Below, piece after piece: positions 1 through 64,000 of a stretch of DNA of 64,000 nucleotides. The DNA comes from Rebecca billardiae RCC1528 (lineage: Eukaryota > Protista > Haptophyta). A program made the translations under genes and the position numbers. A model generated the notes under the pieces. That model did not search any database. It saw only the letters and a list, made by a program, of their open reading frames with translations, and was not told the DNA's origin. Numbering within the stretch: the stretch's first letter is position 1; each line of letters begins with the position of its first letter. Location: NCBI GenBank assembly GCA_965240325.2, contig OZ251226.1, positions 248,001 through 312,000 of the forward strand. The letters run 5' to 3'.

Positions 1-55
1 CACCGCGGGCCCTGAACTACGTTCGTTCTACGGAAAAGGACCGCGGAACGCGGTC
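1..55 (+). mobile_element. 3' end of hairpin-ended element family (truncated by window edge)
   Basis: CACCGCGGGCCC..ACTACGTT..GACCGCG-GAA-CGCGGTC followed by AT; the same end occurs at 14918, 58920, 60381 and (minus) 62010. Confidence 0.8.
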
Positions 56-138
56 ATTTATTGAATAAGACGACTAGTTACACAGCAGGGTAAGGTTTTA
101 TTACAGTATATATAATGGCTGCGTCCACGCGTCCGTGA

Positions 139-250
139 GATATAGATATAGATATAGATATAGATATAGATATAGATATAGATATAGATATAGATATAGA
201 TATAGATATAGATATATAGCTAGATATATATCTATATAGATCGATAGATA
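139..250. repeat. (ATATAG)n microsatellite
   Basis: direct reading. Confidence 0.95.
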
Positions 251-385
251 GTGGTTTGAGGTTGGGTGAGCCCGTGAGCCGGGTGGTGGTTGCAGGTTGG
301 TTGGGGGCTGGCCAGGGTAGGGCTGGAAGCTTCGGCCGCCACTCGCCAGTCTGATCACCCGGAGCCCGTTATACAGGGGAATTTA
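250..385 (-). repeat. interspersed repeat family starting TAAATTCCCC(T)TTATAACGGGCTCCGGGTGATCAGA
   Basis: homologous to 31931-32044, 55735-55845 and 7898-7951. Confidence 0.8.
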
Positions 386-598
386 TTTAGATCGATAGAT
401 AGACGTGACGATTAAGCAGGCTTGAGCTGCGCCGACATGAGTCGTACCCGGCGGGACCGACGAGCTGTCGCCTAGAAGTAGAGTCTGTCGCTCACAATGT
501 CGGCCCTCGCCCGGGCCTCTGCCTCAGCAGCGGCACCGCGGGCAGTACGCGTCTACTACCCTGACGAGAGTCCGCCGCGCGTATAGCTAACGAGAGCG

Positions 599-612
599 GA
601 GAGAGAGAGAGA

Positions 613-672
<60 letters not shown>

Positions 673-689
673 CGAGAGAGAGAGATCTG

Positions 690-788
<99 letters not shown>

Positions 789-790
789 TA
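599..790. repeat. (AG)n + (ATAG)n microsatellites
   Basis: direct reading. Confidence 0.95.
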
Positions 791-1020
791 GTCTTATAGA
801 ACCTTTGAGCGAAACCGATAGTATAGTCGCGTTGTAATCGCCACGTGCAGCATCGCTCGCGGCCGCATCATCGCTATCGTGGCCAAACCTGCCATGCGGC
901 GCAGCGGCGATCCGCGTCCGGCAGAGCAGCGAGCGGAGCGGCGGCCGCATGACACATTCACGCCGGGTGCTGCTGAGTAGCCGGCACCGCCGTGCCCGCC
1001 GCCCTCGCTGTGCCCACGCT

Positions 1021-2655
1021 CTAGCCCTCCCGCGCCGGCCCGTTGTCGCCCTCCTCGTCTGCTAGCATTTCCATCAGCTTCTCGAGCTCGCCCAGGTCGT
1101 CTGTGACGGCCGCCGAGCCGTCGGCCGCCAAGACTGTCCGGCCTGCGCCGCGGCCGGCCGACGGCTGCCCCCCCTGCTGCTCCGCAGCGAGCTTGGCCGC
1201 CGTGGCGACGTCGCCCTCGCCGCCGCCGCCCTCCGCCGCCGCCTCCTTGGACTTCGCCAGCGCGCTCCTGACCAGCTCCCCGAGGTCGATCTCCCGGACC
1301 GCGCCGTCCCCGCCGGCCGCGCCCGCCTGCTGCTGCAGGAACTGCTGCGCGCGCTGCACGTACTGCCCGAGGTCGAGCCCGCCCATGCCGGGCATGTCCG
1401 CCCCCGCGCCGCCCTCCGCGCCCTCGCGCTCTGCGCCGCGCGGCGCGCGGCGCACGCGCGCTGCGCGTGAGCCGCGCCGCGCCGCGCGCGGCCAAGCAGC
1501 CGGCCGACCGCCCGCGTGTGCCGTAGCGCGCGCACGGCACGCACGCACAGCGCGCGCGCGCGCAAGACGGCGCGCGGCGCGCACCCCGCTGGCAGAAGGA
1601 CGAGTCGAGCTCGCACAGCTTCAGCCGGTAGCGCTTGCGCAGGCCGATCTCGAGGATCCCGAGCTCCGCCTTCAGGTCCTCCTCCGCGATGTCCGGCAGC
1701 GTGAGCCCGTCCACCTCGTGCCTGGCGAACGCCTTCTTGTACTTGCCCAGCCCGATGCGGTCGAGCCAGCCGGCGACGTCGTCCGTCGACCACGCGGCGG
1801 CCTCGTCCTCGCGCTTCGGGTTGCGGCAGCCGGGCATGACGGCGCACAGCTTGCGCGCGAAGCGACGCCGCGGCCCGAGCCGCGAGACCCCGAGCCCCGC
1901 CTTCAGCTCGTCCTGCGGCGCGCAGCGCGGCGGTGCGGCGCGAGCGCGAGCGCAATCACTCGAGGGGCGCGGCCATGCGGCAGCGCGTCATGCGATGCAC
2001 GCCCCGCCCGGCTCCTCACGGCGGGCACGCTGCTCGGCGCGCGCCGTCACGCACCTCGTTCAGATCGAGCAGCGCCGGCCCGTCCACGGCGTTCGCCACG
2101 AACTTGGCGCGCACGTCGCCGAAGCCCTCCGCCTTGAGCCAGTCGCCCACCTCCTCGACGGAGAAGGCGCTCACGTTGATCTCGCCCGCCGGGGCGGAGA
2201 GGTCCGGGCGCTCGCAGTCGGGGAGGGCCTCGCACAGGAGCCGGCCGAACTGCTTGCGAGCACTGCAGCGCGCACCACAGCACACCGCGCGCGCGCACAC
2301 ACGCCGGCAAAGACTCAGCGAACCCGGGCGCGCACGCGCAGGCGCGCGGCGGCGGGGTACGGCGGCGCAGGCCTGCGGCGCACCCGACTTTCTTGACACC
2401 CAGCTCCTTCAGCTCCTCCTCGGTGATCTCGCGCAGCGCAGGCCCGTCGATCTCGTTCTTCGCGAACGCCTTCTTGAGATCAGCAAACCCGATCTCGTCG
2501 AGCCAGCCCGCAACGTCCTCGACCGAGCCGACGCCCACGTCTCGCGGCTGCTGCGTGCCGTCCGCGGCGACGGCGACCGACTCGCCGCGTCCGCCTACGG
2601 CGAGCGCGATCACCGCCGCGGCGCGTGCAAACTCAGTGACCGTCCCGCGCGGCAT
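1021..2655 (-). CDS. Protein with putative signal peptide and three SAM domains; exons 2655-2384, 2262-2055, 1912-1585, 1430-1021
   Basis: Three SAM signatures (SVEDVAGWL..IG...F..NEIDGPAL..ITEEELKELGV; FSVEEVGDWL..VDGPAL; WSTDDVAGWL..IGL.KY..F..HEVDGLTL); GTGCG..CAG introns join the frames cleanly. Confidence 0.8.
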
Positions 2656-2889
2656 CCGTGCGCGCGGTCGTGTTCAATCACGATATCACGGCCGGCGGCG
2701 TCGGGACGCGCGGCAAAGCTCAAAGCGATGACGCTGCAGCGCCACTGCGCCAGCTGGAGCAGTGCAGCTGGGCAGCAGGGCTGCAGCGGGTCCGGCGCCC
2801 GCTGCCTGCGTCCGGCAGCGTCGCGGCCGCCGCTGCGCATGCGTGTACGCGCGGCCGACGGCGCTACGCAGCGTGGCACTGGGTGGGTG

Positions 2890-3693
2890 ATGGCGCAGCG
2901 GCTGGCTGCTTGCGCCCGCCGTGCCCTCTCCACGGACGCGCGCCTTCCCTCGCCAAGGCACAACGCGCTCCAGTCGGTGTTCACCGTGGGCGTGCCGGGC
3001 GCTGGAAAAAGCTACGTGCTCGACCGTGTGTACGGCTGGTGGCGGGATCGCGTCCTGCTCGATCTCGACGACGAGATCAAAAGGCACGAGCTCTATGATC
3101 CGCTCGCGCCGCACCTCGTGTACGACAGCGCCGAGGCGTACGCGTGGGCGGACGCGCGCGTCGCGGCGCGCTTTACAAACGCGCTACGCGAGCGCGTGCC
3201 GCGCCGACTGCTCGTGATGGACGGGACGGGCACGAAGGTGTCCTCGCGGGTCGCGCGCATGAAGATGGCGCGCGCGGCCGGATACCACGTCAACATGCTC
3301 TATGTCCGCGTCTCGCTCGACACCGCCCTCGAGCGCAACCGGCAGCGCGCGCGCTCGGTCCCGGAGCGCGCCCTGGTCAATTACTTCCACAGGATCGACA
3401 GGGCGGTGCGCTGCGAGGCGAAGCACTGCGACCAGGTGCACACGGTGGACAACGACTACGAGCGCTCCGCCGACGTCACGCTCACGCTGCCCCACGAGCA
3501 CTCGAAGCTGGGCTGCGTCCTCTACCCCGCGCGCACCATCCCGCGCCCCGTCCTCGACGAGCCGCTCGACGGGCTGGAGGACGCGCCACTGCTGGCAGCG
3601 GCCGCGGGACCGACGCCGAAGCCGGTGGAGCGCGCGCGTGACGAGCGCGGCCGTGTCATCGTGCCCATCGGAATCGGCGGCGACACGGAATAG
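2890..3693 (+). CDS. P-loop kinase, zeta-toxin/AAA_33-like, with putative mitochondrial transit peptide
   Basis: Walker A GVPGAGKS, LLVMDGTG, YVRVSLDTALERNRQRAR; N-terminus MAQRLAACARRALST. Confidence 0.7.
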   Translation: MAQRLAACARRALSTDARLPSPRHNALQSVFTVGVPGAGKSYVLDRVYGWWRDRVLLDLDDEIKRHELYDPLAPHLVYDSAEAYAWADARVAARFTNALRERVPRRLLVMDGTGTKVSSRVARMKMARAAGYHVNMLYVRVSLDTALERNRQRARSVPERALVNYFHRIDRAVRCEAKHCDQVHTVDNDYERSADVTLTLPHEHSKLGCVLYPARTIPRPVLDEPLDGLEDAPLLAAAAGPTPKPVERARDERGRVIVPIGIGGDTE

Positions 3694-4145
3694 CGCTTCG
3701 CGACTACCGCTGATGTCCCGCCTGCCGAGCTGCGAGCACTACGGTCGTCTATCTACGGTCTACCGGGAGCAGCTTGTCAAGATAGACGCCTGTAGTGGGC
3801 CGCCTGTTGGAGCCCTGCATGGCTGCCTTCATATATATATATATATAGTGACAAAGTACGTAGCAGTGATGCTGCATTATAACAGCGCAGTAGTAGCGCA
3901 CGCGACGTCTCTCGTCTCTCTCTCTCTCTCTCTCATCGGACTCTCTCTGCTCTCTCTCTCTCTCGATCTCTCTCTCTCTCTACTCTCTGGCTGGCTCTCT
4001 CTCAATCACTCATGCAATCAGTCCACGACGACTCTGCTGTAGTCATATATGAGTCGTGTCGTCAGACTCACTCAGCTAGTCTCATCCAGCCGCCATCCGC
4101 TGAGCCTGAGGCAGACGACCAAGGATTCTGAGCGGGCTCACAGCC

Positions 4146-7100
4146 TCAGACCCGAGCCGCCCATGCGAGCACGTCCTCCGGCCGGAGGTGCACGCGGCCT
4201 GGGTTGGGCGTGCCATGCGCGTCCGCCGCTGCCAGGTCCGAGCTTTCCTCGAGCTCGATGACGGGCGCGCCGGCTGCGACCAGCTCATCCAGCACCGCGC
4301 GCCGGACCGCGCCGCGCTCGGCGGCCTCGCTCCGGCGCGAGGCTGTGCGCGTGCGCCGACCCCAGCCGGTGACGATGGCGACGGTGCGGACGGCAGCGGT
4401 GCGCGTGCCGCGCGGCTCTGCGCCGGTCTGGGCAGCCAGCCCGCCGTCGGGGGGCGCGGCGTCGGTGGCGTCGGGTGCGTCCCCGTCGGCGGCGGCAGCG
4501 GCCGCGCCGAGTTGCGGCGCGGGCAGCTGGTGCCCGCCGCACGCGCCCGCCGCGAGCTGCCGCCGCCACCAGCGCAGCGCGCCGATGGCGGCGCCCGCTG
4601 AGAGTGAGTGGAGATCGAGCACCAGATCCAGATCGAGCCCGAGATCGCCCACGCCCGCGCCACCGCCCTGCGCGGGCGTGGGCGCAGCTGCGGCGCCCGG
4701 CGGCGTGCGGGCGGCGGGCTCGCGCCCAGCCGGCTGCTGAGATACCGTGCCCGCTTGAGATACCGTGCCCGCTTCCGTGCCGTCCGCGCGCTGCGCCGGC
4801 GCCGCGGGCGCGCCGGCGGCGGGCAGCGCGTGCGCAAAGCCTGAGTACACGCCGGTCGCCACGGCGTGCTCGAAGACGCGATCGAGCACGTCGAGCGGGC
4901 GGCGCGCTCCCGCCGCCGCCGCCTCGTGCGCGTCGCCCTCCCCCGAGCCCGCGCCCGCGCGCGCGCCCGCGCGCCGCGCCGGCCGCCCGGCGCCGCCGAG
5001 CGCGCCCACGAGCTCCGCGCCCAGCGAAGCGTCGTTGCGCGCGCGCCACAGGGCCTCGCACAGCTGGTTGTAAGAGACGGCGTCCGGCCGCGGCGCGTGT
5101 CCGGCGCGCGCGGCGGCGAGCATGCGCGCGAACGTGCGCACGCCCGCGTGCCGCGCGCGCGCGCTCGCCCCGCGCGCCTGCGCGCCGAGCAGCGCGTTCC
5201 ACGCCGCCGCGGTCGGTCTGAGGCCCTCCCGTGAGACCATCCGATCGAAGAGCTCCTCCGCTCGGGCGCACGCGCCGCGCCCGCCGGCGCGGGCGCACGC
5301 GCTGATGGCGAGCGCGTACGTGTCCGCGTCGCGGCGCACGCCGTCGCCCTCCATCCGCAGGAACACCTTGAGCGCCGCCTCCCACTCCGCCGCGCGCTCG
5401 CACGCGCCGAGCGCCGCGTTGTACGTGATGGTTGCGCTCGCGCGCTCGGCGAGTGCGGGCGGCGGCGCGGCGCGCGCGGCCGCCTCGAGGCTCGAGCCGA
5501 GCTCGAGCGCGCTCGGCGCGTCGGCGGTGGCGAGGGGCTCGTCGAGCAGGCGCAGCGCGACGCGCCACTGCCCCGCGCGCGCGCACGCCGTCACCGCCGA
5601 GGTGAGCGTCTGCCAGTTGGGCGGCACGCCCGCGCCGCGCATCCTCGACAGCAGAGACAGCGCAAGCGACCAATCAGAAGCGGCCGCGGCCGCGCCCACT
5701 GCGGCGCCGTACGACTCGACGCCCGGGGCGAGGTCCTGCGCGCGGGAGGGGCGCGCGGAGGCGCGCTGCCGCCGGCGCGCGTGCCCGCCGCGCGCAGCCT
5801 CCGCCTCCGCCTCGGCGCTCGCGGCCGCGCGCCGCTCCGCGCCCGGAGCGGCGCCGCCTTGGGCCTCCGCGGCCGCGCGCGCGGCCGCCGCCTCCTGCGC
5901 GCTCAGAACGGCGAGGGCGGCGCCAACCTCGGCGGAGGCGGCGCACGCGCCGATCGCGCTCGAGAAGCTCGCGCCGGTGGGCCGCGGCGCGCGCAGGGCG
6001 GCCGAGTGCCGCCGCCGCGCCCGCTCGCCCACGGCCTCGGCCGCGCCCGCCGCTGCCGCGCTCGGCCGCGTCGCGCGCGCCGGCGCAGGCGCGCCGACAA
6101 GCCAGCAGCGCGCGCGCGCGATGGCCGCGACCGCGGCCGCGTCGACCTCGCGGACGGGGAGGTGCAGCCCGTCGGTTGCGCGCGCAGGCGCGCCCGCGCC
6201 GGCGTGCTGCATCTCGGCCCCGCCTCCGCCCGGCGCTCCCCCCGCCGCGAAAGGGCCCGTGCCTGCGAACGCCCCTGCCGCCAGCCGCAGGGGCAGCGCC
6301 TCAGCCGCGCGCATCGACTCCAGCAAGCGCACCGCCGCGCGCCATGCGCCCGCGTGCCCAAGCGCGGCGATGGCGAGGTTGCAGCTCGTGCTGTCGGGCT
6401 GCGGCCGCGCGGCCGAGGCCGAGGCCAGCTCGACCATCGCCCCGAAGAGGCTGAGCACATCGAGGGCGCCAGCCAACTTGCCGGAAGCGGCCGGCGCGCC
6501 GGCAGGGGCAGGCGACACCGCCGCGCGCGCCGCCGACGATGCGCCGTGTGCTGGCGCAGCGGAGGGCGCGCGCGCCGCCTCCGAGTCGTGGCCGTTACAG
6601 GCCATGAGCGCGCTCATCGCCGCGTTCCAGCCCACCGTGCCCGCGAGCTGCGTCACGCTCGGCCCGTCCGCCCCGCCGCGCGCGCCCGGCAGCGCGCGCG
6701 CCCCCAGCAGCGAGCTGAGAACGGCGGCGCGCGCGCGCGCACGCCCAAACGCACCGATCGCCGCAGAGCGCGTCCACGCGTCGGCTCGCACGCCGGATGC
6801 GCGCATGTGCGCGAGCACGCGGCGCACGTCCGCCGCGTCCGCGCACACGCCTAGCACCGCGCTCCACGGCTGCGCGTCGATGTGCTGCCCATCGGCGGCG
6901 GCGCTCGTGGCACCGCCCTGCCCCGCGCCCTCCTCGGCGCCGCGCCCGCTCGGCGCGCCGGCGCCATCCGAGCGGCCGCTCGCGCGGGCGCCTTCGACGT
7001 ACCAGTCGAGCGCGGTGATGGCGTCGTCGAGCTGGCCAGCGCGCGCGCACGCGCGCGCCGCGCACGTCGCGCACGCGCGGTTGAGCAGCAGGCCAGCCGC

Positions 7101-7526
7101 GCGCATGCGGTGCGCGTGGCCGAGAGCGCCGGCGGCGTCACCCGCCACCTCGCTCGCGCGGATCAGAGCTCCGTAGGTGGCCTCGCTCGGGCGCACGCCG
7201 GCGGCCAGCGCGGCGTCGGCGAGCGTGTGCGCGCGCTCACTCTGCCCCGCGGCGGCCAGCGCGCCGAGCGCCAGGTTGCACTCGTACGTGCTCGGCCGGC
7301 TGCCCTTGCCGAGCGCGGTGCGCACGAGCGCTTCGCACTCCTCCCACTCACCGCGCGCCTTGAGCGCGCCGAGCTCGGCCGCACGCGCGCTCGGGGTGTG
7401 CGCGCGCACGTCTGCGCAGCGCGGCGCCACGCGACGCACGCGCGCCGATGCTCGTGCCGTTGGGACCCGGCCGGGCGTGCCTGTGAGGGAGCAAGCCGCA
7501 AAGACGGCCACGAGGACCGCCGCCAT
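4146..7526 (-). CDS. PPR-SMR protein, probably plastid-targeted
   Basis: Many PPR motifs (TYNAALGACERAAEWEAAL..F..M..GV..DADTY...ISACAR); C-terminal Smr signature LDLHSLS..IVTGWG..NPGRV; hydrophobic N-terminus from ATG 7526. Confidence 0.85.
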   Translation of the reverse strand: MAAVLVAVFAACSLTGTPGRVPTARASARVRRVAPRCADVRAHTPSARAAELGALKARGEWEECEALVRTALGKGSRPSTYECNLALGALAAAGQSERAHTLADAALAAGVRPSEATYGALIRASEVAGDAAGALGHAHRMRAAGLLLNRACATCAARACARAGQLDDAITALDWYVEGARASGRSDGAGAPSGRGAEEGAGQGGATSAAADGQHIDAQPWSAVLGVCADAADVRRVLAHMRASGVRADAWTRSAAIGAFGRARARAAVLSSLLGARALPGARGGADGPSVTQLAGTVGWNAAMSALMACNGHDSEAARAPSAAPAHGASSAARAAVSPAPAGAPAASGKLAGALDVLSLFGAMVELASASAARPQPDSTSCNLAIAALGHAGAWRAAVRLLESMRAAEALPLRLAAGAFAGTGPFAAGGAPGGGGAEMQHAGAGAPARATDGLHLPVREVDAAAVAAIARARCWLVGAPAPARATRPSAAAAGAAEAVGERARRRHSAALRAPRPTGASFSSAIGACAASAEVGAALAVLSAQEAAAARAAAEAQGGAAPGAERRAAASAEAEAEAARGGHARRRQRASARPSRAQDLAPGVESYGAAVGAAAAASDWSLALSLLSRMRGAGVPPNWQTLTSAVTACARAGQWRVALRLLDEPLATADAPSALELGSSLEAAARAAPPPALAERASATITYNAALGACERAAEWEAALKVFLRMEGDGVRRDADTYALAISACARAGGRGACARAEELFDRMVSREGLRPTAAAWNALLGAQARGASARARHAGVRTFARMLAAARAGHAPRPDAVSYNQLCEALWRARNDASLGAELVGALGGAGRPARRAGARAGAGSGEGDAHEAAAAGARRPLDVLDRVFEHAVATGVYSGFAHALPAAGAPAAPAQRADGTEAGTVSQAGTVSQQPAGREPAARTPPGAAAAPTPAQGGGAGVGDLGLDLDLVLDLHSLSAGAAIGALRWWRRQLAAGACGGHQLPAPQLGAAAAAADGDAPDATDAAPPDGGLAAQTGAEPRGTRTAAVRTVAIVTGWGRRTRTASRRSEAAERGAVRRAVLDELVAAGAPVIELEESSDLAAADAHGTPNPGRVHLRPEDVLAWAARV

Positions 7527-7679
7527 CGTGGGCCCACGTCCTGCCGCTGCGGCCGCAAAGGCCAGCATCAAGCAAATAAAATCAGCAGAAGATCGAAGCA
7601 GCGAAAATGTTAAATGCATGACCCTCCCGCGGTGCCACTTGGCTGACGCTGTCTGTGTCACGTGCGACATACACTTTAC

Positions 7680-7951
7680 TATGTTTTAATGTGCACACTT
7701 GGTTAAGGCGTGATTGACGCCATCCAACACTGCACTTAAAGACACCGCCAAAAAACAGACCGGCGCAGGCAGGTGAGGGGCCGCGCGCTGCCGCACCTCA
7801 GACGAGGCGGCCATTGCAGCAAGCGGCCGCCCCGCGCTCGGCCAGGCACGCGCTCGAGTTGACTAAGATCGAGTTAATTAACGTGCACACTTCTGACACT
7901 TCGGCCGCCGGTCTGATCACCCGAAGCCCGTTATAAATCAAGGGGAATTTA
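7680..7951 (-). repeat. degenerate interspersed repeat
   Basis: 7745-7858 matches 54110-54215 and 15530-15640 (rc); 7898-7951 matches the TTATAACGGGCT family. Confidence 0.65.
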
Positions 7952-8513
7952 TCACTTATTGGTTCTGTCCGGCGGGCGTGATTGACGCGGCCATCCAACA
8001 GGCTGAGGCCTGAGTCTGATGACACTGCACAAAGACACCAGACACACCAGTCACTATGGGGGTACACGATTCACGAAGCCCACTCACTCCACAGTGTCCA
8101 TCACAGTAACTAGCGCGCTGGGCCAAGCCCAAGTGGCAGTGCTGCGCTGGGCGGGCGGGGCCGCGCCCGGCAGAAATGGGCGAGTTACTATATATATAGC
8201 TATTATAAGGCCCGCATATATATATATATAATACATATAGAGGATTACTGAGTCCCCGTTATACTCGACTCTGTAGCCTCTGACGCGTCCCGCGTCGGTC
8301 AGTAGACAGTAGTCAGAGACAGGCTTCACATCGGAGTGACACTCCGCCACGCGGACGGCGCCAAAGGCGAATGCCGATCCGAATAATGATCATCTGGTGA
8401 CTGCGCAGCTCAGCAGTGGGCCAAATCAGACATCAGATCATCACACTGCTGATCATGCAGCGAACAAGAAACCAGGACCGCTTGCAAACAGTTCTAAGTA
8501 TTAGTAGTGGGAC

Positions 8514-9067
8514 TCAAGGTCTTCCCAAGTCGCCAGGCTGAGCGTACGAAGTGGTCTTCCCGCTTGCCGCGGCGTTGGTAATGTTCGACAGCTCCTTGTC
8601 AATGCATGCCATCGTTTTCAGCAGCTCTGCCTTGAGCTCACGCCTGCACTCGTCCGGTTTCTGCGGCGATCGCGCGCGCGCGTCACGTGTTGACGCTTGA
8701 GGCCAGCGTGAGGTCGCGGGGCGGCAAGGGGGGGGCGAGGGCAATCGCGGCGCACGGCGCGAGTGTACCTTGACCAGCATGAACACCTCTGACGGGTCGA
8801 CGAGCTCTCCAACGAGTTCACTGAGGTCCTGCAGCTGCCGTGCCTCGGGCGAGAAGGGCTTGAAGACACCCTTCCAATTCTGTCGAGCGCGGCGGAGGGC
8901 ACGCCAGCGCGTGTGATCAGCGTCGCCCTCGCACAGCACGCGTGGCGATCTGGCTGCGGGCGAGCGAGAGCGCCGGCGCGCACTGTCTCCTGACGCTGCC
9001 ATTGCCGGCGGATGTTCTTCTCCTTGGTCAGCAGCTCATCCCATATGATGGCCTCGCGCGTGTTCAT
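8514..9067 (-). CDS. small (~113 aa) protein with 2 introns (8983-8880, 8768-8661); weak resemblance to ciliary LLC1/C20orf85-type N-terminus
   Basis: GT..AG introns give MNTREAIIWDELLTKEKNIRRQWQRQET/NWKGVF.../KPDECRRELKAEL...; product guess from IW..E...W..NW pattern only. Confidence 0.55.
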
Positions 9068-9208
9068 CGCGCCGTCGGCGGCACGCCTGGAGTGCTCCTC
9101 TCGGGACCACCCTGGCCGTGGCCGTGGCCGGCTGAAACGGAAAAATGGCGGACGCGCCGGCAGTCCGGCAAGGGTTTACTGCATCAAAGTCCGTGGCGGC
9201 GCGAATCC

Positions 9209-10717
9209 ATGGCGCGGCGACGGTGCCTGCTCGTGCTGGTGGTCGCGCTATGCGCTGACGCCACCAAATCGCATGCACTGGTACCATCCGACCCTTTGCG
9301 CGATTCCCCGCGGGCACTCCCGCCCAAACGCCGCAGGCACGGCCTGCCGCTGCCGTTCCCGCGGACGGAGCGCGCCGCGCTCCTTCACATCCACGCGCGC
9401 AAGATGTGTGGCACGTCGCTGCGCGTCACGATGAAGGGCGCCGCGAATGGCGTGGAGAACGGCGGCGAGTGGACCATGCCGTCGAAGGTGAAGTGCTTCA
9501 GCTTCAGACGGAGCCGCAAGCTCGTCGCCAACGCCACGTACACAAGTGCACACCCACACCTGTACATTGAGTTCCACTGCGACATGCCGCACCTGCAGAC
9601 GCGGCCGAGCTCGTCGGCCAGCCGCACCCGCGAGGCGCTCATGCAGCTCGGCTTCAAAGTGGCGACTGTCACGCTGCTCCGCAACCCGCTCACCCTCGTC
9701 CCCTCCTTCTACTTCTACTTTGGGCCGGGCCGCCCCGTGCGCGCCGTGGCGCGGGCGAACGTGACGACACTGACCGGCTTTGTGCGCGCGCACGCTGAGA
9801 TCACACTGTGCGAGCTGTGGGGCTTCCGCACGCTGTGCTCGGACCCGCTGTCGTACGCCACGCAGCTCCGCGCGAGCGCGCAGGCGTCGCGCGCCCCAGG
9901 GCCTGGCACGGCCGACCCGGCCACCAGCGGCGCCGCGGTAGCCGCCACTGCGGGCGGCAGCGCGGGCTCCAGCTCGCTGGCAGCCGGACTGCCCAAGGCC
10001 ATCCTTGCCGCGCTGCCGTCGAGCGTGCGCGCCGACGCGGAGGAGCTCGGCCGCGGCGGCTACCCGCTCAGCGTGACGCGCCCGTTCTCCAGCTTCCTGC
10101 GCACGTGCGCGGCGCGGTTTGGCCAGCTCACGTCCAAGTGCGGCGTCGGCCCGAGCGGGCGCGACCTGCGCATGGGCGAGTTCGAGTACTTGCACTGCGC
10201 GCCCGACGCGTACCTGGCGCTGATCGACGTGCAGACGGCGTGGGCGCGGTACGTGCGCGCCGTGCACGCCGCCGACCGCTCGGTGTGCGACGAGGCCGAG
10301 GCGATGATGGACCGCGTGCTCGGCGCGCTCGACGTGGTGGGCACGTGTGAGCGGTGGGACGCCTCTTTCCTGCTGATGGCGCAGGCGCTGGGCATACAGA
10401 ACGCTCCGCCCACCGGCGCGAGGGGCGTGGCACGGCAGCGGCACAGCGGGACGCAGGACGCAGAGGCGCGCGCGGCCATGGGCATCGCGGAGAACGAAGC
10501 GTGCGCGATGCGCATCTACGCTGCATGGGCGCGCAGGCTCGATCAAACGATCGAGCAGCAGGGCGACACCTTCCGCGCGGCGGCGGCCATGCTGCGCACG
10601 GCGGAGGAGGCCATGCAGCGCAAGTTCCGCACGGCGGAGGAAGTCATGCAGCGCAAGCTCCGCCGAAGGGACGGCGTCCACGTCGTCCGAGGGCCCCTGC
10701 CGATCGTCGCAGGATGA
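9209..10717 (+). CDS. secretory-pathway sulfotransferase (Sulfotransfer_2/Gal3ST-like)
   Basis: signal/TM N-terminus; 5'-PSB HARKMCGTS; 3'-PB TLLRNP...S; DVVGTCERWDASF. Confidence 0.75.
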   Translation: MARRRCLLVLVVALCADATKSHALVPSDPLRDSPRALPPKRRRHGLPLPFPRTERAALLHIHARKMCGTSLRVTMKGAANGVENGGEWTMPSKVKCFSFRRSRKLVANATYTSAHPHLYIEFHCDMPHLQTRPSSSASRTREALMQLGFKVATVTLLRNPLTLVPSFYFYFGPGRPVRAVARANVTTLTGFVRAHAEITLCELWGFRTLCSDPLSYATQLRASAQASRAPGPGTADPATSGAAVAATAGGSAGSSSLAAGLPKAILAALPSSVRADAEELGRGGYPLSVTRPFSSFLRTCAARFGQLTSKCGVGPSGRDLRMGEFEYLHCAPDAYLALIDVQTAWARYVRAVHAADRSVCDEAEAMMDRVLGALDVVGTCERWDASFLLMAQALGIQNAPPTGARGVARQRHSGTQDAEARAAMGIAENEACAMRIYAAWARRLDQTIEQQGDTFRAAAAMLRTAEEAMQRKFRTAEEVMQRKLRRRDGVHVVRGPLPIVAG

Positions 10718-10859
10718 CGATGGCTTTCGCGAGATGATCTTAAGCTGTACTCAAACTGATATGTACTTTCCAGTCTGTACCACGTCTACCACAGTACAGT
10801 ACAAGTGTTACAATGTAGCCCGGCCTGTCCCAGTATCCATCCACATATTACACGGTACG

Positions 10860-12458
10860 ATGGCGGCGGCGCCGCCGGCGGCGGCGAGCACGCGGTGGTG
10901 CCTCCTGGCTTTCGCAGCATCCGTGGCCTCTGCGGCGCTTCCCGCTTCCGTGCCTCTGGCGCACTCCGTCGCAGTTGGCGCCATCGTGGACACGCTCACG
11001 CGGCCCGCCGCCCCGTCGGCCGAGAAGGTGCTCAAGAAGCACCTGCGCCGCGCGCAGCGCAACGGCGCGCTCGAAGAGGACGACCGCAAGCTCGTTGCGC
11101 AGCAGGTGCTCGGCGTTGTGGTCAAGAGGCGGCGGCTCGAATACCTGCTGGACCAGGCGCTAGAGAGCTTCCGGCCATGCCAGCCCGTGCTCGACAGCGA
11201 GGCGCATGCCGAGCTCCTTCTCACCCTGTTAAGCCTCGAGGCCGGCGCCGAGCCTCGCCTTGCGGCCGTGCCACTCACGCGCCACGCGCTCGGAGGTGAG
11301 AGCGCTTCAGCACTCGTGCGCGCCCTGCAGCACGCCGTGAGCCACCCATCATGGCCGGATGGCGCGCTCGACGCGCTTGCCGTGCGCCACTCGCTGCCGA
11401 CGTGGCTGTGCGAGCTGTGGTGCGATGCGCTGAGCGCACCGCCCACTGCGCTCGCTGTCGATGCGCTCGCGGCAGCAGCCAGTGCGCGCGGGCCGCTCGT
11501 GCTCCGCACGAACACGCTCCGCACGAGCCGCGACGCGCTGTTGCGCGCGCTCGGCGAGGAGGGCGTGCGTGCCGTGCCGACGCCCTACTCCACGCTCGGC
11601 CTGCTGCTGCCTGATGGCCGGCCGCGCGCGTGTGGGGAGGCTGCGAGCGCACACGGCGCGGCAGCTCGCGGGGGCGGCGTCTTCAACCTCGAGGCATGGA
11701 AGGCGGGCCTGTGCGAGCTGCAAGACGAAGGTTCTCAGCTGATCGCGCTCGCGAGCGGCGCGCGGCCGGGCGCCACCGTCGTCGACTACTGCGCAGGCAA
11801 CGGAGGCAAGACACTCGCCCTGGCCGCCATGATGCGCGGCACCGGCCAGCTGTGGGTGCATGACACGCGCCTGGACAGGCTCGCGCAGATCAGCGGGCGT
11901 GCTCGCCGCGCGGGCGTGCCGCCAGGCCTGGTGCGCGTCCTCCCGCGCCAGGAGCGGACACGAGATCAGCCGAGCCCGCCGGGCAGCGCAGATGTGGTCC
12001 TGGTCGATGCGCCGTGCTCTTCGACCGGCGTGCTGCGCAGGCACCCGTCGCTCAGGTGGGAGCTGACGGCGGACGAATGCACCAGGAAGCTACCCGCCCT
12101 GCAGCGCCAGATCCTGCGGGAGGCGTGCGCGCTGGTGCGCCCCGGCGGTGGCGTGCTGCTGTACGCGACCTGCGCCATCAACGCGCACGAGGGCGAGCAG
12201 GTGGCGGACTGGGCGGAGGCGGAGCTGCTGGCGGGTGAGCTCGAGCCGTGGCCGTTCGACGGCGAAGGTGGGGATCATGCGGCCGGTGGGGACGATACGG
12301 AGGGCGCGCTGGCAGCGGCTGTGAGAGCGTCCGGCGGCGGGGATGCGGGGATGGCTCTGCCGCCGCCTGGCAGCATGAGCAAGCCAGGCCGGCTGCAGCT
12401 GCTGCCCACCGTGCACGGCACCGATGGCTTCTTCATCGCGCGCTGGCATCGTCGCTGA
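10860..12458 (+). CDS. RsmB/NOL1/NSUN RNA m5C methyltransferase, putatively organelle-targeted
   Basis: QDEGSQ, VDYCAGNGGKT, VLVDAPCSSTG, YATCA, HGTDGFFIA motifs. Confidence 0.9.
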   Translation: MAAAPPAAASTRWCLLAFAASVASAALPASVPLAHSVAVGAIVDTLTRPAAPSAEKVLKKHLRRAQRNGALEEDDRKLVAQQVLGVVVKRRRLEYLLDQALESFRPCQPVLDSEAHAELLLTLLSLEAGAEPRLAAVPLTRHALGGESASALVRALQHAVSHPSWPDGALDALAVRHSLPTWLCELWCDALSAPPTALAVDALAAAASARGPLVLRTNTLRTSRDALLRALGEEGVRAVPTPYSTLGLLLPDGRPRACGEAASAHGAAARGGGVFNLEAWKAGLCELQDEGSQLIALASGARPGATVVDYCAGNGGKTLALAAMMRGTGQLWVHDTRLDRLAQISGRARRAGVPPGLVRVLPRQERTRDQPSPPGSADVVLVDAPCSSTGVLRRHPSLRWELTADECTRKLPALQRQILREACALVRPGGGVLLYATCAINAHEGEQVADWAEAELLAGELEPWPFDGEGGDHAAGGDDTEGALAAAVRASGGGDAGMALPPPGSMSKPGRLQLLPTVHGTDGFFIARWHRR

Positions 12459-12515
12459 TGAGTGAGATGAGTAAATTCCGCCCGCCTATTAATAGTTTTA
12501 ACATATGCGCTTAAT

Positions 12516-14918
12516 GGCCCGCGGTGCAGGGCGGAGCGCGTAGCGTGGAGCCCCGCCGGGGGCCCTCACTACGTTGTCAAAAAGATCTTTTGATCAAAGA
12601 AAAGGGGATGGGGGACGATTTTGAGGGCTGTTGGAGGGTGAGTTTTCGATTTTTCGAGGGGTACGTTGGCCCATAGTGCTCTGCATTAGCAACTACGCGC
12701 TTGACGAAATAAGCGCGCCCACGCCATTCCGCATAAGTCGATGGACGGACGTGGGATCAGATACCCCGGGGGTGAAACAAGTGAGTATTTTTGTCCTTCT
12801 TGTATGCTGGGGTACGAGTTTGCCGAGCGACGTTTGATTGTTTTGGGTCGAAAACAGCTATGAGGCCAGATTCTTTTGAATAGCGCTTGTGAAAAGAAGT
12901 TACCCGCCTGTCTCGATGGATGAACCGCCTCATGGTATTGAAAGAGATTCTTTTGAATAGCGCTTTTAAACCAAGTTACCCACCTGTCTCGTTGGATGAA
13001 CCTCCTCATCATATTGAAGAGATTCTTTTGAATAGCGCTATTTAAAGCCAGTTACCCGCTTGCCTCGATGGATGAACCGCCTTGATAATATTGAAAGATA
13101 TTCTTTTGAATAGCGCTTGTCACAACCAAGTTACCCGCCTGTCAGCTGTCTCGTGCTCGCGAGCGGCGCGACGACATCGGCCCGAGCGAGGATGCCGCCC
13201 TTCAAAGGCGCGCACCGAGTGCGTGCGCGACGGGTGCCGGCCGGCCGCTGGTCTCGACCTATCGCCCTCGGCCCTCCCCGAGCGCGCCTGCAGGTACCTC
13301 CGGACGCGCATTCGGCTTGCTCACTCGATCAGCTCACTCACAGCTGCCGGTCACGCAGCCGCGCGGCGGCCCCGCGACCAGGTCCGCGGCCCAAAGTGTG
13401 TGTGCGCGCCGCGCCGGTGCCCTCGCGCCGGTGGCGTGGGCTGGCTGGCCGCTGGTCTCGCCCACGCGCCCCACTCGCCCCAAGCGCGCAACGCCTGCGG
13501 GAAGCGCCGGCACCATACCTACCTAACCTGCGCGTCGACGCCCGTCCCGCCGCGGCCCGCGCCTCGATCGATCGTCGATCGGACCGCGTGCGTGCGACTC
13601 CGTCCGCGCCCGCGCGCAGGGTGGGAGGGGCTGATGCAGGAGCAGATGCAGGACTACCTCGAAATTGCACGCGACGAGGAGGTGCCCAGCGCGCACTTTA
13701 CGCTGCGCGCATCATCGAGTGGTCGCCCAGCGAGCGCGGCAGCTGGCCACCGGGCCGGCTGACGGCGGGCGCAGCTGCCAGCTGCGGACGCGCAGCGGGC
13801 GCGGAGTGGAAGCCGGCGCAGCGGCCGGGCAGCGGCGGCCGGCGCGGCAGCACGCTCGTATACATCGCGGCAGCTACCGCCGTCGTGCGGGGAAAGCACA
13901 CGCTCTCGGCGGCTTCCAACCAAGATGCCGACGGGCCACGGCGTGCACTCCGTGCAGGCTGCGTGCGCGCTGCAGTGGCTGTGTCGAGCTGCTGCGGCGT
14001 GTGCTCGAGGCGCGGCGCTCGCACGGGCTACGCGGGCGCAGCGGGTGCGCGCAGCTGGCGCACGCAGTGCCACGTCCTGCGGCGCCAGTTTGGCGGCCGT
14101 CCGCCCCCCCGAGCTCGAGTTCTGCGCGCTTTGCGACGGCGCGGCCGGCAGCGCCCATCTGCCTGCTTGCTTGGGCACGCCAGCATGTCCGCCGCCGGGC
14201 CTGCTGCGCGCGCCGAAGCTGGAGGGCGGAGGAGGGCGCTGGGCTGCTCCTACGGCGTGCTGCAGCCCGGGCAGGCTCTACCGCGGCGCGGCGAGGCCGT
14301 CGCGCCTGCTCGCCGCCGTCGAGTCGCCCGTGCTGCGTGACCCTCGGCCGCACGTGCTCGCTCGGCGGAACCGCAGCAGGCGTCCCATACCAGTATACTC
14401 GAGCCGCTGTGCGCACCCAAGGCGCGAGCTGCTCGAGCGGGCCAGGTGGGCCCAGGGGGTGCGTGCAGCTGGCACACGCAGCCCCGGCCCGTGTCATGGG
14501 GTGTCGGTTTGACGGTCGCCAGCCCCTGTGGGCTCGAGCGCTGTGCGCTTCACCACGGAGGTGCTGGCAGCGCCCCGCGGCGCGCAACGGCGGGGCAGCA
14601 TGGCCGCCGCCGGCGCCGCCGCACATGCCGCCGCTTACGGGCAGTCGAGAGCTTGCTTGGGGCAGCACCTACGGCGCATGCTGCAGCTCGGGGCGGGCTC
14701 TGCCAGCCTGCTGTGGCGTGATCGCGCATTTTCCAGACCGTCGACTCGCCCGCGCTGCATAATAATATTCCATTATTCGTTTGCCGCGCGTGCTCGACGG
14801 CGCTCCGCGCTGCTGCTGCCGCTACGGCCGCGCGTTGGACGGACAGCATATGCCGACGGAGGGTGCACCGCGGGCCCCTAACTACGTTGGTTCTACGGAA
14901 GGACCGCGGAACGCGGTC
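12516..14918 (+). mobile_element. non-autonomous hairpin-ended element (alpha 5' end, type-1 3' end)
   Basis: 5' GGCCCGCGGTGCAGGGCGGAGCG..AAAAGATCTTTTGATC shared with 59095 and 63468(rc); subterminal inverted TGCACCGCGGGCC at ~14865; 3' hairpin; AT on both flanks. Confidence 0.7.
12868..13143. repeat. 75-78 bp tandem repeat, ~3.6 copies, inside element
   Basis: TTCTTTTGAATAGCGCT starts at 12871, 12948, 13023, 13101. Confidence 0.9.
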
Positions 14919-15662
14919 ATAATACAATATTATAATTTATTTAAATCACATATATATAGCTATATATATATATATATTGCCGCGATCCGCACATCATCCG
15001 ATCCTGAATGAAGGCATCAGCTGCAACTTAGAGTCGTCGCAGCGGTAGTTTAACATCGTCGTCAACTAAACAAGCCACTACAAGGTCGCCGACACGATCA
15101 CGGCATATCATCGTCTGATCGATCGATTATATATCAGCGCAGTGCGTCAGTGATGGTATATATATATATATATGCTAGCTGAGTTATTGTCATCTGGAGT
15201 CTAGTCACTAGTCGGCGCAGCGTCGAGCCCGTCGTCTGAATAACGTCTGATGTCTCTGATCAAGGCCCTTGCTCTGATGCCACTTGTAACTTGACGACAT
15301 GCAGGGCAACCACCGCGACCAGGGCCGCCTAATTAAGCAGACTTAACGTAGTCTTATAATATTATAAATAAGAAGTCGCGCTGATGTTTCGCTTGCTTGG
15401 CCCGATGCCGATGCCGATGGCCGGTCGTGCATGGCCACCGCCATGGGCCTGACACTGACAGTGACTGCCGCACCGTAGCTACGCCTGCTGCATGAGTCAC
15501 TGCTCCGTCTGCTGACGGCTAGTACTATGAGCGCGTGCCTCCGAGCGCGGGGCGGCCGCTTGCTGCAATGGCCGCCTCGATGAGGTGCGGCAACGCGCCC
15601 CTCACCTGCCTGCGCCGGTCTGTTTTGTGGCGGTGTCTTTGTGGAGTGTTGCATGGCGTCAA

Positions 15663-17566
15663 TTACGGTTGTATAACCGCTCGGTTATGCGGGTATAACT
15701 CACCGGTAGCCCTCATGAGGGCGGGCTGGCAGCCAGGGTCCGGCTGCCTGGAGGTTTTCCGGTCGTCAAGCCGAGCCAGGCCCGGATTGGGCGCGGGCCT
15801 GGATTGGCTCAGCAGCTTGGCAAGCGATGCGCATCTGGGTGCGGCCGCGCTCGCTGGCTGCACCCGCGGCGCGGCGGCCGGCGTGGCTGCTCTGGTCACC
15901 GCTGCGCTGGTGGCTGCTCCTCCTCTGGGAGTTGTTTCTTCCAGGTGCGTGTGCGTCGGCGGTAGGCCGCCCTCAGCCCTCGCTCTCTCCACTCGTGCAC
16001 CTGCCCTGCTTGCTCTCTGCTTTCGATGGGGGCGCCTCGGAGCCGCTTCGAGGCGTCCCCGTCTGCAATCTTCTCATGCTCTATCTGCTTTCGACGGGGG
16101 CGCCTCGGAGCCGCTTCGAGGCGTCCCCGTCTGCAATCTATCTTCTCATGCTCTGCTTTCGATGGGGGCGCCTCGGAACCGCTTCGAGGCGTCCCCGTCT
16201 GCAATCTTCTCATGCTCTGCTTTCAATGGGGGCGCCTCGGAACCGCTTCGAGGCGTCCCCGTCTGCAATCTTCTCATGCTCTGCTTTCGATGGGGGCGCC
16301 TGGGAACCGCTCCCAGGCGTCCCCGTCTGCAATCTTCTCACGCTTCGCAGTCTCGCTTGCCTTCATCGCCTGGCGGGTGGGTGCTGCTCTTTCCTTCTCT
16401 GCCGCCTCCTCTGCAGTCTGCCGTGCACTGCTGTGTGTGGGATGCGACCTGCTACCTTATCTGACGCTACGCGTGCGTGTCTCGCGCCTGCTTCCCGCCT
16501 GCGCCGCCGCCGCCGCGCATGTCTTCGTGCCCACTGTCTCATGCCGTCTGGATCGTCCTTACTCATACAACCCTGCTGGGAGCCCCTCTGGGCCTCTGCC
16601 GCCTTCGGTCCTCGCGCTACCCCTTCGGCGGCCTCGGCCTCTTCGGGCCCCCGGCCACCACCCCTGCGGGGTGTGGCATTCCACACCTCCTTCTGGGTGG
16701 AGGCCCTCGAGGCCTCTGCCTCCTGCGGCGCCGCGCTCTGCCCAAACTTGCGTTGGGGGGGGGCGTCGGCTGCCAGCGCCTGCGGTCTACGTGCTCCATC
16801 GAGTACTTCCTCTTCGGCGTCTAGGCGGTCATCGGCTTCTGTCGGCGTAGTTGCTCGAATGCATCGGCGAGTCCTTCCTGGTCGGCGTCGCATCCTGGAC
16901 GGCTTCGGGGGTGTGACCTAGTCACCTCACGCGTTTATCAACGCGGCCCCCACCTCAATCTACTCTCATGTGGGTCTACCGAGTGAGTTATGGTTGTATA
17001 ACCGCTCGGTTATGCGGGTATAACTCACCGGTAGCCCTCATGAGGGCGGGCTGGCAGCCAGGGTCCGGCTGCCTGGAGGTTTTCCGGTCGTCAAGCCGAG
17101 CCAGGCCCGGATTGGGCGCGGGCCTGGATTGGCTCAGCAGCTTGGCAAGCGATGCGCATCTGGGTGCGGCCGCGCTCGCTGGCTGCACCCGCGGCGCGGC
17201 GGCCGGCGTGGCTGCTCTGGTCACCGCTGCGCTGGTGGCTGCTCCTCCTCTGGGAGTTGTTTCTCCCTGCCCTCCCACCCTGCTGGTTGCTGGGTGGGCA
17301 TGGCCTTGGGTGCGCGCGGTGTCGGGGGGGTGGAGGCCCTCGAGGCCTCTGCCTCCTGCGGCGCCGCGCTCTGCCCAAACTTGCCCTCTTCGGCGTCTAG
17401 GCGGTCATCGGCTTCTGTCGGCGTAGTTGCTCGAATGCATCGGCGAGTCCTTCCTGGTCGGCGTCGCATCCTGGACGGCTTCGGGGGTGTGACCTAGTCA
17501 CCTCACGCGTTTATCAACGCGGCCCCCACCTCAATCTACTCTCATGTGGGTCTACCGAGTGAGTTA
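15663..17566 (+). mobile_element. miniature split-direct-repeat element (A-x-B-A-y-B), Ngaro/PAT/TOC-like non-autonomous YR retroelement
   Basis: A 15663-15939 = 16988-17264; B ~16695-16990 = ~17328-17566 (57-bp deletion in the second B); TTA at left end, B/A junction and right end. Confidence 0.75.
16012..16340 (+). repeat. 64-bp tandem repeat x5, each with a 17-bp stem hairpin
   Basis: units at 16017, 16085, 16153, 16217, 16281. Confidence 0.95.
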
Positions 17567-17689
17567 TACGCCTACCGGGAGGTGTTACGCGGATTACGAC
17601 ACTTGCGGGACGAACGGCGGCGGGGCCGCTCGCGAGACGCGGGTGGAAGCTCCGGCCTGCTTGCCAACCTGAGAAGCGAGCGCTGCTCG

Positions 17690-18766
17690 ATGGCGTGCTT
17701 CTCACGCCTCAAGCTAGCATGTCTGGCGGTCGCGCTTGCGTGCCACCCCGTCGCTCTCGTTCGCATGCCCGTGCGGGACGCGCTTCACGACGTGGGCGCG
17801 ATCACGACGGGTGGCCTGCTTGGCACGAGCGATATCCTCTCCAACATTCGCCTGCGCTTCTGCCCGCGCCGCGCGGCCGTTGATGCGCCCGCGCTCGCGC
17901 GAAAGTATGCCGGCAAGACATACATCATCACGGGCGCGAACGCTGGGGTCGGACTGTCCACCGCTCGGCTGCTGGCCGAGGGCGGGGCGAGTGTTATCCT
18001 CGCATGCCGCTCCGTGGAGCGCGCACGAGCAGCAGCTGCATGCGTGCAGGAAGCCGCGGCGCCCGAAGCCTCCGTGCACGTGGAGCAGCTTGATTTATGC
18101 TCCCTCCAGAGCGTGCGCGCCTTCGCGCGCCGCCTCCGCAAGCGGCGCGTTTACGCGTTGATCGCCAACGCGGGCATCATGGCCACGCCGTACGCTCGCT
18201 CCGAGGACGGGCTCGAGGCGCAGTGGGCGGCGAACTTCCTCGGGCACTACGCGCTGGTGCGGCTGCTGTGGGCGCAGCTGTGCGCCTCGCACGGGCGCGT
18301 GCTCCTCCTCTCCTCCGTCGCGCACTACGGCGGCTTCCGCGCGCGAGAGCTCGAGCGGCTGCAGGACGAATGCGCCTCCGCCGAGGGTTATAATCCGTAC
18401 AAGGCTTACAAGCGCTCCAAGTGGGCGCTGACCTGCCTCGCGGCCGAGCTGCACAGCCGCGCGGGCGAGGACGGGCCGACGTCGATCGCGGTGCACCCGG
18501 GGCTGGTCGACACGAAGCTCGCGCTCGGCTTCTTCCGCCAGTACGCCCCCGCGGCGCTGCTCGACCCGGTGGCCCATGCGCTGCTGCGCACGCCGGACGA
18601 GTCCGCACGCTCCGTGCTCGACGCGCTCGAGATGCCGCGTGCTGAAGCGGGCGGGAGGTACGTGGTCGATGGGCGTCCGCACCGTGCGGACGGGCGCATT
18701 ACGCCCGCGACCCGCGCGGCCCTTTGGGACCTCGCCGCGAGGCAGGCTGGGATGCCTGCCGAGTAG
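17690..18766 (+). CDS. short-chain dehydrogenase/reductase (retinol DH/WWOX-like)
   Basis: IITGANAGVG, ILACRS, LDLCSL.SVRAF, NAGIM, NFLGHY, YKRSK, VHPGLVDT. Confidence 0.9.
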   Translation: MACFSRLKLACLAVALACHPVALVRMPVRDALHDVGAITTGGLLGTSDILSNIRLRFCPRRAAVDAPALARKYAGKTYIITGANAGVGLSTARLLAEGGASVILACRSVERARAAAACVQEAAAPEASVHVEQLDLCSLQSVRAFARRLRKRRVYALIANAGIMATPYARSEDGLEAQWAANFLGHYALVRLLWAQLCASHGRVLLLSSVAHYGGFRARELERLQDECASAEGYNPYKAYKRSKWALTCLAAELHSRAGEDGPTSIAVHPGLVDTKLALGFFRQYAPAALLDPVAHALLRTPDESARSVLDALEMPRAEAGGRYVVDGRPHRADGRITPATRAALWDLAARQAGMPAE

Positions 18767-19079
18767 TTCGTCGAAGTGTGCGCATCAGGCTCGATCTTTC
18801 GATCTATTATTTTTCCTTTGCCCGCTGCAAAAAAAAGCATCGGCGCGCGAGCGCTGCAACCAAAGAAATTGCAACGGCCGTCGGCAACCGCCCATGCAGC
18901 TCGAGATCGGAACATAGGCCGTTTCGCCCAAAAATTCGCCAACTGCTTATGATAGGAAGCACCGTGTGCAGCGCGCTCCGATGGACCAAGGGCCGTGGAT
19001 GGACAGAGGCAGCTCGCGAAATCGAAATCGACCTGGCCGCGGGCCTCTCTTTTGAGCGTGCAGCGCGCAGCTCTCGCCG

Positions 19080-22000
19080 ATGCCGCGCCGGCAGCGCTAC
19101 CCTACGCCGGGCCCGGGCTACTACGAGGTCGGCTCAGCAGCGTGGTGCGACTGCCAGCCTCAGCAGCAGGCGCCGTTCGGCTCGAGCTCGCGGCGATCCA
19201 CGTTTGAGGCCGCGCAGAGCAACACAGGGCCCGGGCAGTATAACGTGAGCAACTACCGCAGCGTGGGCTGCGAATGGCGCTCGTCGCCCAACGCGACGGC
19301 CCATGCGGGCACGCACACGTTCATCTACCGCGCAAAGCGCCGGACGCTACACGAATCGCCCGACTACACGCCGCCGCCAGGCGCATACGAAGTGAAGGAT
19401 TCGTGGAGTCATCGCGGATCCGAGTCGGCATTCCGCTCAGGATCACCGCAGCGCGCACAACAGACGCGCAGCGGCACGCCGGGAGCGGGAGCGTACGACG
19501 TACGTGAGGGTGCGATCAGCGACAGGGGCACCTCGGCCGCGTTCAAGAGCAAAGAGCGCCGCTTCCGCGATGACGAGCCGAGTGGCCCGCTCGGCCCGGG
19601 CGCCTACGAGGCGCATGAGTACCACTCCATGTCGCGCGGTATGCGCCTCCTGCGCCCTACCCGCGCCCCCGCTGCCGTGCTCGTGTGCGTGTGCGATCTC
19701 CGCGAGCAGCTCCCGAAAGGCCGTAGGCCCAGCGCGCGTGCGCGCGGATGAGAGCATGCCCTACACAGCGCATGCGACGGCTGCATGCGTGTGCACGTGC
19801 AGCATGCATGCGCGCCACTCGCGCCTGGCACTCAAAGCTCACACCACGCCCACTCGGCGTCCCTCTCTACCCTGCGCCTCACCATGCTCGCCCACAGGCT
19901 CGTCCCCACGTCGCCGCAGCTCGCCCGCGTTCGCATCGCGCACGCCGCGCGACACCTCGCCAAACAGCCGCGACCCGAGCCCCGGACCCGGCGCGTACGA
20001 CGTGCAGCGCCCGCGGCATCGGGACTCGAACCGGCCATCCGCTGCCTTCCGCTCGGCTCGAAGGCGTGAGAAGAGCGACCAGACCGGCGAACCCGCGGCG
20101 TACGACCCCAAGGTGCGCGCCATCGGCTCTCGTGGCACTTCCTTTGGCTTCAAGTCACGCAGCTCGCAGCGAGATCTCGGCCACGGCGGCGAAGCCACGC
20201 CGGGCCCAGGCCACTACGACTTGCGCGGCGCCGAGGGCAAGGGCACGACATTTGGCTTCAAGTCGAGCTCGGGCCGTGACCTGCACGGTGCCTCGGACAC
20301 GCCCGGCCCCGGCAGCTACGACCTGCGAGGGCCTGAGGGCAAGGGCACCACCTTCGGCTTCAAGTCTGGGTCAGGCCGCGAGCTGCACGGCGCGTCGGAC
20401 ACGCCGGGCCCGGGCAGCTACGACCTGCGCGGCATGGAGGGCAAGGGCACGACTTTCGGCTTCAAGTCGCGCTCAGGCCGCGAGTTGCACGGCGCGTCGG
20501 ACACGCCGGGCCCGGGCAGCTACGACTTGCACGGCGCGCAGGGCAAGGGCACGACGGCGGCGTTCAAGTCACGCTCGGGCCGCGACCTGCGTGCTGACTC
20601 GGACACGCCGGGCCCGGGCAGCTACGACCTGCGCGGCATGGAGGGCAAGGGCACGACTTTCGGCTTCAAGTCGCGCTCAGGCCGCGAGCTGCACGGCGCG
20701 TCGGACACGCCGGGCCCGGGCAGCTACGACTTGCACGGCGCGCAGGGCAAGGGCACGACGGCGGCGTTCAAGTCACGCTCGGGCCGCGACCTGCGTGCTG
20801 ACTCGGACACGCCGGGCCCGGGCAGCTACGACCTGCGCGGCATGGAGGGCAAGGGTACGACTTTCGGCTTCAAGTCGCGCTCAGGCCGCGAGCTGCACGG
20901 CGCGTCGGACACGCCGGGCCCGGGCAGCTACGACCTGCACGGCGCGCAGGGCAAGGGCACGACGGCGGCGTTCAAGTCACGCTCGGGCCGCGACCTGCGT
21001 GCTGACTCGGACACGCCGGGCCCGGGCAGCTACGACCTGCGCGGCATGGAGGGCAAGGGCACGACTTTCGGCTTCAAGTCGCGCTCAGGCCGCGAGCTGC
21101 ACGGCGCGTCGGACACGCCGGGCCCGGGCAGCTACGACCTGCACGGCGCGCAGGGCAAGGGCACGACGGCGGCGTTCAAGTCACGCTCGGGCCGCGACCT
21201 GCACGGCGGATCGGATACGCCGGGCCCGGGCAGCTACGACCTGCGCGGCATGGAGGGCAAGGGTACGACTTTCGGCTTCAAGTCGCGCTCAGGCCGCGAG
21301 CTGCACGGCGCGTCGGACACGCCGGGCCCGGGCAGCTACGACCTGCACGGCGCGCAGGGCAAGGGCACGACGGCGGCGTTCAAGTCACGCTCGGGCCGCG
21401 ACCTGCACGGCGGATCGGATACGCCGGGCCCGGGCAGCTACGACCTGCGCGGCATGGAGGGCAAGGGTACGACTTTCGGCTTCAAGTCGCGCTCAGGCCG
21501 CGAGCTGCACGGCGCGTCGGACACGCCGGGCCCGGGCAGCTACGACCTGCACGGCGCGCAGGGCAAGGGCACGACGGCGGCGTTCAAGTCACGCTCGGGC
21601 CGCGACCTGCACGGCGGATCGGATACGCCGGGCCCGGGCAGCTACGACCTGCGCGGCATGGAGGGCAAGGGTACGACTTTCGGCTTCAAGTCGCGCTCAG
21701 GCCGCGAGCTGCACGGCGCGTCGGACACGCCGGGCCCGGGCAGCTACGACTTGCACGGCGCGCAGGGCAAGGGCACGACGGCGGCGTTCAAGTCACGCTC
21801 GGGCCGCGACCTGCGTGCTGACTCGGATACGCCGGGCCCGGGCAGCTACAACCTGCGCGGCATGGAGGGCAAAGGTACGACTTTCGGCTTCAAGTCGCGC
21901 TCGGGCCGCGAGCTGCACGGCGCGTCGGACACGCCGGGCCCGGGCAGCTACAACCTGCACGGCGCGCAGGGCAAGGGCACTACTGCGGCGTTCAAGTCAC

Positions 22001-25000
22001 GCTCGGGCCGCGACCTGCGTGCTGACTCGGACACGCCGGGCCCGGGCAGCTACGACCTGCGCGGCATGGAGGGCAAGGGCACGACTTTCGGCTTCAAGTC
22101 GCGCTCAGGCCGCGAGCTGCACGGCGCGTCGGACACGCCGGGCCCGGGCAGCTACAACCTGCACGGCGCGCAGGGCAAGGGCACTACTGCGGCGTTCAAG
22201 TCACGCTCGGGCCGCGACCTGCGTGCTGACTCGGACACGCCCGGCCCCGGCAGCTACGACCTGCGCGGCATGGAGGGCAAAGGTACGACTTTCGGCTTCA
22301 AGTCGCGCTCGGGCCGCGAGCTGCACGGCGCATCGGACACGCCGGGCCCGGGCAGCTACGACCTGCGCGGCATGGAGGGCAAGGGCACGACTTTCGGCTT
22401 CAAGTCGCGCTCGGGCCGCGATCTCCACGGCGCGTCCGACACGCCGGGCCCGGGCAGCTACAACCTGCACGGCGCGCAGGGCAAGGGCACGACGGCGGCG
22501 TTCAAGTCGCGCTCGGGCCGTGACCTGCACGGTGCCTCGGACACGCCTGGCCCCGGCAGCTACGACCTGCGCGGCACCGATTCACGCGGCACTACTGCGG
22601 CGTTCAAGTCGCGCTCGGGCCGCGACCTGCGTGCTGACTCGGACACGCCGGGCCCGGGCAGCTACGACCTGCGCGGCATGGAGGGCAAGGGCACGACTTT
22701 TGGCTTCAAGTCGCGCTCAGGCCGCGATCTCCACGGCGCGTCCGACACGCCGGGCCCGGGCAGCTACGACCTGCACGGCGCGCAGGGCAAGGGCACGACG
22801 GCGGCGTTCAAGTCACGCTCGGGCCGCGACCTGCGTGCTGACTCGGACACGCCGGGCCCGGGCAGCTACGACCTGCGCGGCATGGAGGGCAAGGGTACGA
22901 CTTTCGGCTTCAAGTCGCGCTCAGGCCGCGAGCTGCACGGCGCGTCGGACACGCCGGGCCCGGGCAGCTACGACTTGCACGGCGCGCAGGGCAAGGGCAC
23001 GACGGCGGCGTTCAAGTCACGCTCGGGCCGCGACCTGCGTGCTGACTCGGACACGCCCGGCCCCGGCAGCTACGACCTGCGCGGCATGGAGGGCAAGGGC
23101 ACGACTTTTGGCTTCAAGTCGCGCTCAGGCCGCGATCTCCACGGCGCGTCCGACACGCCGGGCCCGGGCAGCTACGACCTGCACGGCGCGCAGGGCAAGG
23201 GCACGACGGCGGCGTTCAAGTCACGCTCGGGCCGCGACCTGCGTGCTGACTCGGACACGCCCGGCCCCGGCAGCTACGACCTGCGCGGCATGGAGGGCAA
23301 GGGCACGACTTTCGGCTTCAAGTCGCGCTCGGGCCGCGATCTCCACGGGGCGTCCGACACGCCGGGCCCGGGCAGCTACGACGTGCGCGGCACCGATTCG
23401 CGCGGCACTACTGCGGCGTTCAAGTCACGCTCGGGCCGCGACCTGCGTGCTGACTCGGACACGCCGGGTCCGGGCAGCTACGACCTGCGCGGCATGGAGG
23501 GCAAGGGTACGACTTTCGGCTTCAAGTCGCGCTCAGGCCGCGATCTTCACGGCGCGTCAGACACGCCGGGCCCGGGCAGCTACGACGTGCGCGGCACCGA
23601 TTCACGCGGCACTACTGCGGCGTTCAAGTCGCGCTCGGGCCGCGACCTGCGTGCTGACTCGGACACGCCGGGTCCGGGCAGCTACGACCTGCGCGGCATG
23701 GAGGGCAAGGGCACGACTTTCGGCTTCAAGTCGCGCTCAGGCCGCGATCTTCACGGCGCATCAGACACGCCGGGCCCGGGCAGCTACGACGTGCGCGGCA
23801 CCGATTCACGCGGCACTACTGCGGCGTTCAAGTCACGCTCGGGCCGCGACCTGCGTACGGACTCGGATACGCCGGGTCCGGGCAGCTATGACCTGCGCGG
23901 CATGGAGGGCAAGGGCACGTCTTTCGGCTTCAAGTCGCGCTCAGGCCGCGATCTTCACGGCGCGTCAGACACGCCGGGCCCGGGCAGCTATGATCACGCC
24001 GCGAGCTCATCTGGAGGCGTTGGCGCGTCTGCGGCTTTCCGATCCCGCTCTCGGCGGGACCTCGGCGGGGCGGATACCTCTACGCCTGGCCCGGGCAGCT
24101 ACGACCTGCGCGGCATGGAGGGCAAGGGCACGACTTTCGGCTTCAAGTCGCGCTCGGGCCGCGATCTCCACGGCGCGTCCGACACGCCGGGCCCGGGCAG
24201 CTACGACCTGCGCGGCACCGATTCGCGCGGCACTACGGCGGCGTTCAAGTCACGCTCGGGCCGCGACCTGCGTACGGACTCGGATACGCCGGGTCCGGGC
24301 AGCTACGACCTGCGCGGCATGGAGGGCAAGGGCACGACTTTCGGCTTCAAGTCGCGCTCGGGCCGCGATCTTCACGGCGCCTCGGACACGCCAGGCCCGG
24401 GCAGCTATGATCACGCCGCGAGCTCATCTGGAGGTGTTGGCGCGACTGCTGCTTTCCGATCCCGCTCTCGGCGGGACCTCGGCGGGGCGGATACCTCTAC
24501 GCCTGGCCCGGGCAGCTACGACCTGCGCAGTGGTGAGGGCAAGGGCACAACTTTTGGCTTCAAGTCGCGCTCGGGCCGTGAGCTGCGTACGGAGTCCGAC
24601 ACGCCGGGCCCGGGCAGCTACGACTTGCACGGCGCGCAGGGCAAGGGCACGACGGCGGCGTTCAAGTCGCGCTCGGGCCGCGACCTGCGTGCCGACTCAG
24701 ACACGCCGGGCCCGGGCAGCTACGACCTTCGTGGTGCAGAGAGCAGAGGTACCACTGCAGCTTTCAGGTCTCGCTCTGGCCGCGATCTCGGTGCCGCCTC
24801 GGATTCGCCGGGGCCGGGCAGCTACGACGTGCGCGGCACCGATTCACGCGGCACTACTGCGGCGTTCAAGTCACGCTCGGGCCGCGACCTGCGTGCTGAC
24901 TCGGACACGCCGGGCCCCGGCAGCTACGACCTCCGTGGTGCAGAGGGCAGAGGTACCACTGCAGCATTCAGGTCTCGCTCTGGCCGCGACCTCGGTGCCG

Positions 25001-27217
25001 CCTCGGACTCGCCAGGCCCGGGCAGCTACGACGTGCGCGGCGCGGAGGGCAAGGGCACGACCGCGGCCTTCAAGTCGCGCTCGGGTCGCGACCGCCACGC
25101 CGACCCGGACATGCCAGGGCCCGGCAGCTACGACGTGCGCGGCGCGGAGGGCAAGGGCACGACCGCAGCCTTCAAGTCGCGCTCGGGTCGCGACCGCCAC
25201 GCCGACCCGGACATGCCAGGGCCCGGCAGCTACGACGTGCGCGGCGCGGAGGGCAAGGGCACGACCGCAGCCTTCAAGTCGCGCTCGGGTCGCGACCGCC
25301 ACGCCGACCCGGACATGCCAGGGCCCGGCAGCTACGACGTGCGCGGCGCGGAGGGCAAGGGCACGACAGCAGCCTTCAAATCGCGCTCGGGTCGCGATCT
25401 CGGAGGGCCGTCGGACTCGCCGGGCCCAGGCAGCTACGATGTGCGCGGCGCGGAGGGCAAGGGCACGACCGCGGCCTTCAAGTCTCGCTCCGGACGCGAG
25501 CGCCAAGCTGACGTGGACATGCCGGGGCCCGGCAGCTACGATGTGCGCAGCGCGGAGGGCAAGGGCACGACTGCAGCCTTCAAGTCTCGCTCGGGTCGCG
25601 ATCGCCACGCCGACTCGGACACGCCCGGACCGGGCAGCTACGACCTGCGCGGCGCGGAGGGCAAGGGCCCCTCGATGGGCCGCGGCTCGCGCTTTGGCGA
25701 GGCGGGCTCGAGCGACCAGGGCCTCATGTACGACATCTCCTGGTACCGCGCCGTCGGCTCCAACAAGGCTTCGGGCGCACAAGCGGCCTTCAGCTCGCGC
25801 ACGCACAGGTCGACGCACAGGTCGGAGGACGAGGGCGTCGGTCCGGGCGCGTACAACGTCGATGCGTACCAGTCAATTGGCAACGGTATGTGGCACGCGC
25901 TGGCCCATCGCGCTTGCGCCGCAGCGCGCCGTCGCGATGAGACTCATCACACCTGTCGTACCCGCTGCGCGCCCAACCGTGCCCGCAGCCTCAAGGCGCG
26001 AGGCGGGGACATCCTCGTTCAAATCGCGCTCAGGCCGGACCACTGACCTCGGCGACACTGAGGCGCCCGGGCCGGGTGCCTACGACGTGCGAACGCAGAG
26101 GGCATCGGATCGGCCATCGGCAGCCTTCAGGTCTCGAACCAAGCAGCGCGATGTGGGGCCGCGCGCTGACGAGCACCCGGGAGTCGGCGCGTACGAGGTC
26201 TCGCGCGGCGGCGTGGGTGGCCGCGGTACGTCGGCTGCCTTCAAGTCGAGGCAGCGCCGCTTCCGCGACCTGGAGGAGGAGGCGGCGCGTCGGTCGGAGG
26301 GCGGACTCATGTACGACATCTCCCACTACCGCGCGGTCGGGGCCGGCTCGGCACACACCGCGCGCTCAGCCTTTGAGTCGCGTTCGGACCGCAGGCTGCA
26401 CGGTGGTGCGGACGATACGCCTGGGCCTGGGAGCTACCCGCAGGAGGTGGGCACGCTCCACTCCACGACCGTCCGCAGCCAGTCGCGCGAGTCCGCCGCG
26501 TTCCGATCGCGCACGGTGCAGCGCACGGCGTGGACAGAGGGCGACTCGCCCGGCGCCGGCGCGTACGACCCAGGCGGTGGCGCCATCAGCGGCAGGGGCA
26601 CGACGGCCGCCTTTGTGAGTCGCGAGCGCCGCTTCCGTGAGCGCGACGATGAGGGCTCGCAGGTTGGGCCCGGCGCGTACAGCGTCGAGACGCACGGCGC
26701 CATTGGTCACGGTGAGTGCCGCGCCTCCTCGCCTCCTGTGCTGCGACGCGCGCCCGCGCACGCGTGCGCTGCGGCTGCATCCCACGCGGCGTGCAGCCTG
26801 CCTGGGGCATGCGGCTGTGAAGCGCAGCGGCCGTTGGTTGCACACGCTCACTCTCGTCCTCCCTCCCTCCCGTCCGCTTCCGCTGCAGCCTCCGATCGCA
26901 CGAGGGACCAGGGCACCGCTAGCTTCAGGTCGCGCTCCGGCCGTGAGCATGGCTACGACAGCGACACGCCTGGCCCCGGCGCGTACGATTCCGGGCGGGC
27001 GACGGCGGCCATCCGCGACGGTCGAGGGACCACCTCGCCCTTCCGCAGCCGGCAGACGCGCTCGGGTGACTTGCAAGGCGAGGGCTCGGGCCTCATGTAT
27101 GACATCTCGTGGTACCGAGCAGTCGGCGCGGGCTCACCGCACAACGCGCGATCGGCATTCAACTCTCAGACGGAGCGCACTGACTTTGCCTACGACGACG
27201 TCTCGCACTCGCCGTAG
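19080..27217 (+). CDS. giant PGPGxY (SHIPPO-rpt / STPG / ODF3-like) repeat protein; introns 19639-19897, 25886-25988, 26712-26888
   Basis: ~54 tandem ~34-aa repeats TPGPGSYD....G.GTT..FKSRSGR; three phase-1 GT..AG introns join frames into ~2500 aa. Confidence 0.85.
20195..25680 (+). repeat. 102-bp coding tandem repeat with alternating A/B (204-bp) higher-order unit
   Basis: alternation of LRGMEGKGTTFGF..HGAS and LHGAQGKGTTAAF..RADS units. Confidence 0.95.
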
Positions 27218-27411
27218 CAGTACCGGCTACCGGCACCGCGCATCACTATCGGCGCGGTGCATCCATCAGGGGTTAGCTCGCTCATCAAATATATCGTCGG
27301 CGCTGCGAGTGATGCCTATGCAGCTATATGTGGCCGTAGCCAGTAGTTATACTGACTTACTGTTATGACGCACTGCCACCTGATGGCGGTGATGCCATAC
27401 ATAATACACAC

Positions 27412-30400
27412 CACAGCAACGACTTCTTTTTTAAAGCGGCCGTTAGCGTGTCCAGCGGCCAGATTAATTTTCGAAAAATTACTATGCGCTGCGCGCGCGC
27501 CCCTAGGGGGCGGCGCGCGCGCGCGGCTGGTCCCCCCTGCATGCCCGCACCGTCAGCTGCCTGATTGCCGCTACCCAGCCCCGCTACCGTCGCGCGCGAC
27601 ATCCGCGCCGTAAATCACCGTCACCGAGCGGTCCGGCGAGCGCGCCGCCATCAATTTGCTCCTGAGTGCCGAAAACTCCTTCTCCGGAAGCCCAGCCTCC
27701 TCGCGCAGGAGCTTGCGCGCCGTCATGCACTCCGCGATCAGGTCGATCGCGTCGGTCTCCGCCCTGCGCTGCCATTCGCGCTGCCGCTTGGCGTACTTCT
27801 TCAGCCAGAGCCGCCGCACCTTGTCGCCGAACTCCTCTGCCCACGTCGCAAGCGACACGCGGCGCACGAGCTGCGCGACCGTCGAGATGTGCGGCTCCGC
27901 CGTCGACTTCTTCCCCTCGGCGTACTCGCGGACGAATGAGTCGAGTGACTTGCGCGCGTGCACGAGCGGCATCGCACGCTTGGTCACCTGCACGAAATGC
28001 CCCTGCACCTGCTCGTCCGCGAGCTGCACGAGGCGCCCCCGCCGCCTGAGGCGAGACGCCGTCTGCGCCCGCCTCCGTGACCGCCCAGACGTTGAAGCGG
28101 AGCGGTGGGACGTTGTGCGAGCCCTGGCCGGCGAGGCTGGCGAGGCTGACGTAAGCGCCGGTGCACGCCACGATGGCCTTCTGCTCCTCCGCGTAGTCGG
28201 CCGCCTCGGCGCCGCCGCCAAAACCGCCGCCGGCCGCGCTGCCGCCTGCCGAGGCAGTGCTGCCACCGAGGCCGCGCTGCTGCGCGCCGCCGCCGGCCGC
28301 GCCGCCGCCGGCCGCGCCGCCACCAGCCGCACCACCACCCGCACTGTCAGCCGCGCGGCTGGCCGCGCCACATGCCGCGCCACCGGCCACGCGGACGCCA
28401 GCACCGGCTGTGCCGCTAGCCACGCCGCTGCCACTGCCGGCCGCGCCGCCCACGCCGCCGCCCGCGCCCGCGCCCGCGCCCACGTTGCCAGCCGCGCCCC
28501 CGGCCGCGCCCCCGGCCGCGCCGCCGGCCGCGCCACCGGCCGCGCGGACGCCAGCGCCAGCGGTGCCGCCAGCCACGCAGCTGCCGCTGCTGCTGCCACC
28601 AGTGCTGCTGCTGCCGCCCGCACCGGCCGCGCCGCCGCCGGCCGCGCCACCGCCGGCCGCGCCGCCGCCGGCCGCGCCGCCGCCGGCCGCGCCGCCGCCG
28701 GCCGCGCGATCGCGAGCGCTGTCAGCCGCGCCGCTGTCCGCGCCGCCGGCCGCACCTCCGGCCGCGCCTCCAGCCGCGCGGACGCCAACGCCAGCTGTGC
28801 CGCCAGCCACGCCACTGCAGCTGCCGCCCGCGCCGCCCGCGCCGCCGCCAGCACCCGCGCCCGCGTTGCCAGCCGCGCCGCCGGCCGCGTCCGGCCGCGT
28901 CGCCGGGCGCACCGCCGCCTGGCGCGCAGTTGTCGGGCGTGCCGCCGTCGGGCGCGCCGCCACCGGGCCCGCCATCGCCCGCGCTGTCAGCCGCGCCGCC
29001 GGCCGCGCCGCAGGCCGCGCCACCGGCCGCGCGGACGCCAACGCCGGCTGTGTCGCCAGTCACGCCGCTGTCGCTGCAGCTGCCGCCGCTGCTGCCGGCC
29101 GCGCCGGCCGCGCGCGGCCGCGCCGCCGGCCGCGCCGCCGCCGGCAGTGCCGCCGCCGGCCGCGCCACCGCCCGCGCTGTCAGCCGCGCCGCTGGCCGCG
29201 CCGCCGGCCGCGCCACCGGCCGCACGGACGCCAGCGCCGACTGTGCCGCCAGCCACGCCGCTGCCGCTGCCGCTCGCGCCGGCCGCGCCGCCGCCCGTGC
29301 CCGCGGACGCGCCCGCGTTGCCAGCCGCGCCGCCCGCCGCGCCGCCGGCCGCGCCGCCGACCGCGCAACCGGCCGCGCGGACTCCAGCGCCGGCGGCACC
29401 GCCAGCTACGCCGCTACCGCTGCCGCTGCCGCCGCTGCCGCCGGCCGCGCCGCCGGCCGCGTCGCCGGCCGCGCCGCCTGCAGCGCCGCCAGCCGCGCCG
29501 CCCTGCCGCGCTGGCCACGTGCAGCGGCGGCAGCTGGCGGCGCCGGTCGCGGTGGGAGCCGGCCGCTCCGGATCACGTCATTGATCCCGTCGGCGTCCGC
29601 ACTCCATAGCTCGGGCATGTCCGAGTCCGGCCGCTCCGAGATGGCGATCGCCTCCGACGACGCGAGCGCAACACCCTCATAGTTGCGCACGATGGCGATC
29701 GTGGCCGCGCGCGAGTGCGCTGCGTTTGGCCCGTGTCCGCCGAGAGGAGGAGGACATGCGGCTGCCCGCGCGGGCGCGCGGACTTGCCGTAGTGCTCCAA
29801 GCGATCCAGCACGGCGCCCACGGCCTGCGCCCACGGCCGCGCCGCCGACTCGCTGCCGATCATCATCACGCCCGCGCCCGCGTGCTCGCGATTGCGCAGC
29901 GCGCTCTCACGTGAGCCAGCCACCGGCGGCGGGATCGGGTGGCGCATGCCCAGGTTGAGCCACGTCGAGAACTCTCGGGCTGGCGCGAGCCCACGATGCT
30001 CAGTGTGCGGTCCTTCTCGCGCGCCTAGTGCACGACGCCCTCGTCGTCGAGCGAGGTGAAGGCATGCAAGACGAGCGCGTCTCACGAGAAGAGCCGCAGC
30101 TTGGCTACACGCAGCAGGTTGTTCTTCTTCCGCTGGGCCTTGATGGCGACGAGGCTGTTGACGCTGCGCTTGACCTCCGCCAGGTAGTTCTCGTTCGGCA
30201 TGATCGAGTGGTCCACCTCGCTCGCGGCCTCGCGCGCGCGCAGCTTGAGCATCTCGTGCGGCTGAGCGCCGCGGCCATGCGCAGCCATGCAGATGCGGCA
30301 GAGACGTGGCGCCCGATGCGTTAGGCACCTTTGCGATGCAGCTTGGGCTTCCTAGGCTTCGCGCAGGAACGCTTGCCCTTGCCCACGGTGAGCACAGCCG

Positions 30401-30961
30401 TCGCCATTGCTGCGCGCGGCGAGCGCGGTCACGCGCGGCCGTGCCGGGCGCAGCCGCAGCAAGTTAGTCTGATGCAAATTCCCGGTCACCCATGCAAAAG
30501 TAAGCGTTCCCGCTGCGCATGTGCGTGCATCACGAGTAACCCGCCGCCTGAATAACAACTCCGCGCCCCTCCATACACTTCCTGCATCCCCGCGCGCAGC
30601 GGCGTGCGGGCGGGCGCGAATTCGCACCGTGTTACGAACAGACCTAGCAAAGTAGATCGGTGTGGCGCGTCGGGACGCGGAGCGGGTGCGGGGCAGGCGG
30701 GGGATAGGTTGGGGAACACCCGCGATTAGAGCACCGGTGGCGCAGCGGCGACGTGGACGCCGCCACACGCGCACGCACGGCGCGCGCTCGCACCGCGAGT
30801 CGAACGTCCGCTCGCCAAGCCCTGCGACGGCGTCCGTGCGACGCCGAGCGACGAACGCTCTCGGGATTCGGCCCGGACCACCAGATTCAGCCGTTAACGG
30901 CCGAAAATTCATTTGTTGGAGTTTCCTTAACGGCCGCTTTAAAAAAGAAATCGTTGCTGTG
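27412..30961. mobile_element. TIR DNA transposon with CAC...GTG termini (CMC/CACTA-Chapaev-like), no recognisable transposase
   Basis: ~34-bp TIR CACAGCAACGAYTTCTTTTTTAAAGCGGCCGTTA; flanked both sides by ACAC within (AC)n. Confidence 0.75.
27571..30370 (-). pseudogene. frameshifted (or spliced) cargo/accessory ORF with Gly/Ala-rich 15-bp repeat tract
   Basis: protein-like segments in several frames (30288-30082, ~30000-29730, ~29720-29560, 28020-27571) interrupted by GGGAA-encoding repeats 28270-29500. Confidence 0.4.
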
Positions 30962-31115
<154 letters not shown>

Positions 31116-31930
31116 TTATTAACATTTATAATACGATTACTACTGAGTTCTAAGAAACTAGTTGCTAATCTCGCCTGCCTGAGCTGTGTGCGTCTCTTAT
31201 TCGATTAGTAAACTGTATTGTCAGCACTGGGCCAGCGGCAATAGAGCTGATGACCGCCGCGCAGTCAGAGCCGCATGACACTCAGTCATGAGACTCATGA
31301 GTCATCCCGACAGACAGTGCCGAGCCACGTGACGGTCGTATTATTATTATAAAATCAATAAATAATAACGACTCATATAATGCATGATGTTTGATAATTA
31401 TATACTTAGAACAGGATGACAGACAGCTTCGATCTCAGTTACTGTGAGTGATGTCTGCTGCAGTCGCCGCGGTCGGCCCGCCCAATCGGGCCCACTGCTG
31501 GTATATACATCTAGTACCGTTTTTTTCAAACAATGTAGTGACTTGAAGCGTACTTCAGACGTAGACTTATTATCGAATCAGAGATTTCTGACTGTCTGAG
31601 AACTCCGCCTACTGCCCTACTTAGAAATAGAGTCGGGTCCGAGACTCTCTGGATAGTGCCTAGTGGATGGCGCGGAGTGCCGACTGAGTCGTTAGTGAGA
31701 CTGAGTCTCGGAGATTTAGTGATTGACTGAGTCAATGACTGAGCTGCCGCATATGAACCCGGCAGACGCCAAGCCTCCCCGTCCCAACCCCGGGCCGTGC
31801 CCCGCTCACTGCCTCTCGCTATACGGTGTCGCTGGCGTCCCGCTCACGCTGGCGCTGCCCGGCGCACTCACTGTCACATCGTCGCCGACGCGCCGTCCAG
31901 ATAGTGTCTGCTACGGCATCTACTTGCCAA

Positions 31931-32304
31931 TAAATTCCCCTTTATAACGGGCTCCGGGTGATCAGACCGGCGGCCGAAGCCTCCAGCCCTGGCCAGCCCC
32001 CAACCAACCACCACGGCACCACCCCCACCCAACCTCAAACCACTGACCGAGACGCTTCGTCATGCTTGAACCGCCTGCTCGTCCCCCGCGGAACTCATCA
32101 GAAGGTCAGAAAGTAACACCCGGGGGATATTCCACGAACCTTCAACCGCTTGAGCCGTTGAGCGCCGAATTCTGTCACTTATTTCGGCGGGTCGCTTCTA
32201 GCGTGAATCGTGCCGGTCGCTATGATAATAATAAAGGCGGCGGGTCCGCTTCCACCTGAACCTCCTTTAACTAATAGTTTTTAAATTCCCCTTTATAACG
32301 GGCT
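31931..32304 (+). mobile_element. TTATAACGGGCT-family element bounded by 23-bp direct repeats
   Basis: TAAATTCCCCTTTATAACGGGCT at 31931 and 32282. Confidence 0.6.
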
Positions 32305-32317
32305 AGAGTAGGCCGGG

Positions 32318-33215
32318 ATTGACACTGGCCCACAGGGGGGGGTTCCGAATTGGTCCCCCGACCTCGAGCTCGATGGCTGCCGCACGTGCGTGCCCAGCGT
32401 GCCTCGCGCGTGTGCGTGCACGGTAGGGCGTCCCGACAGCGGCGGGGTGGCGTAGATGGTCGCATGGGAGGTGCATCCGTGTGTCGGAGACGTCTCGGCG
32501 CCTCGGTGGCGTGCCCACACCTCTCCTTGTCGCCGCTTGCCTGCTGCGTGCTCGGCCAGCCGTTTGGAGTGCACGCCTGCACGTGCACGGCCAGTGTCGG
32601 GCGGATCGAGCCGTAGCGAGTGTGCTTGCGGGTACTCCCACCCGATGCGGCTCTCTGCCGCCGTCGCAAGCCCTCGCGCGTGTCCTGGAACCTGCCGAAT
32701 CTAGTCGGGCATGCGCCCAACATGCTCGCGAACATTGCCCAGGAATCGCATCAGAAATGCGCTATTTGAAAATAAAACTGGACAGCATGTGGTGTACCAC
32801 CATGACAACACTGAACACGTCGTGGGTTGGAGTGCACGGCTTGGGATTGATGCACGAGAGCTACTACGACGGCGGCAGAGAGCCGCATCGGGTGGGGGTA
32901 CCCGCAAGCACACTCGCTACGGCTCGATCCGCCCGACACTGGCCGTGCACGTGCAGGCGTGCACTCCAAACGGCTGGCCGAGCACGCAGCAGGCAAGCGG
33001 CGACAAGGAGAGGTGTGGGCACGCCACCGAGGCGCCGAGACGTCTCCGACACACGGATGCACCTCCCATGCGACCATCTACGCCACCCCGCCGCTGTCGG
33101 GACGCCCTACCGTGCACGCACACGCGCGAGGCACGCTGGGCACGCACGTGCGGCAGCCATCGAGCTCGAGGTCGGGGGACCAATTCGGAACCCCCCCCTG
33201 TGGGCCAGTGTCAAT
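32318..33215. mobile_element. foldback/MITE element with 349-bp near-perfect inverted arms and 200-bp spacer
   Basis: 32318-32666 is the reverse complement of 32867-33215 (one mismatch seen); AT|TG...CA|AT ends. Confidence 0.9.
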
Positions 33216-33327
33216 TGGCCGCGAGGAAAGGAGCGACCTCATCATTCGGCACTCACGAAAACACGCGCGATGACTAGGTCAGTGCTGAACCGTTCCACAC
33301 TGCGTGAACCCGATCAACCCCCGCGCG

Positions 33328-34998
33328 ATGCTGATCGCATCCTCGTCGCTCTCCGGCCGCCTGCTGGCGGCCGCGGGCCCAAGCCTCGGGACCATCATCC
33401 CCGCAGGCACCGTTGCCCTCGCACGCCTCGCCGCGTGCGCCCGTGGCGCACGGTCCTTCTCCTCCCAGCAGCCGCACGCGTCTAACGAGCAGCGCGCAAT
33501 CCAGCTCCTCAACGCGCTCGACCAGGTGCAATCGCCGGCGCCCGAGCCGACGGCGACACGGCTCTTCATCGACGGCGAGTCGGTCGACGCCCTCGATGGT
33601 CGGACCTACCTTGACATCGACCCGCGAAGCGGACTCCCCATCTGCAAAGTCGCCGAGGCGGGTCCTGCGGACATCGACCGTGCAGTGCTCGCAGCGCGGC
33701 GAGCGTTCGATGCAGGCCCGTGGCCGCGGATCGGCGGGCGCGAGCGTGGACGCGTGCTCAACCGCCTCGCAAATCTGATTGAGGAGCATGCCGACGAGCT
33801 CGCCGCCCTCGAGACCCTCGACGTTGGCAAGCCGCTGTCGCGCGCGCGTGCGCACGACGTGCCGCTCGCTGTTGACCAGCTGCGGTACATGGCCGGCTGG
33901 GCGGACAAGCTCGGTGGGAGCACGCTGCCGGTGGACGGCGACTACTTCGCCTACACGCTGCGTGAGCCCATCGGCGTTGTCGGCTCGATCACGCCGTGGA
34001 ACTTCCCCCTGCTCATGGCCACGTGGAAGTTTGCGCCCGCACTGGCCGCAGGCAACACGGCCATCCTCAAGATCTCGGAGACGACGCCGCTCTCGATGCT
34101 GCGCGTCGCGGAGCTCGCGCTCGAGGCAGGCGTGCCGCCCGGCGTGCTCAACGTCGTCGCTGGGCCGGGCAAGACGGCTGGCGGAGCCCTCGCCGCGCAC
34201 GCGCTCGTGGACAGGCTCAGTTTCATGGGCACCACCTCGGTGGGAGCCCGAGTCACCGCCGCCTCCGCACTAAACGTGACGCGTGTCTCGCTCGAGCTCG
34301 GCGGCAAGTCGGCCGCGATCGTGTGCGCTGATGCGGACCTCGAGCAGGCGGTGGAGGAGACGCACCTTGCGTGCTTCTACAACATGGGCGAGTTCTGTGC
34401 CGCGGGGTCGCGCACCTTCGTGCACGAGTCCCTGTACGACGAGTTTGTCGAGCGAGCTGCCGCCCGCACCGCCGCGGTGCGTGTCGGCGACCCGTTCGAC
34501 GCGCGCACAGAGATGGGACCGCTGGCGAGCGAGGCGCAGCTCAAGAACGTGCTCAAGTACGTGGACGCCGGCGTCGCGGGCGGCGCGCTCCTCGTCGAGG
34601 GCGGCGAGCGCGTGGGCAGCACGGGGTACTACATGCGCCCTGCCGTGTTCGCTGGAGTGAAGGACGAGATGGCGATCGCCCAGGAGGAGATCTTTGGCCC
34701 AGTCATGTCCATCCTCAAGTTCAGCTCGGACGAAGAGGTGGTGCAGCGCGCGAACGCGAGCAAGTACGGCCTGGCCGCGGGCGTGTGGACGCGCAGCCAC
34801 GCACGTGCCAACACGCTCGCACGCGCGCTGCGCGCCGGCACCATCTGGGTCAACTGCTACGCGCACTTTGACGCGGCTTTGCCCTTTGGTGGCTTCAAGC
34901 ACTCCGGGCACGGCCGTGACAAGGGTCTTGCCGCACTTGAGCAGGTCACCGAGCTCAAGGTAGTCGAGACGCCCTTGGAAGCACCAACGTGGAACTAG
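33328..34998 (+). CDS. ALDH2: aldehyde dehydrogenase, ALDH1/2 family, putative mitochondrial
   Basis: REPIGVVG.ITPWNFP, LELGGKS, catalytic Cys in GEFCAAGSR, EEIFGPV, PFGGFKHSG. Confidence 0.9.
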   Translation: MLIASSSLSGRLLAAAGPSLGTIIPAGTVALARLAACARGARSFSSQQPHASNEQRAIQLLNALDQVQSPAPEPTATRLFIDGESVDALDGRTYLDIDPRSGLPICKVAEAGPADIDRAVLAARRAFDAGPWPRIGGRERGRVLNRLANLIEEHADELAALETLDVGKPLSRARAHDVPLAVDQLRYMAGWADKLGGSTLPVDGDYFAYTLREPIGVVGSITPWNFPLLMATWKFAPALAAGNTAILKISETTPLSMLRVAELALEAGVPPGVLNVVAGPGKTAGGALAAHALVDRLSFMGTTSVGARVTAASALNVTRVSLELGGKSAAIVCADADLEQAVEETHLACFYNMGEFCAAGSRTFVHESLYDEFVERAAARTAAVRVGDPFDARTEMGPLASEAQLKNVLKYVDAGVAGGALLVEGGERVGSTGYYMRPAVFAGVKDEMAIAQEEIFGPVMSILKFSSDEEVVQRANASKYGLAAGVWTRSHARANTLARALRAGTIWVNCYAHFDAALPFGGFKHSGHGRDKGLAALEQVTELKVVETPLEAPTWN

Positions 34999-35166
34999 CG
35001 AGTATATAGCCCGAGTCAGAGAGAGAGACCGAGCCGAGTATTCTTTCGCCGGAGAGCGCGCTATATCAGAGTCCGTCCGCTCATAAGTATACGTAGACTT
35101 ACTCACTTAGACGGATGACGCCACAGTACGGTCCGCGAGACAGTCTCAGTCAGAGAGCAGAGAGAG

Positions 35167-35212
<46 letters not shown>

Positions 35213-35323
35213 GAGAGAGAGCAGAGCAGATGATGGCGACATCATCATCATCATCAGTATCCGGACAGCAGCTGACTGCTACTACTGATGGATTATTCAT
35301 GTGCTGCACGTCAGAGTCACTCA

Positions 35324-36487
35324 TCATGCTGATGAGTGATGCTCGGCATGCTCGCGGTGCTGAGGTGATGGTAAACGCCTCAGAATCCCCGCCAGGGCGT
35401 CGTCAGGCTTTGCTGAGGCGTGCCCTTCACTCTTGGCGGGTGCAGCGAAGATGGACCAAAGAGCGATCGTCTTGTCCGCGGCAGCCGAGGCCAACCAGCT
35501 CCCGCAGTGCGAGAAGGCAACACTGTTGACTGAGGCGGTGTGGTGCCTGAGCACAGCGAGCGGCTGCCAGGAGCCGCATGCGAAGATGCGTACACGCCGG
35601 TCCCAGCCAGCGCTCGCGCAGATCTTGCTGTCCGGGCGCAATGCCAAGTCGTTCACGCCCCCCGAGTCCATCGACTCGTCCGTCACCGGCAGCTCGATGG
35701 TGTGCGCGGTGCGCAGCTCTGCAGCTGCAGAGCCCTCGGTCAGCCCCTGGGCACCAGGGAGTGCGAGCACGCAGAGCCGACGGTCGGCACTCCCGCTTAG
35801 CAGCAGCAGCTCGGCGGCTGGGCTGGATGTATGCGGCGCCAGACAGAGGACTGGCTCCGTGTGTGGCCGATGTGCCGCCAGCAACGCTGCCATCCGCGTG
35901 TCCCACAGCCCGACAGAGCCATCCTCCATGCCGACAGCGAGTAGCGTGCCGCTCCCAGCACCCGCACGCCCGGGCAGAAAGGCGACGCTGGTGACCATGC
36001 CAGCGCGCGCGGCCCCGGAAGCGGCGGTTGGTGGCGGTCTCCGAAGAGAGCACGTGCGCGAGCCCGCGCCGCCGAGCTCCCACAGCGCGAGCTCCTCAGC
36101 ATCGTCTGCAGGGAGAGCCACCAGCCAGCGCGCTGGTGGCTCATCTGCATGCGCGCACACGTCAAAGCGGCAAAAGTTGTAGCACCCGGTCGTCAGTTCG
36201 CTGACGCGCTCGTGGTGCTCGAGCCGTGCATCCCATACGCGCACCGTGCCGTTGCGCCCCTGGGTGACGATAGCACGCTCGTCGATGTGCGCATGCAGGA
36301 TGCGGCCCTCGTGTGCTTGCCACGTGCTCACAGGGCGGCGCGTCTGGAGGCGCCACACCCGCGCCTCGCCGTCGGCGTCGCCACTGAAGAGCAGCTCCGC
36401 TGATGCGTGAAAGCGCGCCGAGCTCACGTCGCCGCGATGGCCCCGCAGTACGCTCACCGGTTCGGGCGCCGGGCGGCGCGCCGCCAT
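35324..36487 (-). CDS. GNB1L: WD40 protein, GNB1L/ASA1-like
   Basis: VLRGHRGDV, TQGRNGTVRVWD, RPDSKICASAGWDRRVRIF..PLAVLRHH, LASAAADKTIALW. Confidence 0.75.
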   Translation of the reverse strand: MAARRPAPEPVSVLRGHRGDVSSARFHASAELLFSGDADGEARVWRLQTRRPVSTWQAHEGRILHAHIDERAIVTQGRNGTVRVWDARLEHHERVSELTTGCYNFCRFDVCAHADEPPARWLVALPADDAEELALWELGGAGSRTCSLRRPPPTAASGAARAGMVTSVAFLPGRAGAGSGTLLAVGMEDGSVGLWDTRMAALLAAHRPHTEPVLCLAPHTSSPAAELLLLSGSADRRLCVLALPGAQGLTEGSAAAELRTAHTIELPVTDESMDSGGVNDLALRPDSKICASAGWDRRVRIFACGSWQPLAVLRHHTASVNSVAFSHCGSWLASAAADKTIALWSIFAAPAKSEGHASAKPDDALAGILRRLPSPQHREHAEHHSSA

Positions 36488-36630
36488 GCTGCACGAGCTT
36501 GGCGCTCTGCTCAGCGAGGCTCGAGCTCATCACGCCCAGCTTGGGAGCCGGCACGCGGCCCTGCTGCATCTCCGGCCGGTGGGCGTGCATCTTCCTCGCC
36601 TGCTCAATCAAGCGCTCGGACGCACACGCG

Positions 36631-37173
36631 ATGCATCCGCTCGCCCCACGTGACAGTGAGCGGCACATCCGTCGGCATGACAGCCTGAGCGACGCGAAGG
36701 ACATCTGGCGGCACAGCCCGCTGCGCTTTGCCGGGTACACCAACGAGCTGGGCGAGGCATTCCGGCCGCTGATCAACGTGCGTTGGGTGTACCTTTCGTA
36801 CGCCTGCTCCATGGCGTACGTGATTGGCGACACGGTGGACAAGTCGAGCGCCGAGCGCCGCCGTGCGCTGAAGAACGGGCTTGACGAGAGGCACGTCCAG
36901 ATTGACGTGACGGCCACCGCCCTCGATGTGCTCGGATGGCAGACTATTGCATCGGTGCTGGTTCCGGGCCTGGTCATCAACCGGATCGTGGCGGCGGCGG
37001 GCAGCGCGCTGAAATCTGCGGGTCGTCAGCCCAAAATGGTGCCGACTCTCGTAGGCCTCGCGGCCATCCCGCTCGTTGTGCACCCTATCGACGCAGCGAC
37101 AGACGCGCTCTTTGATCACGTCTTGCGCCCGATCGGCCGCGACAAGCTGGCAGAGATCAAGAAGTCAGTTTGA
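36631..37173 (+). CDS. MTFP1: mitochondrial fission process protein 1 (MTP18)
   Basis: DIWRHSPLRFAGYTNELGEAFRP, YV.GDT.DK, WQ..ASV.VPG..IN, IP.VVHPID. Confidence 0.85.
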   Translation: MHPLAPRDSERHIRRHDSLSDAKDIWRHSPLRFAGYTNELGEAFRPLINVRWVYLSYACSMAYVIGDTVDKSSAERRRALKNGLDERHVQIDVTATALDVLGWQTIASVLVPGLVINRIVAAAGSALKSAGRQPKMVPTLVGLAAIPLVVHPIDAATDALFDHVLRPIGRDKLAEIKKSV

Positions 37174-38670
37174 CGATTGTGATCGTCGTCATTTTGAATG
37201 CAGTGACAGTACATCCCATGCAATCCATCAGCGCATGGCGCGCAGTCGCGTGTCAGTAGGCCGACTACTCCGAAAGTGTAACGGAGTCTCACTGACCGTT
37301 CGGTTCCGATACACTATTGACTATACAGCGGCGGCTGACGCGCCTGCCGCGCGGCCGCTCGCCCTAGGTACCGTTGTCGACCCCGGGGGCGGGGCCCGAG
37401 CGCGGCCGGCCCCGGCCTCGCGGCCTCGCGGCGGCCCGTGCCCACCCGCGACGCCCGACGTACCCACCCGCGACGCGCGACGTACCCACCCGCGCCGCGC
37501 GGCGTGCCCGCCCGCGCCGTGGCGGCCCCGGCGGCGCGGCGGCCACGCTCCCCCGCTCATCATCCCGTGGCCGCGCCCCCCCCGGGCGCACTCTCCGTCC
37601 GCCGTCCCGCCGACTTTGTAACTTTATTTAAGACTGCAACTTTATGTAACTGCTAGGTCTCGCTCGGAGTGGGCCAAGTCTGGAGGGCTGCGCGCGGCCG
37701 GTCTGTCGGGTCTCACCGGTCTGGGCTGCGGCGGCTGAGTGCCTGAGTCAGTGTCACCGAGTGCCGCTGACTGACTGACTGAGTCGTCGGAGCCGACACC
37801 GTCTTCCATTGTCACTGGCACTGTCGTGACTGAGACTGAGTAGTGAGTGAGTCAGAGTGATCGAGTCACAGGCCGCCCGGCCGGCCCGGCGGCGCGCGCG
37901 GCGGCAGGTCACCGGTCAGGCCGGCCAAGTCCGGACGGAGTCCGGCCCGCGGCGCCCGGCGGACCGGAGTCCGGAGAGTCTCAGTCCGCTGCTAGCTGCG
38001 TCTGATGCTCTAAATTTGTTCGGAAGCTGAAGGCTGGACTCTACAACGGTAGTTAGTGGTCAGTGTGGTCACTACATTTTACTTTTAGTGGAGTCTTATC
38101 GGTGATTCGGTCGGCGTAGTCCGACTTCGGGCAATTTGTCGAATAAGTCGATCTGATGGCAGCATCATCGGGTGACTCTGGTCCTGCTGCCACTTTCATT
38201 AAGCTAGTAATCCAGCGTGTCGCGCATTGACATTTGACGTATGACTATGTCGTCGTATATATATACTGGTACGTACTACTGTGCCCGTCACCGCTGCGAC
38301 GGCGCGCTCACCGCTGTGTCAAGCAGCTCAGTGATAATAGCTAGTCCAGCAGGCAGAGTACAGTCGACTCGGTAGTACAGTGCAGTCTGCCTCATGGCTC
38401 ATCAATCATCATTAATCAATGACTTCCGCGTGTCGCCGCTGCCATAACCTATGTGCTGCGCGCACTCCTCCAATATCATCATTCAATCAATGACTCAATC
38501 ACTGAATGATCAATGACCGGGTACTTTACGGTACTTAGAGTTAGGGAATGAATGAGCACGGCAGCCTGGTCATTAGACATTAGCGCAGCCGAGAGGGGCG
38601 CCCGCGGCGGGTCCCGGATTCCGGAACCGCAATGAAGCCGCCAAGCCGCCAACACTTAGGACTGCTGATA

Positions 38671-39651
38671 TCTCTTTGTTGGCCGAAGATACGCTAGCGT
38701 CCTTCCGACCACAAAATCGCGAAAAACGCCGCAATCGCTTGGTTTTCAGACCTCGGCCCCAGCGGCAAATGCGTTCAGCGACCTCGAAAACCTTGGGACC
38801 CGCTCGGGTTTGGGCGTCAGGTGCCGTAGGCGACCGTCCGACCGCCGGAACCGTCCAAAAGTCGAAGGACGCTAGCGTATCTTCCTTTTGAGGGTGCCGG
38901 TAGTACGCTAGCGCCGGCTATGTTCGAGACCTCAGAGGCTAAGACTTCAGCCAGAGGTGCCCCAGGAGGTGCCCAACATGATTGACTTAATGGGCAGCAA
39001 GCGCCGCGCACGTCAGAGAGCTCCACGACTGACGTTTTGAGTGACACGCTCAGCGACGCGCTCGCGGGGCCCGGGCTCGTCGTCGGACGACCAACAGCGC
39101 TGAGGGGTCACGGCGACAACACACAGGGCGGGCTAGTCGGCGGGACGTGCGGCATTCACGACTCCATCAACCGTTGGCGAGCGCGCGGTGGCAGCGGCGC
39201 GCTGGTCGCACCTGCAACGCCCTGCTCAGGCACCGCGGCTGGCCACGCCCACGGCTCGCGCCGCAGCGGCCGCGCGTAGCTTGCACTGGCGCAATTGGCG
39301 TGGCGTGCGGCAGCGCGGTGGCACTCGGGGCGATGACGTTCACAATGATAAGTTGCTCCATCGCCACAGCCCGCTCGAAGCCCTGCGCCGCGCCGCTTTC
39401 CTCCGCCTCACGCCGCGCAGCGCCGCAGTCATCCGCCAAATCACGACCGTCGTCGAGCGCGGTCGCCTCTGGAGGGCCGTCGTCGCCATCAGAAGAGAAA
39501 TTCTCGTCATGTGAGTTGTCGTTGAGGTCCCAGGCATCAATCGCGCCCGCGGCCGCCCTCGCGCGCGCCCCCTACGCGCCGTCAGAGCTCACGCGCGCCG
39601 GGGCGCCATCGAAGATACGCTAGCGTATCTTCCCCGCGGCCAACAAAGAGA
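38671..39651. mobile_element. non-autonomous TIR element, TCTCTT...AAGAGA termini, TA TSD
   Basis: 15-bp TIR TCTCTTTGTTGGCCG; TA both sides; 22-bp palindrome GAAGATACGCTAGCGTATCTTC at 39611-39632 with imperfect copies at ~38685 and ~38864. Confidence 0.8.
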
Positions 39652-39654
39652 TAA

Positions 39655-39750
39655 AGCCACTACTCCGCCATGCCCGGCTCGTATGGTGTCGGGTACGAGA
39701 CTCAGACTGGAGCTGGATGCAGGATATGGCGGTCGTGGCGCGCGGCGGCG
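39655..39750 (-). repeat. decayed B-repeat fragment of the 44915/49627 element
   Basis: AGCCAC..TCCGCCATGCCCGGCTCGTA..GTCGGGTACGA..CTGGAGCTGGATG matches 49631-49710. Confidence 0.7.
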
Positions 39751-40081
39751 TCACGGCGTCAGTCACGGCGCGGGCGGCGGCGACGCTGCGACGGGCCGCG
39801 GCGTTACGAATTCGAATCGTGATGGGGTAAATAATAATAATAAAAAAAAATATACTACGACGAATAACTACTACGATATGACGACGACATTATTTACTGC
39901 TACTATACTATACGATACTCGATAGGCGGGCGGCATAGCCGGCATAGCTAGGCTCGGCGTCAGAGACTGCACGGGCGACTGAGTGACCGACTTGGGCGAG
40001 CCGAAGCCAGACTGCCGAGTCGGGCCATGCGGCCAGAGTGACCCAGTGATCGAGTGCGGCTGGGAATACCTGACAGACATC

Positions 40082-41816
40082 TCATTCCCACGTGAGCTCG
40101 AGTCGCCAGCGGCCGAGGATGGCGAGGTTCGCCGCGCACAGCGCGAGGGCGATCGCCACAATGGTCGTGGTCGGGAAGCCCACGGACGGAGGAGGCGTGG
40201 GCATTGGCGCCGCGCGGTGTGGCGCAGCCGGCGGCTCAAACGTGGCGCGCGGCGCTCCCTCGGCCGAGCGTTTGGCAGCCGGAGCTGGCGCCGGCGGCGA
40301 GGCGCGCTCTGGAGACACCTTGCTCCGGCTGGCTCCGCCTCGGCTCTTGGCGCCAGAGAGGTCGACCCACGAGCCGGCACCGATCGTCTTGTCCGCCCGG
40401 CCGGCGAGCTTGGCAGCGGCCAACTCGACAATGGCCGAGCCGGGCCCGCGCCGGCACGTGAGCGCTCTCCCGCCCTGCCCGTACAACAGGAGGTGGCTGG
40501 CACCTGTGGCGTGGGGGCGGGGCGGGGCGTCGCCCTGGCGGCGTCAGAGGCCAGGCGGACGCGCGGCGTGTCCGCCGTCGCGCGCGCGCGCACACGCGCG
40601 TTGCGCGCACCCCCGTGCACCCGCTGCAGCCGCAGCTCGCCCAGTGGCTGCTCCGAGCCGTGCATCTGCTTTTCTGTCGCGTAGTAGCGGAGGGTGCGCC
40701 CGCTGAGCGAGAAGACGACGGGCTTGGAGCGCCCCTCGAGCTCGAGCGTGCCCGTGAGCGCTGGGCCGTCCCACTCAGCGTCCGCCGCGTCGGCGCCCTT
40801 TGCGTCGGCGCTCGGCGCAGCCGAGCCCGCGGCCGGGGCGGCAGTCTGCTGGTGGTGCGTCGCCTCCTCTGCGGGAAGGTACGGGACCGCGCCCGTCTTG
40901 ATCAGGTCGAGCTCGTGCGCGACGGCTAGGCATCCGTGGGCGTGGGCGTACGCATCCTTCAGGCTCACGCTGAGCCGGAGGCCGTCGTTCGCCATGGCCT
41001 GTGCGGCGCAGCGCGGGCGGAGTGCGCTCAGCGCGCGCCAGCGCGCGAGGTGCGCGCTCCACCGCAGGCCCGCGGCGCGCGTGCGCGCACCTCCTCCGCG
41101 TAGCGCATCGCGGCGAAGATGTTGATCTTGGCCGCCGTGAGCGGGTGCAGCATCGGCTTGATCAGCGCCCACGTCGCCGCGAAGATGCGCGGCACGTTGA
41201 TCATGTACAGCTTGTGCAGCGACTCTGGGTAGAAGTTTGAGAAGGCAGAGATGTATGTCTTCACCAGGTGGATGAACGGCCGGCTCAGGTGGGTGAGCGA
41301 GAGGCCGTCCATGTCGAGGACGACGACGAACTTGTACAGCCGGCGCTGCAGCCGGTGCGAGTGGTGGATGCACAGCCGGCGCAGCACCTCCTTGTTGTAC
41401 ACGCAGTGCCGCAGGAATTCCTTCTCGTCAAACGTCGTCTTGAACTCGTGCGCCGGGATGCGCCCGATCGACTCGATGATGACCGGGTGGCCCTCGGGGT
41501 CCTCGCCGATCACGCCCGTGCGCCACATCGACTCGAACTGCTCGCGCTTCGGCGGCACGTTCGCCTCCTCGAGGATGGTGTCGCACTGCTCCTCTTTGCG
41601 CCACTCGGAGACTGTCTTCATGTGCGACACGCTGGTGGCCATCCAGTCCGGCTCAGAGACGTAGCCGCGGATGAACTGCACGACCGCGTCGCGGGGGAGG
41701 CCGTTCAGGTCGTCGCCAAGCACGCGCTTGGCCTCGCTGAGCACCGCCTGCTCATCGGCGGTGAGCGGCTCCGACTCCGCACCAATGTGCCGATCACTCG
41801 GCACTCGCGGGGACAT
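40082..41816 (-). CDS. CRAL-TRIO (Sec14) protein with PH-like segment and C-terminal TM; introns 41090-40999, 40610-40504
   Basis: G.DPEGHPVIIE, VVVLDMDGL, FYPESLHKLYMINVPRIF..W.LIKPML.P.T..KI; F.LSGRTLRYYATEK...PLGEL; hydrophobic tail; GTGCGC donors. Confidence 0.8.
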
Positions 41817-42130
41817 GGCAGCCTGCGCCGCGCCGCAGGGGAGGTTCGGCCGTGGGCGATGGTCAGGCGGGTCGCACGCTTGCCGTGCGCGCACACGCGC
41901 GGTGCTCCGTCCGTCCTCCACCGCCGGCTTGCCCGCGCACGCACCTCGGTCCAGTCGGTGTCGGCGATCTGCTGCGCGAGCTGCTTGAAGGCAAGCCAGC
42001 GCCCAGCGAGCTCTCTTTCCGAGAAGCTGCCACGGCGCTCGCTCGCGAGCGTGGCGTCACTCGGTGAAAGTCCGGAGCGCGCCAGCGGAACGGCGGCAGC
42101 GTCCGCCGCTCCACCCGTGGACTCGTCGCG

Positions 42131-42538
42131 ATGGCGCACTTCTTGGTCGGGGCATTCCACTTCTTGCGCGCGCGCGCGATGCAGGCGCCACTCACGTTCG
42201 TCGGCGTCTCTGCAGCCGTCACGTACTACGGCGTCTACGACATCTCGTACATGCTGGCTTCGACCGTCGCGTTCCACTCGCCAACAAAGACGCCAGCTCT
42301 GTGCAAGTACAGTGGCCATGCCGGTGGGCTTGCCGTGGGGGCAGCGGTGCTCTCGCTGCGCTTCCCGAGGTCAGCGATCGTGAAAGCCGTAAGCAGTGGC
42401 CAAATTATGTCGGCACCGTGGATGGAAGCGACGGTGACTGTCGGGACGTCAGCTGCGGCGAGCGGCGCTGTGTCTGCCGTCGCCCAGCGCGTGTGCACAT
42501 CCAGGCGTAGTGCTCATGTGCATGAGGCCAGGAGCTGA
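42131..42538 (+). CDS. small hydrophobic hypothetical membrane protein
   Basis: ATG-led 135-aa ORF with non-Arg-biased composition and ~3 hydrophobic stretches, divergent from the Sec14 gene. Confidence 0.5.
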   Translation: MAHFLVGAFHFLRARAMQAPLTFVGVSAAVTYYGVYDISYMLASTVAFHSPTKTPALCKYSGHAGGLAVGAAVLSLRFPRSAIVKAVSSGQIMSAPWMEATVTVGTSAAASGAVSAVAQRVCTSRRSAHVHEARS

Positions 42539-44281
42539 TGACTGCGCACTAGGCGAGTTAAGAGCGGCATGATGAATTGATGCCAGGCCGCGAGCATGGA
42601 GCTAGTCTTCGCACTGGACCGACGAAGTGACGACGACGATTATGAGTGAGCCCGGCGCCGCCGCGCCCCGGGCGCAGCGGCGGCGGCGGCGCGCGGCGGC
42701 GCGGCCGCACCGTGGCACGGTGCGGCGCCCGGGCGCGGCCCCGGGGGCCGCGGAGTCGGGAGCTGGCCGCTGGCAGCGGTAAACTCCAGAAAACTCCTTC
42801 CATAGACCGTACCCGCCGGCCGGCCGGCCGCGGTCCAAGTCTGACAAGACTCGGGCCGCAACGGGGCCAACTCTGGCCCGAACGGCGAACTTAGTAGTAA
42901 CCAACTAATTTTATTTTAAAGGCATCAACTTGAAGTTCTGAACTGGCCAAGCTCGGTTAGTTTGTTAGCTCCGGGCCCTGGCGCGCCGCCTGACCGTCGG
43001 TTCGGACTGAGAATGACTAATGAACCATTGCCCATTCGCCGCCGCGGGCCGGGCCGGCGCGCCGTTAATTAAGCTAGTTAGAACTTTTGCTGGCTGTATG
43101 ACGGACTCGGACTCGGTTGAGAATGAGCTCTGACAGCATTCGCCGCCGGGCCAGGCCCGGGCGCGCGGTCACGCACACGGCGGTCCCGGACGCGGCGCCA
43201 CGCGCGGCGCGGCGGCACCGGCGGGGTCGGCGCCTATTGGGCTATTGGCAGAGGGCGCTGAGCCTCCCTATCAGGCTTCTGCCGTCTTCGACGCGATCGA
43301 CGCGCCGCCATAATCCCATATCGCGGTGCCACTCACACCGTTATTATATCAAAGGCGATACTGCTCTATGATTCAGAAATATACCATACTACGACCAGTT
43401 GCACGCGTGAGCGCCGAAAAAACGACACTTTGGCAGTGATGATAGTCACCGTCGCCGCCTCGGGCATGCCGCTGCCGCCGGCAGCAGCGGCAGCGGGAGC
43501 GTGGCAGCGGATCTATACCACCTTCTGCGTTACATCACGCTGCGTCGTGCGCGCCAGGTGGCAGGTGTCCCCTGTCTGCCGCGCGGAAGGCAGCTGTCGG
43601 CGAGCGCAGAGGAGAGAAGGAAGGCGCGCACGCATCGTGAGAGCTTCAGCAGCTTGCCCACGCGCTTCACGTAGGCGGTATCGTTGCGTGCGCACGCCTT
43701 CTGTACCCGTACACGCGATCGCAGCGTGAGCCACTCCAGCCTGCCTGCGCATCGCGGGCCGAGCCGCCGGCGCCTGGTCTCCTGAATCCTCGTTCACGAG
43801 GACAGCACGTGTATGTATCCGTGGCGCGCTCGCTGCCGATGGCGGCTCCCCGTGTCGAGGGCGTTTGGCTGGAGCCGCATCCAGGGCATATATCGTCACG
43901 GTCCCACCCGATGCTGACGCTGAGGTGGCGCGCTTGCCGAAGGCAGCAGCATTGGCTGATGCCTTCTGCATTGGCCACCTCTGCGCGACAGCGCGTTCAC
44001 GCTGCCGGCGCGCGGGCGGCGTCGCTTGGTGGGCACCTGCCTTGGGTTTTGTCGTTCGTTCTCAGCGACGGTTGGGTCGATTGACATGCCGATTGGATTG
44101 GGGCATTGCGAATCGGCTTCGCAATGCCCCATTCCGCTCGGATCGGCGCGGGCGTCAGCCATGCGGCAGCGCGAGTGACAAAACCGACATTTCATACGCA
44201 TGTCGTTTTTTCATACGCTCACGGTTACTCACCCGTGCAACGGGTCCTACGATCGACGACACAGTCTATTGACTATTTGCG

Positions 44282-44873
44282 TGTGTCGGAGGGGTTGATG
44301 AGCCCGAAACGACTGAGCGAAATCGGTTCGCGCGAACCGATTCAGCTCAGTCGTTTCGGGCTCATCAACCCCTCCGACACAACCGTAAAGTCACCTGTTC
44401 GAATCCAGCGACCGACACGCAGGCATATAAGAACTCTTGGCCTTTCACGCGAAGTGCTTTCGACCTCGCGAGAGCCTCGCGGCTCCGGGGGGAATGAAAA
44501 GCGAGGCGGAGTCGGCAAAAACGAACGAAAAAAGAGGGGAGCACGAAGAAGATGACCACGACAAAAAGCCAGACGACAGAAAACGAGCACGGTCCGCGAC
44601 GCGCAACCTCCGGGTATAGCGCGCGCTGCGCGCCGCGCTGCAACTTGGGTTGTCGCAGCACTCGCGGCAGTTGCTGTCGATGTCGATGTCATCGTACAGA
44701 CCATCGACATCTTCACCCCTGAGCGGCAGGCATAATTATGGGTCCTCGGGGTAGTGTCCAACAGGGGACTTACGGTTATGTCGGAGGGGTTGATGAGCCC
44801 GAAACGACTGAGCTAAATCGGTTCGCGCAAACCGATTTAGCTCAGTCGTTTCGGGCTCATCAACCCCTCCGAC
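44282..44873. mobile_element. element with ~115-bp TIRs whose outer ~94 bp are self-palindromic
   Basis: palindromes 44282-44381 and 44780-44873; inner flanks AACCGTAAAGTCACCTGTT / AACAGGGGACTTACGGTT are inverted to each other. Confidence 0.75.
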
Positions 44874-44914
44874 CGCGTACAGTACGGCTATTAAGCATCA
44901 AGTAGTTATTATAT

Positions 44915-46570
44915 GTGGCGTTATAGGGAACCTATAACTGAGTGTCTATGAGCGACGCCAAGAATCCGGCTCGCACGGCATTCCTGCGTTGTCCTGTGCG
45001 CACCGCCGCGCGCAGGAGTCCTGGTGCGCTGCCAATCTGGCCCACAGCGGCGCACCTGCAGGACTCGGTTGGTTACCGCTCACATCGGATCGATCAGGCT
45101 TCGCTCTCGGGGGCGCCATGGGGCTGCTCACGACGAAGGCGCCGAGCTGGGCAAGGGAATCGCCTGCATCGGGCACTGCCGGGTGCACGCTCCGCTGCAG
45201 GAGGTGCACCGCAGTCGCCGCAGCCCCTCTGCTCGGTAAGGTCGCTGGCTGTCTGTGTGGCCCGGCTCCCCGCCTGATCGTTCGGCGGCGCGACGTCATC
45301 ATCTGTCTTCGCCGCGTCGCCCCTCATGCAATGGTCTCTTGCTCTCGCCGCTGTCGCGTCAACCCGCACGCTTCATCGTTTGAGATACGCGCTCGCCTCG
45401 CGCCCGTGCGTCGCGCGGGTGCGGCGCACTCTGACGCGTGTCTGCTCGCCGCGCGTCGCGATCGATCGTGCGCGCGCGGCCGCGCAGTCCTCGTCTCTTC
45501 TATTTCTAAACGGGATTCATCAACGACTACTTGGACGCCCGCTCCAACTTATAAACGGGACTCGCGGGCGCCCTCTCGACCTCGGGCAGCAGCTCAACCG
45601 CCACGCCGCTGCCAGCGCCCGCCGTCGTTCGTTGCTCAAATCCCAACATAGCTAACCTGATCGTTCCATGATTGATCATTGTGGTCTGTCTACTCCACGA
45701 CGCCGCGCGCCGCGACCATCCAGCTCCAGAGTCCATTCGTACCCGACGCCTTGTACGAGCCGGGCATGGCGGAGTGGCTAGACGTGGCGTTATAGGGAAC
45801 CTATAACTGAGTGTCTATGAGCGACGCCAAGAATCCGGCTCGCACGGCATTCCTGCGTTGTCCTGTGCGCACCGCCGCGCGCAGGAGTCCTGGTGCGCTG
45901 CCAATCTGGCCCACAGCGGCGCACCTGCAGGACTCGGTTGGTTACCGCTCACATCGGATCGATCAGGCTTCGCTCTCGGGGGCGCCATGGGGCTGCTCAC
46001 GACGAAGGCGCCGAGCTGGGCAAGGGAATCGCCTGCATCGGGCACTGCCGGGTGCACGCTCCGCTGCAGGAGGTGCACCGCAGTCGCCGCAGCCCCTCTG
46101 CTCGGTAAGGTCGCTGGCTGTCTGTGTGGCCCGGCTCCCCGCCTGATCGTTCGGCGGCGCGACGTCATCATCTGTCTTCGCCGCGTCGCCCCTCATGCAA
46201 TGGTCTCTTGCTCTCGCCGCTGTCGCGTCAACCCGCACGCTTCATCGTTTGCCCGCCCGCCCACCCTCGGCCTCTGGCGGATATGGAAGCACTGCAGTGT
46301 CAGCGAGCCATCAGCCTTAATCGACCTTGCTCAGTGACTGACGACTCGCGGGCGCCCTCTCGACCTCGGGCAGCAGCTCAACCGCCACGCCGCTGCCAGC
46401 GCCCGCCGTCGTTCGTTGCTCAAATCCCAACATAGCTAACCTGATCGTTCCATGATTGATCATTGTGGTCTGTCTACTCCACGACGCCGCGCGCCGCGAC
46501 CATCCAGCTCCAGAGTCCATTCGTACCCGACGCCTTGTACGAGCCGGGCATGGCGGAGTGATGGCTAGAC
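44915..46570 (+). mobile_element. miniature split-direct-repeat element A-x-B-A-y-B, family 2
   Basis: A 44915-45382 = 45784-46251; B 45559-45783 = 46343-46570; junction CTAGAC|GTGGCG; AT flanks. Confidence 0.8.
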
Positions 46571-46719
46571 ATATATATATATAGCAGTTAGCAGTAGTCG
46601 TATGCCACATAATCGGCGCCGGCCCGCCGTGGTGCCACTGGCCCGATGAGAGCAGGGCTCAGATGACAGAGTCACTGAGAGTCAGATGACAGCTACACGG
46701 AAGGCAGACTCAGGCTCGC

Positions 46720-48264
46720 TCAGACGCTGAGAATCACCGGCATCATCATCGACATCAACGCGGATGACCCCGACGCAGTAGCCGACGCTGCACGTGTGCT
46801 GCGATTGCTGCTCAGGTCAGATGCGGCTGTACGGCCCATCTGCTGCCACGCGAGGCCAGGGTCGGCGCCCTGCGTGAGGACGGCAGCCGACGGCCAGTCG
46901 ATGGCTGGCGCGTGCGCATGCGTGCGCTGCGCGCCGAGGGCTCGCCCCGACACGTCGAGCAGCCGCGCGAGCGCTGCCGCGCGAGTGCCGTTGGCGCGGT
47001 CTGACGGACCCGTGGTCCCATCGGGCTGCGCGTCGCTCGCCCAGGGTGCCCCCGTGCACGGCCAGATGTCGTCATGCGGGCACTCGCCCTCGTGGAAGCG
47101 CTCCTGCTCGAAGAGCCACTCCTGCAGCCGGTGCCAGCACCGCGTCTTGTGCCGCGCCGCCGAGCCGCCGATCGATGAGCTGTCGCCGATGTGGAAGAAG
47201 AGGCTCCAGCGGAAGGCGTGGATGCGGCGGCCGGCGTGGTGCGCGGCGGCGGCGCGGTACTTGGAGCGCAACCAGCGGTACGCGAGGTGGTCGGGCGGCG
47301 CCTTCGGCAGCGCGTTGTCCGGGAGCGCCGCCGGGTCCCCCAGGAACTGTGCGAGTGCGCGCACGTCCGCGCCGCCATGCAGTATCACTCCATTCAGGCC
47401 GTACGACACCCGGACTGCGGCCCACGCCGGCCGGCGGAGCTCGGCGCGCCAGCCGCGGCCGGCGTACAGGCTCGCCTTCGCCACGGCGTACGCCATCGCG
47501 CCCACCGCGCCCGGACACGCCAGCCAGTCGTCCTCCAGCAGCGCGACGAAGGGTGCGAGCTGCGCTGCGTCGAACGCGAGGAGCATGCGCGACACGTCTG
47601 CAGTCTGCCGCTGGACCGGGGTGGTCTCGATGGGCGGCTGCCGCGGCGCGCGCACGGCGGCGCGCTCGCCCTCCAGGCGGCGCAGCCAGTACACCGCGCT
47701 GCCGAGAGGATGGCGCCCGGGTGCGTACCGCGCGCGCGCGCGCTCCCATGCCGGGTGCGGCGCGCTCTGGTTGCCAGCGCGGAACACTGCGACGCACATC
47801 GGAGGCTGGGTGCCCAACGCGCCGTCGGCCGAGCTGGGCATCTGCGCCAGGAGCGAATCTAGAGTGCGCTCAAGGTATGACGAGGGCGCGCGCGAAGGGT
47901 CCTCCGCGAGGCTCGCGCAGCTGTTCCCCGCGCGCCCACAGTCGATTTTCCGAGGGGCGCTTGGCATGATGCAGCACAGCCAGTGTGGGAATGAGGACGC
48001 AGCCGTGTCGGCCGTCGCGTGCAGGGTTGAAGCATTCGGGCCGGCCAAGGGCGCGTCCTGCAGCCCACCGTCGAGCGCAGCGGCAAGATCTCTCCTGCCC
48101 CCATGCCGTGCTGACGCCGCGTTCGGCGGGTGTGCGCGGCGGCCCGCGCTGCCAGCAGCGCTGGGTGGCGCATGAGACGGGCGGTCGTGCACCGTGTGAA
48201 AGTAGATCACGAGCGCAAGCTGGGCGAGACATGCCAGCGCGCCAATGAGACGTGCGTACCGCAT
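46720..48264 (-). CDS. type II membrane glycosyltransferase, GT54/MGAT4-like
   Basis: N-terminal TM; SYLERTLDSL, LLEDD, GLNGVIL, PPDHL, LFFHIGDSSS. Confidence 0.65.
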   Translation of the reverse strand: MRYARLIGALACLAQLALVIYFHTVHDRPSHAPPSAAGSAGRRAHPPNAASARHGGRRDLAAALDGGLQDAPLAGPNASTLHATADTAASSFPHWLCCIMPSAPRKIDCGRAGNSCASLAEDPSRAPSSYLERTLDSLLAQMPSSADGALGTQPPMCVAVFRAGNQSAPHPAWERARARYAPGRHPLGSAVYWLRRLEGERAAVRAPRQPPIETTPVQRQTADVSRMLLAFDAAQLAPFVALLEDDWLACPGAVGAMAYAVAKASLYAGRGWRAELRRPAWAAVRVSYGLNGVILHGGADVRALAQFLGDPAALPDNALPKAPPDHLAYRWLRSKYRAAAAHHAGRRIHAFRWSLFFHIGDSSSIGGSAARHKTRCWHRLQEWLFEQERFHEGECPHDDIWPCTGAPWASDAQPDGTTGPSDRANGTRAAALARLLDVSGRALGAQRTHAHAPAIDWPSAAVLTQGADPGLAWQQMGRTAASDLSSNRSTRAASATASGSSALMSMMMPVILSV

Positions 48265-48570
48265 GCATGACCCATGCGCGCAGCTTGACAAACCGTCGGC
48301 CGTCGTCAGGACCGCGCTGCGCGGCAGGCTCCTGGCCGCCGTCAAGTTGTGTTCACGAGACGCCAAGCGGAGGCGCCAATAATCTGATGCGCGCGGCGAT
48401 GGGGCGACCTCGTGACGACTGAGCAACCCGGCGGCGGAGCTTGGGCAGACTTGGAGTGCTTTCTTCAGCAAACTGCATGCACCCAGTTGCCGATTTCATG
48501 CTGCGGTTAAGCAGTCGCTCCGTGACCTTTCCGCACGTGTATTGTAGTGTCCGCGCGCGTGAATAGCGCG

Positions 48571-49416
48571 ATGAATGTGCGCATGCTGCTGGGGCTATGC
48601 GGTGCGCTTGCCGCCCACGCCGCCCACGTGGACAAGGTCTTCTTCATCGGGCAGGGCTCGACGGGCACGCGCACGCTCTCGGAGATGATGCGCGCGCGGG
48701 GGTACAAGACGGTGCACAACATTTGCCCCGACGCGAGGACGCCTTGGAACCACCCGGTGCTTCACCACGATAAGCACCATCGATGCCTCGTCGAGAACCA
48801 GGCGTTCCTCGACCACGGCGATCTGCTCGACCTGAACTGGCTTGCCGCGGAGTATCACAACGCGCGCTTTGTTCTGAACGTCCGCCCTCTGCTGAATTGG
48901 GTGGTCAGTCGCGTCGACCACGCGGCGAACAAGCGGCTCGAGCTGGGCTGCTCGCCGTACGGGACAAAGCGGACGTGCCCGAAGCTCCAACACATGCCCG
49001 ACAACTCGAACATCACCGTCGCGCACTGGATCAAGCGCGTCGCTGCGATGCAGTCCAAGGCGCTGCGCATGTTCAGCACCTCGTGGTCGCTGCGCCAGCG
49101 CTTCGTCGTCATTGGTCTGGAGACGATGAAGCCGTGCGATGTGGATAAGCTCCTGGATTGGGTACTGCGGCACGACTACTCCAACGCGCGCACCACACCA
49201 CACCTGATCCACAACGCCGCCGAGCTGCCGCCGGGTGGCCGAGCGCACTGCTCGCGCGCCGCCGCTTCGACACACACGGGCGTGGTCTCGCATCCGCCGC
49301 GCACGACGCGGCGAATCCACTCGCTGCTCCGTGCGTTTGGCTGCGGCCAGTCGATGTGGAACGACGTGATGTACATGCGGTGCGCAGCCAAGATACCACG
49401 CTCGATGCTGCACTGA
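48571..49416 (+). CDS. secreted Sulfotransfer_4-like P-loop protein, paralog 1
   Basis: signal peptide; KVFFIGQGSTGTRTL..RGY..H, AFLDH, Y.NARFVLNVRP..W..S. Confidence 0.7.
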   Translation: MNVRMLLGLCGALAAHAAHVDKVFFIGQGSTGTRTLSEMMRARGYKTVHNICPDARTPWNHPVLHHDKHHRCLVENQAFLDHGDLLDLNWLAAEYHNARFVLNVRPLLNWVVSRVDHAANKRLELGCSPYGTKRTCPKLQHMPDNSNITVAHWIKRVAAMQSKALRMFSTSWSLRQRFVVIGLETMKPCDVDKLLDWVLRHDYSNARTTPHLIHNAAELPPGGRAHCSRAAASTHTGVVSHPPRTTRRIHSLLRAFGCGQSMWNDVMYMRCAAKIPRSMLH

Positions 49417-49626
49417 CTGATTTGCAGAGCCAATAGCCAGAGTCCGGCTAGCTACATGTAACTGTGATGTAAGATAGTCTACTGTAAGAATATATATATG
49501 TGTATATACCTATATATTATATTAATATATATACTAAATAAAGAGTATAAAGAGACGCCGATCACCATCTTCAGATCTACTCATCATCAGTCATTCAGTG
49601 GCATATTACATAACTGCTATATATAT

Positions 49627-51285
49627 GTCTAGCCACTCCGCCATGCCCGGCTCGTACAAGGCGTCGGGTACGAATGGACTCTGGAGCTGGATGGTCGCGG
49701 CGCGCGGCGTCGTGGAGTAGACAGACCACAATGATCAATCATGGAACGATCAGGTTAGCTATGTTGGGATTTGAGCAACGAACGACAGCGGGCGCTGGCA
49801 GCGGCGTGGCGGTTGAGCTGCTGCCCGAGGTCGAGAGGGCGCCCGCGAGTCGTCAGTCACTGAGCAAGGTCGATTAAGGCTGATGGCTCGCTGACACTGC
49901 AGTGCTTCCATATCCGCCAGAGGCCGAGGGTGGGCGGGCGGGCAAACGATGAAGCGTGCGGGTTGACGCGACAGCGGCGAGAGCAAGAGACCATTGCATG
50001 AGGGGCGACGCGGCGAAGACAGATGATGACGTCGCGCCGCCGAACGATCAGGCGGGGAGCCGGGCCACACAGACAGCCAGCGACCTTACCGAGCAGAGGG
50101 GCTGCGGCGACTGCGGTGCACCTCCTGCAGCGGAGCGTGCACCCGGCAGTGCCCGATGCAGGCGATTCCCTTGCCCAGCTCGGCGCCTTCGTCGTGAGCA
50201 GCCCCATGGCGCCCCCGAGAGTGAAGCCTGATCGATCCGATGTGAGCGGTAACCAACCGAGTCCTGCAGGTGCGCCGCTGTGGGCCAGATTGGCAGCGCA
50301 CCAGGACTCCGCCTGCGCGCGGCGGTGCGCACAGGACAACGCAGGAATGCCGTGCGAGCCGGATTCTTGGCGTCGCTCATAGACACTCAGTTATAGGTTC
50401 CCTATAACGCCACGTCTAGCCACTCCGCCATGCCCGGCTCGTACAAGGCGTCGGGTACGAATGGACTCTGGAGCTGGATGGTCGCGGCGCGCGGCGTCGT
50501 GGAGTAGACAGACCACAATGATCAATCATGGAACGATCAGGTTAGCTATGTTGGGATTTGAGCAACGAACGACAGCGGGCGCTGGCAGCGGCGTGGCGGT
50601 TGAGCTGCTGCCCGAGGTCGAGAGGGCGCCCGCGAGTCCCGTTTATAAGTTGGAGCGGGCGTCCAAGTAGTCGTTGATGAATCCCGTTTAGAAATAGAAG
50701 AGACGAGGACTGCGCGGCCGCGCGCGCACGATCGATCGCGACGCGCGGCGAGCAGACACGCGTCAGAGTGCGCCGCACCCGCGCGACGCACGGGCGCGAG
50801 GCGAGCGCGTATCTCAAACGATGAAGCGTGCGGGTTGACGCGACAGCGGCGAGAGCAAGAGACCATTGCATGAGGGGCGACGCGGCGAAGACAGATGATG
50901 ACGTCGCGCCGCCGAACGATCAGGCGGGGAGCCGGGCCACACAGACAGCCAGCGACCTTACCGAGCAGAGGGGCTGCGGCGACTGCGGTGCACCTCCTGC
51001 AGCGGAGCGTGCACCCGGCAGTGCCCGATGCAGGCGATTCCCTTGCCCAGCTCGGCGCCTTCGTCGTGAGCAGCCCCATGGCGCCCCCGAGAGTGAAGCC
51101 TGATCGATCCGATGTGAGCGGTAACCAACCGAGTCCTGCAGGTGCGCCGCTGTGGGCCAGATTGGCAGCGCACCAGGACTCCGCCTGCGCGCGGCGGTGC
51201 GCACAGGACAACGCAGGAATGCCGTGCGAGCCGGATTCTTGGCGTCGCTCATAGACACTCAGTTATAGGTTCCCTATAACGCCAC
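49627..51285 (-). mobile_element. second, inverted copy of split-direct-repeat family 2
   Basis: reverse complement of 44915-46570; internal junction at 50413/50414. Confidence 0.85.
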
Positions 51286-51297
51286 ATATATGAATAT

Positions 51298-53620
51298 GAT
51301 CGGCTCACGCCGATCTTCGGGTAGTACTATAAACGCCAACGAAGTTGAGGGCAAACGGCCCTAGCTAGTTCCGCGCGTGGCGCTGCGTGCGCCAGCTGCG
51401 CGCACCCGCTGCGCCCGCGTTGAGCATGCGAGCGCCGCGCCTGCGAGCACACGCGGCGGCTCGACACAGCCGCACGGCAGTGTCGCTCGTGCGCCTGCCC
51501 GTGATCATCAGTCTCAGCTCTGAGGCGCGCGCTCAAGGAGGGCTGCGGCCGGGCCGAGCGCGATCTGCGCAGACGGTACAGCCCGTGGTGGCTCATGGGC
51601 AGCCCGAGCCCAAAGCCCGCCTCCGCCATCCGCGTCACAGCCGGCCGCTCCAGCCGAGGTCTCGCGTGCTGCGCTGCAGCCGTGCTAGGCCGAACCGGAC
51701 GCCCGCCGAGCCGAAGCCGGGCACGCGGCTGATGAGCAGTGGTAGCCAGGCGAAGCCGTCGTCGCGGGCGAAGCTGCGCTGGGTGATGCGGCTGAGCAGT
51801 CGGGTTATACAGATTAGTTACAGTAAACGCGGGCCCGGGCTCACTGGAATCACACCGCGGGCCGGCGACCGCGCAGCCGGGAGCAGGCCCGGGCGCGCAA
51901 TAACTATGAGCAAAATATCCGGCGCCAGAAAAGCGGCGGCGGCGCTGGCATGCGCCTAGCGGCACTGCCCTGGTACAGTCTACGCTCCCCTGGCCAGCCC
52001 AGCCGCCGCCGGGGCCATACCAGGCCACCACGGCGAAGCGCGCGCTCCCGCGGAACACCTCGGCCCGACACTGGCGGATCACCCGGCAGTCGTCAGCCGT
52101 CTGACGCGTAGCGCGTAGTCGACAAATGGCTGCTGACGGCGTAAAATCGGCCTGCGCGGCGGATGAAACGGCTGAAAGGCGAGGCCACGACGCCACCCAA
52201 CTGGCGCACGCGCGTGCGGCCGGCGGTGCGGCGCAGCTCGGTCACTGCCACCGCTCCCGCGGGCTGCTCACTCACTCACGCCGAGCGCTGTGTTTGACCA
52301 CGAGACAGTGCCGTCGCCCGCGATGGCAGCTGCAAGCTGATCGTGCGCTCGCCGCTCCCAGACGATGCAGCAGCCACGGACGTCACACACGGCACGGGGC
52401 GAGTGTGCCTCGAGCCTGCACCACATCTTCGCCCGCCCTGCCCTCGCAAGGCGATGCAGACTGCAGAGGGCTGTCGCAGTCGTCTGGCGCAAGCAGCTCA
52501 CACGCCGCGCACCGCGCGCGTGGCCGTGATGGGTCGGCACAGCCCAGTCAAAGACACGGCATCGTATCGCCCTCTGGCCGCCAGCAGCATCACCTCTGCC
52601 GTCTGCGAGCGACTCGTAGTTGCAGCAGCAGCCGCCAAGAGCTTGCACAAATAAACTGCGCAACGGGCGCGCCGACGCGCGTGGACGCGGGTCGGCACCG
52701 GGGCGGGGCGCGAGGGGGGAAAGCGGCACGAATGCGATGCCGACGGCCGTTGGGACCCACCGCAGCCGCGCGCACCTGCGCTGAGTCTGTCGGATTGAAC
52801 GATCGTGCGACGGCGGCCTACATGGGCAGTGGCGGCTTTCTGCGCCTTCCGGTTCGGAGCCTGCTGCCCGCCCGTCAATCAGCGCGAGCTGCGCAAGGCC
52901 GTACCATGATATAGTATTAATCATGAAGGGAGATATTATGAATATTTGTCCGCTCAAGTTTATCGTTCATATTCGTCAAGCTCTCCCGGACGCGCCGGTA
53001 TTAAATGGGAGAGAATCAAGGGTCGTGCGTGAAGCGCGGTAGAAATTCTTATGCTCATGAGATTTTCAGGCCCGTCAATGCGGGTGGCAATCCATTCTTG
53101 CAATCACAAGAATGGATTGCCACCCGCATTGACGTCGTATCAGTAGATGACCAAAAGTATATCAGCAAGAGTAGGTTGATAACCGTATGATACCAGGGCG
53201 CGCGGGAACGTCGATTCAAGCTACCCGCGCAATACCATATCGCGTCGCTTTGATGAATCTGAGGAGTGAACAGCTATCCAGAGAATTAGTTCGATATCGC
53301 ACCTTTTTTATGGTCAGTTCAACACACGAATATTGACTATCAGAAAGGTATCAGAGATGACTTCGTCCTATTTGATTCCGATTTCTTCTATTACTTACTA
53401 TCCAAAGATTAAGGGACAGTACAAACGCAATCATGAGCAGCGATATGGGGTCTCTATGCTGCGGTTTCACACCTAAATCCACCTACAATAAAAATCCCCC
53501 AAATCCTGCGCGCATCCTCTTTTTTGATTTTGCGGAGCACGTGCGCCGCCCCCCCCCCCCCCCCCCCCCCCGGCTTTCGCTCACGCTCAGACCTTTCGCC
53601 TTTCGGGGGGGCCGTGCGCC
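51298..53620 (-). mobile_element. hairpin-ended element (beta 5' end, type-2 3' hairpin)
   Basis: 5' GGCGCACG..CGAAAGGTCTGAGCGTGAG shared with 57861; 3' hairpin GATCGGC-GTGA-GCCGATC + AT; 51377-51480 homologous to 13975-14075; boundary pairing is inferred. Confidence 0.55.
53074..53133. repeat. perfect 27-bp-stem hairpin
   Basis: GTCAATGCGGGTGGCAATCCATTCTTG-CAATCA-CAAGAATGGATTGCCACCCGCATTGAC. Confidence 0.9.
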
Positions 53621-55099
53621 ATAAGTCGTACAGTCTTTTTAAAAAATAATGTGGCGATGAGTATAACTTTGTAAGCTACTCGCTGCCGATGGCTAGGATT
53701 CTAGCATTTCTAGCGCTGAGATCGGCGGTTGGAACCCCTGGAGCCTGGAGGCAGGGCGTGCAGTCGGGCTGTCGGCACTGGGTACGTAGCTATGCGCAGC
53801 CTGCTGCCCTGCTGTCAGTGTCACTGTCTGTCTGCTGTCACAGAGCCATCATAGAGTAGCAGTGTCACTGTCAGACAGTCAGTGTCATTACGCTCTCACA
53901 CTCAGACTCAGACGTTCAGTCTCTGCCTCTGCCTACAGTCTAGGCCGCTCTGAGCTCTGAGTCTGACGACTCGGTCGTCCAGTAGCTACAGTTTACGGTA
54001 AGACGAACAAAACGACCGGCGCAGGCAGGTGAGGGGCGCGTTGATGGCAGTACCGTACCACTGTACTCTATACATTTTACTAACTCTAACTATGTTTTAA
54101 CGTGCACACTAAAAGAGACCGGCGCAGGCAGGTGGGGGGCGCGTTGCCGCACCAATCATCGAGGGCGGCCATTGCAGGCAAGCGGCCGCCCCGCGCTCGG
54201 AGGCACGCGCTCGAGAGCGCGCTCTGACACCACACGGTGAGGGTGCTGCACCTGGATGTTGTATCCCAGTGCGTGTAGTCCCTCAAAATTTTAAGCCTCC
54301 CGACATCATTGTTCGCCATATATCCGCGCAGCAAAGCAGCGGCGCGCCACCATACCGTAGGGGCGTACTAAACGATAGGGGCGTACTAAACTTAACGACT
54401 CCCGAATGCACAAAAGCAGGGGGTCAGCTGAATTAATGCAGCTCACACGACCGCGCTCCACGCCGAAAACCAGCCCGTATCTGCCCGCCGGCTGGCTCGT
54501 GCATGCGCACCGACTGCCGGGCGCATCGACACCGTGGCGCACAGAGCGTGGGTGCCGCGGCCGGGTGGGTATGTGCTGACGCGGCTGGGCGGTGGGCCTG
54601 GTGCATGCGCTGGCTGATGGGCTCTGCCCGGGTCGGCGCGTAGCGGGCGTGCGGGCTGAGACAAAGTCGTGCCGGCTGCAGCCGGCGACTAAATTGTGGG
54701 TCCCTATCTAGTATCTCCTTACCGGCCGAAGGCTGGACTCCCAGTAAGCTAGTCCCACCCTTCAGCTTTTTATAACTATGTGCGAATCAAGGCCTATATG
54801 GCCGGCCATGACCGATGATGATATGGGCCACTAGGCGGCCATGGCCGATGGTTAGCGGTCGACCAGCCATCTCTGGCCGATGGGTATTGGCCGATGGCCG
54901 TCCGGCGGCCGGAATGTGGGAGGCCGCGCCCGGGGCGGCACCGGGCCACGGCGCCGGCGCGTGGCCGCGTGCGCACGCCGCGCGGGCTGCAGCACTGTCC
55001 GACTCTGCACGGTCGTAGTCCGAGAGGGCGGCCTCGGGGCTCGGCCGACCCAACCGGTGGACTTGTTGAGCCCCAGTGGCGGTCTCGACCGAGCTTGGC

Positions 55100-55101
<2 letters not shown>

Positions 55102-55149
<48 letters not shown>
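55102..55149. repeat. (TG)n microsatellite
   Basis: direct reading. Confidence 0.95.
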
Positions 55150-55151
<2 letters not shown>

Positions 55152-55734
55152 GTTGCTGATATCAGTTACAGATGACTACTGTATGTCTATTGTATTCTGC
55201 GCGCCGGCCCGGAGAGTGAAGGACGCGAGGTGCAGGCGGCGAGCCCGGCGCCGACTCCGACGAGGGCGAGTCAGCGGCCGCACCCGCGCCCGCGACCGCG
55301 CCCACGCCCGCGCCCATTACCCCTACTTCTGCCACGGCACGCGCTTGCACTGCCGCAGCAGCGCTGCTGCATCGTCTGAGAGTACGTCTGCCGACGCGGC
55401 GACTGCGGCAGCCTCTCAGCGGCGAGCGGACGAGCGGTGGCTGCAGCAGCACAGTAGTACGTCGGCTGCAAGCAGCTTATTCTGCGACGAGATCATGCCC
55501 AGACAGAGTCAAGGCGACCTCGTTGGGGAGTACGTTCTGCCTTCGGAGTGGTGAATACTATAATGCGCCGAAAAATAAAATAAAGTATGAATGAATGAAT
55601 ATATATATATATATATATTAACGACGTGGTATGCAACGGGCAGGCGTCAGAGTATACATATCGTCCTTATTTCATTTATTCGTCGTAGTCGGCCACTGGC
55701 CGATGAACGGGCGAAAGTGGGCATCCTGTAATAA

Positions 55735-55845
55735 TAAATTCCCCTTTATAACGGGCTCCGGGTGATCAGACTGGCGGCCGAAGCCTCCAGCCCTACCCTG
55801 GCCAGCCCCCAACCAACCACCACCCTCACCCAAACTCAAACCACT
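55735..55845 (+). repeat. TTATAACGGGCT-family copy
   Basis: matches 31931-32044. Confidence 0.8.
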
Positions 55846-55930
55846 GTGGCCGACGGGTTGGCCGACGCCCGTCGAGGCTTGCTTGATTCGCACACCTTAG
55901 CTTCAGCACCGTTTTTGCTGTATGTATATA

Positions 55931-56875
55931 TCTCTTCATGGGGCGTTGAAATTGGCGTTCCAAGCCAGTGACAGGTCGATTCAGCGACCTCGAATTGGGT
56001 ACACATCGATCTTCATCTGTCACATATGTCACGTCACGGCCGTTACATGACAGGTATTGGTCGAAAATCCGAAGGGTGGGATCCCACCCTTCAGTTCAGA
56101 ACCGCCTTCACCTACGCTGACACATTGAGGCGCTCTGGTCAGCCAGAAACGCGTGCTACGAGTGCAGCGTGGCCAGGAAGCATCGCGTACTACTCCCTGG
56201 CTTACGTCAGCCCATGTCGGACGCCCTGAGTAGCAGTTCGCTTCATCGCGCACGGGTGCGCGCGCACGTAGCCGCTGGCCGACGTGGTGAGCGCGTCGGG
56301 CGGCCGCGCGCGCGCACGAATCGAGTGTCAGCAGCAGCACATGCTCGCGCTCAGCGGGGGAACATGTTTGCTCACTAGGCGCCTGGATCAGCAGGCTAGC
56401 AGCCGTGGTAGACGTTGCAGCTGATGGGGTGGAAGGCTCGACCGCACGCCTGGCAACAGGACGGCGCGAGCGACCGCAACCACCGCCCCGCCTGCGTCCG
56501 CGAGGGGGCTGAGCACCTTGACCTTACGCGTCGCCCTGGCTGGGCGTTGGGTCAGATGTATCTATCCTACTCCCAGCGTCGCGCGCGGGCTCTGAGCCGG
56601 TTGGCGTCTTAACGGTCTCCTCGTCCGTGCAGTTGTTGCCGCATCATCGAGGGAATCACGACCGTCGGCCAGATCGTCGAGCTCGAGCGGGCCAAATTCG
56701 TCCTCTGATCAGATGGCAGCCTATCGGGTCAATCGTCTACCTCGTCACCCATACCGACCGTACCGACCCTTCCGCTCGCCACTCTGAGCCTTGCGCCGTC
56801 GTCAGAGCTCGCGCGCACGGGCGCCATCGCGAAGGGTGGGACCCCACCCTTCCGGCCCGCCCGCCGGAAAAGAGA
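55931..56875. mobile_element. TCTCTT...AAGAGA TA-flanked element with GAAG-N14-CTTC palindromes
   Basis: TA|TCTCTT and AAGAGA|TA; GAAGGGTGGGA(T/C)CCCACCCTTC at 56071 and 56831. Confidence 0.6.
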
Positions 56876-56935
56876 TATATTGGTACTCCCACCAAAGTCG
56901 CACCGCCAAGGCCGGCCGCGGCGGAACCGCACGCC

Positions 56936-57853
56936 ATGCGCAACCGGCGGCACCCGGCGTCCACGCCACCGCACATCCACGCTTGGCGCCTGATCATGGT
57001 ATTGGGACTGTGCTGCACGCATGCTGCCCACGCAGCCCACGTGGACAAGGTCTTCTTCATCGGGCAGGGCTCGACGGGCACGCGCACGCTCGCAGAGATG
57101 ATGCGCGCGCGCGGCTACAAAGCAGTGCACAACTTTTGCCCAGGTGGTGGGAAGACGCCGTGGGACCACGCGGTGAAGCACCACAACAAGCACAACCCAT
57201 GTCTGAAGGACAACAACGCCTTCCTCGACCACGGCGATCTGGTCGATCTTCCTTGGCTTACTGCCACGTATCCAAGCGCGCGCTTTGTGCTCAACGTGCG
57301 CCCTCTGCTGAATTGGGTGGTCAGCCGCGTCGACCATGTGGCGATTTTGCGGGAGAAACTGGGCTGTCCACCGTATGGCCTGAGACAGACGTGCCCGCAG
57401 CTCGACCACATGCCCGACAACTCGAACATCACTGTCGCGAACTGGATCAAGCGCGTCGCTGCGATGCAGCGCAGAGCTCTGCATATGTTCAGCAATTCGC
57501 GGTCGCTGCGGCAGCGCTTCGTCATCATCGGCCTCGAGACGACGTCGCCCTGCGACGTGGACAAACTCTTGGACTGGGTTCTGCGCGATCAGCCCTTGAA
57601 CACACGCCAAACGGCACGGCTCGTCAGGCAAGCTGCCGATCTGCCCGGTGGAGGTGAGGCACGATGCACGAACGCGTCCGCTGAGACGCATGCAGGGGTT
57701 GTTTGTCTCGCACCCGCAGCGCACAACGACCCGAATACGGTCTCTCTTGCGGTCGTTTGGCTGCGGCCCGTCGATGTGGGACGACGTGCTGTACATTCAA
57801 TGTGCAGACAAGATCCCGCGCTCGATGCTGCACTGATTAATTCTACCCAATAA
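56936..57853 (+). CDS. Sulfotransfer_4-like paralog 2 with C-terminal frameshift (possible pseudogene)
   Basis: TTGT duplication at 57699-57706; ancestral C-terminus SHPQRTT...RSMLH continues in another frame to 57836. Confidence 0.7.
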   Translation: MRNRRHPASTPPHIHAWRLIMVLGLCCTHAAHAAHVDKVFFIGQGSTGTRTLAEMMRARGYKAVHNFCPGGGKTPWDHAVKHHNKHNPCLKDNNAFLDHGDLVDLPWLTATYPSARFVLNVRPLLNWVVSRVDHVAILREKLGCPPYGLRQTCPQLDHMPDNSNITVANWIKRVAAMQRRALHMFSNSRSLRQRFVIIGLETTSPCDVDKLLDWVLRDQPLNTRQTARLVRQAADLPGGGEARCTNASAETHAGVVCLAPAAHNDPNTVSLAVVWLRPVDVGRRAVHSMCRQDPALDAALINSTQ

Positions 57854-57860
57854 TAATTAT

Positions 57861-58920
57861 GGCGCACGCCCCCCCCCCCCCGAAACTCGAAAGGTCTGAG
57901 CGTGAGTATAGCACATAACACCAGCCGTGTGTTCGAACATTCCGTCATAGTAAGATGCCTGTAAATTGTAAGAACCTGAAACAGCTCGCCAACCATAGAA
58001 AAGAGAGGTTAGGTCGGCTTTTATGTCGCTTGAAGTAAAGTATTATGCCGGCATCTGAACTCATGAACCGTCGCTTCTCAGTGGTGGATATCATCAGGTG
58101 AAGCCCCTTTGTTAAGCCCCTTGATTACTCTGTCATCTAACTACTGCTGATGCGACGTCAATGCCGAATGCTGGGTGGCAGTCCATTCTTGTATATTGCA
58201 GAGGTAAGATCTCTTTCAACCCCCATAGGGTGCCACTGGTATCTTTGATTATTCTTCGAAGCCAAACGCCGTTTTTTGAGCTGCCCACTTAGGGGCGAAG
58301 TGCGCTCAAAAAAATATACTACCCAGTTTTGTGCGCGCGCGCGCGCCGGGTGAGTGAGCACGCACGGGCTCAGCCTCGGACTCGCTGGCTGGCCGCCGCT
58401 GCTTCGAGGCCGACGCGGCAGAGGAGGCGGCGGGCGAGCACGGTGGCGCGGTGGAGCAGGCGCGCACGCGCGGCGGCAGGCGCGACCCGCCGCTCGCCTC
58501 GTTCCACCCCGAGCTCCGCGCTCGGTCTCGCCTCTCGGACTCGGTGCGCGGCTGCGCAGCGCCGTGAGCGCACGGGCCGGGGGCGGGGCCGCAGCAGTGG
58601 CGCGCGCTCTCGCTCTGCCGGCACGAGGCGCGCCGGCTGAGCGACCAGCGGCCCGTCGTCGAGCGCATGGCGCAGCGCGAGCACCTCAAGGCCGAGGTGC
58701 GCCCGCACGCGCGCACGCGCCGGCCCGCGCCGCGCGGCGCCTCTCGGAGTCTCGCTCGCCCTGCGCGCGCGCGCCGCCGCCCGGCCGGGCCGCTTCTCCG
58801 CGCGGCCCGCGGCGACAGTCCTCATCGGCCCGCCATGTCAGACTGAGACAGCAGCCGATGGAGGGTGCACCGCGGGCCCCTAACTACGTTGGTTCTACGG
58901 AAGAACCGCGGAACGCGGTC
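57861..58920 (+). mobile_element. hairpin-ended element (beta 5' end, type-1 3' end)
   Basis: 5' end matches 53620(rc), 58133-58192 matches 53105-53150(rc); 3' end matches 14860-14918; AT flanks. Confidence 0.65.
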
Positions 58921-59094
58921 ATTAACTAGTGACTTTATTCATTATTCATAGTGTGACTGAGACACTGACCCCTGCGCCGCGGGGATGATACGTATACGAT
59001 AGAGTCGCGAACCAGCCAATCGCCAGTCTCACTGTCCATCAGGCCATCCCAGATCCCCCGGCAGCAGATAGCAGCAAGTCCCATTACTACTAAT

Positions 59095-60381
59095 GGCCCG
59101 CGGTGCAGGGCGGAGCGCGCAGCGTGGAGCCCGCACCAGCGGGCCCGAACCACGTTTCAAAAAGATCTTTGATCAAGAAAAAAGGGACGGGGCGAATAAA
59201 AAAGGGACGGGGGCGATTTTAATTTTTTAGGGCTGGCGGAGACCGAGTTTCGAGTTTTTGAGATCGCATAGAGAGGTCTATTAGGCCGAAAAACACCGCG
59301 TCCACGATATTCCCTAAGTAAAGTGCGCGCGATCTGGACGTCAGCCGGACGTGACTTTAGCGTAACGGTTCGTTACGAGCGAATCGTATTCGTCGTCCCG
59401 GATCGCGTGACGTCCGGACTGGGCCACATCCGGATCGTCGGAGGTGACGTGCCCCGGCACGAGTGGCGGATGCGGGACGGCGCCTGCACGTGCCTCCGGA
59501 CCCGCCTCCCGCTTGCTGCTCACGCAGTCAGCTGCGACCGTGGCGCATGATCGCAGAAGCAGTGCCGGCAGTACGGCCTGCATCAGCTAGCTAGTGCCGC
59601 GCCGTCGTGGCGCGCGCGGTACGCGGTTGCGCGTTTGCAGCGCGGCTCGCCGCTCGGCGACGGCACGCGCGTGCGGCTCAGGTGTGTCAAATGCGGTCTC
59701 GTCGGCGCGCTTTCGCCTGCCACCTCGTGCACCCGTGCCGCCAGTTTCATCGTCTTCATGAGGACTGCTGCTGCTGTCGCCATCCGCTCTCCATCACCCC
59801 GAGTCGCGCGGCGCGCGCGGTAGGCACTAGGCAGGGCGTACGGTCACTCACCCGTGCAACGGGTCAAGTGGCCAGAGTACGTCTGGTCGTTGGCTGGCAC
59901 GGGCCGCAGCGCTAAAGCACCCTGCTGTCACACCCGACTCCTTCAGTACTCCGAGCTCCGCGGCACGACTCACTCGGCACGATCGCGGACGGGTCGGATC
60001 CGAGCTGATCAGCCAGAGTTGGACACAGTTTGGCAGCTACTAGTTGTAATTCCGATGCCGATGGCACGATCGCGGACGGGTCGGATCCGAGCTGATCAGC
60101 CAGTTGGACATTTGGCAGCTAGTTGTCAGACGGGCGTCCGATTTGACGACCGGTGCCGGGTGCGGTCTCAGGTCCGCTGCTGTGATTGTGTGAAGTGTGA
60201 ATGAGTCTCGCGGTCGCGCAGGCGCCAGGCAGGGCGACGGTCGGACTAATAGCTTCAGTCATCTCAGAACCGACTTCAATTATTGGCGAACTGCCACTAC
60301 GGCGGAGAGCCGCGATTGCACGGCCACCGCGGGCCCCCAACTGCGTTGATTCTATGCAGAAAAGGACCGCGGAACGCGGTC
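59095..60381 (+). mobile_element. hairpin-ended element (alpha 5', type-1 3')
   Basis: near-identical inverted copy at 62010-63468; AT flanks. Confidence 0.85.
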
Positions 60382-60727
60382 ATATTCTATGATTTAAAGA
60401 CACAGGCACGAGGGCGCAGCTCTTACCTGATTCGTCTGTCGAAGTACTGAATGGAGTTAATGGAGGATGTCGGAGCGCGTTGGCCGCGGGTGAGGGAGTC
60501 GTCGTCCCCGATGCTGATCACACGGTCTGTCTGTCGGTCACGCGGAGGTAGCCGCCGGTAGGCGCCCAGGGATGCCGCTGTTTTTGCAGTCGTCGCCGGC
60601 CTTGGTCATCATGTCGTAGTTGCCAGCGTCGTCTTCCGAGGCTGTTCAAGTTGATGCCATAGTGCAGGTAGTGGATGTGGTCGCCCGGGCCGGTGTGCGC
60701 GGCCTAGTGGCCTTGCCGAGTTGAGGT

Positions 60728-60850
60728 CGAGTAGTCGCCCTTGCCGTTGAGGAAGTCGTCGTCCTTGCCGTTGAGGAAGTCGTCGCCCTGGCCGCAGAGG
60801 AAGTCGTCGCCCTTGCCGTTGAGGATGTCGTCGCCCTGGCCGCTGAGGAT
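60728..60850 (-). repeat. 24-bp tandem repeat encoding G(Q/K)GDD(F/I)LN-like units
   Basis: GQGDDILN GKGDDFLC GQGDDFLN GKDDDFLN GKGDY on the minus strand. Confidence 0.7.
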
Positions 60851-61111
60851 CAGGATGCCTGCGCTGCCCGACTGGGCGCACCTGGCGCGCCAGCGCCGCG
60901 CGCGGCTCTGGGCCAGCGACAACGGCGCGGCAGCAGCCAGAGCACGGGGGCTACCATGCAGTTTCTTTCCGTTTCTGAATAATTCACGTGACGACAGTTC
61001 ACAGACAGTTATTTGTACATGTGGATTCTGTACCCGGACCGCCGGGCCGGGAGGCCACCGGGCCCGGCGCGACGCGCGTGTGCGCGCAACCGGCGGCACC
61101 CGGCGTCGACG

Positions 61112-61984
61112 ATGCCACCGCACATCCACGCTTGGAGCCTGATCATGGTATTGGGAATGTGCTGCACGCATGCTGCCCACGCAGCCCACGTGGACGACAA
61201 GGTCTTCTTCATCGGGCAGGGCTCGACGGGCACGCGCACGCTCGCAGAGATGATGCGCGCGCGCGGCTACAAAGCAGTGCACAACTTTTGCCCAGGTGGT
61301 GGGAAGATGCCTTGGAGCCGCCCGGTCAAGCACCGCAACAAGCACCACCCGTGTCTCAAGGACAACAACGCCTTCCTCGACCATGGCGATCTGGTTGACC
61401 TCCGTTGGCTTACTGCCACATACCCAAGCGCGCGCTTTGTGCTCAACGTGCGCCCTCTGCTGAATTGGGTGGTCAGCCGCGTCGACCACGTGGCGAACTT
61501 GCGGGAGGAACTGGGCTGTCCACCGTATGGCCTGAGACAGACGTGCCCGCAGCTCGACCACATGCCCGACAACTCGAACATCACTGTCGCGCACTGGATC
61601 AAGCGCGTTGCTGCGATGCAGCGCAGAGCTCTGCATATGTTCAGCAATTCGCGGTCGCTGCGGCAGCGCTTCGTCATCATCGGCCTCGAGACGACGTCGC
61701 CCTGCGACGTGGACAAACTCTTGGACTGGGTTCTGCGCGATCAGCCCTTGAACAGACGCCAAACGGCACGGCTCGTCAGGCAAGCTGCCGATCTACCTGC
61801 TGGAGGTGAGGCACGATGCACGAACGCGTCCGCTGAGACGCATGCAGGGGTTGTCTCGCACCCGCAGCGCACAACGACCCGAATACATTCTCTCTTGCGG
61901 TCGTTTGGCTGCGGCCCGTCGATGTGGGACGACGTGCTGTACATTCAATGTGCAGACAAGATCCCGCGCTCGATGCTGCACTGA
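61112..61984 (+). CDS. Sulfotransfer_4-like paralog 3 (intact)
   Basis: highly similar to paralog 2, open to RSMLH stop. Confidence 0.75.
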   Translation: MPPHIHAWSLIMVLGMCCTHAAHAAHVDDKVFFIGQGSTGTRTLAEMMRARGYKAVHNFCPGGGKMPWSRPVKHRNKHHPCLKDNNAFLDHGDLVDLRWLTATYPSARFVLNVRPLLNWVVSRVDHVANLREELGCPPYGLRQTCPQLDHMPDNSNITVAHWIKRVAAMQRRALHMFSNSRSLRQRFVIIGLETTSPCDVDKLLDWVLRDQPLNRRQTARLVRQAADLPAGGEARCTNASAETHAGVVSHPQRTTTRIHSLLRSFGCGPSMWDDVLYIQCADKIPRSMLH

Positions 61985-62009
61985 TGATATATATACCCAA
62001 TATATATAT

Positions 62010-63468
62010 GACCGCGTTCCGCGGTCCTTTTCTGCATAGAATCAACGCAGTTGCGGAGTTGGGGGCCCGCGGTGGCCGTGCAATCGCGGCTCTCCGCCGT
62101 AGTGGCAGTTCGCCAGTTGAAGTCGGTTCTAAGATGACTGAAGCTATTACTAGTATTAGTCCGACCGTCGCCCTGATGCCTGCGCGACCGCGAGACTCAT
62201 TCACACTTCGATCACACAATATATATAATAATCACAGCAGCGGACCTGAGACCGCACCCGGCACCGGTCGTCAAATCGGACGTCCGTCTGACAACTAGCT
62301 GCCAAATGTCCAACTGGCTGATCAGCTCGGATCCGACCCGTCCGCGATCGTGCCATCGGCATCGGAATTACTACTAGTAGCTGCCAAACTGTGTCCAACT
62401 CTGGCTGATCAGCTCGGACCTGAGACCGCACCCGGCACCGGTCGTCAAATCGGACGTCCGTCTGACAACTAGCTGCCAAATGTCCAACTGGCTGATCAGC
62501 TCGGATCCGACCCGTCCGCGATCGTGCCATCGGCATCGGAATTACTACTAGTAGCTGCCAAACTGTGTCCAACTCTGGCTGATCAGCTCGGATCCGACGA
62601 CCCGTCCGCGATCGTGCCGAGTGAGTCGTGCCGCGGAGCTCGGAGTACTGAAGGAGTCGGGTGTGACAGCAGGGTGCTTTAGCGCTGCGGCCCGTGCCAG
62701 CCAACGACCAGACGTACTCTGGCCACTTGACCCGTTGCACGGGTGAGTGACCGTACGCCCTGCCTAGTGCCTACCGCGCGCGCCGCGCGACTCGGGGTGA
62801 TGGAGAGCGGATGGCGACAGCAGCAGCAGTCCTCATGAAGACGATGAAACTGGCGGCACGGGTGCACGAGGTGGCAGGCGAAAGCGCGCCGACGAGACCG
62901 CATTTGACACACCTGAGCCGCACGCGCGTGCCGTCGCCGAGCGGCGAGCGCCGTGCAAACGCGCAACCGTACCGCGCGCGCCACGACGGCGCGGCACTAG
63001 CTGATGCAGGCCGTACTGCCGGCACTGCTTCTGCGATCATGCGCCACGGTCGCAGCTGACTGCGTGAGCAGCAAGCGGGAGGCGGGTCCGGAGGCACGTG
63101 CAGGCGCCGTCCCGCATCCGGCGCCATCGTGCCGGGGCACGTCACCTCCGACGATCCGGATGTGGCCCAGTCCGGACGTCACGCGATCCGGGACGACGAA
63201 TACGATTCGCTCGTAACGAACCGTTACGCTAAAGTCACGTCCGGCTGACGTCCAGATCGCGCGCACTTTACTTAGGGAATATCGTGGACGCGGTGTTTTT
63301 CGGCCTAATAGACCTCTCTATGCGATCTCAAAAACTCGAAACTCGGTCTCCGCCAGCCCTAAAAATCGCCCCCCGTCCCTTTTTTCTTGATCAAAGATCT
63401 TTTTGAAACGTGGTTCGGGCCCGCTGGTGCGGGCTCCACGCTGCGCGCTCCGCCCTGCACCGCGGGCC
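62010..63468 (-). mobile_element. inverted copy of 59095-60381 with an extra internal ~175-bp duplication
   Basis: reverse-complement match; duplicated block 62242-62590. Confidence 0.85.
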
Positions 63469-64000
63469 ATAATAATTACTAGTTCGTTCGTTCATCAAGA
63501 ATCTCATCATCATTCATCACTTGATCTAGATGATAATTGCATGACGACGATTGACGAATCGTCAAACTCGCTGGACTATGGATCGCTCAAGTTTTTTTCG
63601 TACGTATTCAAACTGTCCCGGACGCGCCGGCACTCCGTGACTCTTCAGGATGAAAAACTTGTTAGTAACTTAGGAATGAAAAACATTACAATCAAACATG
63701 ATTACATCAGCGTTCGAGACCACGCTGATTGATGGCGCGTCTTTGTTTGAATCGACGCCTCAGCATCGGGGTCCCCACCTGCCGCCGAATGATCTCGACG
63801 CGCAGCGTGGAATCGAGCTGCGCCTCGCGCCAGCTCCCGGCGTAGGCCAAGTGCCATGCACCGCCCCGCCGTCAACCCGCGCTCGCGCCTCGCGCGCACG
63901 CGGATCCCGCGACTCATTGGTCGCGCCCGCCACTCGGTGGCGCTGCCAGCTGCGCCTCGCGTCAGCTGCAGACGTAGGCTCGGCGTCGCTGCGCCGCCTC

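What the first reader, a model, noticed from the sequence alone, without database searches (positions are those of the whole stretch)
15663..17566. Second, unrelated family with the same A-x-B-A-y-B architecture and a TTA crossover core
Seen: A (277 bp) and B (~240-295 bp) each present twice; TTA occurs at the left boundary (caaTTAcggttg), the B/A junction (gagTTAtggttg) and the right boundary (gagTTAtacg), with no conventional TSD. No visible similarity to family 2 outside a terminal motif. A shared trinucleotide between circle junction and target is what tyrosine-recombinase integration (DIRS-type) predicts. Two independent mini-families in 64 kb suggest a prolific system.
Basis: partly seen in the sequence, partly recalled or inferred. 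Interest (0 to 1): 0.8.

Follow-up and report, generated by a model that had tools for sequence, protein, structure and literature searches.

The report
Miniature split-direct-repeat retroelement, no genes
The 1.9-kb block is a gene-less mobile element with the A1-x-B1A2-y-B2 repeat layout typical of tyrosine-recombinase (Ngaro/PAT/VIPER-type) retrotransposons; it is probably a new non-autonomous member of that known kind, but no recombinase or reverse-transcriptase partner could be found.

Summary
A (15667-15939 and 16992-17264) and the B core (16809-16991 and 17385-17567) are each present twice at 100% identity. The internal B1|A2 junction is exactly the two outer ends joined. TTAC, TTAT and TTAT sit at the left end, the junction and the right end.

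The block is an insertion. It interrupts a dispersed repeat whose uninterrupted paralogue reads straight across the site. Spacers x and y are unrelated, so tandem duplication plus deletion fails.

Family 2 (44915-46570 and 49627-51285) has the same layout. Its two copies differ by three changes in A and B, and each change is shared by both members of the pair within a copy. This means the ends are rebuilt from one template, as in LTR or DIRS-type replication.

Both families share three further features:
- a nested palindrome across the B|A junction;
- a polypyrimidine motif directly after A2;
- AT-rich targets.

Best reading: a non-autonomous split-direct-repeat retroelement of the DIRS order.

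Three points are not shown:
- No RT or YR partner was found.
- No further copies were found. Family 1 is single-copy in this window.
- The "TTA crossover core" cannot be told apart from a 2-bp AC duplication, and family 2 lacks such a core.

Verdict: new member of a known kind, moderate interest.

The parts
15529..15666 (+). Left flank. This is a copy of dispersed repeat R, the target into which the element inserted. It ends in TTAC (15663-15666).
   Evidence: It is 90-93% identical to 7709-7855 (-) and 54107-54215 (-). Homology runs up to the element boundary and resumes with (AC)GCCT after it.
15667..15939 (+). A1, the terminal repeat. It starts GGTTG. Its first ~50 nt hold an inner hairpin and a segment complementary to the B end.
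   Evidence: 100% identical to A2; fold results.
15940..16694 (+). Spacer x, unique and without credible coding capacity. It contains five tandem 64-68-nt units (16015-16344), each with a 33-nt hairpin.
   Evidence: ORFs here have no Pfam match. It is unrelated to y.
16695..16991 (+). B1. It consists of a 57-nt block (16695-16751), 57 nt absent from B2 (16752-16808), and a 183-nt core ending GAGTTAT.
16972..17037 (+). Internal B1|A2 junction (boundary at 16991/16992). It equals the outer ends joined and forms a 62-nt nested palindrome. It is a candidate recombination or end-joining site.
   Evidence: DNA fold -19.4 kcal/mol, z = -6.1, 0 of 200 shuffles as good. The two genomic ends taken alone give z of about 0. 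Family 2's junction has the same layout (z = -2.8).
16992..17264 (+). A2, the internal copy of A.
17265..17327 (+). Spacer y. Its first 17 nt (17265-17281) are a polypyrimidine tract, which reads as polypurine on the - strand. The tract is shared with family 2 at the same position.
   Evidence: 12/13 match, 3 of 300 shuffles as good, and both tracts lie directly after A2. Sequence.
17328..17567 (+). B2, the terminal repeat (57-nt block plus 183-nt core). It ends in TTAT (17564-17567).
17568..17573 (+). Right flank, ACGCCT. This is the continuation of repeat R after the insertion. The first in-frame ATG of the SDR gene lies 122 nt from the element end, at 17690.
44915..46570 (+). Family 2, copy 1, same layout. 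A1 is 44915-45382, x 45383-45558, B1 45559-45783, A2 45784-46251, y 46252-46342 (polypyrimidine 46252-46267), B2 46343-46570.
49627..51285 (-). Family 2, copy 2, inverted and 99.2% identical to copy 1. Its left flank is unrelated. It lies in (AT)n, as copy 1 does.
39656..39770 (-). A remnant of about 115 nt related to the family 2 B end. Its last ~45 nt are almost identical to that end. It is cut by a 981-bp TIR element (38671-39651).

Best explanation
Positions 15667-17567 are a young, gene-less (non-autonomous) retroelement with split direct repeats, A1-x-B1A2-y-B2. It is of the kind mobilised by DIRS-order elements (Ngaro, PAT, VIPER type), which encode reverse transcriptase/RNase H and a tyrosine recombinase.

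Proposed mechanism:
1. A transcript lacking the outer parts of A1 and B2 is reverse-transcribed.
2. The missing ends are rebuilt from the internal copies A2 and B1, so each new copy has A1 = A2 and B1 = B2.
3. The ends are joined into a circle whose B|A junction is the nested palindrome seen at 16972-17037.
4. A recombinase supplied in trans inserts the circle at an AT-rich site that partly resembles the junction.

Shown here: the layout; that the internal junction equals the joined ends; insertion into a repeat; end regeneration in family 2; the conserved junction architecture.

Inferred: the RNA intermediate, the circle, the tyrosine recombinase, and which strand is the sense strand.
For: 1. 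The repeats and their order are confirmed.
2. B1|A2 reads GAGTTAT|GGTTG, which is exactly the right end followed by the left end.
3. The left flank is a copy of repeat R. The uninterrupted paralogue at 7709-7855 (-) reads ...GTCAATCACGCCT. Here the same string is split by the element.
4. Spacer y is unrelated to x in both families, so the second unit is not a deleted copy of the first.
5. The two family 2 copies have unrelated left flanks. All three differences between them in the repeats are shared by both members of the pair within a copy: a 3-nt indel and a G/A in A, and a C/T in B. Spacers x and y are identical between copies. This is the LTR-like signature of ends rebuilt from one template. 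It matches the demonstrated role of the internal repeat region in DIRS-1 (PMC7192593).
6. The junction palindrome has z = -6.1. The same nested layout occurs in family 2 although the sequence is unrelated.
7. A polypyrimidine motif lies directly after A2 in both families.
8. The layout matches published SDR elements, including a short spacer between A2 and B2 in VIPER/SIRE (PMC8547959, PMC8969392, PMC6681497).
9. Non-autonomous relatives are known: TOC1 (PMC9940879) and SIRE.
Against: - No RT, RNase H or tyrosine-recombinase ORF was found among 30 long ORFs of the window. Degenerate, frameshifted remnants were not searched.
- Family 1 is single-copy in the window, and no copy was found in any collection.
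- DIRS-order elements are said to lack TSDs, and a 2-bp AC duplication fits the empty-site proxy at least as well as a shared core.
- R homology continues only 6 nt beyond the insertion, so the empty-site argument is thin.
- B2 lacks 57 nt that B1 has. This does not fit simple copying of B1 unless a template slip or a later deletion occurred.
- The concerted differences in family 2 could also come from gene conversion between adjacent direct repeats.
- The sense strand is unresolved. The polypurine tract points to the - strand. The canonical long-spacer-first layout and the better folding point to the + strand.
Confidence: 0.6

Rival explanations
1. It is a replicative element of another class that also rebuilds its terminal repeats. 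An example would be a permuted or rearranged LTR/TRIM-like retroelement inserted by a DDE integrase with a very short (2-bp) target duplication. No tyrosine recombinase would be involved.
For: AC occurs on both sides of the element, and the AC-duplication model gives the best fit to the paralogous empty site (226 against 224). A polypurine tract on the - strand lies directly upstream of the internal complete repeat unit, where an LTR element keeps its PPT. The concerted differences resemble LTR behaviour. Family 2 sits in (AT)n, which is compatible with a 2-bp duplication.
Against: No complete repeat unit sits at either end. There are only half units (A on the left, B on the right), there are no TG...CA ends, and no tRNA primer-binding site was recognisable by eye. 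LTR elements make 4-6-bp duplications. No integrase or RT is present in the window. The half-unit ends with a complete unit inside are exactly the SDR layout (PMC8969392).
Confidence: 0.15
2. It is a DNA element moved as a double-stranded circle by a tyrosine recombinase (Crypton-like), with no RNA step. The A-x-B-A-y-B form would be a hetero-dimer made when a short variant circle (A-y-B) integrated at the junction of a resident long variant (A-x-B).
For: The junction is a palindrome with inverted ~13-nt arms around a 6-nt spacer, like a recombinase core site. The target partly resembles the junction: the left flank GTCAATTAC matches the B end GTGAGTTAT at 6 of 9 positions. Short microhomology repeats flank Cryptons (PMC13465315).
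Against: Two unrelated families would both have to be hetero-dimers, with the long unit first in each. Both family 2 copies carry the identical dimer, so the dimer itself is the moving unit. The concerted differences in A and B are not expected from copying a double-stranded DNA dimer. Cryptons have no long terminal repeats.
Confidence: 0.1
3. It is not mobile. It would be a local tandem duplication followed by deletion or insertion, kept uniform by gene conversion.
For: Family 1 is single-copy in 64 kb, and no other copy was retrieved. Repeat identity of 100% is also what a very recent duplication gives.
Against: Spacer y shares nothing with x. The outer boundaries coincide with a break in repeat R, and the R paralogue is uninterrupted. 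The same layout recurs in family 2 at two loci with unrelated left flanks. Junction architecture and the post-A2 motif are conserved between the two families although their sequences are unrelated.
Confidence: 0.05

Closest known systems
Ngaro / VIPER-type split-direct-repeat retrotransposons (DIRS order), such as the Cafeteria burkhardae Ngaros and T. cruzi VIPER
   Same: The order A1 - internal - B1A2 - (short spacer) - B2 is the same. Paired repeats are up to 100% identical. The internal junction equals the joined ends. There is no long target duplication (PMC8547959, PMC6681497, PMC8969392).
   Different: There are no gag, RT/RNase H or YR genes, and total length is 1.9 kb against about 6 kb. 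The spacer between A2 and B2 is 60-90 nt. Membership by protein phylogeny cannot be tested.
Known non-autonomous DIRS-order elements: TOC1 of Chlamydomonas and SIRE of Trypanosoma cruzi
   Same: They are gene-less derivatives that keep the terminal and internal repeats and presumably depend on a partner (PMC9940879, PMC6681497).
   Different: SIRE corresponds to A2 - 30 bp - B2 only. TOC1 is 5.7 kb (from memory: Day et al. 1988). Here the complete A1...B2 set is kept in under 2 kb, and there is no sequence similarity to either.
DIRS1-like elements (inverted terminal repeats plus internal complementary region)
   Same: A short sequence (here TTA/TTAY) occurs at both ends and once at the internal junction, as reported for the NTT trinucleotide of DIRS1-like elements (PMC3266345). 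An internal copy of the ends is needed to rebuild them (PMC7192593).
   Different: The repeats here are direct, not inverted. The B end is complementary to a subterminal part of A, so the junction is itself a palindrome. Family 2 shows no shared trinucleotide.
TRIM / LTR retrotransposons
   Same: Both are small, gene-less and have repeats regenerated at each cycle. A polypurine tract (on the - strand) abuts the internal complete repeat unit.
   Different: The ends here are half units, not full LTRs. There are no TG...CA ends, no 4-6-bp duplication and no recognisable primer-binding site.

Membership tests
DIRS-order retrotransposons with split direct repeats (Ngaro / PAT / VIPER type) | Split direct repeats in the order A1 ... 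B1A2 ... B2 | tested here: met
   A is 273 nt twice at 100%. B is 183 nt plus 57 nt twice at 100%. B1 abuts A2 directly.
DIRS-order retrotransposons with split direct repeats (Ngaro / PAT / VIPER type) | The internal B1|A2 junction equals the element's two ends joined | tested here: met
   GAGTTAT|GGTTG at 16991/16992. The right end is ...GAGTTAT and the left end is GGTTG....
DIRS-order retrotransposons with split direct repeats (Ngaro / PAT / VIPER type) | Terminal repeats are rebuilt from the internal copies at each cycle | tested here: met
   Tested on family 2 only. All 3 differences between copies in A and B are shared by both members of the pair within a copy. Family 1 has one copy, with 100% identical pairs but a 57-nt indel in B. 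Gene conversion is not excluded.
DIRS-order retrotransposons with split direct repeats (Ngaro / PAT / VIPER type) | No target-site duplication; integration at a short sequence shared with the circle junction | tested here: inconclusive
   Against one paralogous empty-site proxy, the AC-duplication model scores 226, a TTAY core 224 and a TTA core 219. Family 2 lies in (AT)n and has no shared core.
DIRS-order retrotransposons with split direct repeats (Ngaro / PAT / VIPER type) | Encodes RT/RNase H and a tyrosine recombinase, or has a partner with the same A/B repeats that does | tested here: not met
   The element has no ORF with a Pfam match. No RT, RH or YR was found among 30 long ORFs of the window. 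A partner elsewhere in the genome cannot be sought with these tools.
DIRS-order retrotransposons with split direct repeats (Ngaro / PAT / VIPER type) | Dispersed multi-copy family | tested here: inconclusive
   Family 1 has 1 copy in 64 kb. Family 2 has 2 copies plus 1 remnant. Nothing was found in the viral, metagenome or prokaryote collections or the protein index.
DIRS1-like (ITR + ICR) | Inverted terminal repeats with an internal complementary region | tested here: not met
   The terminal repeats are direct. Only a ~20-nt B end is complementary to a subterminal part of A.
LTR retrotransposon / TRIM | A complete identical LTR at both ends, TG...CA, 4-6-bp duplication, and PBS and PPT | tested here: not met
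   The ends are half units (A left, B right), running GGTTG...GTTAT. At most 2 bp are duplicated. Only a PPT-like tract is present, on the - strand.
Crypton (YR DNA transposon) | Carries a YR gene, has no long terminal repeats, and is flanked by short microhomology repeats | tested here: not met
   There is no YR gene and long repeats are present. Only the short flanking microhomology is compatible.
Penelope-like element with pseudo-LTR | A tandem pair in which the second copy is 5'-truncated; RT plus GIY-YIG | tested here: not met
   Both units start at the same A start and differ in unrelated internal spacers. No RT is present.

The most novel reading that the evidence does not exclude
These could be a lineage-specific group of miniature split-direct-repeat elements in which the ends themselves form a nested palindrome: the B end pairs with a subterminal part of A, around an inner A hairpin. 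A single-stranded cDNA could then bring its own two ends together and be circularised without an internal complementary region. That would be a new variant of DIRS-type replication. The polypurine tract next to the internal repeat unit would hint at an LTR-like plus-strand primer. Alternatively, the mobilising enzyme may not be a tyrosine recombinase at all.
Probability: 0.15. Interest if true: 0.6.

Novelty: new member of a known kind. Interest (0 to 1): 0.4.

Why it matters
Tyrosine-recombinase retrotransposons are rare and their replication is poorly understood. Gene-less derivatives that keep the whole A1...B2 repeat set in under 2 kb mark out the minimal cis-acting parts:
- the junction palindrome;
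- the tract after A2;
- the B end, which is also conserved in a decayed remnant.

The family 2 pair gives sequence-level evidence that the ends are rebuilt from internal copies. For DIRS-1 this has been shown only by experiment.

The host is an intron-poor, GC-rich flagellate or alga from a poorly sampled lineage, where such elements are hardly documented.

For annotation, the element lies 122 nt upstream of the start codon of a short-chain dehydrogenase gene and may affect its promoter.

Tried and rejected
- Exact-pattern scans with a 27-mer from the family 1 A start found nothing in viral contigs, metagenome contigs or genome contigs.
- A 22-mer conserved between family 2 and its remnant found nothing in the viral or metagenome collections. 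It gave two actinobacterial hits that match over only 22-32 nt and are chance.
- Orthologous empty sites were sought through the neighbouring SDR gene. The best relative is only 51% identical (Pavlovales sp. CCMP2436), so no close genome is available.
- The ALDH gene has an exact copy on one 2-kb Logan contig (ERR14847148). The organism's reads are therefore public, but only as short contigs, and the next-best hits are 55-62% identical.
- A search with an alignment of four reading frames of A and B, meant to catch ORFs called on other copies, scored nothing. This alignment of unrelated frames is an unorthodox query, so the blank is weak evidence.
- Exact look-up of 10 element and flank ORFs found none in the collection.
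- Rfam found no family at gathering score in the window. Relaxed thresholds gave only sub-threshold miRNA-like hits on the tandem hairpins, and no ribozyme. No tRNA was found.
- Retrozyme, Helitron and Penelope pseudo-LTR readings were rejected on structure.
- The strand of the RNA could not be settled. The + strand folds better, but this may only reflect its T>A composition. The polypurine tract is on the - strand.
- The big representative-protein search and structure prediction were not used, because there is no credible protein to submit.

Full report
**Observation.**
- A1 (15667-15939) and A2 (16992-17264) are identical over 273 nt.
- The B core (16809-16991 and 17385-17567, 183 nt) is identical in its two copies. 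So is the 57-nt block before it (16695-16751 and 17328-17384).
- B1 has 57 extra nt (16752-16808), bounded by CTTGC/CTTC microhomology.
- Spacer x (15940-16694) holds five 64-68-nt tandem units, each with a 33-nt hairpin.
- Spacer y is 63 nt (17265-17327).
- TTAC, TTAT and TTAT lie at 15663-15666, 16988-16991 and 17564-17567.
- The internal junction reads GAGTTAT|GGTTG, which is exactly the right end followed by the left end.

**Context.** The window comes from a GC-rich (about 65%), intron-poor eukaryote.
- It carries single-ORF genes for a PPR protein, an RsmB-type methyltransferase, a short-chain dehydrogenase (SDR), a giant SHIPPO-repeat protein, an aldehyde dehydrogenase, a WD40 protein and sulfotransferase paralogues.
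- The closest SDR relative is 51% identical, from Pavlovales sp. CCMP2436.
- The best non-self ALDH relatives are 55-62% identical.
- The lineage is therefore poorly sampled, and I leave the taxon open.
- One 2-kb Logan contig (run ERR14847148) matches the ALDH locus exactly.
- The element ends 122 nt upstream of the first in-frame ATG of the SDR gene.

**It is an insertion, not a local duplication.**
- The 138 nt to the left of the element (15529-15666) are a copy of a dispersed repeat, R. R is also present at 7709-7855 (-) and 54107-54215 (-).
- The copy at 7709-7855 reads ...GTCAATCACGCCT without interruption. Here GTCAATTAC is followed by the 1.9-kb block and then by ACGCCT.
- R homology continues only 6 nt past the block, so this proxy is suggestive rather than strong.
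- Spacers x and y share no similarity in either family. A tandem duplication followed by deletion therefore cannot give the structure.

**Family 2 supplies the key evidence.**
- It has the same layout at 44915-46570 (+) and 49627-51285 (-): A 468-471 nt, x 176, B 225, y 91.
- The left flanks of the two copies are unrelated. Both copies lie in (AT)n.
- The copies differ at three events inside the repeats: a 3-nt indel and a G/A in A, and a C/T in B.
- Every one of these is present in both A's, or both B's, of the same copy. Spacers x and y are identical between copies.
- Parallel mutation cannot explain this. Either the pairs are rebuilt from one template at each transposition, or gene conversion keeps them uniform.
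- Rebuilding of ends from internal copies is the proposed role of the internal repeats of DIRS-order elements. It was shown to be essential in DIRS-1 (PMC7192593).

**Features shared by the two otherwise unrelated families** (A, B and x are not alignable).
1. *Junction palindrome.* The B|A junction is a nested palindrome. In family 1, the last ~20 nt of B pair with nt ~28-47 of A, around an inner hairpin formed by the first ~27 nt of A. The fold gives -19.4 kcal/mol, z = -6.1, with 0 of 200 shuffles as good. Family 2 has the same layout with different sequence (z = -2.8). The genomic ends taken separately do not fold. In family 1 the junction can also be read as two inverted ~13-nt arms around a 6-nt spacer (GGTTGT), with the B|A boundary at the spacer edge. 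This resembles a recombinase core site (inference).
2. *Tract after A2.* Directly after the last base of A2, both families carry a 16-17-nt polypyrimidine tract (17265-17281 and 46252-46267). They match at 12 of 13 positions, with 3 of 300 shuffles as good. On the - strand this is a polypurine tract abutting the internal complete repeat unit, which is where an LTR element keeps its plus-strand primer.
3. *Composition.* The + strand is T-rich and A-poor in both families.
4. *Targets.* Targets are AT-rich islands in GC-rich DNA and partly resemble the junction. The family 1 left flank GTCAATTAC matches the B end GTGAGTTAT at 6 of 9 positions. AGCAGT(TA) follows an AT-rich stretch to the right of both family 2 copies and of a B-like remnant at 39656-39770.

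**Comparison with known elements.**
- The order A1 - internal - B1A2 - B2 defines split-direct-repeat elements of the DIRS order (PMC8969392, PMC4157794, PMC8547959).
- VIPER has about 30 bp between A2 and B2, and its derivative SIRE is gene-less (PMC6681497).
- TOC1 is a non-autonomous DIRS element of Chlamydomonas (PMC9940879).
[quoted passage not shown] The TTA/TTAY pattern here fits that description.

**What is not shown.**
- *The crossover core.* Against the one empty-site proxy, a 2-bp AC duplication (score 226), a shared TTAY core (224) and a TTA core (219) cannot be separated. Family 2 has no sequence shared between its ends and its junction. The TTA core is therefore possible for this copy, but it is not a property of the system.
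- *The enzymes.* None of 30 long ORFs in the window has an RT, RNase H or tyrosine-recombinase domain, and the element's own ORFs match nothing. Frameshifted remnants could not be searched.
- *Copy number.* No further copy of either family was found by DNA pattern scans (the two hits are chance), by a protein-word search with translated frames or by exact look-ups.
- *The sense strand.* The polypurine tract favours the - strand. The canonical layout and the better RNA folding favour the + strand, but the folding difference may be a composition effect.
- *The 57-nt difference between B1 and B2.* It needs a template slip or a later deletion.

**Verdict.** The block is most likely a young, non-autonomous split-direct-repeat retroelement of the DIRS order (confidence about 0.6).

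Rival explanations:

| Rival | Confidence |
|---|---|
| Another class of repeat-regenerating retroelement with a 2-bp duplication | 0.15 |
| A recombinase-moved DNA hetero-dimer | 0.10 |
| A non-mobile duplication | 0.05 |

It is a new member of a known kind. The junction palindrome, the conserved tract after A2 and the concerted variants are useful leads for specialists. Overall interest is moderate.

No spliced gene model was needed.

Noticed in passing
15529-15666 (+), 7709-7855 (-), 54107-54215 (-): A dispersed ~140-nt repeat 'R', 88-93% identical between copies. Two copies lie just upstream of a gene start and point toward it (SDR ATG at 17690; PPR ORF start at 7670). There is no Rfam or tRNA match. 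It could be a promoter-associated repeat or a small TE.
   Followed up: partly
32319-33215: A foldback-type element with 349-nt inverted arms (99.7% identical) around a 200-nt loop, about 90 nt upstream of the aldehyde dehydrogenase ORF. The public Logan contig for that gene starts inside its right arm.
   Followed up: partly
38671-39651: A 981-bp element with 14-nt terminal inverted repeats and TA on both sides (Tc1/mariner- or Stowaway-like). It is inserted into the remnant related to the family 2 B end. It also carries an inner 22-nt palindrome near each end.
   Followed up: partly
39656-39770 (-): A remnant of about 115 nt related to the family 2 B end. Its last ~45 nt are nearly identical to family 2, the rest about 70% identical. 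It lies about 100 nt downstream of an ORF ending at 39871 and in the same direction. The B end therefore seems to be the most conserved part of the family.
   Followed up: partly
46571-46625 and 49560-49626 (-): The right flanks of the two family 2 copies share (AT)n, AGCAGTTA and TATGCCAC over about 30 nt before diverging. The remnant also has AGCAGT after an AT-rich stretch. This is either a short tail that belongs to the element or a strong target preference. It is unresolved.
   Followed up: partly
44282-44381 and 44780-44873: Two ~100-nt near-perfect palindromes, 94-97% alike, bracket about 400 bp immediately left of family 2 copy 1. They look MITE-like.
   Followed up: no
16289-16321: The fifth unit of the 64-nt tandem array in spacer x carries a compensatory C-G to G-C swap, plus a G.T to G-C change, in its 33-nt hairpin. 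The stem is kept.
   Followed up: partly
19748-27217; 28288-29511: A 2489-codon ORF contains 53 tandem 102-nt units (with a 204-nt higher-order period) encoding SHIPPO/PG-rich repeats. An adjacent tract is 82% GC with a 12-nt period.
   Followed up: no
48547-49416, 56627-57853, 61013-61984; repeats 56938-57855 = 61084-62006 and 59093-60176 = 63470-62415 (inverted): A cluster of sulfotransferase-4 domain paralogues embedded in kb-scale direct and inverted duplications (78-96% identity).
   Followed up: no
L001 (Logan ERR14847148_22375) = window 33188-35188: The only public sequence found from the same organism is a 2001-nt contig, 100% identical to the window. It ends in a C-run and an (AG)n microsatellite. 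The run accession may identify the source organism.
   Followed up: partly

Follow-up and report, generated by a model that had tools for sequence, protein, structure and literature searches.

Two short copies of a non-coding element, inverted to each other in the genome of the haptophyte Rebecca billardiae RCC1528, raise the question of what kind of mobile element they represent and which protein moves them. The window, which here means the whole 64,000-nt stretch of DNA that was analysed (contig OZ251226.1), contains both of them. The original prediction took them for miniature, ORF-less parasites of tyrosine-recombinase (YR) retrotransposons, the order in which direct repeats are split between the ends and the interior of the element.

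Layout, termini and targets of the two copies

Both copies follow the order A (468 bp)-x (176 bp)-B (225 bp)-A-y (91 bp)-B. This proposed layout was confirmed by a repeat search and by direct reading, and the proposed size of 1.66 kb also holds for both. Copy 1 is precisely 1656 bp long with its right end at 46570 (44915-46570, plus strand), and copy 2 is 1659 bp long (49627-51285, minus strand). In copy 1, A1 (44915-45382, 468 bp) is identical to A2 (45784-46251) and is followed by the internal region x (45383-45558, 176 bp), which sits where coding relatives have their ORF and carries an ACGGGAT motif ~45 nt before B1 (45559-45783, 225 bp). A2 is separated by the spacer y (46252-46342, 91 bp), which is unrelated to x, from B2 (46343-46570, 228 bp), all parts being on the plus strand. 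The corresponding parts of copy 2 on the minus strand are A1 (51285-50815), x (50814-50639), B1 (50638-50414), A2 (50413-49943), y (49942-49852) and B2 (49851-49627).

Three diagnostic variants had been reported, and each of them is indeed common to both repeats within one copy and different between copies 1 and 2: GCAGGAG versus GCAGGCGGAG and TTCGCTCTC versus TTCACTCTC in A, and CCCGCCGTC versus CCCGCTGTC in B. Copy 2 belongs to a haplotype group other than that of copy 1. The claim that the repeats are homogenised within each copy stands overall, but in copy 1 a private GAT insertion 9 nt from the end of B2 keeps B1 and B2 from being strictly identical.

At the internal junction, CTAGAC is joined directly to GTGGCG, so that the right and left ends of the element meet exactly, as originally described, and these sequences match the termini of full elements elsewhere in the genome. 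All 15 clean full elements start with GTGGCG after a TATAT flank (ATGT in one), and 14 of the 15 end with CTAGAC before a TA or CA run, the exception being locus L012, in which B2 is truncated at position 214. A and B, which form the left and right ends of the element, have unrelated sequences. Direct reading placed copy 1 between a TA-rich flank (TTATTATAT, 44906-44914) and an (AT)n flank (46571-46583), and copy 2 between an (AT)n flank at its B2 end (49618-49626) and a TATAT flank at its A1 end (51286-51291). All insertions lie in TA runs, where a target-site duplication of 2-5 bp, which YR retrotransposons of the split-direct-repeat type should lack, is indistinguishable from the microsatellite. 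Related flanks exist, and none of them has an uninterrupted, empty target site.

The ORFs inside the element have no Pfam match, in agreement with its description as ORF-less. Recent activity is likewise borne out by four copies from separate loci that agree at 99.9-100% identity; copy 1 is 100% identical to the copies on contigs C11, C7 and C1. In an Rfam search of positions 40000-56000, neither a hammerhead ribozyme nor any other family matched the element down to E = 1. The same search gave only sub-threshold miRNA-like matches, which fall on neighbouring palindromes.

Repeat homogenisation, monomers and arrays across the genome

A genome-wide search gave at least 118 A starts and at least 112 B ends, and none for the reversed control pattern. 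The A1-x-B1A2-y-B2 layout, with B1 directly abutting A2, was found in 15 clean and ~8 variant elements. We used the 15 clean full elements to compare the differences within each own pair of repeats with those of shuffled partners (20,000 shuffles). A1 equals A2 exactly in 11 of the 15, and these elements comprise 12 A haplotypes. The own-pair differences sum to 8 for A versus 67.9 when shuffled, and to 10 for B versus 20.4; for neither repeat was any of the 20,000 shuffles as low. The prediction that A1 would pair with its own A2, not with other A1 copies, therefore holds in these elements. Private variants occupy both repeats, as seen for a CTCA insertion in L008 and for the multi-site haplotypes of L014, L017 and L018, and no column among the 15 elements is fixed as different between the first and the second repeat. 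Gene conversion between adjacent repeats could be an added source of this homogeneity.

From the listed coordinates, we counted approximately 23 dimers, 18 monomers and 4 arrays. The monomers are of two kinds, AyB and AxB, and the arrays on C11, C12 and C19 contain 3 to 5 units. Their order is almost always (AxB)n-AyB with the y unit always last, and AyB-AxB occurs in none of the arrays and multi-unit loci found. It had been proposed that common monomers and longer arrays of variable length would speak for simple tandem or rolling-circle insertion. The numbers go part of the way toward that picture, but the forms argue against it. The two monomer kinds are the products expected from A1/A2 or B1/B2 recombination, which argues against simple tandem insertion; a like origin has been described for the solo AB repeats of Ngaro (PMC8547959) and for SIRE (PMC6681497). 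The order of the arrays is as expected from solo-repeat formation, from unequal exchange or from repeated jumps between templates, and does not fit simple rolling-circle tandems. The trimer L009 has unlike A copies, so homogenisation does not extend to every multi-unit locus, and its unlike middle unit is bounded precisely by a B end on one side and an A start on the other.

The middle unit of L009 is what junction insertion would give under a DNA-only process, in which a tyrosine recombinase would excise double-stranded A-to-B circles and re-insert them, much as Cryptons or integron cassettes move, AxB circles would enter the junctions of resident AyB units, and gene conversion would keep neighbours alike. 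The presence of both monomer kinds and of arrays, together with the resemblance of the B/A junction, which is palindromic around a short spacer, to a recombinase site, also agrees with such a process. However, a dimer assembled from two separate molecules would not have private variants common to A1 and A2, whereas 11 of 15 pairs show zero differences; the AyB-AxB order is missing although both junctions would be equivalent; and the recombinase of the coding relatives is fused to a reverse transcriptase (RT) and an RNase H. We therefore regard the DNA-only process as unlikely.

The arrays of 3 to 5 units would also be in line with plain tandem duplication of a 0.8-kb repeat, unrelated to retroelements, by a rolling-circle (Helitron-like) route or by unequal crossing-over. 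Helitrons have 5' TC and 3' CTRR ends with a subterminal hairpin and insert between A and T, whereas the ends here are GTGGCG and CTAGAC. Since, in addition, the two units of every dimer differ in the unrelated x and y, y is always last, and the same layout surrounds an RT-RNase H-YR protein elsewhere in the genome, this explanation appears very improbable.

A coding relative, common signals and a chimera

The original prediction called for a longer element with an A-...-BA-...-B layout around RT, RNase H and YR domains, and held that a genome lacking any YR retroelement would count against it. Such an element is present on contig C33, with termini that resemble those of the small element. It is 5.7 kb long and has the same layout, A'-ORF-B'A'-y'-B', with A' of 236 bp, an ORF of 1286 aa, B' of 151 bp and y' of 435 bp, and it is flanked by (TA)n and (CA)n. 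The ORF contains RT motifs A, B and C and the RNase H residues D-E-D-H..N..D, conserved across 15 homologues. The RT has no match in Pfam or PDB sequence searches and is visible by its motifs and by a fold search, in which retroviral and LTR-element reverse transcriptases were the sole matches of the predicted fold, namely MMLV (E = 1.6e-5), CaMV, foamy virus, HIV-1 and Ty3. The YR domain reaches 24 bits against PF00589, under Pfam's cut-off of 27.1, and PF00589 is matched by 6 of the 15 aligned sequences (query and homologues), with a best E of 9e-8. A Gag-like ORF1 and the lack of a methyltransferase domain would set Ngaro apart from DIRS/PAT; Pfam gave no methyltransferase match in the ORF, while some distant homologues carry PF00145. 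At least six RT-RNase H copies exist in the genome at 98-100% identity. A sister family has an upstream ORF of 849 aa without any Pfam match, and no YR was seen in it.

Some loci that might be taken for coding elements with the small element's termini proved to be something else. The long A...A interval L031 on C23 consists of two AyB monomers flanking a host RCC1/F-box gene, and the A-only loci L034-L036 are deletion fragments, none of them a coding copy bounded by the A and B of the small element itself.

The small element and the C33 element have three short signals in common: the initial 31 nt of A (87%), the geometry of a junction hairpin, and ACGGGAT before B1. Outside these signals, we found no common sequence. 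The hairpin (z = -2.9) spans the B1/A2 junction of copy 1 (45777-45822, plus strand) and has two storeys. In its outer stem, the B end (TAGAC) pairs with A positions ~29-33 (GTCTA), and its inner stem is an 8-bp palindrome, GTTATAGG-GAA-CCTATAAC. Both stems are changed on both sides in two coding families and in one distant metagenomic relative, and the hairpin includes a G-T pair on the plus strand only. A further connection is the chimera L032, which combines a piece of the small element with the ORF of the coding family inside a third set of termini, as would be expected if RNAs of the small element and the coding family were copied together. Its illegitimate joins fall precisely on the 3' edges of A-type repeats.

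The identity of the coding protein also bears on the suggestion of a TRIM-type LTR element or of a Penelope-like one carrying pseudo-LTRs. Hallmarks of Penelope-like elements are a hammerhead ribozyme in the pseudo-LTR, variable 5' truncation and a GIY-YIG nuclease partner, and MRC1 of Chlamydomonas proved to be Penelope-like with pseudo-LTRs. Despite the small size, the direct repeats and the inverted pair in the window, all of which are common in Penelope-like insertions, we consider this the least credible explanation, since the repeats are split (A left, B right, BA inside) instead of forming terminal LTRs, the related protein has a tyrosine recombinase instead of an integrase or GIY-YIG nuclease, and the 15 clean full-length elements all start at the same base with no variable 5' truncation among them (A1 is truncated at a few loci outside this set, L020, L021 and L028).

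Taken together, copies 1 and 2 are probably, at roughly four chances in five, independent recent insertions of a miniature, ORF-less YR retrotransposon with split direct repeats of the Ngaro/VIPER/PAT type, most likely mobilised in trans. On the sequence evidence, the mobilising protein is most likely the RT-RNase H-YR protein encoded by one of this genome's coding families; because only short motifs are in common, this helper is assigned by resemblance only. From the homogenisation and the chimera L032, we infer that the small element passes through an RNA intermediate.

A possible copying route and the closest known systems

Under the retrotransposon reading, each round of copying would pass through an RNA in which, of the A and B repeats, only A2 and B1 are complete; A1 would be rebuilt from A2 and B2 from B1, much as both LTRs of an LTR element are. 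The folded B/A junction may be the copying stop, or the place where the recombinase joins and cuts the ends. If the stop were missed and a further jump followed, x-B-A units would be added, giving (AxB)n-AyB arrays, and A1/A2 or B1/B2 recombination would leave AyB or AxB solos. How YR retrotransposons are copied is still debated, with models that involve circles or linear single-stranded cDNA, and integron integrases are known to act on the folded strand of attC. The strict order of the arrays, the joins in L032, and the two-sided stem changes with the plus-strand-only G-T pair lead us to suggest, as a tentative possibility, that split-repeat YR retroelements in general are copied through successive template jumps, which would usually halt at a folded single-stranded junction, and that this folded strand is the substrate of the recombinase. 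If so, the miniature family would be the minimal substrate that defines all cis-signals of the order.

A 1.66-kb element that keeps only its copying signals narrows the search for them to four places, namely the initial 31 nt of A, the hairpin at the junction, the motif ahead of B1 and the A/B edges, and its many young copies, arrays and chimeras are natural 'mutants' of the copying process. The strict choice of (TA)n targets is unusual for this order and may help the study of recombinase site selection.

The small element adds one more non-autonomous parasite to a known order and does not represent a new type; elements of this sort are already known from TOC1, SIRE/VIPER and the solo AB repeats of Ngaro. 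TRIMs are similar in being miniature, ORF-less and moved in trans, with repeats that are rebuilt in each cycle and identical at insertion. TRIMs carry complete LTRs at both termini together with PBS and PPT signals, and a DDE integrase gives them a 5-bp duplication; the small element, by contrast, has split repeats and a partner with a tyrosine recombinase. TOC1, with a length of several kb, is a member of the PAT/TOC branch, which has a methyltransferase-bearing partner, while the small element measures 1.66 kb and is of another lineage. TOC1 of Chlamydomonas reinhardtii is a non-autonomous element of the DIRS order (PMC9940879, citing Day et al. 1988), and it resembles the small element as a non-coding YR retrotransposon that moves with the enzymes of coding relatives.

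SIRE of Trypanosoma cruzi, a short non-coding unit made of A2, ~30 bp and B2 of VIPER (PMC6681497), resembles the AyB monomers in joining an A repeat, a short internal piece and a B repeat. In contrast to SIRE, which is A2-B2 only and has its sequence in common with VIPER, the small element is a complete A-x-BA-y-B unit and, apart from short signals, has a sequence unrelated to that of the coding family. Ngaro elements, for example those of Cafeteria burkhardae, have the layout A1-[ORFs]-B1A2B2 and solo AB repeats ascribed to recombination between the repeats (PMC8547959), and thus parallel the small element in their split direct repeats, isolated A-B units and RT-RNase H-YR coding partner. 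Unlike Ngaro, the small element has a 176-bp non-coding internal part and a 91-bp spacer between A2 and B2, its insertions are confined to (TA)n, and its coding relative on C33 has one fused ORF, with no separate Gag ORF (ORF1) found in that element.

Layout and insertion sites of the window pair

A repeat search of window positions 43000-53000, together with direct sequence reading, placed copy 1 of the small non-coding element at 44915-46570 on the + strand and copy 2 at 49627-51285 on the - strand. The copies are inverted, tail-to-tail, with 3.06 kb between them, and each has the order A (468 or 471 bp), x (176 bp), B (225 bp), A, y (91 bp), B, in which x and y are unrelated sequences. The original prediction had pointed to three diagnostic variants, and all are present, common to both repeats within a copy and different between copies; the internal junction CTAGAC|GTGGCG likewise proved to be the exact right end joined to the exact left end. 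Two details of copy 1 were corrected: its right end is 46570, and its B2 has a private GAT insertion close to the end.

In the full elements (n = 15, at different loci), the left flank ends in TATAT, or once in ATGT. The right flank after CTAGAC starts with AT or AC in 14 of 15 full elements, the exception being locus L012, where B2 is truncated at position 214. The insertion target of the small element is (TA)n, and the element ends are fixed. Immediately past the (AT)n next to each B2 end, window positions 46584-46620 and 49580-49617 are alike (AGCAGTTA ... TATGCCAC); from this likeness, the two copies may have inserted in related copies of one TA-bearing repeat. Flanks of several other small-element copies are also mutually related, in opposite orientation. 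At L012 and another locus, L013, a short A-start fragment (GTGGCG, or GTGGCGTTATAT) recurs in the right flank past the (AT)n following B2, and it may be a remnant of an earlier insertion or excision in the same microsatellite. Immediately to the left of copy 1, a 95-104-nt perfect palindrome is present in two copies (44270-44393 and 44770-44873; 97% identity), 495 bp apart. On both strands these gave Rfam hits below threshold to models of plant miRNA precursors, and they probably mark the two ends of a small element of foldback or MITE-like type.

Forms of the family and homogenisation of its repeats

When the 72-Mb, 41-contig, GC-rich eukaryotic assembly, in which the window corresponds to C8:248001-312000, was searched, the 30-nt A-start pattern gave at least 118 matches and the B-end pattern at least 112, while the reversed control patterns of both gave none in the genome. 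The census of forms is approximate and covers the matches listed (first 100 places per pattern) and 30 fetched loci. Among the matches listed, there are at least ~23 AxB-AyB dimers (15 clean, 8 with deletions or insertions), at least four arrays of 3-5 units, at least ~10 AyB and ~7 AxB monomers, and a number of deleted fragments. The arrays are of the form (AxB)n-AyB, with n = 4 on contig C11 and n = 2 on C12 and C19, and at one locus, L009, the order is AxB-AyB-AyB. The order AyB-AxB within one insertion was never found among the fetched or listed loci. The middle A haplotype of L009 (G000:C12:2334032-2336486) differs from both outer A repeats, a pattern that would result from insertion of an AyB unit at the B/A junction of an existing dimer or from recombination between two unlike copies.

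Every A and B copy from the 15 clean dimers was aligned. A1 and A2 are identical in 11 of the 15 and differ by one substitution in three; those of L015 differ by later indels. Between elements, the A differences average 4.8 with a maximum of 15, and 12 A haplotypes are present. Variants private to one element or a small lineage occur in A1 and A2 alike: L008, for example, has CTCA inserted in both, and L014, L017 and L018 have multi-site haplotypes that include a 5-nt insertion. In the 15 clean dimers, first and second repeats show no fixed difference at any alignment column. When second repeats were dealt randomly among elements in 20,000 shuffles, the summed difference was 67.9 for A (8 observed) and 20.4 for B (10 observed), and 0 of 20,000 shuffles were as low as the observed value in either case. 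DNA copied "as is" would transmit A1- and A2-specific changes separately; the data are the opposite. Copy 1 groups with L002-L004 and copy 2 with L005, L007, L010 and L012; therefore, the window copies are separate insertions and not an inverted duplication.

These data bear on two DNA-based explanations. A DNA-only cassette, in which A..B circles are excised and inserted at junction sites, accounts for the monomers, the arrays and L009, but it leaves unexplained both the private variants in the two repeats of a dimer and the absence of AyB-AxB. Simple tandem or rolling-circle growth fails, being contradicted by the x/y asymmetry.

Coding relatives and common signals

Searched with the Pfam integrase model, the genome yielded five weak matches, nearly identical to one another, within long open frames. 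The match on contig C33 is part of a 5.66-kb element flanked by (TA)n and (CA)n(TA)n. In order, this element has A' (236 bp), a single 1286-aa ORF starting within A', a spacer of repetitive sequence, B' (151 bp), a directly adjoining second A' with 100% identity to the earlier one, then y' (435 bp) and a second B' (98%). The predicted long element, in which ends of the same kind flank RT/RNase H and a tyrosine recombinase (YR), was thus found; a separate Gag ORF is absent from it. Downstream of the intact coding element on C33, at a distance of 0.8 kb, is a small-element dimer (L023 and L033; G000:C33:121591-126322) in which a 3.16-kb insertion separates A position 60 from position 61.

The RT of this ORF was undetected by Pfam and PDB sequence searches. 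In the ORF, RT motif A reads ..TDDVADFFNH, motif B LGFGLSPSSNIAQR and motif C FTDD, and the RNase H residues D-E-D and H..N..D come after them. These RT and RNase H residues are invariant or nearly so in 15 homologues at 31-38% identity. The predicted structure of residues 1-700 has a mean pLDDT of 64, with values exceeding 80 in the palm, connection and RNase H regions. A fold search matched only retroviral and LTR-element reverse transcriptases (MMLV, E 1.6e-5; XMRV, CaMV, foamy virus, HIV-1, HERV-K and Ty3), with low global TM-scores. At the C-terminal end of the protein, PF00589 is matched with 24 bits; of the 15 aligned sequences, six match this model (best E 9e-8). The nearest named relative of the protein is from Chrysochromulina tobinii. 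PF00145 (C-5 cytosine DNA methylase) is also present in the metagenomic RT-RNase H-YR homologues P0002, P0018, P0025, P0026, P0028 and P0029.

At least six RT-RNase H copies at 98-100% identity are present in the genome, with further families at 61% and 55-59%. In the RT-RNase H coding region, a sister family, comprising L037 (G000:C24:531300-539300) and L040 (Logan contig ERR14847148_3660), is 96.6% identical in DNA and 98% in protein. Its 3' end reads B''A''y''B'', its upstream ORF of 849 aa matched nothing in Pfam, and no tyrosine recombinase was found at the position corresponding to that of C33. Each of the two families may lack a part carried by the other.

The small and coding elements are unrelated overall, and their likeness is confined to short parts. 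The first 31 nt of A show 87% identity, and the motif ACGGGAT lies 30-50 nt upstream of B1, not of B2, in 3/3 families. In the small element, C33 and the family of L032 (a chimeric element), the B/A junction is spanned by a two-storey hairpin. Its inner stem is 8 bp with a 3-nt loop (GTTATAGG/CCTATAAC in the small element, GTTATAGC/GCTATAAC in C33 and GTTATAAC/GTTATAAC in the L032 family), with 4-nt internal loops on both sides, and in its outer stem the last B bases pair with A positions ~29-35 (TAGAC/GTCTA in the small element, GGACAC/GTGTCC in the coding families). The outer stem is possible only where B is joined to A. The metagenomic relative L039 (31% protein identity; ENA metagenome contig ERZ1764468 k141_3294844, 6860-6925) has the same geometry across the junction with quite different letters (AAGAG..GGTTTCAC-GACA-GTGAAACC..CTCTT). 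Its B (77 nt) is repeated, 226 nt apart, and an upstream A1 was not found on that contig.

L032 (G000:C18:1301000-1310999, 423-6945) is bounded by A''/B'' termini of its own, arranged in the usual layout. Inside, small-element A(180-468)-x-B-A(1-466) comes first and runs directly into the 3' two-thirds of the C33-type RT-RNase H-YR ORF, beginning with RT motif C (98.8% identity). Both illegitimate joins coincide with the 3' edge of an A-type repeat or lie 2 nt away from it. This three-way mosaic is as expected from template switching between co-copied RNAs; it supports, although it does not prove, passage of the small element and the coding families through the same machinery.

Proposed mechanism and known systems

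The coding family is assigned by resemblance as the probable helper of the small element. The RNA would carry one complete A and one complete B as the internal B1A2, from which A1 and B2 would be rebuilt, and the junction hairpin could be the stop or joining point. Read-through of this stop followed by another jump would add x-B-A units; repeated addition gives exactly the observed order A-[x-B-A]n-y-B with y always last. The AyB and AxB monomers may come from recombination between A1 and A2 or B1 and B2, the origin that has been proposed for the solo AB repeats of Ngaro (PMC8547959). Unequal exchange could also make arrays and would account for L009.

For LTR-TRIM, Penelope-like and Helitron readings of the small element, one defining feature is missing in each case. 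The split-repeat layout and solo repeats are textbook for Ngaro. The C33 element shares its layout with Ngaro, published as A1-[ORFs]-B1A2B2 (PMC8547959), and with VIPER (PMC6681497; see also PMC4157794). The monomers resemble SIRE, which consists of A2, ~30 bp and B2 of VIPER (PMC6681497), and non-coding members of the YR retrotransposon order are already known in TOC1 (PMC9940879) and SIRE (PMC6681497). To these, the present family adds a very small complete element with a strict (TA)n target, a clear record of arrays and chimeras, and a helper relation that would be maintained via short structured signals alone, the helper being assigned by resemblance.

Follow-up and report, generated by a model that had tools for sequence, protein, structure and literature searches.

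Sulfotransferase genes between inverted mobile elements in Rebecca billardiae: probably a transposon hot spot rather than gene-moving cassettes

Introduction

The locus described here raises the question of whether the mobile elements that frame its sulfotransferase genes have carried these genes, or have only come to lie next to them. The window (the whole stretch of DNA that was analysed, 64,000 nt) belongs to the Rebecca billardiae RCC1528 genome, whose assembly comprises 72 Mb in 41 contigs and is GC-rich (~65% GC). According to an initial annotation of the window, each of three sulfotransferase paralogs is bracketed by an inverted pair of related mobile elements, and composite-transposon-like cassettes, invertible segments or paired local insertion were proposed as explanations. 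Two of the three sulfotransferase genes do lie between inverted copies of one element (pairs A and C; Table 1). Nevertheless, the 19-kb stretch is probably a transposon hot spot superimposed on a tandem array of small GC-rich sulfotransferase genes that had formed earlier, and not a set of gene-moving cassettes.

Table 1. Genes and mobile elements of the 19-kb stretch (positions in the window)
Feature	Positions	Strand	Characteristics
Family A element, copy 1	44915-46570	+	Non-coding; split-direct-repeat layout A1-x-B1A2-y-B2; (TA)n flanks
Conserved protein gene	46720-48471	-	Divergent from ST1; homologues in metagenomes
ST1, sulfotransferase paralog	48547-49416	+	Pfam Sulfotransfer_4, E 2.6e-4, 21.4 bits
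Family A element, copy 2	49627-51285	-	Inverted relative to copy 1; 99.2-99.4% identical to it
Element B1	51298-53624	-	Mosaic; putative hairpin-ended superfamily; 95% full-length copy at C8:996482, many partial matches
ST2, sulfotransferase paralog	56894-57836	+	Frameshifted; Pfam Sulfotransfer_4, E 3.8e-7, 30.6 bits
Element B2	57857-58922	+	B-type 5' terminus; starts 21 nt past the ancestral ST2 stop
Family C element, copy 1, C(+)	59093-60383	+	Non-coding; hairpins at both ends; at a probable rearrangement breakpoint
ST3, sulfotransferase paralog	61013-61984	+	ORF intact; Pfam Sulfotransfer_4, E 7.7e-7, 29.6 bits
Family C element, copy 2, C(-)	62008-63470	-	Inverted; 174-nt internal tandem duplication; simple insertion 23 nt past the ST3 stop

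Sulfotransferase paralogs and a conserved neighbouring gene

The scores of ST2 and ST3 are above the curated cut-off for Sulfotransfer_4 (22.8 bits). The score of ST1 is slightly below it, yet ST1 shares 73% protein identity (78% DNA identity) with ST3 and has no closer relative in the genome. The frameshift in ST2, whose protein match is divided between two frames, is a 4-nt insertion near position 57700, as revealed by a DNA alignment with ST3, ST1 and the outlying paralog P4 (C8:185838). P4, located 122 kb from ST3, is the closest paralog, with 96.4% DNA identity to ST3; the corresponding value for ST3 and ST2 is 94.8%, and the DNA identities of the paralogs overall are 78-96%. Homology among ST2, ST3 and P4 extends from ~50-125 nt upstream of the ORF to ~20-40 nt past the stop codon. 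A protein search with the sulfotransferase retrieved two unnamed proteins.

Besides ST1, the arms of pair A enclose a gene for a conserved protein, which had been labelled GT54. Its homologues (40-50% identity) are found in metagenomes, and one further homologue is a hypothetical protein of a pelagophyte. The GT54 label is unconfirmed: the protein has no match in Pfam even at E <= 1, and the Atlas offers just a GlcNAc-transferase-like lead (MGAT4/MGAT2/GNT-I-like clusters, the nearest cluster being of haptophyte origin).

Family A elements around ST1

Pair A is inverted around ST1, as had been claimed, with positions 44910-46579 matching 51290-49618 (99.2% identity over 1,676 nt). The element has no Pfam-matching ORF. 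Within a copy, both the 468-nt and the 218-nt internal repeats show 100% identity; tandem extensions occur in the family, whose copies across contigs are 98.1-100% identical. Copy 1 is 99.8-100% identical to copies on contigs C11, C7 and C1 and is thus closer to them than to copy 2. The latter is distinguished by three markers found in both of its internal repeats (a GGC indel, a G/A and a C/T variant), and it equals copies on contigs C12 and C19 at every marker site. Because the markers of each sublineage match copies on other contigs, the two local copies are independent insertions of different sublineages into (TA)n. The same differing markers exclude a local inverted duplication as the origin of pair A.

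Chance expectations were calculated for adjacent pairs of the same family within 5 kb, assuming uniform placement across the genome. For family A (45 marker copies in the genome), ~0.14 such pairs are expected, or ~0.1-0.3 if the targets are limited to (TA)n tracts, and no second inverted pair was found among the 45 markers. TA runs adjoin all ten A copies examined. Past the TA run, the inner flanks of pair A have the motif GCAGTTA in common, with TATGCCAC a few bases later, and this arrangement is unique in the genome. Independent insertion can account for the common motif only if part of it reflects a target preference; CAGTTA was present at a distance of up to 25 nt in three of the six copies (ten examined) whose TA run is short enough for the flank to be read. 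A putative long terminal inverted repeat around 46571-49626 had a local alignment score of 20 when the TA run was removed, which is within the range of shuffled sequences (mean 17.6, maximum 24).

Elements B1 and B2 around ST2

The elements on the two sides of ST2 had been regarded as a pair of one family, but behave as different families in the genome comparison. They have ~50 nt at the 5' termini (84% identity) and one patch of ~57 nt (77%) in common, and their 3' end motifs are unlike. B1, which is separated from A copy 2 by 12 nt, ends in a 7-bp hairpin followed by AT. In B2, a middle part of ~470 nt with low GC content, which is not repeated elsewhere in the genome, is followed by a high-copy 3' module of 580 nt (58342-58922) that ends in the common hairpin and is the sole part of B2 repeated elsewhere. 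B1 and B2 are thus different elements with just a terminus in common. The B-type 5' terminus has 293 genomic copies, and ~6 pairs within 5 kb are expected. Of the three same-family pairs that had been claimed, A and C are real; for the inversion of both of them, p = 0.25.

Family C elements around ST3

Pair C is inverted as well, and ST3 lies between its arms: 59093-60383 matches 63470-62008 in ungapped blocks of 352, 239, 124 and 100 nt with 100% identity and with indels between them. The 5' end of family C is present in 1,084 genomic copies, so that ~78 pairs within 5 kb are expected; on contigs C1 and C3, which have 85 copies, eight close pairs were found, four of them inverted. Copies of the main burst deviate from the consensus at 1-9 aligned positions over ~1,290 nt, gap columns counted. 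The two copies at ST3 possess a private patch of 139 nt (59262-59400 in C(+) and 63189-63327 in C(-)), which is 100% identical between them and has 86-89% identity to the other sampled C copies. Its 32-nt diagnostic pattern occurs genome-wide only at C(+) and C(-). On contig C13, an independent C pair in inverted orientation, with 1.8 kb between its copies, has fewer than two private variants in common. Because the patch is common to both copies and found nowhere else, the two copies are locally related. Paired local insertion, one of the explanations proposed initially, thus finds support in pair C alone. An inverted segmental duplication is excluded for pair C, as at each of the four boundaries the identity breaks off precisely where the element ends.

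The origin of this local relationship can be seen in two ways: one C copy may be the daughter of the other by short-range re-insertion, or gene conversion may have spread the patch. In the second case, two independent insertions would have been homogenised later, which we consider possible, though rather doubtful. In its favour, inverted C pairs at short distance are frequent by chance alone; outside the patch, each copy agrees with the main-burst consensus; and the copies differ from one another by several indels within ~45-70 nt of the patch, as a conversion tract of limited length predicts. On the other hand, more events are needed (two insertions, gain of the patch and conversion), and a donor of the patch was found neither among 13 sampled C copies nor in the genome-wide pattern search. 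As for short-range re-insertion, hairpin-ended elements of this alga might re-insert within a few kb of their donor, often in the opposite orientation, and produce inverted pairs that bracket genes. Such pairs could conceivably be a first step to gene capture or recurrent inversion, with C-ST3-C as a capture intermediate before its first move, but we regard this extension as speculative and improbable.

The flanks of C(+) contain two short blocks homologous to the P4 locus, in reversed order. These two blocks are all that the P4 locus provides for the ST2-ST3 spacer, and no clean empty site was found there for C(+), which may mark a transposon-associated rearrangement.

Assembly and orientation of the bracketed segments

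Inverted duplicates can be false if an assembly contains a fold-back chimera or wrongly joined haplotypes, and fold-back chimeric reads can yield long identical inverted repeats. Here, however, the central segments are unique and non-palindromic, diagnostic variants and indels distinguish the arms from each other, and the arms end exactly at family termini that are known from dozens to hundreds of other loci. Furthermore, we take the contiguity of the assembly (72 Mb in 41 contigs) as a sign of long reads that span 1.7 kb. An artefact is hence barely conceivable.

The arms may also be real and recombine with each other, so that 46571-49626 and 60384-62007 flip and the assembly represents one of two isomers. 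With lengths of 1.3-1.7 kb, 99-100% identity in long blocks and a distance of 1.6-3 kb, the arms are good recombination substrates, and the conversion-like sharing of the patch in pair C suggests that they may interact. Against this, the gene and its likely promoter are situated wholly inside each segment, so that a flip would leave expression unswitched, and the continuity of the C(-) flank with the flank of ST2 indicates that the present orientation is that at the time of C(-) insertion. We therefore consider invertible segments unlikely. A past inversion of the ST3 segment as the last event is excluded by this continuity of the flank across C(-).

Relationship to known types of elements

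Family A presumably resembles DIRS/Ngaro/PAT-like non-autonomous tyrosine-recombinase retroelements. It has the A1-x-B1A2-y-B2 layout, repeats identical within a copy and tandem extensions, and it likewise lacks a target-site duplication. In contrast to these retroelements, family A is only 1.66 kb long, encodes no protein and inserts strictly into (TA)n.

B1, B2 and family C seem to belong to a hairpin-ended, Helitron2-like superfamily, an assignment made by their termini only. As in non-autonomous Helitron2/Helentron elements (FoHeli of Fusarium, DINE/HINE; PMC5148889), coding capacity is absent, the insertion sites are AT-rich, the bodies are mosaic with common end modules, and Rep-like genes exist in the same genome. 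As at the FoHeli termini, the extreme 3' end of B1, B2 and C is formed by a short stem-loop whose loop is GAA or GTGA; the 3' hairpins of C, B2 and B1 have stems of 6 to 7 bp, lie 2-5 nt from the end and reach z-scores of -2.5 to -4.5. Family C also agrees with Helitron2/Helentron in its strong 5' hairpin, and its two ends have a candidate asymmetric terminal inverted repeat, a partial mirror of ~9 nt (ATGGCCCGCGG versus CCGCGG...GGTCAT). The B-type ends are unconvincing in respect of such a mirror, and unlike family C, B-type 5' ends have no significant hairpin. Helitron2/Helentron elements are expected to make no target-site duplication; ten C copies showed no flanking repeat beyond AT on each side, and this AT may be either duplicated or split. 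The ends are TGG...TCA and the insertion site is A|T, which matches neither the canonical TC...CTRR ends nor the targets that PMC5148889 gives for Helitron2 and Helentrons, TT or TTTT.

Did the elements carry the genes?

If the pairs were composite gene-carrying transposons, each inverted pair with its cargo would be mobile as a unit and would spread or amplify sulfotransferase genes. The locus is indeed similar to bacterial composite transposons and eukaryotic Pack-type elements in that cargo genes are flanked on both sides by copies of one element: whole genes are enclosed by inverted copies that are 99-100% identical in long stretches. Moreover, in family C the 3' end is similar to the reverse complement of the 5' end, so that a termination signal could in principle be supplied by an inverted copy, and five Helitron_like_N (Rep-like) matches exist in the genome within very long open frames (2,600-3,640 aa). 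Such cassettes are nevertheless very improbable and find no support in the ages of the parts, as the elements are ~99-100% identical to dispersed copies and the genes only 78-96% to each other. Gene divergence far exceeds element divergence, and the sulfotransferase gene duplications preceded the insertion of the elements.

Further observations point in the same direction. A different family would be required for each paralog; the homology of the paralogs stops short of the elements, which means that the duplication units exclude them; and P4, though the closest paralog, is naked. When B2 and C(-) were excised in silico, the 3' flanks of ST2 and ST3 aligned across the junction, and B2 and C(-) therefore represent simple insertions, each into a 3' flank homologous to the other. 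Both real pairs have 5' ends on the outside, which is not what an element with differing ends normally uses as a substrate. The private C patch exists only here, as does ST1. In contrast to composite or Pack-type elements, there is no sign of unit movement and no second copy of any cassette, the cargo is older than its flanks, and the flanking copies are independent (pair A, in which each copy inserted on its own) or local duplicates (pair C).

The initial annotation had suggested inspecting the flanks of other paralogs and had conceded that abundant families, or paralogs lacking such flanks, would speak against its reading. This is largely what was found: the families are abundant, and inverted repeats of at least 80 nt bracket the gene at none of 13 other sulfotransferase loci (P4 and 12 distant ones). 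We infer that no cassette has ever moved as a unit and that the inverted orientation is without function.

Insertion targets and clustering

The arrangement probably arose from two kinds of young elements without proteins, of which family A inserts into (TA)n and B1, B2 and C at AT in AT-rich spots. At ~65% GC, AT tracts are rare and nearly confined to short spacers just past gene ends; each insertion would then adjoin a gene, and the genes of an invaded region would become flanked. In the 22 kb examined, AT-rich tracts make up 334 nt (1.5%); eight of these tracts are situated outside the interiors of elements, and five of the eight touch an element end. The flanks of C copies are AT-rich. This scarcity of AT-rich tracts, most of which touch element ends, probably accounts for the element edges close to the stop codons: the distance, initially given as ~25 bp, was measured as 21 nt at ST2 and 23 nt at ST3.

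The common 3' ends number 1,061 in the genome, with five in the window compared with 0.94 expected. It is unlikely under uniform placement that A, C and B-type pairs lie side by side, and this counts against the hot-spot reading. The local clustering is observed, and the hot-spot reading leaves the preference for this particular spot unexplained.

Implications

Insertions 21-23 nt past the stop codon may have harmed ST2 and ST3 at their 3' ends. More generally, mobile elements can come to frame genes in inverted pairs without serving as a cassette, and in a very GC-rich genome rare gene-side AT tracts funnel the insertions of abundant young families. The stretch otherwise seems to be an unremarkable transposon hot spot; what stands out is the private patch common to both C copies, which provides a concrete marker for distinguishing short-range re-insertion from gene conversion in Helitron2-like elements.

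Sulfotransferase genes and flanking elements

The genome assembly (72 Mb, 41 contigs) was searched with sequences from the window, which has a GC content of ~65% with sharp local dips, contains a (GT)24 microsatellite and yielded no tRNA genes in a scan. Three open reading frames with the Pfam domain Sulfotransfer_4 (ST1, ST2 and ST3) are present, and protein searches with the proteins of this region retrieved algal and metagenomic sequences only; the DNA is taken to be from a eukaryotic, probably haptophyte-like alga. ST2, ST3 and P4, an outlying close paralog on the same contig, are 95-96% identical to each other, and ST1 is ~78% identical to these three. Homology among the paralogs starts shortly upstream of the open reading frame and stops ~20-40 nt past the stop codon; element sequence is never found within the shared block. 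ST2 has a 4-nt insertion compared to ST3, P4 and ST1, which puts its last ~45 codons out of frame; ST2 has thus probably become a pseudogene or acquired a different C-terminus. Upstream of ST3 lies a tandem array of five 24-nt units, corresponding to an in-frame 8-residue repeat on the minus strand within a 90-aa open reading frame. The gene next to ST1, initially annotated as GT54, is a real conserved gene according to the homologue search, with its nearest Atlas cluster being haptophyte. Its GT54 identity is unconfirmed (the Pfam search gave no match), and a GlcNAc-transferase-like function is an Atlas lead only.

Positions of genes, elements and repeats (window coordinates, the window being C8:248001-312000, unless a contig is named)
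Feature	Position	Strand	Remark
Element with palindromic ends	44284-44873		590 bp
Family A, copy 1	44915-46570	+	self-match 44910-46579
Family A, copy 2	49627-51285	-	inverted self-match 51290-49618
Inner flanks of pair A	46571-46608; 49590-49626
Conserved gene	46720-48471	-
ST1	48547-49416
B1	51298-53624	-
ST2	56627-57853
4-nt insertion in ST2	57690-57705
B2	57857-58922	+
B2, 5' half	57920-58330
Blocks around C(+)	58985-59055; 60384-60449
C(+)	59093-60383	+	inverted self-match 63470-62008
90-aa open reading frame	60609-60881	-
24-nt tandem repeat	60706-60849
ST3	61013-61984
C(-)	62008-63470	-
Tandem duplication in C(-)	62241-62588		174 nt
P4	C8:185838-186767
Large palindrome	C30, about 1115040-1116566		1.5 kb
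Mixed A/C group	C3:112000-120000
Helitron_like_N	C39:342498
Helitron_like_N	C7:282420
Helitron_like_N	C13:616682
Helitron_like_N	C23:65118
Helitron_like_N	C33:783174

Two of the three flanking pairs are inverted copies

The initial annotation had placed each of the three paralogs within an inverted pair of related elements. Self-comparison confirmed this for family A around ST1 (inverted copies, 99.2% identity over 1,676 nt) and for family C around ST3, where ungapped blocks of 352, 239, 124 and 100 nt with 100% identity are separated by indels, a 174-nt tandem duplication among them. B1 and B2, on either side of ST2, do not qualify as a same-family pair, as they have in common only ~50 nt of the 5' terminus (84% identity) and one further patch of ~57 nt (77%), and they match different genomic repeat sets. 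The element edges reported ~25 bp past two stop codons were measured at 21 nt (ST2) and 23 nt (ST3). Both real pairs have their 5' ends facing outwards. These arrangements are unlikely to be an assembly artefact: the sequence between the arms is unique, diagnostic variants distinguish one arm from the other, and each arm stops at the family termini.

The elements are younger than the genes

In ~1,290 nt, main-burst copies of family C show 1-9 aligned positions (gap columns included) that deviate from the consensus, and judging from such sequence comparisons the element copies are far younger than the paralog duplication. If B2 and C(-) are removed in silico, the rejoined flanks align with each other across the junction; both are therefore simple insertions that postdate the duplication and hit homologous 3' flanks at positions a few bases from each other. 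Within 8-9 kb of P4, neither sequence from A, B or C nor an inverted repeat of at least 60 nt is present, and bracketing inverted repeats were found at none of 12 more distant sulfotransferase loci. On C30, a distant sulfotransferase paralog is followed after ~650 nt by a large palindrome (97% identical to its own reverse complement).

The proposal that the element pairs form composite cassettes moving the genes is not supported: no second copy of any cassette was found, the cargo genes predate the flanking elements, the elements come from three different families, the two A copies are independent of each other (see below), and the outer ends of both real pairs are 5' ends. An exchange between the arms could invert the segment they enclose; since each segment holds a whole gene with its upstream region, no switch function is expected from this.

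Pair A

Family A is a protein-less element of 1.66 kb with a split-direct-repeat layout, its internal repeats (2 x 468 nt and 2 x 218 nt) each being 100% identical within a copy. A marker from its y-segment occurs 45 times in the genome, and copies from other contigs are 98.1-100% identical to those of the window. Copies 1 and 2 can be told apart by a GGC indel, a G/A site and a C/T site. A given copy shows the same variant in both of its internal repeats, which would fit a renewal of the repeats in every replication cycle. At the marker sites, no difference was seen between copy 1 and copies on C11 and C7, or between copy 2 and copies on C12 and C19; furthermore, copy 2 is not the best match of copy 1, the copies on C11, C7 and C1 all scoring higher. 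Because the marker variants match copies of different contigs, the members of pair A are independent copies, which contradicts a paired local insertion in this case.

TA runs adjoin both sides of all ten family A copies examined, three of which lie inside long (TA)n arrays. Both inner flanks of the window pair consist of (TA)n directly followed by GCAGTTA and, a few bases further, TATGCCAC, a combination found nowhere else in the 72-Mb genome. The likeness of these flanks is not significant as a free local alignment, but the 7-mer has the same position after the TA run in both. As CAGTTA follows the TA run at another family A copy too, the motif may partly reflect target preference; alternatives to a target motif are a relic inverted repeat and coincidence. 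In reverse complement, the 5' end of family A is loosely similar to it. A 590-bp element located 41 nt from copy 1 ends on each side in a ~95-120-nt palindrome, the two ends being ~95-97% alike.

Pair C

A 139-nt patch sets the two C copies of the window apart: its sequence is the same in both (100% identity), with 86-89% identity to the other sampled copies, and a diagnostic 32-nt pattern from this patch occurs in 72 Mb only at the two window sites. Outside the patch, both copies follow the main-burst consensus. These copies are not independent, and paired local insertion, the weakest alternative of the initial annotation, holds for this pair only: either one copy gave rise to the other by re-insertion at a distance of 1.6 kb and in inverted orientation, or the patch was spread by gene conversion between the close inverted copies. 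Segmental duplication was considered and rejected, the identity ending exactly at the element termini. A local origin is not generalised beyond the window pair, as an inverted C pair on C13 (3' ends inward, 1.8 kb apart) has fewer than two private variants in common. On either side of C(+) is a block homologous to sequence downstream of P4, the two blocks standing in reversed order relative to P4, which implies a rearrangement or deletion junction at C(+) in a former tandem array.

Abundance and target sites

The genome contains 1,084 family C 5' ends, 1,061 common 3' ends and 293 B-type 5' motifs (the 5' end type of B1 and B2). On C1 and C3, for which the family C lists are complete (85 copies in 9.6 Mb), eight adjacent pairs lie within 5 kb (3.7 expected), four direct and four inverted; by extrapolation, roughly a hundred close C pairs would exist genome-wide, about half of them inverted. 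The first 100 listed B-type ends (of 293) include six close pairs. For family A, four pairs within 5 kb were seen vs 0.14 expected; three are direct, in tandem-type arrays, and the window pair is the only inverted one. Tracts of (TA)≥4 occur about 2.6 times per 10 kb, and with such targets only, two A copies no more than one to three tracts from each other are expected ~0.1-0.3 times. That the two real pairs of the window are both inverted has p = 0.25. The window contains five common 3' ends vs 0.94 expected and therefore represents a local hot spot.

Between 42 and 64 kb, 13 AT tracts (at least 14 of 16 positions A/T) make up 334 nt, or 1.5% of the sequence. Five are inside elements, and five of the other eight touch an element end. 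These scarce tracts are located in short spacers past gene ends, and a TA-rich stretch right after the stop codon is common to ST2 and ST3. With AT tracts confined to gene-end spacers, elements requiring AT-rich targets can land only beside genes.

Possible relationship to Helitron2

B1, B2 and family C have a common terminal architecture, i.e., a 5' end starting with ATGGC(C/G) and a 6- to 7-bp stem-loop followed by AT at the 3' end; in family C, the 5' end forms a strong hairpin as well. The insertion sites lie in AT-rich surroundings, and beyond AT no target duplication was seen. In these features they resemble non-autonomous Helitron2-type elements (PMC5148889), of which they are candidate members. 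A genome profile search revealed five Helitron_like_N matches, each within an unbroken open frame (2,600-3,640 aa). The scores of four of them are the same, suggesting an autonomous rolling-circle element that is young and may be active. In B2, the part repeated in the genome is confined to the 3' 580 nt, a very abundant module (1,223 first-look candidates). No genomic repeat was found for the preceding ~470 nt (low-GC 5' half, ~45% GC), which may be a captured fragment. Elsewhere, families A and C nest: one C copy lies inside the 5' end of an A-like element, one A copy adjoins a C 5' end, and on C3 two C and two A copies occur together, the A copies head to head across ATATAT.

In summary, the findings support an old tandem gene cluster that was invaded later by young element families through target-limited insertion, accompanied by one local copy or conversion event at pair C. 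As a transposon hot spot, the region is ordinary apart from one instructive detail.
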